A program made the position numbers and the translations under genes. The notes below the pieces were generated by a model. That model had not been told where the DNA came from and made no database searches. It saw nothing but the letters and a program-made list of their open reading frames with translations. From Psychrobacter sp. DM4 (GTDB taxonomy: Bacteria > Pseudomonadota > Gammaproteobacteria > Pseudomonadales > Moraxellaceae), in NCBI RefSeq assembly GCF_051307035.1, contig NZ_CP195536.1, positions 1,320,001 through 1,352,000 of the forward strand: a DNA stretch of 32,000 nt, in the 5' to 3' direction. Below, piece after piece: positions 1-32,000 of the stretch. Numbering within the stretch: the first letter of the stretch is position 1; each line of letters starts with the position of its first letter.

Positions 1-2
1 GT

Positions 3-413
3 ACGCTAGTTAAAAGCTTCTCAGGTCAGAATCCACCGCCTCAGCATGACTTTTTGGGTGGACTGCTACCGTGCTACCGCTTATACAAAACCTCAGATGA
101 TCGTTACATGGCAGTGGGTTCATTGGAACTTAAGTTCTGGCAAGGATTGTGTGAGGTTCTAGAGCTATCTGAGCTCAAAGACGCGCATTGGCAGCGCGGT
201 GTGATGCCAAACCTGCCTGCTAGCAAAGAGGCCGCCGCCAAAGTCACTGAAAAGTTTGCCAGTCAACCGCTTGAGTTTTGGCAGCAAGCTTTTAAATTAG
301 CTGATGTTTGCGTCACTCCTGTTTTGAGCTTAGAAGAGGCTAAGGCGCATCCACTATTTGCTCATCAAGACGAGCATGACAGCACGATAGGATGGCAAGA
401 TATTAAGTCATGA
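3..413 (+). CDS. Family III CoA-transferase (CaiB/BaiF, alpha-methylacyl-CoA racemase-like), C-terminal fragment; the 5' end lies outside the window
   Basis: The frame is open from base 3 with no stop before 411-413, so the track's TTG start at 54 is not the real start. The C-terminal sequence (GGLLPCYRLYKTSDDRYMAVGSLELKFWQGLCEVL) resembles the CaiB/BaiF family as I remember it. Confidence 0.6.
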   Translation, partial: TLVKSFSGQNPPPQHDFLGGLLPCYRLYKTSDDRYMAVGSLELKFWQGLCEVLELSELKDAHWQRGVMPNLPASKEAAAKVTEKFASQPLEFWQQAFKLADVCVTPVLSLEEAKAHPLFAHQDEHDSTIGWQDIKS

Positions 414-474
414 TTTTCATGTATAAGTTTTAAAGTTGTTTGTTCCCTAAATCAATTACCAAGGAAGGTAAGTT

Positions 475-2172
475 ATGGATAAGTTTTGGACAGAGAGTTA
501 TCCGACAGGGGTCAATGCCCAGATAGATTTGCCGCACAGTACGGTCATTGATATCGTAGAGGATAAATTGATAGCATTTGCCGATCGAGAGTTTAGTAGC
601 AATATGGGCGTGAGCTACTCTTATGCGCAAATTGACAAAATATCGTTAGCGATTGCCGCTTGGATTCAACACTTAGGGCTGGCCAAAGGCTCAGTCATAG
701 GTATTATGATGCCCAATGTTCATCAGTACTTGCCCATCGTTTTGGGAGTAATACGAGCGGGTATGGTAACGACTTTAATTAATCCATTGTACAGTCCTCG
801 TGAACTAAGATATCAGCTTGTTGATTCTGAAACCACCGCGCTATTCATCCTAGAGCCGTTTTGTAAAACTCTAGAAAAAATCGTTAAAAATACGCCTGTC
901 AAAACGGTAGTCATTAGCAAAATAGGCGACATGCTAGGGACAGCTAAAGGGACACTTGTAAACCTTGCCGCTAACTATGTCAAAAAAGCCATTCCTAGCT
1001 ATGAGCTCAGCTCCAATACCCATCATAGTGTTACCAGCTATAAATCTATGCTAAAGCAAGCCAAAAAATTGACCTATTCTCGGCCTAGCTCAAAGGCTGA
1101 TGACTTGTTGATGCTGCAATATACTGGAGGCACTACAGGTGTTGCTAAGGGGATCTTAATCAACAACAAGAACGTTGTGACCGCGACTTATCAGTTTGGT
1201 GAATGGTTCAAACCTGTTTATGCCGACGTTGGCGACGATATGCAGATGAATACTATAGTTGCGCTACCGCTTTATCATATTTATGCCTTTATCTGCTCGA
1301 TAGTCGGCTTGAGCGTAGGTCAACATCTCACCTTGGTGACCAACCCGCGCGATATCCCCAGCTTTATCAAAATTCTAGCCAAGCGCCCCTTTCATCTGCT
1401 TCCTGGCGTAAATACTCTTTTCCAAGCGTTTTTGATGAACCCTAAATTTAAGGAGCTAGATTTCTCTGAGTGCAAATTAACTCTGGTTGGCGGCATGGCA
1501 GCGACGCCTGAGACTGCCAAGCGCTGGGTTGACGTCACAGGCTTACCTATCCTTGAGGGGTGGGGTATGTCTGAGACGTTGGGAGTCGGTACTGCCAATC
1601 CCTTTGATGGCATGAAGTACAGCGGCAACGTCGGTCTGCCGCTACCTGGAGTCGATATCAGTATTCGAGATGACGAGGGAGAGATTCTCAAATTAGGTGA
1701 AGTCGGTGAGATGTGCATCAAAGGCGATAACGTTATCTCAAGCTATCATAACATTGATAATGATAGCTTTTTCACCGCTGATGGGTACTTAAAGACAGGT
1801 GATATCGCGTCTATGAATGAGCAGGGCGCTATCAAGATATATGACCGCAAAAAAGATATGATCATTGTCAGCGGCTTTAACGTCTATCCCAACGAAGTCG
1901 AAAATGTTATCGAGACCCATCCTAAAGTTGCTGAATGTTCAGTGGTGGGTGTCGTTGATGAGCGTCAAGGCGAGTCCGTAAAGGTGTATGTCGTTAAAGG
2001 AGATCCGAGTTTAAATGAGGGGGATATAAAGGCGCTATGTAAAGAAAATTTAGCAGCTTATAAGTGTCCGCGTCATATCGAGTTTATCGAGGAATTACCC
2101 AAATCTACCGTAGGGAAGATACTGCGTCATAAACTTAGGGCTTCGGCTCATTCGGCAGCGACTTCTAGCTAA
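475..2172 (+). CDS. AMP-dependent acyl-CoA synthetase (long/medium-chain fatty-acid-CoA ligase, FadD-like)
   Basis: 565 aa ORF. An AAGGAAGG ribosome-binding site lies about 6 nt upstream of the ATG. It carries the AMP-binding signature LQYTGGTTGVAKG, plus GWGMSET, YLKTGD and DRKKDMIIVSGFNVYPNEVE motifs. Confidence 0.88.
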   Translation: MDKFWTESYPTGVNAQIDLPHSTVIDIVEDKLIAFADREFSSNMGVSYSYAQIDKISLAIAAWIQHLGLAKGSVIGIMMPNVHQYLPIVLGVIRAGMVTTLINPLYSPRELRYQLVDSETTALFILEPFCKTLEKIVKNTPVKTVVISKIGDMLGTAKGTLVNLAANYVKKAIPSYELSSNTHHSVTSYKSMLKQAKKLTYSRPSSKADDLLMLQYTGGTTGVAKGILINNKNVVTATYQFGEWFKPVYADVGDDMQMNTIVALPLYHIYAFICSIVGLSVGQHLTLVTNPRDIPSFIKILAKRPFHLLPGVNTLFQAFLMNPKFKELDFSECKLTLVGGMAATPETAKRWVDVTGLPILEGWGMSETLGVGTANPFDGMKYSGNVGLPLPGVDISIRDDEGEILKLGEVGEMCIKGDNVISSYHNIDNDSFFTADGYLKTGDIASMNEQGAIKIYDRKKDMIIVSGFNVYPNEVENVIETHPKVAECSVVGVVDERQGESVKVYVVKGDPSLNEGDIKALCKENLAAYKCPRHIEFIEELPKSTVGKILRHKLRASAHSAATSS

Positions 2173-2202
2173 TTTTTAAATAGCTCTGCCTCATAGACGA
2201 AC

Positions 2203-2239
2203 AAAAAAGGACTGAATGAAACATAAGCCCTTTTTTATT
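2203..2239. terminator. Possible weak bidirectional terminator between the convergent acyl-CoA synthetase and TetR genes
   Basis: AAAAAAGG ... CCTTTTTTATT could pair, but the loop is about 18 nt and the stem is AT-rich. This is weak. Confidence 0.3.
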
Positions 2240-2336
2240 GTTGACTATTTAACATATTTTAATCAATGGCGACCCTCTACTGCCAAGAGCATTGCAACTC
2301 AATTCAATGTCGTGACCCTTTGAAGGAAGCTCAAAA

Positions 2337-2380
2337 ACCTTGAACAATAGCACCTTGAACAATAGCACCTTCAATAATTC
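2337..2380. repeat. 15-bp tandem repeat, about 2.9 copies (ACCTTGAACAATAGC x2, then ACCTTCAATAATTC)
   Basis: Read directly from the sequence. Copies are at 2337-2351 and 2352-2366, with a degenerate third at 2367-2380. The array abuts the TetR stop codon (2379-2381). Confidence 0.9.
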
Positions 2381-3098
2381 ATTTGGTGTGAGATAACTCA
2401 GGCTTGGAGATTGAACGCCATAACATGTTGAACAGAGCATCAAAGTTCTCATTCAATGGTACTTTTGCTTGACGAACGGTGTGCATAATACCTAGACGAC
2501 TGATAAATCCCATAAACACATCAAATAGAATGAAAAGCGGCACTGTATCGACGAGTACGCCGCGCTTTTGGCCATCCTCTAGTACACTCAAAAACGCATC
2601 AATGAGCTCTTTGTTCTTGTAGATAGCGATATTATGAAAACGCGCAATTGATACCTTAGATAGTACCATCACCGCATCAGGCTGAGTATCTACAAAATCT
2701 AAGCATACCCACAAGGTCTTGCGCAATCGATCCTCTACACTATCGATACCTTGCAGGTGATCCATCATTCTGGCCGCAAGCCTCACTAGTACCATATCCA
2801 TAATGGTATACAGTACGGTTTGCTTATCACCAAAATACTTATAGAGCGTTTGTAGTGACACGTTTGCGGTGTTTGCAATCTCTATCATAGTAATATCACT
2901 AACATCACTATCAGCAAAAAGTTGGCGCACAGCCTTCTCTATTTTGTCCAAAGTAGCAGGACGCATCTCACTTAACGGCGTGACGGTTACAGGTTGAATT
3001 TGAGTATCTGACTTAGGTGTCATGTTCTTATTTTTACAACCTTTTTTGCTGGTGCTCGTATTTGAGCTCAGCTGAGGTTTTGAATGTGAGGATGTCAT
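2379..3098 (-). CDS. TetR/AcrR-family transcriptional regulator
   Basis: 239 aa. The N-terminal HTH region is ITMIEIANTANVSLQTLYKYFGDKQ. It is divergent from the acyl-CoA dehydrogenase gene. The S/T/K-rich first 25 aa make the start uncertain; an alternative ATG is at 3023. Confidence 0.8.
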   Translation of the reverse strand: MTSSHSKPQLSSNTSTSKKGCKNKNMTPKSDTQIQPVTVTPLSEMRPATLDKIEKAVRQLFADSDVSDITMIEIANTANVSLQTLYKYFGDKQTVLYTIMDMVLVRLAARMMDHLQGIDSVEDRLRKTLWVCLDFVDTQPDAVMVLSKVSIARFHNIAIYKNKELIDAFLSVLEDGQKRGVLVDTVPLFILFDVFMGFISRLGIMHTVRQAKVPLNENFDALFNMLWRSISKPELSHTK

Positions 3099-3166
3099 AT
3101 TTTATTTTCCATTCATAAGATTCGCCTTTAAACCGTTAGGTTTTGAGCTTGTTATATACGATAATT

Positions 3167-3182
3167 ATAATTACCATTATAA
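3167..3182. promoter_or_regulatory. Candidate TetR operator, copy 1 (ATAATTACCATTATAA)
   Basis: This 16-mer recurs perfectly as its reverse complement at 3263-3278. It contains TATAAT-N4-ATTATA dyad symmetry. It lies in the TetR/acyl-CoA dehydrogenase divergent intergenic region. Confidence 0.45.
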
Positions 3183-3262
3183 TATAAATTATTGCTAATA
3201 ATAAGCTATTTTTATACAATAATATGATGTGATCTAGACAATACAATAGATGGAATCATGGG

Positions 3263-3278
3263 TTATAATGGTAATTAT
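3263..3278. promoter_or_regulatory. Candidate TetR operator, copy 2 (TTATAATGGTAATTAT)
   Basis: It is the perfect reverse complement of 3167-3182, with 80 bp between the two copies. Confidence 0.45.
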
Positions 3279-3419
3279 TATTACTATGAGTTGTCTTTTG
3301 AATAATAAGGGTTAGTGTTTGCTCATAGATGGCATTTAAGTCTAGTACGCTTATCACTAGCGTGAAACGTGTTTTACATCCCAATACCTATTTAGATTTA
3401 TACTACTAAGGATTACCCT

Positions 3420-4571
3420 ATGACGATCAACTGCTTTAAACCTAGCTGGATGAACGAAGAGATTGAGATGTTGCATGAGAGTGCGCTCAAGCTGTTTAAG
3501 AGTTGGGAGCAACACGATGAAAAATGGCGTGACGATGGCATGCTTGACCGCGAAGCGTGGTTAGAGGCGGGCGAGATGGGTTTTTTATGTGCTTCAATGC
3601 CAGAGGAGTATGGCGGGGCTGGTGGTGATTTTCGTCACGAAACAGCGCTCATTTATGCGCAATCTGAAGCTAACATGTCAGGCTTTGGTGGGTTTTTGCA
3701 TTCTGGTATTGTCGCGCCTTATATTCTTCATCATGGCACAGACGAGCAAAAGCAAAAGTGGCTACCGAAAATGGCATCAGGTGACATGATCGGCGCGATT
3801 GCTATGACTGAGCCTGGTACAGGATCAGATTTGCAAAATATTAAGACCTATGCGGTAAAAGAGGGTGACGACTACATTATCAATGGTTCAAAGACTTTTA
3901 TAACGAATGGTCAGTTAGGCAATTTAATTATTGTCGCTTGTAAGACTGATAGAGAGCAAGGCGCAAAAGGCGTCTCATTAATCGTCGTCGAAACTGATAA
4001 TTCTCCAGGGTTTGAGCGCGGCAAGAAGCTCAAAAAGCTCGGCATGGCGTCGCAAGACACCTCAGAGCTGTTTTTTAGTAATATGCGTGTGCCACAAAAG
4101 AATCTCTTGGGTACGGTTGAAGGGATGGGATTTGCACAGCTCATGCAAGAGCTGCCACAAGAGCGTTTGATTGTTGCCTTAGCAGGCATTGGCGCTATGA
4201 AATTAGCGCTGGATTTAACTATTACTTACACCAAAGAGCGTACTGCTTTTGGCAAGCCAGTTTGGAGCTTTCAGAACACTCGATTCAAACTTGCTGAATG
4301 TAATAGTCATTACATTGCATCTAGCGCATTGTGCGATGCCGCTATCGAATCACTCTTGAAAAAGGAACTTACCGTTCAACATGCGGCTCTAATCAAATAT
4401 TGGGTTACCGAAAAGCAGTGCATCGTTATGGATGAATGCGTGCAATTATTCGGCGGCTATGGCTATATGATGGAATATCCAATAGCTCGCTTGTATGCTG
4501 ATGCACGAGTACAAAAAATCTATGGTGGTACCAATGAAATTATGAAGGAATTAGCATCACGCTTTATGTAA
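3420..4571 (+). CDS. Acyl-CoA dehydrogenase
   Basis: 383 aa. Motifs seen are AMTEPGTGSD, FITNG, and C-terminal GGYGYMMEYPIARLYADARVQKIYGGTNEIM. An AAGGA ribosome-binding site precedes the ATG. Confidence 0.9.
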   Translation: MTINCFKPSWMNEEIEMLHESALKLFKSWEQHDEKWRDDGMLDREAWLEAGEMGFLCASMPEEYGGAGGDFRHETALIYAQSEANMSGFGGFLHSGIVAPYILHHGTDEQKQKWLPKMASGDMIGAIAMTEPGTGSDLQNIKTYAVKEGDDYIINGSKTFITNGQLGNLIIVACKTDREQGAKGVSLIVVETDNSPGFERGKKLKKLGMASQDTSELFFSNMRVPQKNLLGTVEGMGFAQLMQELPQERLIVALAGIGAMKLALDLTITYTKERTAFGKPVWSFQNTRFKLAECNSHYIASSALCDAAIESLLKKELTVQHAALIKYWVTEKQCIVMDECVQLFGGYGYMMEYPIARLYADARVQKIYGGTNEIMKELASRFM

Positions 4572-4713
4572 TTCTTATTTGGCAAAATTATCTTATATAA
4601 TATAGTCAATTAAGACGGCTAAGATAGGTCTGTTATGCATTGCACGGGCGATTAAATCGTTGTTCGAGTTTATCTGTCAGGTGACAGCTTTATTAAATAG
4701 CGATCAACATTTA

Positions 4714-5598
4714 TTATAATGTTCTTAATTGCTCAATGAGCCAACGGTGGATGCCGCTGTCATTGGTACGTGGATGCCAAGCGGCTATTACCTTAAAAGT
4801 GGGCGGTAAGGCCTCTACGTCAAGCTCTTTAACCTTATTGTTTGGTAGTAGTCGCGCAGGATAAAAAGCAATCATATCGGTGGTATATAGAATATCTGGC
4901 ACGGCTGAAAAGCTAGGCACTGACATCACGATGTTTCGCTTAAGGCCTTTTTCGGCGAACCATTGATCATGGGATCCACGTAAGTTGGCACGCGAAGGCG
5001 ATACCACCAGCTGCGGCTGTGCGGCAATTTGTGTCAGTGTTAATGCCTCTGTTGCAACGGTATTTTCACAACCAGTAATGCATAAATGTTGTTCATTAAG
5101 CAGCGTCACATACGATAAATTATTAGGAATAAATTCGGGAAAGGTAATAAGCAGATCAAGTTCACCTGCTGCAATTAGCTGATTGATGTTATCTGAAGCA
5201 AAGTCGCGCACTATTAACCTTAAATCAGGCGCTTCACGGCGCGTTATATGAAATAATTGTGGTAATAATGCCTGCGTCGCATAATCGGTCGCACTAATCG
5301 TAAACACACCCTTATAGGTTTGCGGTGTAAACACCTCCGGCTCTAATAACACTTCTAACTGTTTTAATATATCGTCAATCGGTTGCCGCATCGACAGTGC
5401 TTTTGGTGTTGCTACCATGCTATTGCCTTGACGGATAAACAAACGATCATCAAACAAGTCCCGTAGCTTACGCAACTGCTCACTGATCGCCTGTTGCGTC
5501 AGTCCCATTTTGCGCGCAACTTTTGAGAGATTCTTTAGATCAAGCAATGCCTGTAGCACTCTAAGCTGCTTGATATCAAGCTGGTTCATACCATTCAT
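4714..5598 (-). CDS. LysR-family transcriptional regulator
   Basis: 294 aa. The N-terminal HTH is LDIKQLRVLQALLDLKNLSKVARKMGLTQQAISEQLRKLR, followed by a typical LysR substrate-binding body. It is divergent from the OYE (Old Yellow Enzyme) gene. Confidence 0.85.
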   Translation of the reverse strand: MNGMNQLDIKQLRVLQALLDLKNLSKVARKMGLTQQAISEQLRKLRDLFDDRLFIRQGNSMVATPKALSMRQPIDDILKQLEVLLEPEVFTPQTYKGVFTISATDYATQALLPQLFHITRREAPDLRLIVRDFASDNINQLIAAGELDLLITFPEFIPNNLSYVTLLNEQHLCITGCENTVATEALTLTQIAAQPQLVVSPSRANLRGSHDQWFAEKGLKRNIVMSVPSFSAVPDILYTTDMIAFYPARLLPNNKVKELDVEALPPTFKVIAAWHPRTNDSGIHRWLIEQLRTL

Positions 5599-5761
5599 AA
5601 TCTATACCATTAATAATTGTATCTTAAACAAGAAAAGGTTGTTTCTAATTGTACCTATAAGACTCTATGCTGACCAACATTGCTTAAGCAGCCCATTGAA
5701 TCTAAAAACAGATTCAGTGGCTCAAAAATAAGCCTATCCGTTTGCTTTAAAAGAGAGTGTT

Positions 5762-6910
5762 ATGAAACAACCTATCCCAACTATGACAAATACCAGTCCC
5801 TTATTCTCCTCTGTAGAACTTGGACCTTATACGCTTAAAAACCGTATCGTGATGCCACCATTGACGCGCTCTCGTAGTACGCAACCTGACAATATCCCTA
5901 ACGATCTAATGGCAAGCTATTATGCACAGCGCGCCTCGGCAGGTTTTATGGTGACCGAAGGTACACAGATTGAGCCAAGAGGCCAAGGTTACGCATGGAC
6001 GCCAGGAATTTATTCACCAGCGCAAATTGAAGGCTGGAAAAAAGTCACACAGGCGGTACATGCTAAAGGAGGTATTATTTTCGGGCAGCTATGGCATGTT
6101 GGTCGTGTGTCTCATACCAGCTTGCAACCAAACCAAGCTCGGCCTATCGCTCCATCTGCTATCACTGCCACTAACGTCAAAGTATTTATTGAAACCGGTC
6201 CAGGCGAAGGCGCTTTAGCCGATCCAAGTGAGCCACGCGCACTCAGTACAGAAGAGGTGGGCGAGTTGGTCGCTATGTATGCAATAGCCGCACGCAACGC
6301 GCTAGAAGCTGGGTTTGATGGGGTAGAGCTACACTGTGCCAATGGTTATCTAGTGAATCAATTCATCTCTGAGCATAGTAATACACGCAATGATCAGTAT
6401 GGTGGTTCGCTGGCTAATCGTCTGCGTTTCTTACAAGAAGTGGTCTCTGCCGTCAGCGAGGTGGTCGGTGCCGATCGTTTAGGCGTACGTTTTGCGCCAC
6501 TATTTGCGAGTACCGATGAGACTCGTGTGTATTTAGGATTGGTAGAGTCAGACCCTCACCATACTTATATTGAAGCGATTAAAGTACTTGAACAAGCGGG
6601 TATTGCTTACTTATCTATTGCAGAGGCTGATTGGGACAATGCACCTGATTTACCAGAGCCTTTTTATCAAGCAGTCAGAGCTGAGTTTTCAGGACGTATT
6701 ATCTATGCGGGTAAATACACGGTGCAAAAGTCGGTCGATATATTATCTAAAGGTTATGGGGATCTATTTGCTTTTGGTCGTCCTTTTATTGCTAATCCCG
6801 ATTTACCTGAACGCATAGCCAATCATTGGCCACTCAATGAGGTGGATGCTACCACGATGTATGGTGGCACTGACATTGGCTATAGTGACTACCCCTATTA
6901 CCAAAAATAA
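5762..6910 (+). CDS. Old-Yellow-Enzyme family NAD(P)H:flavin oxidoreductase (alkene / N-ethylmaleimide reductase-like)
   Basis: 382 aa. Motifs seen are LKNRIVMPPLTRSR, QLWHVGR, GFDGVELHCANGYLVNQFIS, NTRNDQYGGS and FGRPFIANPDLPER. Confidence 0.88.
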   Translation: MKQPIPTMTNTSPLFSSVELGPYTLKNRIVMPPLTRSRSTQPDNIPNDLMASYYAQRASAGFMVTEGTQIEPRGQGYAWTPGIYSPAQIEGWKKVTQAVHAKGGIIFGQLWHVGRVSHTSLQPNQARPIAPSAITATNVKVFIETGPGEGALADPSEPRALSTEEVGELVAMYAIAARNALEAGFDGVELHCANGYLVNQFISEHSNTRNDQYGGSLANRLRFLQEVVSAVSEVVGADRLGVRFAPLFASTDETRVYLGLVESDPHHTYIEAIKVLEQAGIAYLSIAEADWDNAPDLPEPFYQAVRAEFSGRIIYAGKYTVQKSVDILSKGYGDLFAFGRPFIANPDLPERIANHWPLNEVDATTMYGGTDIGYSDYPYYQK

Positions 6911-6919
6911 ATCAGTGAA

Positions 6920-6947
6920 TTAAGACCGTTCGCGGTCTTAATTTTTT
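6920..6947 (+). terminator. Rho-independent terminator after the OYE gene
   Basis: TTAAGACCG-TTCG-CGGTCTTAA forms a perfect 9-bp stem with a tetraloop, followed by TTTTTT. It begins 10 nt after the stop codon. Confidence 0.85.
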
Positions 6948-6989
6948 ACTTATGAATTTAAGTTTTTCTTTATAAGGTGACATCACGTA

Positions 6990-7220
6990 ATGAGTAAGAA
7001 TCTTGAAGACAGACTGATACGCATATTAGTAGGGTATGTCGGCCTTTATCCGACTTTGTTAATCGTGCTAACGTTATTAAAACCTATAACCTACGACTTG
7101 AGTCTGCCAGTAGTAGTACTTATCGAGACAATAATACTCGTTCCGCTGACACAAATGATCTCATTCCCACTAGCAGGCTGGCTTATTAAGCGTTTAAGAA
7201 AAGAGGAGAGGAGGTCTTAG
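6990..7220 (+). CDS. Hypothetical small membrane protein (76 aa, two predicted TM segments)
   Basis: An AAGGTG ribosome-binding site lies about 10 nt upstream of the ATG. There are two hydrophobic stretches and a basic C-terminus (KRLRKEERRS). I recognise no family. Confidence 0.35.
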   Translation: MSKNLEDRLIRILVGYVGLYPTLLIVLTLLKPITYDLSLPVVVLIETIILVPLTQMISFPLAGWLIKRLRKEERRS

Positions 7221-7276
7221 GTCGCTATTTAAATCATAATGTTTTCATTGCTTGGATGAACATACCAAACGCACCG

Positions 7277-7954
7277 CTAACTCAACAGTACAGCACACAA
7301 TCCAAAACCAGCGATAACGCGTTGCACAATTAGGCTATCTTGCAAGTGATGGTTCAAATAAATGGCAACGCCTTTACCGATAGTATATAGACCAAGCATA
7401 GCAATGATCATACCAGTAAAGAAACCAGCGGTATAACTGCTTGCCGGAATTTCAATAGCATGTGCAGCCCCATGGAACGTCGCGAGCGCACCAAAACCAA
7501 TGATGGCTAAGTTATGCCATGTTTTAACGGATGCTTTGTTGCTTTGATTCAATGAGTTATTAAAGTATCGGCTCATAAGGGCTGTGGTGAGTGCGACGAT
7601 AGAGAATAGAATACCGTATTCGATGAACATAGGGTTCAAGCTCACACTCAAGCTCAGTGCAAATCCCACTACCAAACCAACCCCTAATGAGGCAAAGCCT
7701 TTTTTGAAGCTGTGCATTTGAGTCAATAGCATGCCCATACCGAGTGCTAGCATGAGGTGATCAAGCCCCGTCAAAGGGTGCGTTATGCCAGACAATATTG
7801 AACTTATAAATGCGGCATCTGTCGCTAGTAGGTCGTGCCCAGAATGAGAAAATGCCAGTGTCGGTAGCAATGACAGTAGTGCCAAGCCACTGATGATTAC
7901 TGTTTTGCTAGTGAGGTTTTTAGAGGCTATAGATTGTGATGCTTTTGTGCTCAT
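7277..7954 (-). CDS. ureJ: HupE/UreJ-family nickel transporter (urease accessory membrane protein)
   Basis: 225 aa polytopic membrane protein. A signal-like N-terminus ends ...AFSHSGH, followed by the HupE/UreJ-type motif GITHPLTGLDHLMLAL. It is the last gene of the ure cluster. Confidence 0.75.
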   Translation of the reverse strand: MSTKASQSIASKNLTSKTVIISGLALLSLLPTLAFSHSGHDLLATDAAFISSILSGITHPLTGLDHLMLALGMGMLLTQMHSFKKGFASLGVGLVVGFALSLSVSLNPMFIEYGILFSIVALTTALMSRYFNNSLNQSNKASVKTWHNLAIIGFGALATFHGAAHAIEIPASSYTAGFFTGMIIAMLGLYTIGKGVAIYLNHHLQDSLIVQRVIAGFGLCAVLLS

Positions 7955-8082
7955 AATAATACATCCTTAATAAGTCAACAAATCGATATACTCACGATCT
8001 GCTGCGCCGTTTATCAGTGGATAAAATAGTTATTGACGCCATAGAATATGTGGCTTTAAGAGATAACAATACAGGTAGCTTC

Positions 8083-8736
8083 TTACGCCGCACTTATCAT
8101 GCCTTTATCAAGAATAAAGGCCACAATATCATCCAGACCGTCGCCTGTTTTCATGTTACTAAAGACCACAGGCTTATCACCGCGCATTTTTTTGGCGTCA
8201 TGTGCCATAACCTCTAGTGACGCGCCAACTAAAGGGGCAAGATCGGTTTTATTGATAATGAGTAAGTCCGATTTCATAATGCCAGGCCCGCCTTTACGAG
8301 GGATTTTATCGCCTGCTGAGACGTCAATGACATAAAGTGTTAAGTCGGATAATTCAGGGCTAAAGGTAGCGGCCAAATTATCACCGCCAGATTCAATAAT
8401 AATAAGCTCAAGACCTGCAAATTGTTGCTGTAATTCAGCGATGGCAGCGAGATTAATTGAGGCATCTTCACGAATAGCAGTATGCGGGCAGCCGCCTGTT
8501 TCGACACCGCGAATACGCTCGGCTGGCATCGCCTCATGACGGGTCAAGAACTCAGAGTCCTCTTTGGTATAAATATCATTGGTCACTACGGCCATATTGA
8601 CGCTATCACGTAAGCGCTGACATAATCTGAGGGTTAATGCTGTTTTACCTGAACCAACAGGACCGCCAATACCTAAGCGTAGGGGTGATAGTGTCGTGTC
8701 TAAAGGGGTGTTTTCGACCTTGGGTGTTAGTGCCAT
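8083..8736 (-). CDS. ureG: Urease accessory GTPase UreG
   Basis: 217 aa. It has the P-loop GPVGSGKT, the CPH motif ([11 protein letters not shown]), ESGGDNL and NKTDL. A GAGGA ribosome-binding site is present. Confidence 0.95.
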
Positions 8737-8816
8737 AAATAAATATCCTCGATAAGGGTTATTAAATAACGGTAGTTCAATAAGTATTGTTCAATAGAAG
8801 TTAGGTGTGTCAGTGT

Positions 8817-9617
8817 TTAAGAGCGAAATAATCGGCTGTATTGCTTTTCATGCTGACAAGAGAGTATCGCTAAATTTGGTAAATTCGCGGACATATGTAG
8901 CTGCTGATAAAGTAGATTTAGCTTTATGTTGACTTCCACAGACGTATCCTGAAGGTGCAAAAAGCTTTGCTTGACGCGGGTCGCTAGCGGATATACTTGC
9001 GTGCTTAACAACTGCTGTAATTGCCAAATAACTCGCTGTCCTGCCATTTGCCCAAGCGGTACGGTTTTGACCGCTGCCAGTACCATATTTTCTATTTGAC
9101 CAAAAGCATAGGTGGTCATCGCTTGCTCAGGCTTAAATTGCCAATGCGCGCTAATATGGGCAAACAGTGGCAAAAAGCCGTGGGCAAGCAAGCTATCAGG
9201 TACATCAAGCTTAAGTACCTCATCAAGCCATGCGGATAAGGATAGTGCTAATTGGCTCGACTCATAGACGAACTCTTTACTCTCACGGCTGGCGTGATAA
9301 TCCTTGCCTAATGCCTCAGCCAGCGCGATGTCGTCAATCATTAGGGTTTCAATCATAAGCGCCAATAGCGGAAGCTCGTAACGACACAGTGCCAGCTCTA
9401 GATAGTCACTCATGAATACTAAGCAACTGTTTTCATCATGAATGAGCCCTGACTCAATAGCGGACTCTATACCTTGTGAGTAGGTATAACTACCAATAGG
9501 CAAGTTGCTTGATGCTAGCATCAATAAACGTCCGGTTACCTCTGCATCGTTATTAGCATCATTCATAGCGTGTGTGGTACGGTCAGGCTGCTGAGAGTGC
9601 GTGTCAGGCTTAATCAT
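8817..9617 (-). CDS. ureF: Urease accessory protein UreF
   Basis: It has a UreF-like body (LLMLASSNLPIGSYTYSQGIE...). The track ORF reaches 9749 but overlaps ureE. An ATG at 9617 overlaps the ureE stop (ATGATTAA). An ATG at 9566 is an equally possible start. Confidence 0.8.
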   Translation of the reverse strand: MIKPDTHSQQPDRTTHAMNDANNDAEVTGRLLMLASSNLPIGSYTYSQGIESAIESGLIHDENSCLVFMSDYLELALCRYELPLLALMIETLMIDDIALAEALGKDYHASRESKEFVYESSQLALSLSAWLDEVLKLDVPDSLLAHGFLPLFAHISAHWQFKPEQAMTTYAFGQIENMVLAAVKTVPLGQMAGQRVIWQLQQLLSTQVYPLATRVKQSFLHLQDTSVEVNIKLNLLYQQLHMSANLPNLAILSCQHEKQYSRLFRS

Positions 9618-10146
9618 GAGAGTGGGTGTGGTCGTGACGACTATGGCTGTGACTATGGTCATGAGAGTGAGCCTGTCCGCCATTATCGCCTTTATAGGCA
9701 CCTGTTTCTGGTTCAAACGGCGCTTGGACAGCTTGGGTATGTAGGCCAAGTTGCTGTAGCATCGCCTCTAATACATGGTCAGGTTCAAAGTATAACGCTT
9801 TGGGTGCAATCATCAATGGCACATGACGGTTACCCAAATGATAAGCGCCCTTCATAAGATCAAAGCTATTATCGGCAGTGACTTCGACTAAGGCTTGCTT
9901 GGCCGCCATAACCTGTATCAATGCGCCTTGATTATCTGCCAACACACTGCCATTTTTGATGGTTTCGGTACGGGGCAGATCCACACCAAGAGTTTCTTGC
10001 TGCTGAGTTTGTGCTTTAAATCGGCTGCGCTGGCGGGTATCAAAGTCTAAATATAAAAATTTCCCTGCCTGTTTTTGGCTATTAATCACAGTGTTTTGTT
10101 CAGCACTGATATCTGATGTCTCGAGACGATGAGTATAAATTTGCAT
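9610..10146 (-). CDS. ureE: Urease metallochaperone UreE with a His-rich C-terminal tail
   Basis: 178 aa. It has a UreE-like core (GNRHVPL). The C-terminus is GGQAHSHDHSHSHSRHDHTHSHD, a nickel-binding His tail. Confidence 0.85.
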   Translation of the reverse strand: MQIYTHRLETSDISAEQNTVINSQKQAGKFLYLDFDTRQRSRFKAQTQQQETLGVDLPRTETIKNGSVLADNQGALIQVMAAKQALVEVTADNSFDLMKGAYHLGNRHVPLMIAPKALYFEPDHVLEAMLQQLGLHTQAVQAPFEPETGAYKGDNGGQAHSHDHSHSHSRHDHTHSHD

Positions 10147-10255
10147 AAGGTAAGTCTATAGTCAGTTAAAAAATAATTTGGATGGGTATCTGCTTTGGCA
10201 TTATTGTGCCTTGATTAAAAGCCACTACAATCAAAGCTGTGACACTAGGACGCTA

Positions 10256-12385
10256 CTAGAATAAAAAGTAACGCTGCGCCATTGGCAGATGCTCGGCAGG
10301 CTCGCAGGTCAGTAGTTTGCCATCGGCATAGACTTCATAGGTCTCAGGATTGACCTTCATATCAGGACAGTAGCTATTAAATTTCATGTCTTGCTTGCGT
10401 ATCTCACGAATATTATGTACGGATTTGATAACTTTTTCTAACCCTAATTGTCTATCCACGCCTCTGTCGATAGCCGCACTTGACATAAAGGTGATACAAG
10501 TTTGTGCCACAGTTTTGGGGAAGCTGCCAAACATGCTGCGATAGTGGACAGGCTGCGGAGTAGAGATGGAGGCGTTTGGGTCGCCCATAGGCGCAGCAGC
10601 TATCAAGCCGCCTTTGAGAATGCGATCAGGTTTTACCCCAAAAAATGCGGGTGACCACAAAACCAAATCCGCCCATTTACCGACTTCAACAGAACCTACC
10701 TCATCGCTGATACCATGAGTAATCGCAGGATTGATAGTGTATTTTGCGATATAGCGTTTGATGCGAAAATTATCGTTACCGCTATCAGCATCAACATCGC
10801 TTAAGGTAATCCTTTTTGAGGATTGCTCAGCTTTAGCGGACTTGTCAGGTGCTAGATGACCGCGCTGAGCTTTCATCTTATCAGCGGTTTGCCACGTACG
10901 AATAATGACTTCTCCCACGCGTCCCATCGCTTGTGAATCACTACTCATCATAGCGATAGCGCCCATATCCTGTAAAATATCTTCAGCGGCAATGGTTTCT
11001 TTACGAATACGGCTCTCTGCAAAAGCGACATCTTCAGCGATAGAGGGACTCAAATGATGACAGACCATGAGCATATCTAGATGCTCATCAATAGTATTAA
11101 TAGTAAATGGGCGCGTCGGATTAGTGGACGAGGGTAGCACATTGGTCTCCCCAATAGCTTTTAGGATATCTGGCGCATGACCACCGCCTGCGCCTTCGGT
11201 ATGAAAAGTGTGAATACAGCGGTCTTTAAACGCGCCTAAAGTACTATCCAAATAGCCGCTCTCATTGAGTGTATCGGTATGAATCGCCACTTGTACATCA
11301 TATTCTTCAGCCACGCTAAGACAGTTATCAATGGCTTTGGGCGTAGAGCCCCAGTCTTCATGGAGCTTAAGACCGATGGCGCCTGCTTCAATTTGCTCGA
11401 CAATAGGCTTAGGTAAGCTCACATTGCCTTTGCCCAATATTCCGATATTCATCGGAATAGAGTCAGTAGCTTTTAGCATGCTGTGAATGTGGTAAGCGCC
11501 AGGCGTACAAGTTGTCGCAAGCGTACCTTCAGCAGGCCCCGTGCCACCGCCTAACATCGTGGTGAGACCAGACATCAATGCCGTTTCACATTGCTGGGGT
11601 GCAATAAAATGAATATGACTATCGATACCCCCAGCAGTCAAAATCTTGCCTTCTCCTGCGATAATCTCTGTCGCTGCGCCAATAGGTAGCGTCACATTAG
11701 GCTGAATATCAGGATTACCGGCTTTACCGATGCCACTAATGCGCCCCTCTTTGATAGCAACATCAGCTTTATAAATACCCGTATAATCGACGATTAAGGC
11801 ATTGGTAATAATGGTATCAGCAACTTGACTACCCAGTAGTTGCGATTGACCCATACCATCGCGGATCACCTTACCACCGCCAAACTTGACCTCTTCACCA
11901 ACACTGACCTTGTGAGTATTAGAACGATGATCTATGAAGCTGGTCAAATCATACTCAACTTCAAGCCATAAATGAGTATCAGCCAGACGTACTTTATCCC
12001 CTGTAGTAGGGCCAAAATGCTCTGCGTGAATACGTCTGTCGATAGACTTTTGCGAAGTAGCAGTCGTGTTTTTGACCTCAGCTGGCCCCATGACTTTCCC
12101 CGCAAAACCATAGATATGCTGACGACCTGCGATAGCAACCAGCTCAACTTCCCGTGTTTGTCCTGGCTCAAAGCGTACTGCCGTACCAGAGATGATGTTC
12201 AAACGATAGCCGAGCGTCAACTCTCGATCAAAGCTTAGTGCTGAATTGACTTCATAAAAGTGATAGTGAGAACCGATTTGAATAGGGCGGTCGCCGGTAT
12301 TGATGACTGCTATGGTTTGAACGCAGCGCTCAGCGTTTAAGGCCATATTGCCTGCTTTTATTTTATATTCACCTGCTTTTATCAT
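10256..12385 (-). CDS. ureC: Urease beta subunit fused in frame to urease alpha (catalytic) subunit, UreB-UreC
   Basis: Single 709 aa ORF. Residues 1 to about 105 are UreB-like ([12 protein letters not shown]...[13 protein letters not shown]...GFAGKVMGP). After the linker [11 protein letters not shown] comes UreC ([14 protein letters not shown]..., [51 protein letters not shown]). There is no stop or start codon at the junction (about 12040-12090). Confidence 0.9.
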
Positions 12386-12435
12386 GATATCAATTATCCT
12401 TAATTATCTTTGCAACGGCTGTACTGCGAATCAAG

Positions 12436-12738
12436 CTATACGATGGGGTTATGTACTGTTACTAGCTTGGTGCCATCAGGAAAAGTGGCTTCCACTTGCA
12501 CATCATGTATCATCTCTGCGATACCGTCCATAACATCTTTGGCACAGAGGTAGGTCGCTCCTTCACTCATCAGTTGTGCCACTGTTTTGCCGTCGCGAGC
12601 GCCTTCCATTAGTAACATGCTGATGTAAGCAATAGACTCAGGATAATTGAGCTTGACGCCGCGATTTTTACGACGCTCCGCCACCATACCTGCTGTAAAT
12701 AGCAAGAGTTTATCTTTTTCTGTGGGATTTAATTGCAT
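12436..12738 (-). CDS. ureA: Urease gamma subunit UreA
   Basis: 100 aa. [34 protein letters not shown]...[15 protein letters not shown] is canonical UreA. Confidence 0.95.
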
Positions 12739-12842
12739 GGATACTCCTTGGTTATTAACATTCTTTATAAATTATTGAGCGTTTTTAATAGTTATAAAAA
12801 ATATGCTAAATAGTGTCATTGTGCTTTAGTGGCGCATTGCTT

Positions 12843-12873
12843 GAGATGCATAGAGATGCATAGAGATGCATAG
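12843..12873. repeat. 10-bp tandem repeat x3 (GAGATGCATA), each unit carrying an ATGCAT palindrome
   Basis: Read directly: GAGATGCATA at 12843, 12853 and 12863, plus a trailing G. It lies 10 nt downstream of the ureD stop, in the 144-bp ureD-ureA spacer. Confidence 0.95.
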
Positions 12874-12882
12874 TAGGTGATA

Positions 12883-13803
12883 TTAGGTATCCCAGATTCT
12901 CGGTCGATGAGGTTCAAGCGCGTACCATTTAGACCTAATAAGCTCGCGAACGTGATAAAAAGCCTCAAAGCAGGCACGCACATCTGACCCCAAATAGCGG
13001 CAGTTAATCCCTTGAAAATTGTGAGTACAGTATATAGGTAGCGACTGCTGATCGATAAGGAGACGTACCTCGGCAATAATAGTATCTAAATACTGACCAA
13101 GCTTGAGCGGATTATCTTGTAGCTCTGGTGCAATCACCTCTGTACTGGGTATTGCCCAAAAAGAGCCGTGCACATGATGATGGTTCAACCCAAGTGGTGA
13201 GGTAAACCAGCGCGTATTTGCTTGTTGGGAGGTGTACTCACTGACCAATAAGTTATCATCACGCCATATCTCTAAGCGGTTGGCATAATGACCATGAGCA
13301 AAAGTCTCATGATACGCTTGACGCCCGAACACAGCAATATCCCAAGTTAACAAACTGGCGCTCTTAGCTAAATAAAAGCGATTATTGGCGCAAGAGACAG
13401 AGTGATCGTAATAGATGCTTTCTTGAGGGAGCCATTCAAGAATAGCATGGTCAGCAAGGCGCGCGTCGATATGCTGTTCTGAGCTAATAATTTTTGAGGA
13501 TTTAGAAGATTCAGAGTGCCGTAGAGACTTTCTTTGACCATACCATTTGCCCGCTCCAGGAGTCGTGATTACAGCGTGACTATTAGGCTTGAGAGTAAAG
13601 TCTAAGGTTAAGCGGTCCTCATCGGCAATACCAGCGGGCGGGTACAACACGTAAATATGGCAAATCCCCTCTTGGCAATCAGGCTCAGGATATAGCGCAC
13701 GCTGTACTACTAAAGCACCCGTATGAGCACGATGAGACAGTCGAGTTTTAGTGCTGTCAGCGACGTGGTCAAAACTGAGCTGTAATGAGGATTGCCAAGT
13801 CAA
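12883..13803 (-). CDS. ureD: Urease accessory protein UreD (UreH)
   Basis: 306 aa. The N-terminus fits the UreD pattern (W.S.L.L.F...T.L..R.H.G.L.VQRALYPE). The start is TTG at 13803, with AAGGGA about 9 nt upstream. It lies 29 bp after urtE. Confidence 0.8.
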   Translation of the reverse strand: MTWQSSLQLSFDHVADSTKTRLSHRAHTGALVVQRALYPEPDCQEGICHIYVLYPPAGIADEDRLTLDFTLKPNSHAVITTPGAGKWYGQRKSLRHSESSKSSKIISSEQHIDARLADHAILEWLPQESIYYDHSVSCANNRFYLAKSASLLTWDIAVFGRQAYHETFAHGHYANRLEIWRDDNLLVSEYTSQQANTRWFTSPLGLNHHHVHGSFWAIPSTEVIAPELQDNPLKLGQYLDTIIAEVRLLIDQQSLPIYCTHNFQGINCRYLGSDVRACFEAFYHVRELIRSKWYALEPHRPRIWDT

Positions 13804-13832
13804 AATTGTGTTCCCTTTTAAAAAGTGTCTCT

Positions 13833-14531
13833 TTAAATTGCGACCAATTCTTGAATATTATTCTCAGCCATGACGTGACCTGACCCTTGCGCAACGACTT
13901 GTCCGCGAGAGAGTACCGTATAGTTATCAGCAAGCTCTTCTGCAAACTCATAAAACTGCTCAACCAAAACGATTGCCATATCGCCTTTATTGGCAAGACT
14001 ACGAATGACTCTACCGATGTCTTTGATGATGGATGGCTGAATACCCTCAGTAGGCTCATCCAAGATCAGTACTGACGGCTCAGAAGCTAGTGCTCTTGCA
14101 ATAGCGAGCTGCTGCTGCTGTCCGCCAGACAAATCGCCACCGCGGCGATGCTTCATCTCATCTAACACTGGAAATATATCGTATAAGTATTTGGGTACTT
14201 TACTTGCCTTACCTTGAGAAAACTTTGCCATGCCAATGAGAATGTTTTCTTCAACACTTAGAGTAGAGAAAATATCGCGTCCTTGCGGTACATAAGCGAG
14301 TCCTGCGCGTACGCGTAGCTCAGGCGTCATCTGGCTAATATCTTTACCGTCTAATAAAATCTCCCCTGATTTGATGGGAAGGATACCCATCAAGCATTTG
14401 AGCAAAGTCGTTTTACCGACGCCATTACGGCCCAGTACGACGCTACATTCGCCTACAGGCGCAGTAAGAGTGACGTCGCGTAAGATGTGACTGCCGCCGT
14501 AGTATTGATTTATAGCATTAACTTCTAACAT
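13833..14531 (-). CDS. urtE: Urea ABC transporter ATP-binding protein UrtE
   Basis: 232 aa. Walker A is GRNGVGKTT, the signature is LSGGQQQQL, and Walker B is ILILDEP. Its position after urtD supports the call. Confidence 0.9.
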   Translation of the reverse strand: MLEVNAINQYYGGSHILRDVTLTAPVGECSVVLGRNGVGKTTLLKCLMGILPIKSGEILLDGKDISQMTPELRVRAGLAYVPQGRDIFSTLSVEENILIGMAKFSQGKASKVPKYLYDIFPVLDEMKHRRGGDLSGGQQQQLAIARALASEPSVLILDEPTEGIQPSIIKDIGRVIRSLANKGDMAIVLVEQFYEFAEELADNYTVLSRGQVVAQGSGHVMAENNIQELVAI

Positions 14532-14585
14532 ATAAGCCCCTTTATGTTTTAGGTTCAGTTTTAAGCGCTACTATGTGTTGTCGAA

Positions 14586-14676
14586 CTGAGTTTATTATCG
14601 ACCCAAGTTTATTATCGACTCAAGTTTATTATCGACTTAAGTTTATTATCAAACTGAGTTTATTATCGACCCAAGT
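14586..14676. repeat. 17-bp tandem repeat, about 5.3 copies (YYRAGTTTATTATCGAC)
   Basis: Units are at 14586, 14603, 14620, 14637 (degenerate ...TCAAA) and 14654, plus a partial CCAAGT. The last full unit contains the urtD stop codon (14663-14665) and its final codons. Confidence 0.95.
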
Positions 14677-15586
14677 AGGTCTCAATTACGGCCTCATCGT
14701 TTTGTACTTCAGCCAAGGTGCCTTCGGCCAAAATAGCACCATTTGCTAAAACCGTCACTTTCTCACTAATAGCATCAATAAAGCTCATGTCATGCTCGAC
14801 CACCACTAAGGTATGATTCTCTTTAAGACGTAGACACAGCTCAGCGGTATGTTCCGTTTCGGCATCGGTCATGCCTGCCACAGGCTCATCAAGCAAGATT
14901 AGCTTTGGGCGCTGCATGAGTAACATACCGATCTCTAGCCACTGCTTTTGACCATGAGACAATAATCCTGCCGGCTTACTTATCATGTCTTTTAAGCGAA
15001 TTTGCTGTAGCGTTGAGTCAAGTGTATCTTGAGTTTGCACATCAATCTTGGTAAACCAGCTTTTTGATACCCGCTTATCTTTGGGCGCGGCCAGCATTAA
15101 ATTATCGAGTACAGTAAAGTTTTCAAATACCGTTGGTTTTTGGAATTTACGACCAATGCCAGCCTCAGCGATTTCTTCAGTAGATAGCTTAGCTAGATTA
15201 TGAGTTTGACCAAAAAATGCACTTCCTTCGGTGGGACGCGTTTTGCCTGTGACTACATCCATCAAAGTTGTTTTGCCTGCGCCATTAGGGCCGATGATAC
15301 AGCGTAGCTCACCCTCTTCAATGTATAACGATAAGTCGTTAAGTGCCCGAAATGAGTCAAACCAGACGCTTACATCTTCCAAATACAGTGCGATACCATG
15401 CCTCAGATCTGGACCTGATTTAGGGGTAGGGCGTGCTAAACCAGCACTGTCGCCATAATCTTCGGCCAAAGTAGTGCTGGGATGAGCAGACCTGTTTTCT
15501 GTCGCCGTTATACGATCAGTCGCTTTATTATTCTCTGTTGGAGTACGCATACTATAATCAGTCTTATTGGATATTTTTGACATCAT
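14663..15586 (-). CDS. urtD: Urea ABC transporter ATP-binding protein UrtD, with an N-terminal extension of about 60 aa
   Basis: 307 aa. Walker A is GPNGAGKTT, the signature is LSHGQKQWL, and Walker B is LILLDEP. The start ATGATG overlaps the urtC TGA stop, which suggests translational coupling. Confidence 0.9.
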   Translation of the reverse strand: MMSKISNKTDYSMRTPTENNKATDRITATENRSAHPSTTLAEDYGDSAGLARPTPKSGPDLRHGIALYLEDVSVWFDSFRALNDLSLYIEEGELRCIIGPNGAGKTTLMDVVTGKTRPTEGSAFFGQTHNLAKLSTEEIAEAGIGRKFQKPTVFENFTVLDNLMLAAPKDKRVSKSWFTKIDVQTQDTLDSTLQQIRLKDMISKPAGLLSHGQKQWLEIGMLLMQRPKLILLDEPVAGMTDAETEHTAELCLRLKENHTLVVVEHDMSFIDAISEKVTVLANGAILAEGTLAEVQNDEAVIETYLGR

Positions 15587-16674
15587 TCTTTTTCCTTCTT
15601 AAAACGATCGAGGACACCAATGATACCGTTGGGTAGAAATATAGTAACGACTACGAATAATCCCCCTAAAATAAGTAACCAAAACTCAGGGTAGGCCACG
15701 GTAAAGTAAGTCTTGATCGCATTGACTGCGCCAGCGCCTACAATAGCACCAATAAGGGATCCTCTACCTCCAGCAGCTACCCATACGGCCATCTCGATAG
15801 AGTTGACGGGGTTCATCTCGCCTGGATTAATGATGCCAACTTGCGGTACATATAGAGCACCTGCGATACCAGCAATGACGGCGGACAATACCCAAGCGGA
15901 TAGCTTGTACCAAAGCGTGCGATAGCCCAGATACTGCAAACGGTTCTCACTATCACGAATAGCACCAAGTACTCGCCCATAAGGCTGATTCATCAAGTAG
16001 CGTAGCCCTAGATAGGATAACAGCAGAGCGAGAGCTGTGGTAAAACACAACATCGCTCGGGTTGATGAGGCGGTGATGTCATAGCCTAATAGCGTGGTAA
16101 AACCTGTGAAGCCATTGTTGCCACCAAAGCCTGTTTCGTTACGGAAAAACAGTAAGGCTGCGGCGTAGGTCATGGCTTGAGTGATAATCGAAAAATAAAC
16201 CCCTTTGATCTTTGAGCGAAAAGCAAAATAGCCAAAGATAAAAGCGACCAGACCTGGGACGAGCACCACCAAGGCCATTGCCCACCAAAAGTGCTGCGTT
16301 CCCGCCCAATACCACGGCATCTCAGTCCAGCTCAAAAAACGCATAAAGTCTGGTATAGCATCGCCTGCTGTTTCGCGCGTTAAGTACATACCAAAGGCAT
16401 AACCGCCCAAGGCAAAGTAAAGGCCATGACCTAAGCTTAAGATACCAGCGTAACCCCAGACGAGATCTAGTGCTAGTGCCACCATTGCTAAAGCCATGAT
16501 TTTGCCAATGAGCGTTATCCAGTAAGCTGACAGATGAAAACTTGAGCTCTCAGGCATCAAGTGTAGCCAAGGTAAAATCAGTAGTACCAAAAAGCATAAA
16601 CCAATTAAAATAGAGTTACGCGGGGAATCAGATAACAGTTGAGTCAAACGCATAAGGTTCTCCTTAATCCACAA
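15583..16674 (-). CDS. urtC: Urea ABC transporter permease UrtC
   Basis: 363 aa polytopic protein of the LivM-like branched-chain-type permease family. It overlaps urtB by 11 nt. Confidence 0.85.
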   Translation of the reverse strand: MWIKENLMRLTQLLSDSPRNSILIGLCFLVLLILPWLHLMPESSSFHLSAYWITLIGKIMALAMVALALDLVWGYAGILSLGHGLYFALGGYAFGMYLTRETAGDAIPDFMRFLSWTEMPWYWAGTQHFWWAMALVVLVPGLVAFIFGYFAFRSKIKGVYFSIITQAMTYAAALLFFRNETGFGGNNGFTGFTTLLGYDITASSTRAMLCFTTALALLLSYLGLRYLMNQPYGRVLGAIRDSENRLQYLGYRTLWYKLSAWVLSAVIAGIAGALYVPQVGIINPGEMNPVNSIEMAVWVAAGGRGSLIGAIVGAGAVNAIKTYFTVAYPEFWLLILGGLFVVVTIFLPNGIIGVLDRFKKEKE

Positions 16675-18439
16675 AACGGCCTTTTAGGGCAAATAAACCT
16701 TGTGGACGTTTTTGAATAAACAAAATCACAAGAACCAATAACACAATCTTAGCCATCACCGCACCGATGCCAATCTCAAGCACGGTACCACTGACACCAA
16801 GACCTAAGGATGCTAGTACTGCGCCCCATACTTGTCCGACGCCGCCCACGACAACGACCAAAAACGCATCAATAATATAAGTCTGACCCAGATCAGGTCC
16901 GACGTTGCCTACTTGTGCAAGCGCGCAGCCAGCGAGACCGGCAAGACCTGAGCCCAGACCAAAAGCCAGCATATCGATACGCGCAGAGCGAATACCAACA
17001 GCGCGAGCCATTTGCCGATTTTGGGTCACAGCGCGCATAAATAAGCCAAAGCGAGTCTTATTAAGTAAGTACACAAGGAGCATAAGCACCAAGATTGTAA
17101 AGCCGATAATCGCGATGCGGTTATAGGGGAGTACTAGGCTTGAGGACACCTGATAAGCGCCGCTTAGCCAAGCGACATTACTAACTTCAACGTTTTGCGC
17201 ACCAAAGAACATACGCACTAATTGCATAAGAATAAGACTGACACCAAAAGTGGCCAGTAAGGTCTCAAGCTCACGGCCGTAAAGGGGGCGGATAACGATT
17301 CGCTCAATAATCATGCCGATAATGGCACTAACTAAGAAGGCCACGGGTATAGCCGCAACCAGATACCAACCAGCCATTTCAGGAAAATATGCTTGAAACA
17401 GGTTTTGCACCACATAAGTGGCGTAAGCACCGATCATAATCAGCTCGCCATGAGCCATATTGATGACCCCAAGGAGTCCAAAGGTAATCGCAAGTCCAAG
17501 GGCTGCCAATAACAAGATACTAGCCGTACTCATACCCGTAAAAAGATGGCCTATCCAAGTGCTAATGGTAATACGTCGCTCGATACTTGCCTCAGCGTCA
17601 AGCAAGCTAGACTTGAGTACAGGATCGATATCGTCCGCCGTCAATGCTCGTTTGACATCAACCAAGACCTGCGGGCTATCACTATCGGCAAGTAGGTTCA
17701 CAGCGGCTATTTTAGTTGCCAGGTCACCATCTCTGAACTCAATACGCGCCTGTAGATAGGCGAGAGCATCCTTAACTTTACTATTATCCTCTGTAGCCGC
17801 TGCTGCTAAGATGGTAGCGGGGTCTACTTGGTCTATATTTTTTGAGAGAATCTCAACGGCCTGTATACGTTGAGCCGTATCCTCTGACTCAAGCTTAACC
17901 TTGGCTTGGCCAAAGGTTAGCGCCGAGCGTAGCACATTGGTCAAGGTCACTTGTGATAAGTCGCTAGGCCAATCCGCGGTTTCTTGCTGGTTTGGGTAAG
18001 TAAACAGTTGATCGTCGCTATTTAGCAGATACGTCTGTCCGCCGTTGCCTTGGTATAGCTCATCATTACTAATGAGTTCAACTAAGGTATCTAAGCTCTC
18101 AATAGATCCTGGCCAATTATTCAACATCGCTTGGCGTTTGCCGAAGTCTGCGGCAACAAACTGCTCAATGGCATCGCCTTGACTTAAACTAGTGTCCGCT
18201 GGCGTGGTAAGAGATTGCTCATTTTGAGTAAGCAAAGTTTTATCACTTATGGCATTAGATGTTGCTGCCATCGTATTGGTAGACGTAGCGTCATCGTGAC
18301 TGTGTACTACTGACATCTCATGAGCATAAGCAGGCGTTAAGATGGTCATTAAGAGATATAGAAATAAGGAGAGTAGGCCAATGATAAAGGGCTTGCTGGG
18401 ACAGTTGGCTAATAGGTTTTTTTTGGAATAGGAAGACAT
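16664..18439 (-). CDS. urtB: Urea ABC transporter permease UrtB with an extra N-terminal domain of about 290 aa
   Basis: 591 aa. The C-terminal 300 aa or so form a LivH-like permease core (GVINMAHGELIMIGAY...). The N-terminal part has a signal/anchor (FIIGLLSLFLYLLMTILTPAYA) followed by a soluble, helical-repeat-like region. Confidence 0.85.
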   Translation of the reverse strand: MSSYSKKNLLANCPSKPFIIGLLSLFLYLLMTILTPAYAHEMSVVHSHDDATSTNTMAATSNAISDKTLLTQNEQSLTTPADTSLSQGDAIEQFVAADFGKRQAMLNNWPGSIESLDTLVELISNDELYQGNGGQTYLLNSDDQLFTYPNQQETADWPSDLSQVTLTNVLRSALTFGQAKVKLESEDTAQRIQAVEILSKNIDQVDPATILAAAATEDNSKVKDALAYLQARIEFRDGDLATKIAAVNLLADSDSPQVLVDVKRALTADDIDPVLKSSLLDAEASIERRITISTWIGHLFTGMSTASILLLAALGLAITFGLLGVINMAHGELIMIGAYATYVVQNLFQAYFPEMAGWYLVAAIPVAFLVSAIIGMIIERIVIRPLYGRELETLLATFGVSLILMQLVRMFFGAQNVEVSNVAWLSGAYQVSSSLVLPYNRIAIIGFTILVLMLLVYLLNKTRFGLFMRAVTQNRQMARAVGIRSARIDMLAFGLGSGLAGLAGCALAQVGNVGPDLGQTYIIDAFLVVVVGGVGQVWGAVLASLGLGVSGTVLEIGIGAVMAKIVLLVLVILFIQKRPQGLFALKGRFVD

Positions 18440-18474
18440 GGTAATTCCTTTTTTACAGTCAACACTCCTCCAAC

Positions 18475-18507
18475 TCCCTACTGAAAAGTGGTCTTAATCA
18501 GTAGGGA
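18475..18507 (-). other. Intercistronic stem-loop between urtA and urtB (possible mRNA stabiliser or partial attenuator)
   Basis: TCCCTACTGA (18475-18484) pairs perfectly with TCAGTAGGGA (18498-18507), giving a 10-bp stem and a 13-nt loop. There is no U-tract on the minus-strand transcript. Confidence 0.5.
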
Positions 18508-18580
18508 ATTTAAAAGGATTGCTAGTATTGATACTAATAATTGATGCTAACAAGGGACGAATAATTATGTAGTTGCGACC

Positions 18581-19936
18581 TTATTTAGGAATGTACTGAC
18601 TCCATGGCTGTGCACGGATAGCTTCTGGTGTTTTGCTAATCACATCGAATTGGCCATCAGCGCGGATTTGACCGATCATGACAGGCTTCCATAAGTGGTG
18701 GTTTTCTTCATCCATTTTCAGGGTGTATCCTGATGGCGCATCAAAAGTCTGTCCGCCCATGCTAATACGTACTTTATCGACATCGGTCGTACCCGCTTTT
18801 TCAACCGCTTGTTTCCACATGTTAATACCGACATACGTGGCTTCCATAGGATCATTAGTCACGACCTTGTCGGCGTTGGGTAGCTTCTGATCTAGCGCAT
18901 ATTGCTTATATTTTTTAGTGAAGCTGCTGTTCACAGGGTTTTTAACCGACATAAAGTAGTTCCATGCCGCCAAATGACCCTGTAGTAAGCTGGTATCGAT
19001 ACCGCGTAGCTCTTCTTCACCTACTGAGAATGCCATGACTGGAATGTCAGAGGCTTTGATACCTTGGTTAGCAAGCTCACGATAAAAGGGCACGTTTGAA
19101 TCCCCATTAATGGTAGAGATAACCGCCGTCTTTTTACCGGTAGAGAAGTTTTTGATATCACCTACGATAGTCTGATAGTTGCTAAAGCCGAATGGCGTAT
19201 ATTCTTCCATGATGTCTGCTTCAGCGACGCCTTTAGACTTTAAAAAAGCTCTTAGAATTTGGTTGGTGGTACGAGGATAGACATAATCTGTGCCAAGTAA
19301 TACAAAACGCTCTGCACTACCGCCCTCTGGGCTCATCAAGTACTCAACGGCAGGAATGGCTTGCTGATTGGGTGCTGCGCCAGTATAAAAGATGTTTTCT
19401 GACTGCTCTTGACCTTCGTACTGTACCGGATAGAACATCAGGCCATTTAACTCTTCAACCACTGGCAATACTGACTTACGCGACACCGACGTCCAGCCGC
19501 CAAATATCACATCAACTTTATCTTGGGTTAATAGCTGACGTGCTTTTTCAGCGAATAATGGCCAGTCGGAGGCGGGATCAACCACAACAGGCTCTAGCTG
19601 CTTACCTAACACGCCGCCGTTAGCATTGATCTCGTTAATGGTCATGAGCGCCGTATCTTTTAGAGACGTCTCAGAGATGGCCATTGTGCCAGATAAAGAA
19701 TGCAAAATACCTACTTTGATTGTGTCGCCATCAGCCGCAGGGGTAGTAGTGGTCTCGGAGGTTTCAGCGGTAGAATTGGTTTCTGCGCCAGTTTCAGCAG
19801 GTTTTTGGCAACCGATTAGACTTAAGCTACCGACGATAGCTACTGCTAGTAGAGACAAACGTGAGGTTAGTTTTGAGTCGATACGAGAGCTCGAATTGAT
19901 TTTGGCAACAGGAATAAGAGTAGGCAATAATGACAT
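18581..19936 (-). CDS. urtA: Urea-binding periplasmic lipoprotein UrtA
   Basis: It is a LivK-type binding protein. It has a lipobox (LSLIGC) followed by a T/E/A-rich linker. I prefer the ATG at 19936, which has a GGAG ribosome-binding site at 19943-19946, over the track's TTG at 19948. Confidence 0.9.
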   Translation of the reverse strand: MSLLPTLIPVAKINSSSRIDSKLTSRLSLLAVAIVGSLSLIGCQKPAETGAETNSTAETSETTTTPAADGDTIKVGILHSLSGTMAISETSLKDTALMTINEINANGGVLGKQLEPVVVDPASDWPLFAEKARQLLTQDKVDVIFGGWTSVSRKSVLPVVEELNGLMFYPVQYEGQEQSENIFYTGAAPNQQAIPAVEYLMSPEGGSAERFVLLGTDYVYPRTTNQILRAFLKSKGVAEADIMEEYTPFGFSNYQTIVGDIKNFSTGKKTAVISTINGDSNVPFYRELANQGIKASDIPVMAFSVGEEELRGIDTSLLQGHLAAWNYFMSVKNPVNSSFTKKYKQYALDQKLPNADKVVTNDPMEATYVGINMWKQAVEKAGTTDVDKVRISMGGQTFDAPSGYTLKMDEENHHLWKPVMIGQIRADGQFDVISKTPEAIRAQPWSQYIPK

Positions 19937-20010
19937 ATAGTTCTCCAAAAAAGATAAAGTAGCAACCTAGTAGGTCGAGTTAATAAACCGACACTAACTG
20001 CTAGTGATGC

Positions 20011-20026
20011 TTCAATATTTATGCCA
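20011..20026 (-). promoter_or_regulatory. Candidate sigma-54 promoter for urtA (TGGCAT-N5-TTGAA on the minus strand)
   Basis: The reverse complement reads TGGCATAAATATTGAAG. The -24 GG is canonical, but the -12 element is GA rather than GC. It lies about 75 nt upstream of the urtA ATG and closely resembles the nirB candidate at 27064-27079. Confidence 0.45.
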
Positions 20027-20088
20027 ACCTAAAAATATAACCAGTTGCGCTAGAATCGTTAGTTATTTAGAAAAAGCCACCTTTTTTT

Positions 20089-20133
20089 TGCACCATTTTG
20101 GTTCTATGCTTTATTATGCACCATAATCGTCTG
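20089..20133. promoter_or_regulatory. Two TGCACCAT half-site elements (NtrC-like enhancer candidates) upstream of urtA
   Basis: TGCACCATTTTGGTTCT (20089-20105) matches the NtrC consensus TGCACC-N5-GGTGCA at 10 of 12 positions. TGCACCATAATCGTCTG (20117-20133) matches only the left half. Confidence 0.35.
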
Positions 20134-20432
20134 GTTTAGAGAGCTAAATCTGTGCATAGACAGTTATTCATTTGATGGATATAACGGCGCTAAAAGGGTT
20201 TTATAACCAGTTAAAGCTATTGAAAAGGGTATACGAATATAAAACCTTGTCTTTATATCGCTAACCTGTGAGTTTTTAGTATTGCTTAAAGATGTAATCT
20301 CTCAAGAACAAAGAGCTTAGTCGTATCCGTAGTACGACTCAATGTAGTACCCGCTCCGGTTTGGCGACATTCTAGCTTATTGGTAGCTACTATTGTAATG
20401 TCGTGGACTACTAAAAAGCTTCTCGTACGAAT

Positions 20433-20449
20433 AGCACCGCTTAGGTGCA
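20433..20449. promoter_or_regulatory. NtrC-like upstream activator site (AGCACC-GCTTA-GGTGCA)
   Basis: It matches the TGCACC-N5-GGTGCA dyad at 11 of 12 positions. It lies about 210 bp upstream of the sigma-54 candidate at 20655. Another TGCACC occurs at 20462. Confidence 0.5.
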
Positions 20450-20654
20450 CTGCTATAGCAATGCACCAACTGAGATCTTTTTAAACAGCGAATACTGCTT
20501 GAGAGAATATAATGAAACTTGGTATAACAAAATTATCCTTCAAAATCTTCTAGGTCATAAAATGTAAAGACGCCATAGTTAAAGAGTTGTAAGACAAAAT
20601 AGTTAGTTACGAAACCAGCTAACGACCATAACATTAGGCTTGTCTCGCAACCCT

Positions 20655-20670
20655 TGGCATACCTATTGCT
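20655..20670 (+). promoter_or_regulatory. Candidate sigma-54 promoter for the FNT gene (TGGCAT-ACCTA-TTGCT)
   Basis: GG-N10-GC spacing is canonical. It lies 43 nt upstream of the ATG at 20713. Confidence 0.65.
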
Positions 20671-20712
20671 TTAGCTATATTGTTATTTATCAATCAACAA
20701 TTGAGGTGTTTG

Positions 20713-21528
20713 ATGGCGTACATTGATCCAAGCGAATTCACGACGAAAATGGTAGATTCTGGTGAGTCTAAGATGAGTATGTCAACCAGCGATACCTTAA
20801 TCCGCGCCTTTATGGCAGGTGCAATATTAGCACTGGCGGCTTTTTTTGCGATTACAGTAACAGTGAATACAGGTAATCCGCTGTTAGGAGCACTATTGTT
20901 TCCAGTCGGATTTATCATGCTGTATCTAATGAAGTTTGATTTGCTGACAGGCGTATTTACACTTGTACCTTTAGCCTTATTAGATAAGCGTCCAGGCTGC
21001 GATATGAAGCAGTTATTGCGCAATTGGGGGCTTGTGTTTTTAGGCAATTTAGGCGGAGCCATAACCGTGGCTTTTCTAGCTTCTTTTATCTTAACCTTTG
21101 GTTATGAGACAGACGGTGGCACTATAGCGGCCAAAGTAGGCACTATTGGAGAGGCTCGTACACTAGGTTATCAGTCTCACGGAACTTCAGGCTGGTTTAC
21201 TATTTTTGTTCGCGGCATGTTATGTAATTGGATGGTTTCGATGGGCGTAGTAGGCGCTATGATTTCAACTTCAGCATCTGGTAAGATGTTTGCTATGTAC
21301 ATGCCAATCATGCTCTTCTTTTATATGGGTTTTGAGCACTCTATTGTTAATATGTTCCTATTCCCATTCTCAATGATTATGGGTGGTGATTTTACAATCG
21401 CAGATTATTTGATTTGGAATGAATTACCTACAGTACTAGGTAACCTAGTAGGGGGTCTGTTTTTTGTAGGTTTGCCGCTGTACTTTACTCATGTACGCAC
21501 TCGTCCAAGCCGCAAATTGGTTCAATGA
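20713..21528 (+). CDS. Formate/nitrite transporter (FNT) family channel, NirC/FocA-like; substrate unknown (nitrite or cyanate suggested by context)
   Basis: It shows six-TM FNT hallmarks (LCNWMVS, GFEHSIVNMF). I prefer the ATG at 20713, which has a GAGGTG ribosome-binding site at 20703-20708, over the track's TTG at 20680. Confidence 0.85.
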   Translation: MAYIDPSEFTTKMVDSGESKMSMSTSDTLIRAFMAGAILALAAFFAITVTVNTGNPLLGALLFPVGFIMLYLMKFDLLTGVFTLVPLALLDKRPGCDMKQLLRNWGLVFLGNLGGAITVAFLASFILTFGYETDGGTIAAKVGTIGEARTLGYQSHGTSGWFTIFVRGMLCNWMVSMGVVGAMISTSASGKMFAMYMPIMLFFYMGFEHSIVNMFLFPFSMIMGGDFTIADYLIWNELPTVLGNLVGGLFFVGLPLYFTHVRTRPSRKLVQ

Positions 21529-21551
21529 TGACATATGAGTTCTGCTATTAA

Positions 21552-21580
21552 TAGACCTCGCTTAGGCGAGGTTTATTATT
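21552..21580 (+). terminator. Hairpin plus T-rich tract between the FNT and PP2C-kinase genes (terminator or attenuator)
   Basis: ACCTCGC-TTAG-GCGAGGT forms a 7-bp GC-rich stem, extendable to about 10 bp, followed by TTATTATT. Confidence 0.55.
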
Positions 21581-21611
21581 GAGGGATCAAACTTAGCTTC
21601 TGGACATCACA

Positions 21612-23330
21612 ATGACACAGAAAAAACTTTCGGTGAGTATCAGTCAGCATTCACAAGCAGGAATAGGAAAACTGGTAAATCAGGACGCCCTTATCGCCTA
21701 TGTGCCTGATGATAGTCTGTTGCAATCTAAGGGCGCTGTATTTGCCGTTGCTGATGGTATCAGTACGAGTCAATTTGGTGCAAAAGCTAGTCAGATAGCA
21801 GTGAGTAGTTTTTTAAATGATTATTTAGATACACCAGAGACTTGGTCTACAAAGACATCAGGATTCAAAGTATTACTGTCAATAAATTCATGGTTGGTTG
21901 CACAAAGTCGACAAGGCGGGCACAGCTTTAATCAAAATAAAGGCTATGTGTGTGCATTTGCTACCCTTATTATCAAATCGCGCAGCATTCACATATTTCA
22001 CTCAGGTGATGTCCGTGTCGTTATGCTACATAAGGGTATTATCGATATTCTCACTCAAGATCATCGTCAAGTTTATGATAATGAACGTACTTATCTAAGT
22101 GCAGCACTAGGCTTAGATGATCATATCCGTCTGGATTATCTAAACGTTGAAGCCCAGTTGGACGCAACTTACCTTTTACTAAGCGATGGTGTTCATGAGC
22201 ATTTAAACAACGATGATATCATTCAGACATTAGAAAAATTACCAAGTGCTACCTGTGCTCAAAGACTTTGTGAATTGGCTACTATAAAGGGCTCTGTAGA
22301 TGATGCCAGTGCTTTAGTGATAAAAATTAATGATCTACTAGCAGAAGATAGAAGTGAGTTTTATAGGTATACCAAAGATCTTACTCCCATAATCTCGTTA
22401 GAAAAGGGAGCTGTAATTGATGGACTGAATGTTGTTAGACCACTCAGTAAAACGCCGCGCAGCCACACATACTTAGTCATAGATCAAAATGAAAATTTGT
22501 ACGTCTTAAAAACGCCTTCTGCTGAAAAAAGTCAAGATGACACTCATATTGAAAGTATGCTTATGGAGGAGTGGGTGGCAAGGCGTCTAAATAATACCCA
22601 TCTGATGACAGCGCCTAAGCTAAAAACACCACGTTCAAAACTATATACTCTAAGCCACTATGTTGAAGCTCAGAGCTTAGCTCAATGGATGGCAGAGCAT
22701 CCAAAACCGAGCCTTAATCAAGTACGATCTATCATTCAGCAAATTGCAACTGGATTACAAGTCATGCACCGCGCCGAGGTCATTCATCGTGATCTAAGAC
22801 CAGAAAATATCTTGATAGATGACAAAGGGACGGTCACAATTATTGATTTCGGTGAGGTTAGCATTGCAGGTTTAGATAAGGTTAATGCTGACAATATAAT
22901 ACCAGGTAGTTTACAGTATACAGCACCAGAGTATTTATTAGGTGCTGTAGGTACGGCAGGAAGTGATGTCTTTTCGCTGGGTATTTTAACTTATCAGATT
23001 CTAAGTGGTCAATTACCGTATGGCCTAAAGGTATCTAGTGCCTATAGCAAAAAGGCGCAAAATCAACTCAAAATTAGACCCTTGTTAGAGCTGGGCATAC
23101 GTATACCAGAGTGGTCTGTTTATGCTATAAATAAAGCATTAGATACTGATCCAAAACGTCGCTATAAAGAAGTTTCTGAATTTATTTATGAGCTCAATAG
23201 CCCAAGCTCAGATTTTAAACCTGAGCATAATACCGCATGGATCGATCGCGACCCAGTGCGATTCTGGCAAGGCGTAAGCACTGCCTTATTAGTAGTAGTG
23301 CTTAGCCTGATTTTAAGTGACTATTGGTAG
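21612..23330 (+). CDS. Bifunctional PP2C-type phosphatase / Ser-Thr protein kinase fusion with a C-terminal TM anchor (STK1)
   Basis: 572 aa.
- PPM motifs: NQD, VADGIS, SGDVRV, LLSDGV, DDAS (aa about 5-240).
- Kinase motifs: YVLK, HRDLRPEN (HRD at 22785-22793), DFG (22845-22853), TAPE, SDVFSLG.
- Terminal hydrophobic segment: ALLVVVLSLILS. Confidence 0.85.
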   Translation: MTQKKLSVSISQHSQAGIGKLVNQDALIAYVPDDSLLQSKGAVFAVADGISTSQFGAKASQIAVSSFLNDYLDTPETWSTKTSGFKVLLSINSWLVAQSRQGGHSFNQNKGYVCAFATLIIKSRSIHIFHSGDVRVVMLHKGIIDILTQDHRQVYDNERTYLSAALGLDDHIRLDYLNVEAQLDATYLLLSDGVHEHLNNDDIIQTLEKLPSATCAQRLCELATIKGSVDDASALVIKINDLLAEDRSEFYRYTKDLTPIISLEKGAVIDGLNVVRPLSKTPRSHTYLVIDQNENLYVLKTPSAEKSQDDTHIESMLMEEWVARRLNNTHLMTAPKLKTPRSKLYTLSHYVEAQSLAQWMAEHPKPSLNQVRSIIQQIATGLQVMHRAEVIHRDLRPENILIDDKGTVTIIDFGEVSIAGLDKVNADNIIPGSLQYTAPEYLLGAVGTAGSDVFSLGILTYQILSGQLPYGLKVSSAYSKKAQNQLKIRPLLELGIRIPEWSVYAINKALDTDPKRRYKEVSEFIYELNSPSSDFKPEHNTAWIDRDPVRFWQGVSTALLVVVLSLILSDYW

Positions 23331-23352
23331 CTCAATCATATAGCAGATCGAA

Positions 23353-23793
23353 TTACCACGTTTTGTAAGGTAAAAATTTACCATTAAGTACAATAACGAC
23401 TCTATCCCCATTGGGATTTTCTTCTTTATCTATATCAATAGAGAAGTCAATTGCACTCATGATACCATCCCCAAACTTTTCTTGAACCACCTCTTTGATG
23501 CTAGTGCCATAGATACCAACTGCCTCATACAGTCTATAGACAAGTGGATCTTGAGGAACATCACGTCCCCAACTTTTTGTTGGATATTCCATCAAAGTAG
23601 TCTTTGCTTGGTCTCCAAGCTCTAGCAACGAGCATAATTTACTAGCAGGTGCCTCAGGCATACTATTATTACCAAAACAAGCTGACGTCACCCAAACAAC
23701 GCCCATTTCTAGATGAGCGGCAATGTCTTCCCAGCTTAAAGACTTCTCTTTTTTAGCCAAAATGATTGCTTCTGTTAATTCTTCACGTGTCAT
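23353..23793 (-). CDS. cynS: Cyanase (cyanate hydratase/lyase) CynS
   Basis: 146 aa, canonical in length and sequence (…LVYRLYE…GDGIMSAIDF…DRVVIVLNGKFLPYKTW). Confidence 0.95.
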   Translation of the reverse strand: MTREELTEAIILAKKEKSLSWEDIAAHLEMGVVWVTSACFGNNSMPEAPASKLCSLLELGDQAKTTLMEYPTKSWGRDVPQDPLVYRLYEAVGIYGTSIKEVVQEKFGDGIMSAIDFSIDIDKEENPNGDRVVIVLNGKFLPYKTW

Positions 23794-23862
23794 ACTTAAT
23801 TACTCCAATAGTTTAAATTAAATGACGAAAAGTAGGCGTTTGCGATGTAACTGACAAGTTAA

Positions 23863-24219
23863 CTAGACTTTATGAGTACTAACCACCACCTTGCTGTTTT
23901 CAAGCCCTACTCGATAGATATCAAGTTTTACACTCTCATCATCCAAGCAGTGCCCAGTTGCCAAATTAAAGCGCTGTTTATAAATAGGTGAGGCGACGTA
24001 GAGCACCTCTTCAGTGCCGCCCGTATCATCTGCGATAGTGGTACCACCAATCAATCCACGAGAGAGTACATTGGCTTGACTAAAGGGATCGTAATTATCG
24101 AGGGCAAATAAGTCATCTTGCTTGGTGCGAAAGATAGCAATCTGCTTACCCTCTATGAGCGCGCAAACGCCCGTCTCAGGGAGAATGTCATTCAGTTGGC
24201 AAACGGTGTGCTGAATCAT
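23863..24219 (-). CDS. nirD: Assimilatory nitrite reductase small subunit NirD (Rieske-like fold)
   Basis: 118 aa, directly downstream of nirB, with the typical NirD pattern (VCALIEGKQIAIFR...SPIYKQRFNLATGHCLDD). Confidence 0.9.
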   Translation of the reverse strand: MIQHTVCQLNDILPETGVCALIEGKQIAIFRTKQDDLFALDNYDPFSQANVLSRGLIGGTTIADDTGGTEEVLYVASPIYKQRFNLATGHCLDDESVKLDIYRVGLENSKVVVSTHKV

Positions 24220-24317
24220 AGGGTTATCCTTTACGTGTAACGAGTAGCAAATAAAACTTCAAACACAGCTATCTATAAAAGGGGTTAGCGCTGTGTTTGA
24301 AAAAGGGAGTAGACTAT

Positions 24318-26900
24318 TTATGCCAACTCAGTCACTTGGATTTTGGCTTTTTCAGCGTCCGTCGCTGGGCGAATCTGATTGCGCTCGCTTACAAAGATGA
24401 CGTTATCATCGCCTTGCTCACTGTTCACAAAATGACGGAAGCGTTTGAGCTTTTCGCTATCAGTAATAGTGGCTTTCCACTCACAGACATAGTTATCGAC
24501 CAGTAGCTGCATTTGTGCCTCAAGCTCATCTGCGATACCTAAGCTGTCGTCAATAATGACCGCTTGTAGATACTCAAGTCCACCATCCAAGCTCTCGCGC
24601 CACTTTGAGGTGCGCTGTAGCTTATCGGCGGTTTTAATATAGAACATAATAATACGGTCGATATACTTGACCATCGTTTCAGTATCAAGGTCGGTTGCAA
24701 ACAGCTCGCCATGGCGCGGAGTAATGCCGCCGTTACCACCGACGAATAAGTTCCAGCCATTCTCGGTTGCGATCATGCCAAAGTCCTTACTCTGCGCCTC
24801 AGCACACTCGCGCATGCATCCTGATACGCCCATCTTGATCTTATGCGGTGAGCGTACGCCTTTGTAACGATCCTCTAATCTAATCGCCAGACCCATACTG
24901 TCATCCACCCCATATCGACACCAGTCATTACCCACACAAGACTTGACCGTGCGTAACGACTTACCGTAGGCATGACCCGTCTCAAAGCCTGCTTCTACCA
25001 GTTGTGTCCAGATATCAGGTAATTGCTCCATACGCGCACCGAACAGATCGACTCGCTGTCCGCCAGTGATCTTGGTGTATAGATTAAATTCTTTGGCGAC
25101 TTGTCCGAGTACGATGAGCTTATCGGCGGTAATCTCACCACCTGGTACACGGGGTACGACCGAATACGTGCCATCCTTTTGAATATTGCCTAGATAGTAA
25201 TCATTACTATCCTGTAGTGGGGTCAGCTCAGGTTTGAGTACATAATCATTCCAGCATGAGGACAAGATAGAGGCGACGGTCGGTTTGCAAATCTCACAGC
25301 CATGACCGCTACCGTGTTCAGTGAGTAGCTCATCAAAGGTTCTGATGCCGTGGACGCGAATCAAGCTATACAAGTCCTGACGCGAGTAGGCAAAATGCTC
25401 GCACAAGTCGTTATTGACTTCAAAGCCAAGGGTAGTCAGCTGATAGCTCAAGGTATCTTTGACCATGGGCGCACAACCACCGCAGCCCGTACCAGCACTA
25501 GTGACCGCTTTGACATCAGCAATGGAGTACGCACCGTTTTCGACCGCGGCGCAGATCGCGCCTTTGGTGACGTTATAACAAGAGCAAATCGTGGCGGTAT
25601 CTGGCAGATTATCAATGCCCATGACCGGCTTTTCGACATTAGGTAATATCAGACTTTCAGGATGCGCAGGCAAGTCAATATCATTGAGATACAGTTGTAA
25701 TAAGTTATTATAGTCTTCGGTATCACCGACCAATACCGCACCAAGCAGACGCTTATTATCAGGCGTGGTCACCAGCTTCTTGTAGATACCCTCTGCTGGA
25801 TTCTGGTACAGATAACTCAGTCCGCCCTCAGTAGTACCATGGGCATCACCGATACTGCCAACGTCTACGCCCATCAGTTTGAGCTTGGTACTCATATCAG
25901 CACCAGCAAATATTTGCTCACTATCACCCGCAATTTGTGCGGCGCAAATGCTCGCCATACTATAACCGGGCGCAACCAAACCAAATACCTTGTTGTCCCA
26001 TACCGCACATTCGCCAATGGCATAGACGTGCTCCGCGTTAGTGCGGCACTGCTCATCGATCAAAATCCCGCCACGGCTACCCATTTCGATACCGCATTCA
26101 GGATTGTCTTTGACAATGCCATCTTGCGGACGGATACCCGCACTAAAGAGAATTAAATCGGTATCAAGAGAGGTGCCATCAGCAAATTGCATGGTCAAAA
26201 AACAATCGTCATCGTCTGTGACGGTATGAGAGATAATTTCTTTGGTGTTTTTACCTGTCAAGACGGTAACGCCCAGTGCTTCGATTTTGCGTTTTAAGAT
26301 CTCGCCGCCTGCGGCATCAAGCTGAACGCCCATCAGTTGCGGCGCAAATTCGACCACATAAGTCTCAAGACCTAGAGTCACGAGCGCTTTTGCAGCCTCA
26401 AGTCCAAGCAAACCACCACCGACGACCACGCCCTTTTTGACTTTAGGTAATTCAGCTGTCGCTAAAATATCATCCAAATCAGCAATCGTACGATACACGT
26501 GACAATGCGGATGCTCGCGACCCGGAATCGGTGGCACAAAGGGGTAGGAGCCTGTCGCTAAAACCAGCTCGCTGTACTCAATCTGCTCGCCGTCCTCTGT
26601 GGTAATGGATTGAGTCGTCGAGTCGATATCTACAATGCGTTGATTAAGATGCAAGTTTACCTTTGATGATTCGTAAACGTTGAGATCGACAAGGTTGAGT
26701 TTGCTGGCATCCTTGTGCTCAAAATAGCTAGATAGATAAACGCGATCATAAGCAGGGCGATCCTCTTCAGCGAATACATGAATCTCAAATTGTTCATGTA
26801 GTCCTTGTTCAATGGCGCGCTCAACGAAATGATGACCGACCATACCGTTGCCGATGACGACTAGGTTACCTTTGCTACTTATATTCATTGTACTACTCAT
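24318..26900 (-). CDS. nirB: NAD(P)H-dependent assimilatory nitrite reductase large subunit NirB
   Basis: 860 aa. It has FAD- and NAD-binding GxGxxG motifs (VIGNGMVG, VVGGGLLGLEAA), BFD-like [2Fe-2S] cysteines (CSCYNV...GTGCGGC), and a sirohaem/[4Fe-4S] domain (SGCMRECAEA). Confidence 0.95.
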   Translation of the reverse strand: MSSTMNISSKGNLVVIGNGMVGHHFVERAIEQGLHEQFEIHVFAEEDRPAYDRVYLSSYFEHKDASKLNLVDLNVYESSKVNLHLNQRIVDIDSTTQSITTEDGEQIEYSELVLATGSYPFVPPIPGREHPHCHVYRTIADLDDILATAELPKVKKGVVVGGGLLGLEAAKALVTLGLETYVVEFAPQLMGVQLDAAGGEILKRKIEALGVTVLTGKNTKEIISHTVTDDDDCFLTMQFADGTSLDTDLILFSAGIRPQDGIVKDNPECGIEMGSRGGILIDEQCRTNAEHVYAIGECAVWDNKVFGLVAPGYSMASICAAQIAGDSEQIFAGADMSTKLKLMGVDVGSIGDAHGTTEGGLSYLYQNPAEGIYKKLVTTPDNKRLLGAVLVGDTEDYNNLLQLYLNDIDLPAHPESLILPNVEKPVMGIDNLPDTATICSCYNVTKGAICAAVENGAYSIADVKAVTSAGTGCGGCAPMVKDTLSYQLTTLGFEVNNDLCEHFAYSRQDLYSLIRVHGIRTFDELLTEHGSGHGCEICKPTVASILSSCWNDYVLKPELTPLQDSNDYYLGNIQKDGTYSVVPRVPGGEITADKLIVLGQVAKEFNLYTKITGGQRVDLFGARMEQLPDIWTQLVEAGFETGHAYGKSLRTVKSCVGNDWCRYGVDDSMGLAIRLEDRYKGVRSPHKIKMGVSGCMRECAEAQSKDFGMIATENGWNLFVGGNGGITPRHGELFATDLDTETMVKYIDRIIMFYIKTADKLQRTSKWRESLDGGLEYLQAVIIDDSLGIADELEAQMQLLVDNYVCEWKATITDSEKLKRFRHFVNSEQGDDNVIFVSERNQIRPATDAEKAKIQVTELA

Positions 26901-26929
26901 GCCTCTGTCCTTTTAGAAGGGGGGATTGA

Positions 26930-27043
26930 CTGAATGCTCTGTATAACCATGGGATTTGCTTACACTTAATAATGACCATGTTTAGCATGGCTCAATATGT
27001 TTTAGGAACTCTGATCGGTGATATCACGCAACAGAGCATTCAG
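26930..27043 (-). promoter_or_regulatory. 13-bp perfect long-range inverted repeat in the nirB 5' leader (possible RNA domain or paired protein sites)
   Basis: CTGAATGCTCTGT (26930-26942) is the exact reverse complement of ACAGAGCATTCAG (27031-27043). An internal CCATG-TTTAG-CATGG hairpin lies between them. The proximal arm ends about 30 nt from the nirB ATG. Confidence 0.4.
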
Positions 27044-27063
27044 ATACCTGCTGTTTATAAGAC

Positions 27064-27079
27064 TTCAATAATCGTGCCA
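27064..27079 (-). promoter_or_regulatory. Candidate sigma-54 promoter for nirBD-cynS (TGGCACG-ATTA-TTGAA on the minus strand)
   Basis: The reverse complement reads TGGCACGATTATTGAAG. The -24 region is a perfect TGGCACG, but the -12 element is GA rather than GC. It would give a leader of about 165 nt. Confidence 0.5.
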
Positions 27080-27237
27080 AGCACAACTATAGGCTGTCAT
27101 ATCTGTAGGGTTTTTGCTGACAGAAGTGGAGGGTTGCATCAGGGTCTATAAAGGTATGGGACACGCAGTAGCACGATTGATAAAGAGAGCTTAGCGTAGA
27201 GCAGCAGTCAAATATTTTATTTTTAATATAGCTTTAG

Positions 27238-27270
27238 TGCACCAAAATAGATGCATTACGCACCAAACTA
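27238..27270. promoter_or_regulatory. Direct repeats GCACCAAAATAG / GCACCAAACTAG, 21 bp apart (NtrC-like TGCACC half sites)
   Basis: TGCACCAAAATAGATGCA begins at 27238; it resembles the NtrC dyad but has N6 spacing. CGCACCAAACTAG begins at 27259. Both lie between the two divergent sigma-54 candidates. Confidence 0.35.
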
Positions 27271-27444
27271 GGGTTCAATGCAATTGTTAATGCACAGTAA
27301 ACGTACTAACAAAACCAGGCTATTATTAATCATTTTAAAATAGTATTGGCGCTTTGATTTCAGGGTTATCCCTTATAAAACAACGCGTAACCCTCAAATT
27401 AGCAGGCTAATTTTTACTTTTTCAGGAGTTTACACAAAGACAAC

Positions 27445-27460
27445 TGGCATAGCCATTGCA
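27445..27460 (+). promoter_or_regulatory. Candidate sigma-54 promoter for the nitrate transporter operon (TGGCAT-AGCCA-TTGCA)
   Basis: The -24/-12 spacing and core are canonical. It lies 94 nt upstream of the ATG at 27554. Confidence 0.7.
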
Positions 27461-27553
27461 CCGCTTCAATTATCTAAATCGATGAGTTCTTTAAACGTAA
27501 CTTGTTACCTTTATCAAAAAAATCCCAAAGTTAGTCCTTTAAGGAAGCTGTCT

Positions 27554-29062
27554 ATGTCGTCGCCAAACCCTGTTACTCCTACTAAAGATAAGTTAAATGT
27601 CCTATCGTTCGCGGGTAAAAATAAAATCCTTCACTTAGGTTGGATGGCATTTTTTCTTACCTTTTTTGTATGGTTTAACCATGCGCCGTTCTTATCAGCG
27701 ATTGGTGAGACGCTTAATCTGACCAAAGATCAGGTCAAAACCTTACTCATTCTCAACGTCGCCTTGACTATTCCTGCACGCGTCATCATCGGAATGCTTA
27801 CCGACCGTTTCGGTCCACGCATCGTTTATACAGCGATTTTATCGATTGGTGCGATTCCCTGTTTTACCTTTGCGTTCGCCCAAGATTACAACACCTTAGC
27901 TCTGTCTCGTTTCTTACTCGGCTTTGTGGGCGCAGGCTTCGTGGTAGGTATTCGCTTAATGAGCGATTGGTTCCCGCCCAATGAGTTGGGTACGGCTGAA
28001 GGAATCTATGGCGGCTGGGGTAACTTCGGTTCAGCTGCTGCGGCACTATTACTACCTACTGTCGCTATCATTGCAGCGGCTATATTCGGTGGTGATGAGG
28101 GCTGGCGTTATGCGACGGCGACGTCGGGTGTCGTAATGGCGCTTTATAGTATTATTTTTTATAGAATGGCACGCAATACTCCTAAAGGCGCGACTTACTT
28201 TAAGCCTAAAAAGTCGGGCGCGATGATGGTGACCTCATCGGGCGACTTTTGGCTGATGATGGTCTTTAAACTACCGATGTACTTAGCTTTAGCATTATTG
28301 GCGTGGAAATTGTCACCTTCAGGTGTCAGTTTGCTTAGCCAATCGAGTGTTACGATGGTCTACATTGGCCTAGCGGTCTTGTATGTCTATGAGTTCATTA
28401 GTAGCTACCGCTTCAATAAAGAGGTGTTTACCACGCCTGTCCCTGAAGCGCATCGTTATGACTTTAAGCAAGTCGGTATCTTAAATATTCTATACTTTGC
28501 GACTTTTGGCTCAGAGCTTGCGGTTGTCTCTATGCTGCCTTTGTTTTATCAAGAGACCTTTAGTTTATCGATTGTCATGGCAGGTGTATTGGCATCAAGT
28601 TATGCCTTTATGAATCTGATGTCACGACCTGGTGGCGGTTGGCTCAGTGATAAATTCGGTCGCAAGATTACCCTGTTGATTTTAACGGCGGGTCTAGCCG
28701 TCGGTTATCTATTGATGGGCTTTCTTGATTCAACATGGCCACTGGCGCTAGCATTATTAATCACTATGTTTTGCTCGTTTTTTGTACAAGCAGGCGAAGG
28801 TGCCGTCTTTGCTGTCATTCCCCTGATTAAGCGCAGTATGACAGGGCAGTTTGCAGGTATGACCGGTGCATATGGTAACGTCGGCTCAGTCGTCTATCTC
28901 ACGGTGCTCAGCCTTGTCTCTTATCAAGTATTTTTCTTTGTCATTGCCGCAACCGCAGTCATTGGATTCTTCGCCTTATTTTTACTTAAAGAGCCAGAAG
29001 GTACTATCTTAGAAGAGATGCCAGATGGCAGCTTTGCTGAGATTCAAGTGAGTCATAAATAG
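27554..29062 (+). CDS. MFS nitrate/nitrite porter (NNP family; NarK/NasA/NrtP-like)
   Basis: It has 12-TM MFS architecture with two NNP-type Gly/Asn motifs (GGWGNFGSAAA, GAYGNVGSVVY). I prefer the ATG at 27554, which has an AAGGAAG ribosome-binding site at 27541-27547, over the track's start at 27482. Confidence 0.85.
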   Translation: MSSPNPVTPTKDKLNVLSFAGKNKILHLGWMAFFLTFFVWFNHAPFLSAIGETLNLTKDQVKTLLILNVALTIPARVIIGMLTDRFGPRIVYTAILSIGAIPCFTFAFAQDYNTLALSRFLLGFVGAGFVVGIRLMSDWFPPNELGTAEGIYGGWGNFGSAAAALLLPTVAIIAAAIFGGDEGWRYATATSGVVMALYSIIFYRMARNTPKGATYFKPKKSGAMMVTSSGDFWLMMVFKLPMYLALALLAWKLSPSGVSLLSQSSVTMVYIGLAVLYVYEFISSYRFNKEVFTTPVPEAHRYDFKQVGILNILYFATFGSELAVVSMLPLFYQETFSLSIVMAGVLASSYAFMNLMSRPGGGWLSDKFGRKITLLILTAGLAVGYLLMGFLDSTWPLALALLITMFCSFFVQAGEGAVFAVIPLIKRSMTGQFAGMTGAYGNVGSVVYLTVLSLVSYQVFFFVIAATAVIGFFALFLLKEPEGTILEEMPDGSFAEIQVSHK

Positions 29063-29093
29063 CACTAAAAAACCAAAAAAGAACCAAATAAGG

Positions 29094-31292
29094 ATGACTT
29101 TGAATACTACTCAAAGAACCAGTCAAAATGCCGACGAACAAGGCGCTCGTAATAATCAGCCAGATGGTTGCGCTGTGAGTGCTCAAGTAAGCACTGAATC
29201 TGGTGGTCAGTCATCCTTACTTTCATCACCAAAATTTTCATCACCAAAATCAAGTCATTTTGAGGCAGATCATGCCTTGTGGTGGCTTGACTTTTTTACC
29301 ATGAAAGGCCGTAAATCTGAAAACCAAGATAGTCTTTTGATAACCACTTGTTTGCCGTATCATTTTTTAGATAAAACATCAGATAGCACGAACGATTCAA
29401 ACCTTTTTGATGAGATAACAACCCCTCCTGCGCCTTTGCTAGTACTCATGGCAGATGGGGTGAGCGCTTGTCAGTTTCCAAAGCAGGCCAGTCAACTGGT
29501 GATCAACACCGTCGCTGACAAGCTCACGTTAGCCTTGTCAAAATTAGCTAAAATACAGTGCGAGGCGCAAAAGTACTCTGACGACAACAAACAGACCCAA
29601 AGCAACAACAAGGATCACCGTTATCAAGCCTCAACAATGAGTTTTGATGACGATCAAATCGCTAGTCTCATCAAGATCGCGGTCAATAAGGCTAATGATA
29701 CCCTGTGCATCCCGCAAGCCTATCAGCGCGTACCGCCTTTGTTATCCACATTGTCAGGCTTATTATGTATTGGCGATCGTATTCATCTGTTTCATACGGG
29801 TGATTCACGTATTTATCGTATCGGGATAGACAGTCTGACCGTACTGAGTGAAGATCATCGTATCCATCGCGGTCAGGACAAAGGAGCGCTCTCAGCAGCG
29901 ATTGGGGCGGATACGCAACTGGATCTGCAACAGTCGATATTTACACTACATCAAGACGAATCCTTAGCCATCATGACTGATGGCGTGTATGAGCATATCG
30001 ACGCCACAGAGTTACAGTTCGAGCTGTGCTCGGCAGCGACCAATATGTTTGAATCGGTCGCTGCCGAGCACAAGTTACCTACTGGGTTCAACGCCAGTCA
30101 GACAATCTGCGAGCACGCCTTTGCTGAGGGTAGTCATGATAATTTGAGCATGATAATGCTTAGTATGGATGCAACACCATGCCAATCTGGTCAAGCAAGC
30201 GCTTTGAATAGCTCAGATCAAAGTAGTAGCGATAGCGATATGCCCCGTTATAAGCTACCGACAGGCTTAGAAGTCGGCGATAGTATCGACGGATTCACAG
30301 TAATGACTATCATTGCGCGCACCGCTCGCAGTGATGTGTATTTGGTACAAGATGAGCATAAAAACGACTATGTCTTGAAATCCCCGAGTCTCGATACTAT
30401 CGATGATGGTCACTATTTGCGTGATTTTTTGAAGGAGCGCAAGATTGGCCTTAGCCTCTCAAAACATCGACGCGCAGGCGAGTCCGCTTTTAATCAAGCT
30501 GATCCTAATCGGTTGCACATGACTACTCTAAATGGTAGTAGCATCCAAAGCCAAAGTATAAGTTCTGGATTTAGTGCGTCAGGACTGCTGCGTTACTATC
30601 CTGTACCTGCCAGCACCACCTATCTGTATCACTTAACGGAATACATTGAGGGCGAGAGCCTACGGGACTTTATTGAACGCAATGCGCCGTGTGATGTCTG
30701 GCAGACTTATGATCTACTGACCAAGATCGGCATGGCGGTGCGGGTGATGCATCGCAACTATCTGTTGCACCAAGACATCAAGCCTGAAAACGTGCTTTTA
30801 ACTCAAGCAGGCGCGGTCAAGCTAATCGACTTTGGTTCGGCAAGCTCCTCCATTCTAAAAGACAGTACGCGCCCGCCTAATGGCGACTTGCATTACGCTG
30901 CACCAGAGTATTACACCGATGCACCAAAAGGCGTGCATTCGGATCTTTTTTCAATAGCGGTAATCGGCTATGAGCTACTGACAGGACAGCTGCCGTTTGG
31001 CACGCAAGATCTCATGAATCCGCAGCACGCTCTAGTGATGCCTGCCCAGCCGCTACGCCAAAACAACATACCCGCTATCAGTCAGCAGGCACTTATGCGG
31101 GCGCTACATTCTAATACTAATGCACGCTATCAAGCCATCGGTGAGTTCTTACAGGATTTTAACCCTGATAATAGGGCAAACAGTCGTGACCCTGAACCGC
31201 TTATTCAGCGCAACCCTTTACTGGTATGGCATAGCATTTGCTTTATACAGTTTGTCATCATCATTTTATTGCTGTGGGTTTATCTGGCATAA
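29094..31292 (+). CDS. Bifunctional PP2C-type phosphatase / Ser-Thr protein kinase fusion with a C-terminal TM anchor (STK2)
   Basis: 732 aa. It starts 31 nt after the transporter stop and has an AAGGA ribosome-binding site.
- PPM motifs: NQDS, MADGVS, TGDSRIY, IMTDGV, SHDNLS.
- Kinase motifs: YVLK, HQDIKPEN (30768-30776), DFG (30828-30836), AAPE, SDLFSIAVIG.
- Terminal TM segment: FIQFVIIILLLWVYLA. Confidence 0.85.
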   Translation: MTLNTTQRTSQNADEQGARNNQPDGCAVSAQVSTESGGQSSLLSSPKFSSPKSSHFEADHALWWLDFFTMKGRKSENQDSLLITTCLPYHFLDKTSDSTNDSNLFDEITTPPAPLLVLMADGVSACQFPKQASQLVINTVADKLTLALSKLAKIQCEAQKYSDDNKQTQSNNKDHRYQASTMSFDDDQIASLIKIAVNKANDTLCIPQAYQRVPPLLSTLSGLLCIGDRIHLFHTGDSRIYRIGIDSLTVLSEDHRIHRGQDKGALSAAIGADTQLDLQQSIFTLHQDESLAIMTDGVYEHIDATELQFELCSAATNMFESVAAEHKLPTGFNASQTICEHAFAEGSHDNLSMIMLSMDATPCQSGQASALNSSDQSSSDSDMPRYKLPTGLEVGDSIDGFTVMTIIARTARSDVYLVQDEHKNDYVLKSPSLDTIDDGHYLRDFLKERKIGLSLSKHRRAGESAFNQADPNRLHMTTLNGSSIQSQSISSGFSASGLLRYYPVPASTTYLYHLTEYIEGESLRDFIERNAPCDVWQTYDLLTKIGMAVRVMHRNYLLHQDIKPENVLLTQAGAVKLIDFGSASSSILKDSTRPPNGDLHYAAPEYYTDAPKGVHSDLFSIAVIGYELLTGQLPFGTQDLMNPQHALVMPAQPLRQNNIPAISQQALMRALHSNTNARYQAIGEFLQDFNPDNRANSRDPEPLIQRNPLLVWHSICFIQFVIIILLLWVYLA

Positions 31293-31373
31293 GTGCTTAT
31301 GCGCCAAGCATACATTATCAATGACAGATCATCATTTATTTCACGCTGCACCACGCGGCTAAGGATACGCTCT

Positions 31374-32000
31374 ATGTCGCTTTATAAGTCATCACCTACC
31401 ACTCAATCCGATAGTCATAATATAGACGTTACTGAAAATGCGGGCATCATCATCATCGGTGCTGGTATGGCAGGCAGCCGTTTTGCTATTGAGCTGGCAA
31501 GGGCGCAGCAGCTAAATGATGCTGACGTCCATCCGCCAATTACCTTGATTAGCAAAGAGAGCCACGTGGGCTACAACCGCATTATGTTATCGCCTGTGCT
31601 GGCAGGAGATACCGCGTTTGATGATACTTACCTGTATGACCAATCAGACTATGAGCAGTTGGGCATTAGGGTGCTGGCTGGGGTCAGCGTGGATACGATG
31701 GATACCAATCAGCAGTGTATTGAGCTTGATAACGGGCAGACGCTACACTATACCAAAGTAGTGATCGCTACAGGATCAACCGCTCGCGTGATACCGTTTC
31801 CCAATCATAAGGCTAAAGGGGTACATGTCTTTCGAGATTCTATGGATGTCAGCACACTGACTGAATACGCCCGTCAAGGCAAAACGGGACTCGTGATTGG
31901 CGGCGGGGTATTGGGACTGGAGGCGGCGTGTGCTCTAGCAGGACAAGGGGCGAGCATGACGGTCATTCATGTGGATGCTTACGTACTCAACACCCAGCTG
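31374..32000 (+). CDS. FAD/NAD(P)H-dependent pyridine-nucleotide-disulfide oxidoreductase, NirB-N-terminal-like; probably the electron-transfer subunit of assimilatory nitrate reductase. The 3' end lies outside the window
   Basis: This gene is not in the ORF track because no stop is reached. The ATG at 31374 has an AAGGA ribosome-binding site at 31361-31365, and 209 codons are open to the window edge. It has IIGAGMAG (FAD) and VIGGGVLGLEAA (NAD) motifs parallel to those of nirB. Confidence 0.8.
   Translation, partial: MSLYKSSPTTQSDSHNIDVTENAGIIIIGAGMAGSRFAIELARAQQLNDADVHPPITLISKESHVGYNRIMLSPVLAGDTAFDDTYLYDQSDYEQLGIRVLAGVSVDTMDTNQQCIELDNGQTLHYTKVVIATGSTARVIPFPNHKAKGVHVFRDSMDVSTLTEYARQGKTGLVIGGGVLGLEAACALAGQGASMTVIHVDAYVLNTQL

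Follow-up and report, generated by a model that had tools for sequence, protein, structure and literature searches.

By taking up nitrate, nitrite and cyanate, heterotrophic and chemolithotrophic bacteria shape nitrogen cycling in the sea and in soil, and the known bacterial control of this uptake is, to our knowledge, almost wholly transcriptional (NtrBC, NasST, NasR). In the 32,000-nucleotide stretch of Psychrobacter sp. DM4 DNA analysed here (the window), the gene for an FNT-family anion channel is followed by that for STK1, a 572 amino acid PP2C phosphatase/Hanks-type Ser/Thr kinase with a C-terminal membrane anchor. This arrangement raises the question of whether the two genes form a functional unit and, if so, what STK1 acts upon. 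The elements described in an earlier sequence-only reading of this DNA were all found where it had placed them or close by, each above chance.

The FNT gene (20713–21528, forward strand; 271 amino acids) matches Pfam PF01226 over profile positions 2–240 of 240 (E 3.8e-65; 220.1 bits against a cut-off of 34.6). A channel gene had thus been correctly recognised, but its 5′ end is revised. The listed open reading frame (20680–21528) opens with a TTG at 20680, which was rejected because the predicted transcription start falls on it and because the homologues begin at the ATG at 20713, where all 150 have MAY or MSY as their N-terminus. This ATG, with a GAGG Shine-Dalgarno sequence 6 nt upstream, is almost certainly the true start. 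The best solved relative of the channel is LCIA from Chlamydomonas (E 3e-26), with FocA and NirC behind. In the FocA and LCIA alignments the pore threonine (DLLTG, aligned to ELFTS/ELFTG) and the central histidine (GFEHSIVNMF, aligned to GFEHCIANMF in FocA and GLEHSVANMF in LCIA) are present; we take these to be FocA T91 and H209. Scores fall below the cut-offs of the NCBIfam equivalogs for FocA (TIGR04060, 132 bits against 290.1; NF008069, 68.9 against 440) and NirC (NF008595, 51.2 against 293) and of the subfamily model TIGR00790 (145 against 232). By sequence, the channel most resembles the NAR1/LCIA type, and it is an orthologue of neither FocA nor NirC. Its gene neighbourhood, the sole basis for a substrate assignment, points to nitrite and/or cyanate as probable and to bicarbonate as possible. 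FNT genes beside cynS in nitrifiers have been proposed to encode low-affinity cyanate/nitrite transporters, cyanate transport by FNT proteins being still unproven (PMC10753782). The reports on NAR1/LCIA, on the nitrite FNT of marine picocyanobacteria and on the nitrifier FNT-cynS pairs make no mention of an adjacent kinase/phosphatase, whereas the window FNT has one.

STK1 is encoded at 21612–23330 (forward strand) and its homologues carry the database name 'bifunctional protein-serine/threonine kinase/phosphatase'. The PP2C domain (approximately residues 14–240; 21651–22331, forward strand) matches the PP2C_2 profile over residues 21–210 (E 9e-14; 51.9 bits against a cut-off of 24), and the kinase domain (approximately residues 268–530; 22413–23201, forward strand) the Pkinase profile over residues 286–518 (E 6e-35; 121.3 bits against 31.7). 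Invariant among 106 sequences are D25, D48, G49, D133, D192, G193 and D230 of the phosphatase and K300, E319, H392, D394, N399, D412, G414 and A438-P439-E440 of the kinase, which account for the catalytic Lys, the alphaC Glu, the H-x-D loop with its Asn, and the DFG and APE motifs. The metal-binding Asp and Gly residues of PP2C motifs 1, 2, 8 and 11 are present, motif 2 reading DGIS and not DGxGG. The glycine-rich ATP loop, GxGxxG, is absent from STK1 and its aligned homologues, which have (S/T)xRSH(V/T)Y in its place; there R283 and S284 never vary and H285 hardly ever does. In Foldseek comparisons of the AlphaFold model (mean pLDDT 89.4; pTM 0.87) the PP2C domain resembles tPphA, PstP and PppA (target-normalised TM-scores 0.80–0.84) and the kinase domain PknA and PknB (0.82–0.85), while no PDB entry spans both domains (query-normalised TM-score at most 0.41). 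Sequence and model together predict that both catalytic domains are competent, the kinase without a glycine-rich loop. No dedicated NCBIfam model exists for the fusion; the only matches are to generic kinase and PP2C models, none of which reaches its cut-off.

A hydrophobic helix at residues 548–571 of 572 (23253–23324, forward strand) is the single membrane segment in the model, the remainder forming two globular domains. Every homologue keeps this segment hydrophobic, P548 and W552 being invariant, and STK1 is predicted to be a tail-anchored membrane protein. The tail-anchored PP2C/kinase fusion that had been described downstream of the channel gene is thus borne out by both profiles and by the modelled helix. 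Because the helix is C-terminal, both catalytic domains would be cytoplasmic and there would be no external sensor domain. The same two folds (TM-scores 0.80–0.85) are found in PknB-PstP of Mycobacterium, PpkA-PppA of Pseudomonas aeruginosa, StkP-PhpP and PrkC-PrpC, in which the kinase is, as here, genetically coupled to the opposing phosphatase. Those systems, however, consist of two proteins, whereas in STK1 one chain runs from PP2C through kinase to the terminal anchor; their kinases also usually have an extracellular sensor (PASTA etc.) after a mid-chain membrane helix, unlike STK1.

The occurrence of a transporter-kinase pairing twice in the locus had been taken to argue that the pairing is functional and not accidental, and comparative genomics strongly supports that view. 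In a kinase-seeded sample of 80 genomes with an STK1 relative, one per species and spanning the Gamma-, Beta- and Alphaproteobacteria and the Campylobacterota, an FNT gene is upstream of the kinase gene in 77, directly and on the same strand in 68 and as FNT-cynS-kinase in nine; two of the three remaining loci end at a contig boundary. Conversely, the kinase gene is downstream of FNT in 61 of the 68 usable FNT-seeded metagenomic loci. The pairing is therefore conserved elsewhere, and a lack of conserved synteny is decisively rejected: the total is about 140 bacterial loci in four classes. Of all the loci compared, approximately 90% keep the FNT→kinase order on the same strand; the gap between the two genes has a median of 65 nt and is of 3–7 nt in four loci. 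Kinase identity across the paired loci is as low as about 40% and the flanking contexts differ, while the window FNT is 63–84% identical to kinase-linked FNTs from the four classes. The genes 3′ of FNT in seven loci without an adjacent kinase are unrelated (e.g. encoding an MCP, an Oxidored_FMN protein or a Gly_transporter protein). Since cynS, nirBD and NNP genes are all missing from the surrounding 4–5 kb in 68 of 160 comparative loci (36/80 and 32/80), the conserved core is FNT plus kinase, and stand-alone pairs are found in Sessilibacter and Endozoicomonas. No FNT-kinase fusion (Rosetta-stone) protein was found among the 150 best 50%-cluster representatives, where the long matches were chimeras with unrelated domains or had no second domain; this negative result carries little weight.

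The second pairing, 6 kb from the first (27445–31292, forward strand), consists of a sigma-54-like site identified by its match to the promoter consensus (27445–27460), a gene for an NNP/NarK nitrate/nitrite MFS transporter identified by profile (27482 or 27555 to 29062), a spacer of 31 nt that contains no hairpin, and STK2 (29094–31292), identified by profile and by its similarity to STK1. The two kinases had been called paralogues, which their similarity supports (27% identity; E 8e-53), but STK1 is not a recent duplicate of STK2. In a neighbour-joining tree, constructed without bootstrap and with only six NNP-linked sequences, all of the FNT- or cynS-linked kinases form one clade, and STK2 groups outside it with the NNP-linked kinases of other genomes. 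On this sequence evidence STK1 belongs to a separate, FNT-dedicated clade. Both modules are present in six loci, the window included. A search with STK2 gave no cross-genus context, the named organisms among its best 120 matches all being Psychrobacter. PA1782 of P. aeruginosa, which presumably adjoins the nitrate transporter gene nasA (PA1783), and the 'pknD' genes beside nasA, nrtP and nirB are the NNP-linked counterpart within the STK1 family. Among the genes whose position near nirB, nasA and nrtP is conserved, one for a Ser/Thr kinase has been listed (2026 preprint, 10.64898/2026.09.23.753953), and PA1782 is described as a predicted kinase only (PMC11197903). In the literature searched, no description of the function or target of PA1782 or of its FNT-linked sister clade was found, and the family is mentioned only in passing, with no functional study.

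Upstream of the channel gene, a sigma-54 (−24/−12) promoter candidate, TGGCATACCTATTGCT (20655–20670, forward strand), has one mismatch to TGGCAC-N5-TTGCW and the GG-N10-GC spacing, and places the transcription start at about 20680. This site had been proposed from the window alone and is supported by the related loci, 67 of 149 having a sense match within 250 nt of the FNT start compared with 0 of 149 in antisense; the matches peak 40–80 nt 5′ of the FNT ATG. The candidate promoter is, by this comparison, conserved. A palindrome resembling an NtrC-type enhancer, AGCACCGCTTAGGTGCA (20433–20449, forward strand), is approximately 220 nt upstream of the sigma-54 site, with a second, weaker NtrC-like site at 20089–20105. 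Compared with TGCACC-N5-GGTGCA, these sites are the window's two closest matches (one and two mismatches), and both are in the urtA-FNT intergenic region. As the motif is not enriched across the window (9 matches against 11.8 expected), an NtrC-type enhancer is suggestive only.

The 83-nt spacer between the FNT gene and STK1 (21529–21611) contains the hairpin that had been reported there (21549–21578, forward strand), with the sequence UAAUAGACCUCGC-UUAG-GCGAGGUUUAUUA: a 13-bp stem with a 7-bp G+C-rich core, a UUAG loop and a U-rich 3′ side (fold z-score −3.64; none of 200 shuffles folds equally well). Strong hairpins are present in 64 of 66 FNT-kinase spacers (median dG −21.7 compared with −10.2 for shuffles), with pairing preserved in relatives by wobble or pair-restoring changes, and where a cyanase gene is inserted the hairpin comes after the FNT gene. 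On this comparison, the presence of a hairpin at the 3′ end of the FNT gene is conserved. It is not a dispersed REP-like repeat, as it occurs once in the window, and an Rfam scan of 19000–32000 at E up to 1 gave a spurious Xist match only and no known leader or riboswitch. A U-rich tail is found in only 27 of the 64 equivalent hairpins, so many of these are not canonical terminators, and a simple terminator scan of the window did not list the one at 21549–21578, which has an interrupted tail. Terminator-like in form, the structure probably either attenuates the transcript or stabilises it.

Were the hairpin instead a complete terminator, the two genes would be separate units and STK1 would have a promoter independent of nitrogen status. 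The G+C-rich core and the 3′ tail, UUUAUUAUU, of the window hairpin fit this explanation, as do the poor Shine-Dalgarno sequence of STK1 and a weak sigma-70-like match (9 of 12) at 21552–21579. That match, however, overlaps the hairpin, and such sites are at chance in the window (14 against 11.4 expected), which does not favour the suggestion that STK1 has its own promoter. In 44 of the 64 loci, moreover, the kinase gene begins no more than 20 nt after the hairpin, so that a separate promoter would not fit between them, and the gaps of 3–7 nt and the prevailing same-strand order also oppose separate units. We regard complete termination as unlikely; the conserved arrangement fits the earlier suggestion of readthrough into STK1, and co-transcription of the two genes is inferred. 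From sequence, a conserved nitrogen-regulated two-gene module would be the best explanation for the pair.

In the mechanism that we propose, nitrogen limitation would cause the NtrC/sigma-54 promoter to transcribe the NAR1/LCIA-type channel, whose likely substrate, nitrite and/or cyanate, would feed NirBD and cyanase. The hairpin would end or protect most transcripts while a minority read through into STK1, giving much channel and little STK1. The C-terminal anchor would keep STK1 at the inner membrane face where, with phosphatase and kinase in one chain, it would exert push-pull control by phosphorylating and dephosphorylating cytoplasmic Ser/Thr residues of the co-encoded channel. Candidate targets are T11, S24, T25 and T28 at the N-terminus, S185-T186-S187 in the TM4-TM5 loop and T259 and T263 at the C-terminus. 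Anion flux through the channel might thereby be switched on and off within seconds by nitrogen status. We give slightly better than even weight to this overall reading, of a nitrogen-regulated FNT-STK1 module in which the tethered enzyme reversibly phosphorylates the channel and gates nitrite/cyanate flux; the channel as phospho-target, the signal sensed and the substrate are its inferred parts. The sister kinase group, represented here by STK2, would apply the same logic to NNP nitrate transporters. More tentatively, and with somewhat less than even confidence, we suggest that single-chain tethered kinase/phosphatases are an old family of the Proteobacteria and Campylobacterota that split into transporter-dedicated lineages gating FNT or NNP proteins by reversible phosphorylation of the cytoplasmic face.

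In the channel, the cytoplasmic N-terminus and the TM4-5 loop match the membrane core in degree of conservation, with Ser/Thr residues kept in at least 90% of sequences. The same residues are kept in the FNTs of the seven kinase-free loci, compared with which none was found that is unique to kinase-linked FNTs, and they are therefore not specific to kinase-linked channels. This is compatible with STK1 acting on a soluble nitrogen protein or regulator (cyanase, NirBD, PII/GlnK or a NasT-type antiterminator), its adjacency to FNT reflecting only co-expression under nitrogen limitation. One of the structures nearest to the PP2C domain is tPphA, the PII phosphatase of cyanobacteria, and many pairs are adjoined by cynS or nirBD. 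By contrast, approximately 40–45% of pairs have none of these genes nearby, the two kinase groups follow two unrelated transporter families and not a common enzyme, and the tail anchor keeps STK1 at the membrane; a soluble target appears improbable. At position 97 of the channel, where T (140), D (6), N (4) and S (2) occur, the window FNT has D; a phosphomimetic role for T97D was considered but is not supported, the pattern being that of a helix N-cap with no covariation with the kinase HRD/HQD motif.

A further explanation is that the channel is a transceptor, in which nitrite/cyanate occupancy or flux sets the kinase/phosphatase balance of STK1 and STK1 signals to other targets. STK1 itself lacks a sensor domain, the FNT (63–84% identity) is far more conserved than the kinase (about 40%), as expected of a multiply constrained surface, and the synteny fits equally well. 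The conserved core, however, encodes no downstream target, and we consider signalling of this kind distinctly unlikely, noting that it is compatible with phosphorylation of the channel and that the present data do not separate the two. Accidental adjacency, or mere shared ancestry of close relatives, has in its favour only the general expectation that genes can lie side by side without interacting, and is virtually untenable given two-way pairing in four classes with varied flanks and divergent kinases.

Gating of an FNT channel from the inside has a precedent in E. coli FocA, which is gated by pyruvate formate-lyase, a cytoplasmic partner at its N-terminal region. That control is by protein binding and not by phosphorylation, and the window FNT is no FocA orthologue (132 against 290 bits). 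No description of phospho-regulation in the FNT family was found in the literature searched. In plants, the known switch sites include Ser501 of NRT2.1, with CEPH, a PP2C-family enzyme, and T101 of NRT1.1, with CIPK23. For NRT2.1 the switch works through phosphorylation and CEPH, and for AMT1;1 it is CIPK23 that brings about inactivation (PMC9978367). Plant Ser/Thr kinases and phosphatases are described as switching nitrate and ammonium transporters on and off rapidly, at the post-translational level, in line with nitrogen status (PMC9978367; PMC7348705). The partner of STK2 belongs to the NNP family, which includes NRT2. The plant kinases and phosphatases are separate soluble proteins encoded elsewhere, whereas STK1 is one tail-anchored chain encoded beside its transporter; a shared mechanism is suggested by analogy.

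If the proposed mechanism is correct, a dedicated kinase/phosphatase beside the transporter would provide a fast post-translational layer of control in many species, a bacterial counterpart of the plant CIPK23/CEPH switches and the missing mechanism by which ammonium rapidly shuts off nitrate/nitrite uptake in heterotrophic bacteria. The channel would be the first phospho-regulated FNT, and a function would be given to a widespread, unstudied family of bacterial Ser/Thr kinases that includes PA1782. The hairpin would be a clean example of a structural, and not sequence-level, element setting the expression ratio of a gene pair. The module is small and sharply defined and is present in culturable Psychrobacter, Stutzerimonas stutzeri, Vibrio, Bordetella and Methylobacterium, so the hypothesis is directly testable.

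Convergent with STK1 is the cyanase gene cynS (23353–23793, reverse strand; Cyanate_lyase, E 3e-35). Cyanase is the commonest additional neighbour of the FNT-kinase pair, cynS being within 4–5 kb in 27 of 80 and 33 of 80 loci. The GC3 values of cynS (0.31), STK1 (0.31) and FNT (0.39) are low compared with those of the neighbouring genes (0.42–0.50), and the FNT-STK1-cynS cassette may for this reason have been acquired horizontally.

The window is overall a nitrogen-scavenging locus, as judged from the ORF listing and profile searches. The urease genes (about 7.3-13.8 kb) and urtEDCBA, which encode a urea ABC transporter (13.8-19.9 kb), are on the minus strand and are separated by a divergent intergenic region of 760 nt from the plus-strand pair formed by the FNT anion channel gene (20713-21528) and STK1 (21612-23330), the gene for a PP2C phosphatase/kinase fusion. 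These are followed on the minus strand by cynS (cyanase; 23353-23793) and nirD and nirB (23863-26900), and then by an NNP/NarK-type MFS transporter gene (27482-29062) and STK2 (29094-31292), which encodes a second PP2C/kinase fusion. The gene arrangement is alike in Psychrobacter sp. Choline-02u-9 (locus L008 of the genome scan), where STK1 is 96% identical. The FNT gene, the STK1 fusion, the hairpin in the spacer and the sigma-54 candidate described in the sequence-only reading were all found by profile, fold and motif checks. In the urease large-subunit ORF (10256-12385, minus strand; 709 residues) a UreB-like sequence (GEYKIKAG), noticed by eye, precedes the UreC part, and from the sequence the urease beta and alpha subunits appear to be fused in one gene.

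The FNT ORF is listed from TTG 20680, the spot where a sigma-54 transcript would begin. GAGG lies 6 nt before ATG 20713 and every homologue starts with MAY or MSY there; the TTG was rejected on the predicted transcript start and the homologue N-termini, and the protein thus has 271 residues. The start of the NNP transporter is probably ATG 27555 (MSSPNPV), which has AAGGAAG upstream, rather than ATG 27482, which is just ~10 nt past the predicted sigma-54 transcription start.

One genome per species was scanned with an aligned set of STK1 relatives, giving a kinase-seeded set of 80 loci, and the window proteins were compared with all ORFs of these loci. The set includes Gammaproteobacteria (Stutzerimonas, Pseudomonas, Vibrio, Colwellia, Moritella, Methylophaga, Methylomonas, Halomonas, Alloalcanivorax, Teredinibacter and others), Betaproteobacteria (Bordetella, Noviherbaspirillum, Hydrogenophaga, Gallionellales and Rhodocyclaceae), Alphaproteobacteria (Microvirga, Methylobacterium and Hyphomicrobiales) and Campylobacterota (Sulfurimonas and Sulfurovum). 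A same-strand FNT gene is immediately upstream of the kinase gene in 68/80 loci and the order is FNT-cynS-kinase in 9/80; two of the remaining three are cut by contig ends and only in L066 do 5 kb of upstream DNA hold no FNT gene. Five more contexts, obtained by exact protein look-up, match the pairing. A metagenome scan with the FNT protein gave a channel-seeded set of 80 loci (75-100% identity), 68 of them with sufficient downstream DNA; the kinase gene is next in 52, cynS and then the kinase gene follow in 9, and neither is present in 7. Conserved FNT-kinase synteny, whose absence would have refuted the sequence-only reading, is thus found in both directions (77/80 kinase-seeded and 61/68 channel-seeded loci). 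Across classes the FNT proteins share 63-84% identity, the kinases only about 40%. The seven kinase-less loci (L138, L151, L108, L157 and L164-L166) are metagenomic, and their FNT proteins, 75-79% identical, belong to the same subfamily; in L138 (4001-7758) the order is FNT, cynS and a gene for a methyl-accepting chemotaxis protein. These loci are natural controls for the behaviour of the channel without its kinase.

STK1 comprises a PP2C_2 domain (residues 21-210), a Pkinase domain (residues 286-518) and a hydrophobic C-terminus. Across 106 aligned family members, the PP2C metal-binding residues (D25, D48, G49, D133, D192, G193 and D230) and the kinase catalytic residues (K300, E319, H392, D394, N399, D412, G414 and the APE motif at 438-440) are invariant. 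The GxGxxG loop is absent from the kinase family in this alignment; its place is taken by an invariant R283 and S284 and a nearly invariant H285. The motif is HQD in most members and HRD in the Psychrobacter subclade; the lack of a glycine-rich loop together with the mostly non-RD (HQD) motif is a hint that nucleotide binding or activation may be unusual. The AlphaFold model of STK1 has two domains and a final helix at 548-571 (pLDDT 89.4, pTM 0.87). In Foldseek searches the kinase groups with PknA/PknB and the phosphatase with tPphA, PstP and PppA, and no solved structure spanning both domains was found. The terminal anchor and the absence of an external domain would place both active sites at the inner membrane face, so that any signal would have to be cytoplasmic or be passed on by a membrane partner.

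The closest solved relative of the FNT protein is Chlamydomonas LCIA/NAR1.2 (E 3e-26), with weaker matches to FocA (4e-19), PfFNT, the hydrosulfide channel and NirC (2e-8). The protein covers the whole Pfam profile PF01226 (E 3.8e-65), falls below the NCBIfam cut-offs for FocA and NirC, and has pore Thr and His residues that align with those of the solved relatives. The cynS and nirBD neighbourhood suggests that the substrate is nitrite and/or cyanate; published genome analyses guess likewise where an FNT gene neighbours cynS, and they emphasize the lack of proof (PMC10753782). The cytoplasmic N-terminus has the consensus M-S-Y-L-x-P-S-E-F-V-T-K-M-V-D-A-G-E-S-K-I-Y-M-S-T-K-D-T, and its conservation, like that of the TM4-TM5 loop (S-T-S), equals that of the membrane core, with Ser/Thr at positions in both regions in at least 90% of 152 FNT sequences. 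These conserved Ser/Thr are candidate phospho-acceptors; they are also kept in the seven FNT proteins without an adjacent kinase gene.

In the model that best accounts for the synteny seen in both directions, the transporter-specific kinase lineages, the tether to the membrane and the two intact, opposing activities, STK1 would determine how far its own channel is phosphorylated and thereby gate nitrite/cyanate flux. Plant NRT2.1 and AMT1;1 are controlled likewise, by their phosphorylation state (PMC9978367). The channel could also be a sensor that controls the kinase, which is compatible with gating by STK1. Alternatively, the target of the kinase/phosphatase could be a soluble enzyme or a regulator. 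Cyanase and nitrite reductase genes, both present in the window, are common companions of the pair: within 4-5 kb, cynS is found in 27/80 kinase-seeded and 33/80 channel-seeded loci, and nirB in 16/80 and 13/80. None of cynS, nirBD and NNP is found within this distance in 36/80 and 32/80 loci, respectively, and the invariant core is therefore FNT plus kinase; adjacency of these two genes by chance is excluded.

The FNT-STK1 spacer is 83 nt long and contains a 13-bp hairpin (21549-21578; z -3.64, with 0/200 shuffles as good). A hairpin of -10 kcal/mol or better is present in 64/66 FNT-kinase spacers of 30-300 nt (median -21.6, against -10.2 for shuffled spacers), and -15 or better is reached by 93% of real and 20% of shuffled spacers. 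As the spacer sequences differ, conservation is at the level of structure. In loci with an inserted cynS, the strong hairpin lies 3' of the FNT gene in 15/18 and is not consistently found before the kinase gene, which assigns it to the channel gene's 3' end. The distance from hairpin end to kinase start has a median of 15.5 nt and is at most 20 nt in 44/64 loci; this excludes a separate promoter downstream of the hairpin, and the hairpin may mask the ribosome-binding site of the kinase gene. Only 27/64 hairpins have a U-rich tail. The window hairpin is terminator-like, with a 7-bp G+C core and the tail UUUAUUAUU, and ends 33 nt before the STK1 start codon, which has a weak Shine-Dalgarno sequence. 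Through partial termination, 3'-end protection and/or translational masking, the hairpin would provide much channel and little regulator.

A candidate sigma-54 site (TGGCATACCTATTGCT, 20655-20670) with correct GG-N10-GC spacing precedes the FNT gene. Among related loci, 67/149 have a -24/-12 element in the sense orientation in the 250 nt preceding the FNT start and 0/149 have one in the antisense orientation, and these elements cluster 40-80 nt before the ATG; in many of the loci without one, the FNT gene sits after nirBD or cynS. The window has four further sigma-54-like sites, three of them intergenic and correctly oriented. They are at 20011-20026 (minus strand, facing urtA), 27064-27079 (minus strand, facing nirB), 27445-27460 (plus strand, facing the NNP gene) and 31227-31242 (plus strand, inside STK2 at its 3' end, preceding a gene for a NasB-like FAD/NAD oxidoreductase that starts at ~31.4 kb). 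The locus as a whole looks like a single NtrC/RpoN regulon. The two best NtrC-box matches of the window are both in the urtA-FNT intergenic region. A 7-bp inverted repeat (AGTCGTA-N7-TACGACT, 20319-20339) lies in the middle of the same region.

GC3 is 0.39 for the FNT gene and 0.31 for both STK1 and cynS, compared with 0.42-0.50 for the neighbouring genes and 0.45-0.50 for the flanking urt, nirBD, NNP and STK2 genes. Close relatives of STK1 are few and those of STK2 are common in Psychrobacter; in an 86% relative, the FNT-STK1 pair has another setting, after a nitrate reductase gene and cobA. The FNT-STK1-cynS cassette (20713-23793) was probably acquired horizontally as a unit. STK1-type proteins are named 'bifunctional protein-serine/threonine kinase/phosphatase' in databases, PA1782 of P. 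aeruginosa figures as a predicted kinase in PMC11197903, and a kinase gene is conserved beside nirB, nasA and nrtP (2026 preprint, 10.64898/2026.09.23.753953). Full-text searches brought up no functional study of the kinase family, and neither the clade of FNT-linked kinases nor the conserved hairpin was described in what they returned. The component parts are of known kinds; the arrangement, in which one tail-anchored chain combines kinase and phosphatase and is dedicated to an anion channel encoded with it, appears to be undescribed.

FNT-kinase and NNP-kinase pairs also occur together in L023 (Methylophaga), L025 (Teredinibacter), L049, L056 and L167; in L055 an NNP gene lies 3' of the FNT-kinase pair and the contig ends too soon to show a second kinase gene. 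In a neighbour-joining tree, built without bootstrap and with few NNP-linked members, all FNT- or cynS-linked kinases including STK1 form one clade, and the six NNP-linked kinases including STK2 fall outside it. STK1 and STK2 are paralogues, as first proposed, with 27% identity (E 8e-53), whereas STK1 and the Stutzerimonas FNT-linked kinase share 41-43%. The split in the tree and the greater similarity to the Stutzerimonas protein reject local duplication as the source of the repeated module, and the recurrence of the transporter-kinase logic in the window thus goes back to two old lineages that were each inherited together with a transporter family of their own. The NNP-STK2 spacer, in contrast to that of FNT-STK1, is 31 nt long, A-rich and without a hairpin. 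Compared with STK1, STK2 (732 residues) is extended at the N-terminus by a long Ser/Gln-rich stretch and carries large inserts in both domains. Among its best 120 database relatives listed, all those that are named are from Psychrobacter, and in one source the identical protein begins about 70 residues later, giving 663 residues.

What the first reader, a model, noticed from the sequence alone, without database searches (positions are those of the whole stretch)
27445..31292. Nitrate transporter gene tightly coupled to a tail-anchored PP2C-phosphatase/Ser-Thr-kinase fusion (STK2)
**Seen in the sequence**
- A sigma-54-type promoter candidate precedes a NarK-family nitrate porter gene.
- A 732-aa ORF follows after only 31 nt, with its own AAGGA ribosome-binding site.
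- That ORF combines a complete PPM/PP2C motif set, a Hanks-type kinase core and one C-terminal TM helix, so both catalytic domains should face the cytoplasm at the membrane.
- The next gene is the nitrate-reductase flavoprotein gene, so the kinase gene sits inside a nas operon.

**Inference**
- Opposing kinase and phosphatase activities in one polypeptide, next to the transporter, suggest a phospho-switch acting on the transporter or on the nas enzymes.
- As far as I know, such a mechanism is not experimentally described for bacterial nitrate assimilation.
- From memory, Pseudomonas nas clusters also encode an uncharacterised Ser/Thr kinase (PA1782).

**Other features of the protein**
- The N-terminus carries a 15-bp tandem duplication encoding SSPKF/SSPKS (29223-29250).
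- Relative to STK1, the kinase N-lobe has a low-complexity insert of about 45 aa (aa about 455-500).
Basis: partly seen in the sequence, partly recalled or inferred. Interest (0 to 1): 0.7.

Follow-up and report, generated by a model that had tools for sequence, protein, structure and literature searches.

The report
Transporter-coupled membrane kinase–phosphatase fusion
A Psychrobacter nitrate-transporter gene is followed by a membrane-anchored protein that fuses a protein phosphatase to a protein kinase; relatives of this protein sit next to a nitrate, nitrite or cyanate-linked transporter gene in every readable locus I examined, which points to an untested phosphorylation control of nitrogen-anion uptake.

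Summary
The window comes from Psychrobacter. It contains a sigma-54-type promoter motif (27445-27460), narK (likely start 27554, stop 29062), a 31-nt gap, and a 732-aa ORF (29094-31292). That ORF has a PP2C domain, a Hanks-type kinase domain and a C-terminal TM helix. The next gene encodes the nitrate-reductase flavoprotein.

A much shorter paralogue, STK1 (28% identical), follows a formate/nitrite-family (FNT) transporter gene 6 kb upstream.

The pairing holds wherever the locus could be read:
- 15 of 15 genome loci
- 43 of 43 metagenome loci
- 9 of 9 annotated plasmid or chromid loci
- 0 of 63 control loci with generic Hanks kinases

Several pairs stand alone or travel on plasmids without any reductase gene, so the transporter, not the nas enzymes, is the constant partner. 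Catalytic residues of both domains are family-invariant. The glycine-rich loop is replaced by a conserved Arg-Ser motif.

- The AAGG "RBS" abuts the ATG.
- The downstream reductase genes have their own conserved sigma-54 motif inside the kinase gene's 3' end.
- The SSPK repeat and the N-lobe insert are lineage-specific.

The family is annotated (PA1782; ppkB in Pseudomonas sp. UW4). I found no experimental study.

The parts
27445..27460 (+). sigma-54-type -24/-12 promoter motif TGGCATAGCCATTGCA upstream of narK
   Evidence: The match to TGGCAY-N5-TTGCW is exact. The same motif lies about 100-148 nt upstream of narK in the Psychrobacter-type loci, and 36-44 nt upstream in the distant loci L115-L127.
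27554..29062 (+). narK: NarK/NNP-family nitrate/nitrite MFS transporter of the NRT2-like long form. The likely start is ATG 27554; the ORF is open from 27482.
   Evidence: Pfam MFS_1 scores 142.6 bits. NCBIfam TIGR00886 scores 334 bits against a cutoff of 311.7. AAGGAAG precedes ATG 27554. Homologues align from this Met.
29063..29093 (+). 31-nt narK-STK2 spacer. It is A-rich, and its AAGG abuts the ATG.
   Evidence: Sequence read. In related loci the gap to the first start codon of the STK reading frame is mostly 2-31 nt in the Psychrobacter-type group and 74-185 nt in the distant group L115-L126, or the two reading frames overlap.
29094..31292 (+). STK2: 732-aa tail-anchored PP2C phosphatase / Hanks-type Ser/Thr kinase fusion
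   Evidence: ORF, Pfam. It is 100% identical over 91% of its length to a Psychrobacter sp. DM4 protein, and homologues are named 'bifunctional protein-serine/threonine kinase/phosphatase'.
29094..29273 (+). Variable, low-complexity N-terminal extension (aa 1-60), including the 15-bp SSPKF/SSPKS duplication at 29223-29252
   Evidence: pLDDT is below 30. The sequence is not conserved. The reading frame nevertheless stays open up to the narK stop in most Psychrobacter-type loci.
29274..30167 (+). PP2C (PPM) domain, aa about 61-358, with two disordered inserts (aa 89-111 and 161-181)
   Evidence: PP2C_2 scores 34.3 bits against a cutoff of 24. D79, D121-G122, D296-G297 and D349-N350 are conserved across the family. 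Foldseek matches HAB1, ABI2 and OsPP2C50. Strand beta-1 (aa 61-70) lies upstream of the start NCBI annotated (M70).
30264..31178 (+). Hanks-type kinase domain, aa about 391-695. It is a non-RD kinase (HQD), and its glycine-rich loop is replaced by ARTARS.
   Evidence: Pkinase scores 106.6 bits. K429, E448, H559/D561, N566, D579-F-G581, A603-P-E605, D617 and R678 are invariant. The best solved relatives are StkP, PknA and PknB.
30462..30587 (+). Psychrobacter-specific disordered insert in the kinase N-lobe (aa about 457-498)
   Evidence: It aligns to a gap in STK1. It is absent from P0125-P0128 of the same clade. pLDDT is 25-39.
31191..31286 (+). Conserved juxtamembrane motif (PLIQRNPLLVW) followed by the C-terminal TM helix (aa 708-731); a single residue follows the helix
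   Evidence: Mean hydropathy is 2.61 over aa 707-732. The helix has pLDDT above 90. P702, P708 and W712 are invariant or nearly so across the family.
31227..31242 (+). Second sigma-54-type motif TGGCATAGCATTTGCT inside the STK2 coding sequence (codons W-H-S-I-C), 132 nt before the downstream ATG
   Evidence: The match is exact. It is present in 33 of 33 related loci that hold this region. The Ile codon is ATT and the Cys codon TGC in all 27 distinct sequences, while neighbouring Ile codons vary between T and C.
31374..32000 (+). 5' part of the nasC/nasB-type NAD(P)H flavoprotein gene of assimilatory nitrate reductase; it runs off the window
   Evidence: Pyr_redox_2 scores 100 bits. In L081 the full 516-aa gene is followed by a 1189-aa molybdopterin/BFD nitrate reductase gene and a cobA-type methylase gene.
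23863..26900 (-). nirB (24318-26900) and nirD (23863-24219), transcribed divergently from narK
   Evidence: Pfam Pyr_redox_2, NIR_SIR and Fer2_BFD for nirB; Rieske_2 for nirD. A sigma-54-like site with 1 mismatch lies at 27064-27079 on the minus strand.
20655..20670 (+). sigma-54-type motif TGGCATACCTATTGCT upstream of the FNT gene
   Evidence: The match is exact. An NtrC-like palindrome, AGCACCGCTTAGGTGCA, lies at 20433-20449 with 1 mismatch.
20713..21528 (+). FNT (formate/nitrite family) channel gene; the likely start is ATG 20713, preceded by GAGGTG
   Evidence: Form_Nir_trans scores 220 bits. Sequence read. It is 65-78% identical to the FNT genes upstream of STK homologues in L001-L003 and L015.
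21549..21578 (+). Strong hairpin in the 83-nt FNT-STK1 spacer; it looks like a terminator or attenuator
   Evidence: Fold energy is -28.2 kcal/mol, z = -3.64, and 0 of 200 shuffles fold as well.
21612..23330 (+). STK1: 572-aa paralogue with the same architecture (PP2C, kinase, RDPVRFWQ motif, TM)
   Evidence: Pkinase scores 121 bits and PP2C_2 51.9 bits. It is 28% identical to STK2, E = 5e-53. A TM segment lies at aa 549-572. A 96% identical copy sits in an FNT-STK-cynS cassette on Psychrobacter plasmid pA17P2.
23353..23793 (-). cynS (cyanase), convergent with STK1
   Evidence: Cyanate_lyase and CYNS_N. cynS accompanies FNT-STK pairs in L015, on pA17P2, on an Acinetobacter junii plasmid and on a Sulfitobacter plasmid.

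Best explanation
STK2 belongs to a widespread proteobacterial family of tail-anchored proteins in which a PP2C phosphatase and a Ser/Thr kinase both face the cytoplasm. Each family member is dedicated to the small-anion transporter encoded just upstream of it.

Proposed mechanism.
- narK and STK2 are transcribed together from a sigma-54 promoter, so they are made under nitrogen limitation.
- The C-terminal helix holds both catalytic domains at the inner face of the membrane, beside the transporter.
- The kinase phosphorylates a cytoplasmic segment of the transporter, or a tightly bound factor, and the PP2C domain removes the phosphate.
- The result is a fast, reversible switch on nitrate/nitrite uptake. 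It would act on top of transcriptional control, for example to stop import when ammonium returns or when nitrite reduction cannot keep pace.
- STK1 would do the same for the FNT channel.

Shown here: the domain architecture, conservation of the catalytic residues of both domains, the membrane anchor, the conserved transporter-STK gene pair, kinase clades that follow transporter type, and the conserved sigma-54 motifs.

Inferred, not shown: enzyme activities, the substrate, the direction of the effect and the input signal.
For: Architecture.
- Pkinase and PP2C_2 both score above their Pfam cutoffs.
- There is a single C-terminal hydrophobic helix.
- The predicted fold matches PP2C (HAB1/ABI2) and PknB/Stk1.

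Both active sites look functional.
- The PP2C metal-binding Asp residues are invariant or nearly so in alignments of 23-51 distant homologues.
- So are the kinase K, E, HxD, N, DFG and APE residues.

Synteny.
- Genomes: 14 of 17 family loci have NarK (10) or FNT (4) immediately upstream on the same strand. One more (L016) has a divergently oriented NarK-family gene. The other two are cut by a contig end (L010) or hold only a truncated copy (L014).
- Metagenomes: 43 of 43 STK2-clade loci that include upstream DNA have narK directly upstream.
- Plasmids and chromids: 9 of 9 annotated loci show FNT-STK or NarK-STK.
- Controls: none of 63 generic Hanks-kinase loci retrieved by the same pattern has NarK, FNT, NirB, NirD or CynS within about 8 kb.

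The transporter, not the reductases, is the constant partner.
- Pairs stand alone in L002, L004, L005 and L007 and in Azospirillum, Cupriavidus, Methylobacterium and Thioclava.
- The pair travels on a 17-kb mobilizable Psychrobacter plasmid and between IS elements in Acinetobacter.

Specificity.
- In a neighbour-joining tree the kinases group by partner class: FNT, Pseudomonas NasA-type and NRT2-like NarK.
- This one genome keeps two paralogues that are only 28% identical, each beside its own transporter type.

Co-expression.
- Gaps between the two genes are short, or the genes overlap.
- The sigma-54 motif upstream of narK is conserved.
Against: - No phosphorylation site, interaction or activity was observed.
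- The partner transporters belong to three unrelated or distant classes, and I found no shared cytoplasmic motif. A common docking or target site is therefore not evident.
- An NRT2-like NarK on a Shewanella plasmid keeps the conserved C-terminal tail but has no kinase gene.
- The kinase lacks a glycine-rich loop, so ordinary ATP binding cannot be assumed.
- The PP2C motif-1 Glu is Gln (NQD).
- Conserved synteny fits equally well with a model in which the transporter is the sensor rather than the target.
- The control loci come mostly from other phyla.
Confidence: 0.5

Rival explanations
1. Transceptor model. The transporter is the sensor and the STK is the transducer. Substrate binding or flux through NarK or FNT is relayed to the membrane-anchored STK. 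The STK then phosphorylates soluble targets such as a regulator of nas/nir/cyn expression, a PII-type protein or metabolic enzymes. The transporter itself is not the substrate.
For: - The STK has no periplasmic or other recognisable sensor domain, so an input from the neighbouring transporter is attractive.
- The same conserved synteny and partner-specific clades apply here.
- The partner transporters share no obvious target motif.
- No nasS/nasT-type genes and no leader structure were seen near narK in this window, which leaves room for another nitrate- or nitrite-specific signal path.
Against: - In Pseudomonas an ORF that reads like a response-regulator receiver domain, preceded by a periplasmic-binding-protein-like ORF, lies just upstream of nasA-STK in L011. 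I take these to be nasS and nasT, but no profile search confirmed that. If they are, the STK is not simply a replacement for NasST.
- No candidate soluble target is consistently encoded nearby.
- Stand-alone and plasmid-borne pairs would have to find their targets in any host.
Confidence: 0.25
2. The STK regulates the assimilatory enzymes (NirBD, the nitrate reductase NasC/NasA, or cyanase) rather than transport.
For: NirBD genes lie within 8 kb in 8 of 17 genome loci and in all Psychrobacter-type loci long enough to show them. cynS accompanies several FNT-STK pairs.
Against: - Many pairs have no reductase or cyanase gene nearby.
- The gene immediately adjacent to the STK gene is the transporter gene, except in L015, where cynS lies between them.
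- A membrane anchor has no obvious use for regulating soluble reductases.
Confidence: 0.1
3. One or both domains are catalytically inactive. The protein would then act as a scaffold or chaperone for transporter assembly, or the linkage is inherited gene order without a dedicated functional tie.
For: - The glycine-rich loop is missing (ARTARS in STK2; xxRSxxYL across the family).
- The kinase has HQD in place of HRD.
- The PP2C motif 1 reads NQD in place of NED.
- The PP2C_2 score is modest at 34 bits.
Against: - All metal-binding and phosphotransfer residues are invariant across homologues that are only 25-40% identical. Pseudoenzymes usually lose these residues.
- The linkage persists across Alpha-, Beta- and Gammaproteobacteria, with two unrelated transporter folds, and on mobile DNA.
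Confidence: 0.07

Closest known systems
PA1782 of Pseudomonas aeruginosa and ppkB (PputUW4_03641) of Pseudomonas sp. UW4: the 'probable Ser/Thr kinase' gene downstream of nasA
   Same: Same protein family and same gene order. The Pseudomonas loci L011-L013 and L017 show a NasA-type NarK followed by the STK, with NirB next in L012 and L013 and within range in L017. The UW4 cluster is published as nasST-nasA-ppkB-nasDEC-cobA, with the suggestion that the kinase might phosphorylate the transporter (PMC3596284).
   Different: - STK2 is about 28-31% identical to this clade and pairs with a different NarK subfamily (the NRT2-like long form).
- It carries Psychrobacter-specific inserts and an N-terminal extension.
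- No nasS or nasT gene is visible in the window.
- PA1782 itself is only listed as a third, unstudied kinase (PMC8560001).
Separately encoded bacterial Hanks kinase and PP2C pairs (PknB/PstP, PrkC/PrpC, Stk1/Stp1, StkP/PhpP)
   Same: Homologous catalytic domains. The best solved relatives of the kinase are StkP, PknA and PknB. The PP2C domain hits the Stp1/IreP profile. In both cases a kinase is opposed by a PP2C.
   Different: - Those systems are two proteins. The kinase has an N-terminal catalytic domain, a mid-protein TM helix and extracellular PASTA sensor domains.
- Here the two enzymes are fused in the order PP2C then kinase. The protein is tail-anchored, has no extracytoplasmic domain and no glycine-rich loop, and is tied to a transporter gene.
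- Scores are far below the equivalog cutoffs (117 against 450 bits; 46 against 230 bits).
Plant NRT1.1/NPF6.3 control by the kinase CIPK23 and the PP2C ABI2, NRT2.1 C-tail phosphorylation, and yeast Ynt1 control by Npr1 (from my own knowledge; the 2013 UW4 paper cites a related plant CIPK study and the Npr1 study)
   Same: What it may work like: a nitrate transporter switched by a Ser/Thr kinase and reset by a PP2C. The STK2 PP2C model superposes best on clade-A plant PP2Cs (HAB1, ABI2).
   Different: - This is analogy, not orthology.
- The transporter families partly differ.
- The plant kinase and phosphatase are separate soluble proteins recruited through calcium sensors.
- No bacterial case has been demonstrated.
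WNK kinases (from my own knowledge): chloride-sensing kinases that control cation-chloride cotransporters
   Same: Both are kinases with an atypical glycine-rich-loop region that are linked functionally to anion transport. WNK kinases are a precedent for an anion binding in a kinase active site.
   Different: - There is no sequence relationship beyond the kinase fold.
- The catalytic Lys of STK2 is in the normal beta-3 position (K429).
- Anion binding by STK2 is pure speculation.
PII-dependent control of cyanobacterial nitrate uptake with the PP2C PphA (from my own knowledge)
   Same: A PP2C-family phosphatase takes part in rapid, ammonium-responsive control of nitrate uptake.
   Different: - The target there is PII (Ser49), and the transporter is an ABC system.
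- The phosphatase is a separate soluble protein, and the kinase is unknown.
- Nothing here links the STK to PII.

Membership tests
Hanks-type (eukaryote-like) Ser/Thr protein kinase, Pfam PF00069 | Profile score above the curated cutoff | tested here: met
   106.6 bits against a cutoff of 31.7. Only profile positions 55-212 align, because of the N-lobe insert.
Hanks-type (eukaryote-like) Ser/Thr protein kinase, Pfam PF00069 | Catalytic residues: beta-3 Lys, alpha-C Glu, HxD Asp, Asn, DFG, APE | tested here: met
   K429, E448, D561, N566, D579-F-G581 and A603-P-E605. All are invariant in the family alignments.
Hanks-type (eukaryote-like) Ser/Thr protein kinase, Pfam PF00069 | Glycine-rich loop GxGxxG | tested here: not met
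   STK2 has ARTARS (aa 408-413). The family consensus is xxRSxxYL, with an invariant Arg and a nearly invariant Ser.
Hanks-type (eukaryote-like) Ser/Thr protein kinase, Pfam PF00069 | RD arginine (HRD), which implies control through the activation loop | tested here: not met
   STK2 and most family members have HQD. STK1 has HRD.
Hanks-type (eukaryote-like) Ser/Thr protein kinase, Pfam PF00069 | Phosphotransfer activity | not testable with these tools
   Requires a biochemical assay.
PPM/PP2C phosphatase (Pfam PF13672, PP2C_2) | Profile score above the curated cutoff | tested here: met
   34.3 bits against a cutoff of 24 for STK2, and 51.9 bits for STK1.
PPM/PP2C phosphatase (Pfam PF13672, PP2C_2) | Metal-binding Asp residues of motifs 1, 2, 8 and 11 | tested here: met
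   D79, D121-G122, D296-G297 and D349-N350 are conserved across the family. The residue before D79 is Gln rather than Glu.
PPM/PP2C phosphatase (Pfam PF13672, PP2C_2) | PP2C fold | tested here: met
   The AlphaFold2 domain core has pLDDT about 75-85. Foldseek hits HAB1, ABI2 and OsPP2C50 at E about 1e-10 with target-normalised TM-scores of 0.52-0.66. Overall model confidence is moderate.
PPM/PP2C phosphatase (Pfam PF13672, PP2C_2) | Phosphatase activity | not testable with these tools
   Requires a biochemical assay.
Transporter-linked 'bifunctional protein-serine/threonine kinase/phosphatase' (PA1782/ppkB type) | Architecture: PP2C, then kinase, then PLxERNPxxFW motif, then C-terminal TM helix | tested here: met
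   Seen in STK2, in STK1 and in all 59 retrieved representative sequences, which are 543-651 aa long.
Transporter-linked 'bifunctional protein-serine/threonine kinase/phosphatase' (PA1782/ppkB type) | Gene lies next to a NarK or FNT transporter gene | tested here: met
   True in the window for both paralogues, in 15/15 genome loci, 43/43 metagenome loci and 9/9 plasmid loci that could be read, and in 0/63 control loci.
NarK/NNP nitrate-nitrite MFS porter | NCBIfam TIGR00886 score above its cutoff | tested here: met
   334.1 bits against 311.7.
NarK/NNP nitrate-nitrite MFS porter | Substrate is nitrate and/or nitrite | not testable with these tools
   Inferred from family membership and from the nirBD, nasC and nasA genes nearby.
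sigma-54 (RpoN) promoter | -24 GG and -12 GC elements at the consensus spacing | tested here: met
   Exact matches at 27445, 20655 and 31227.
sigma-54 (RpoN) promoter | Conservation at the same position in related loci | tested here: met
   Found in all related loci that hold the region, including the 37%-identity group.
sigma-54 (RpoN) promoter | Upstream NtrC-type activator sites | tested here: inconclusive
   Good palindromes occur only in the urtA-FNT intergenic region (20433 and 20089). None with 3 or fewer mismatches lies upstream of narK, and the overall count is not above chance.
sigma-54 (RpoN) promoter | RpoN-dependent transcription start | not testable with these tools
   Requires 5' end mapping and an rpoN mutant.
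Tail-anchored membrane protein | A single TM segment within the last 30 or so residues, and no signal peptide | tested here: met
   The only hydrophobic window is aa 707-732 of 732. The predicted helix spans 708-731.

The most novel reading that the evidence does not exclude
The STK itself senses the anion. The conserved Arg-Ser motif that replaces the glycine-rich loop, or alternatively the PP2C domain, would bind cytoplasmic nitrate, nitrite or cyanate. That binding would set the balance between kinase and phosphatase activity. Each transporter would then be throttled by the intracellular level of its own substrate. This would be a bacterial counterpart of chloride sensing by WNK kinases, and it would protect the cell from nitrite build-up. 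It would also explain why one kinase family pairs with structurally unrelated transporters that share only the kind of substrate they carry.
Probability: 0.1. Interest if true: 0.85.

Novelty: new variant of a known kind. Interest (0 to 1): 0.58.

Why it matters
Known control of bacterial nitrate assimilation is transcriptional: NtrBC with sigma-54, and NasST or NasR antitermination. To my knowledge, the rapid inhibition of nitrate uptake by ammonium has no molecular explanation in heterotrophic proteobacteria.

A kinase-phosphatase that is obligately encoded with the transporter is a concrete candidate for that missing layer, and it can be tested genetically. It occurs in tractable organisms (Pseudomonas, Acinetobacter) and in marine nitrogen cyclers (Psychrobacter, Marinobacter, Colwellia, Porticoccus, Hydrogenovibrio, methanotrophs).

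It would also be a clear bacterial example of Hanks-type signalling dedicated to a single transporter, and it would parallel nitrate-transporter control in plants.

The FNT-STK(-cynS) cassette on plasmids suggests that the regulated uptake unit is transferable between hosts.

Tried and rejected
1. A 51-sequence alignment was too diverse for the locus search. The narrower alignment produced a generic kinase pattern, so only 17 of 80 genome loci were family members. I used the other 63 as controls. They come mostly from other phyla, which weakens the control.

2. NasT/NasR-type leader or riboswitch upstream of narK: the 5' UTR fold is not better than shuffles (z = -0.87), and Rfam finds nothing there.

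3. NtrC sites upstream of narK: not found at 3 or fewer mismatches.

4. A shared phospho-acceptor or docking motif in the partner transporters.
- FNT N-termini are highly conserved.
- NRT2-like NarKs share a central-loop motif and a C-terminal EPxGxxxEVxxDG[ST] tail.
- The Pseudomonas NasA class has neither.
- One tail-bearing NarK has no kinase gene.
- I therefore make no claim about such a motif.

5. Is the NCBI start at M70 (663 aa) correct? I rejected it. The conserved first beta-strand of the PP2C fold (aa 61-70, 'LWWLDFFT') lies upstream of M70. The reading frame also stays open up to the narK stop in most related loci.

6. Is the PP2C domain a pseudophosphatase? Unlikely, given the invariant Asp residues.

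7. Literature: nine full-text searches found no experiment on this family. Romeo et al. 2012 could not be opened, and subscription journals are not covered.

8. A fused-chain AlphaFold run for a NarK-STK2 complex was not attempted.

Full report
**What is in the window**

The window is Psychrobacter DNA. The 732-aa product is 100% identical, over 91% of its length, to a Psychrobacter sp. DM4 protein.

The second half of the window is a nitrogen-assimilation island. In order along the window it holds:
- urease and its accessory genes, and the urea ABC transporter (about 7.3-19.9 kb, minus strand)
- an FNT channel gene, 20713-21528 (+)
- STK1, 21612-23330 (+)
- cynS, nirD and nirB, 23353-26900 (-)
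- narK, 27554-29062 (+)
- STK2, 29094-31292 (+)
- the start of a NirB-like flavoprotein gene at 31374 (+)

In the close relative L081 that flavoprotein gene (516 aa) is followed by a 1189-aa molybdopterin/BFD nitrate reductase gene and a cobA-type methylase gene.

**Checking the observation**

- The narK product passes the NCBIfam NarK cutoff (334 against 311.7 bits).
- The spacer is 31 nt.
- STK2 scores 106.6 bits on Pkinase and 34.3 bits on PP2C_2, both above their cutoffs.
- Its only hydrophobic stretch is aa 707-732.
- An AlphaFold2 model built from 26 sequences has mean pLDDT 61, with domain cores at 70-85. It shows a PP2C domain (aa about 61-358), a disordered linker (360-384), a kinase domain (about 391-695) and a confident terminal helix (708-731).
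- Foldseek finds plant PP2Cs (HAB1, ABI2, OsPP2C50) and bacterial PknB/Stk1 kinases with similar E-values.

Four details need correction.
1. The AAGG directly abuts the ATG (29090-29093 against 29094), so it is a poor Shine-Dalgarno sequence. Close relatives start six codons further upstream.
2. The narK ATG at 27482 is only 22 nt from the -12 element. ATG 27554, which follows AAGGAAG, is where homologues begin.
3. The kinase is atypical. The glycine-rich loop is replaced by ARTARS (family-wide xxRSxxYL), and HRD reads HQD.
4. The SSPKF/SSPKS duplication and the 40-aa N-lobe insert are real but confined to Psychrobacter. Both lie in segments predicted to be disordered.

The N-terminal 60 residues are variable. 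They are probably translated all the same.
- The frame stays open to within 2-31 nt of the narK stop in most related loci.
- The conserved first PP2C beta-strand lies upstream of the Met that NCBI chose for strain DM4.

**Promoters**

The consensus TGGCAY-N5-TTGCW occurs exactly three times, always on the plus strand.
- before the FNT gene (20655)
- before narK (27445)
- inside the last 66 nt of STK2 (31227), 132 nt before the flavoprotein ATG

One-mismatch sites precede urtA and nirB on the minus strand. In total there are 9 matches, against 3.2 +/- 1.7 in shuffles.

The narK motif is kept in all related loci, even those whose STK is only 37% identical to STK2.

The internal motif is kept in 33 of 33 Psychrobacter-type loci. 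It is spelled by the codons W-H-(G/S)-I-C. The Ile codon is always ATT and the Cys codon always TGC, while neighbouring conserved Ile codons vary freely between T and C. That suggests selection on the DNA sequence itself.

So narK-STK2 is best read as one sigma-54 unit, and the reductase genes have a promoter of their own embedded in the kinase gene. I found no structured leader, no Rfam element and no clear NtrC site upstream of narK.

**The family and its neighbours**

A profile search of 1.84 billion representative proteins returned well over a hundred representatives of 540-650 aa among its best 150 hits. All 59 that I retrieved have the same layout, ending in PLxERNPxxFWQ plus a hydrophobic tail.

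In alignments of 23-51 of these, which are 25-42% identical to STK1, two sets of residues are invariant or nearly so:
- the PP2C Asp residues
- the kinase K, E, HxD, N, DFG and APE residues

Genome scan. It returned 17 family loci from Gamma- and Betaproteobacteria and from Magnetococcus.
- 10 have a NarK gene immediately upstream on the same strand.
- 4 have an FNT gene immediately upstream on the same strand; in L015 cynS lies between the two.
- 1 has a divergently oriented NarK-family gene.
- 2 could not be read: one is cut by a contig end and one holds only a truncated copy.

Controls. The 63 other loci from the same scan carry generic Hanks kinases. None has NarK, FNT, NirB, NirD or CynS within about 8 kb.

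Metagenome scan. Using the STK2 clade as the query, it gave 47 family loci. All 43 that include upstream DNA have narK directly upstream.

Annotated plasmids and chromids. They add nine further cases:
- FNT-STK in Azospirillum, Methylobacterium, Cupriavidus, Ideonella, Acinetobacter, Sulfitobacter and Psychrobacter
- NarK-STK in Thioclava and Catenovulum
- a tenth case from the separate NarK search: nirBD-narK-STK on the large Vibrio sp. THAF190c replicon, which PLSDB lists as a plasmid

**Which gene is the partner**

Many pairs have no reductase or cyanase gene nearby.

The pair also moves on its own.
- A 17-kb mobilizable Psychrobacter plasmid carries FNT-STK-cynS, with the STK 96% identical to STK1. 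That is the same trio as window 20713-23793.
- Acinetobacter plasmids carry cynS with FNT-STK between IS elements.

A neighbour-joining tree, without bootstrap support, groups the kinases by partner class.
- All FNT-linked kinases form one clade, although their hosts range from Moraxellaceae to Hydrogenovibrio.
- The Pseudomonas NasA-linked kinases form another clade.
- The NRT2-like NarK-linked kinases form two or three groups.

This one genome keeps a member of two of these clades, only 28% identical to each other, each beside its own transporter. The minimal unit is therefore transporter plus STK. This argues against the nas enzymes as the primary target.

**How it most likely works**

The membrane anchor, the cytoplasmic orientation, the lack of any sensor domain, the intact catalytic sites of two opposing enzymes and the obligate pairing with a transporter fit best with one model: a reversible phospho-switch acting on the co-encoded transporter or on a tightly associated factor (confidence about 0.5).

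The main rival is that the transporter is the sensor and the STK signals onward (about 0.25).

I could not tell these two apart. The partner transporters share no common cytoplasmic motif. The conserved C-terminal tail of the NRT2-like NarKs also occurs in one NarK that has no kinase gene.

The conserved Arg-Ser in place of the glycine-rich loop is unexplained. It allows a more speculative reading in which the kinase itself senses the anion.

**Comparison with what is known**

The family is annotated. PGAP names it 'bifunctional protein-serine/threonine kinase/phosphatase'. P. aeruginosa PA1782 is listed as an unstudied third Ser/Thr kinase (PMC8560001). The nasA-ppkB arrangement in Pseudomonas sp. 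UW4 was described in 2013, with the suggestion, by analogy with plants and yeast, that the kinase phosphorylates the transporter (PMC3596284).

Nine full-text searches found no experimental work. Subscription journals were not searchable.

The family differs from the classical bacterial PknB/PstP-type pairs in five ways:
- the two enzymes are fused
- the domain order is PP2C then kinase
- the protein is tail-anchored
- it has no extracellular domain
- its glycine-rich loop is atypical

Functionally, the nearest analogue is plant NRT1.1 control by CIPK23 and the PP2C ABI2 (from my own knowledge).

**Verdict**

The mechanism remains inference.

The gene family and its position beside nasA were already noted in the literature. 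As far as I could find, the following are new:
- the near-universal pairing
- its extension to FNT channels and cyanase
- its mobility on plasmids
- the partner-specific clades
- the sigma-54 motif embedded in the kinase gene

I rate interest at about 0.58. This is an uncharacterised variant of Ser/Thr signalling with a clear experimental path, not a surprise in kind.

Noticed in passing
window 20655-23793: There is a second, paralogous module: a sigma-54 motif, an FNT channel gene, STK1 (PP2C-kinase-TM, 28% identical to STK2) and a convergent cynS. The same FNT-STK-cynS trio, with the STK 96% identical to STK1, sits on the 17-kb mobilizable Psychrobacter plasmid pA17P2. That suggests a transferable cassette, possibly for cyanate or nitrite uptake.
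   Followed up: yes
window 31227-31242: An exact sigma-54 -24/-12 motif is embedded in the coding sequence of the STK2 TM helix (codons W-H-S-I-C). It is conserved in 33/33 related loci, and the synonymous positions it needs are fixed (Ile always ATT, Cys always TGC). It is probably the promoter of the nasC-nasA-cobA genes.
   Followed up: yes
window 21549-21578: A 13-bp-stem hairpin lies in the FNT-STK1 spacer (-28 kcal/mol for the 96-nt segment, z = -3.6) and is followed by U-rich sequence. It could act as an attenuator that keeps STK1 expression below that of the channel. The narK-STK2 spacer has nothing comparable.
   Followed up: partly
window 30315-30332 (STK2 aa 408-413) and STK1 aa 279-284: The kinase glycine-rich loop is replaced family-wide by a conserved xxRSxxYL motif with an invariant Arg and a nearly invariant Ser. 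Most members are non-RD kinases (HQD). The reason is unexplained.
   Followed up: partly
window 28997-29059 (NarK aa 482-502) and 28238-28309 (aa 229-252): STK-linked NRT2-like NarKs from distant taxa share a cytoplasmic central-loop motif (TPKG[SA]TYFKPK..EVTS) and a C-terminal tail (EPxGxxxEVxxDG[ST]). One Shewanella plasmid NarK keeps the tail but has no kinase gene, so the link to the STK is unproven.
   Followed up: partly
window 11581-11864 (+): There is an Rfam hit to the Helicobacter 5' ureB sRNA (98 bits), antisense to the urease gene. It most likely reflects conservation of the urease coding sequence rather than a real antisense RNA.
   Followed up: no
window 10256-12385 (-): The urease beta and alpha subunits are fused into one 709-aa ORF (Urease_beta, Urease_alpha and Amidohydro_1 domains). 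This is an unusual subunit arrangement for a bacterial urease.
   Followed up: no
window 20011-20026 (-), 27064-27079 (-), 20433-20449 (+): One-mismatch sigma-54 motifs precede urtA and nirB, and a near-perfect NtrC-type palindrome (AGCACCGCTTAGGTGCA) lies in the urtA-FNT intergenic region. The whole island looks NtrC/RpoN-controlled.
   Followed up: partly
window 29094-29300: The public annotation of the identical Psychrobacter sp. DM4 protein (663 aa) starts at M70. That start cuts off the conserved first beta-strand of the PP2C fold, so it is probably too far downstream.
   Followed up: yes
L140 (Shewanella aestuarii plasmid pPN3F2_1) 3992-7505: An NRT2-like narK sits next to an ISNCY transposase gene. 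About 1.7 kb of unannotated DNA follows it, with no detectable STK homologue. Among the narK hits on plasmids that are 60% or more identical to the window narK, this is the only one without the kinase gene, and it may be a decayed locus.
   Followed up: partly
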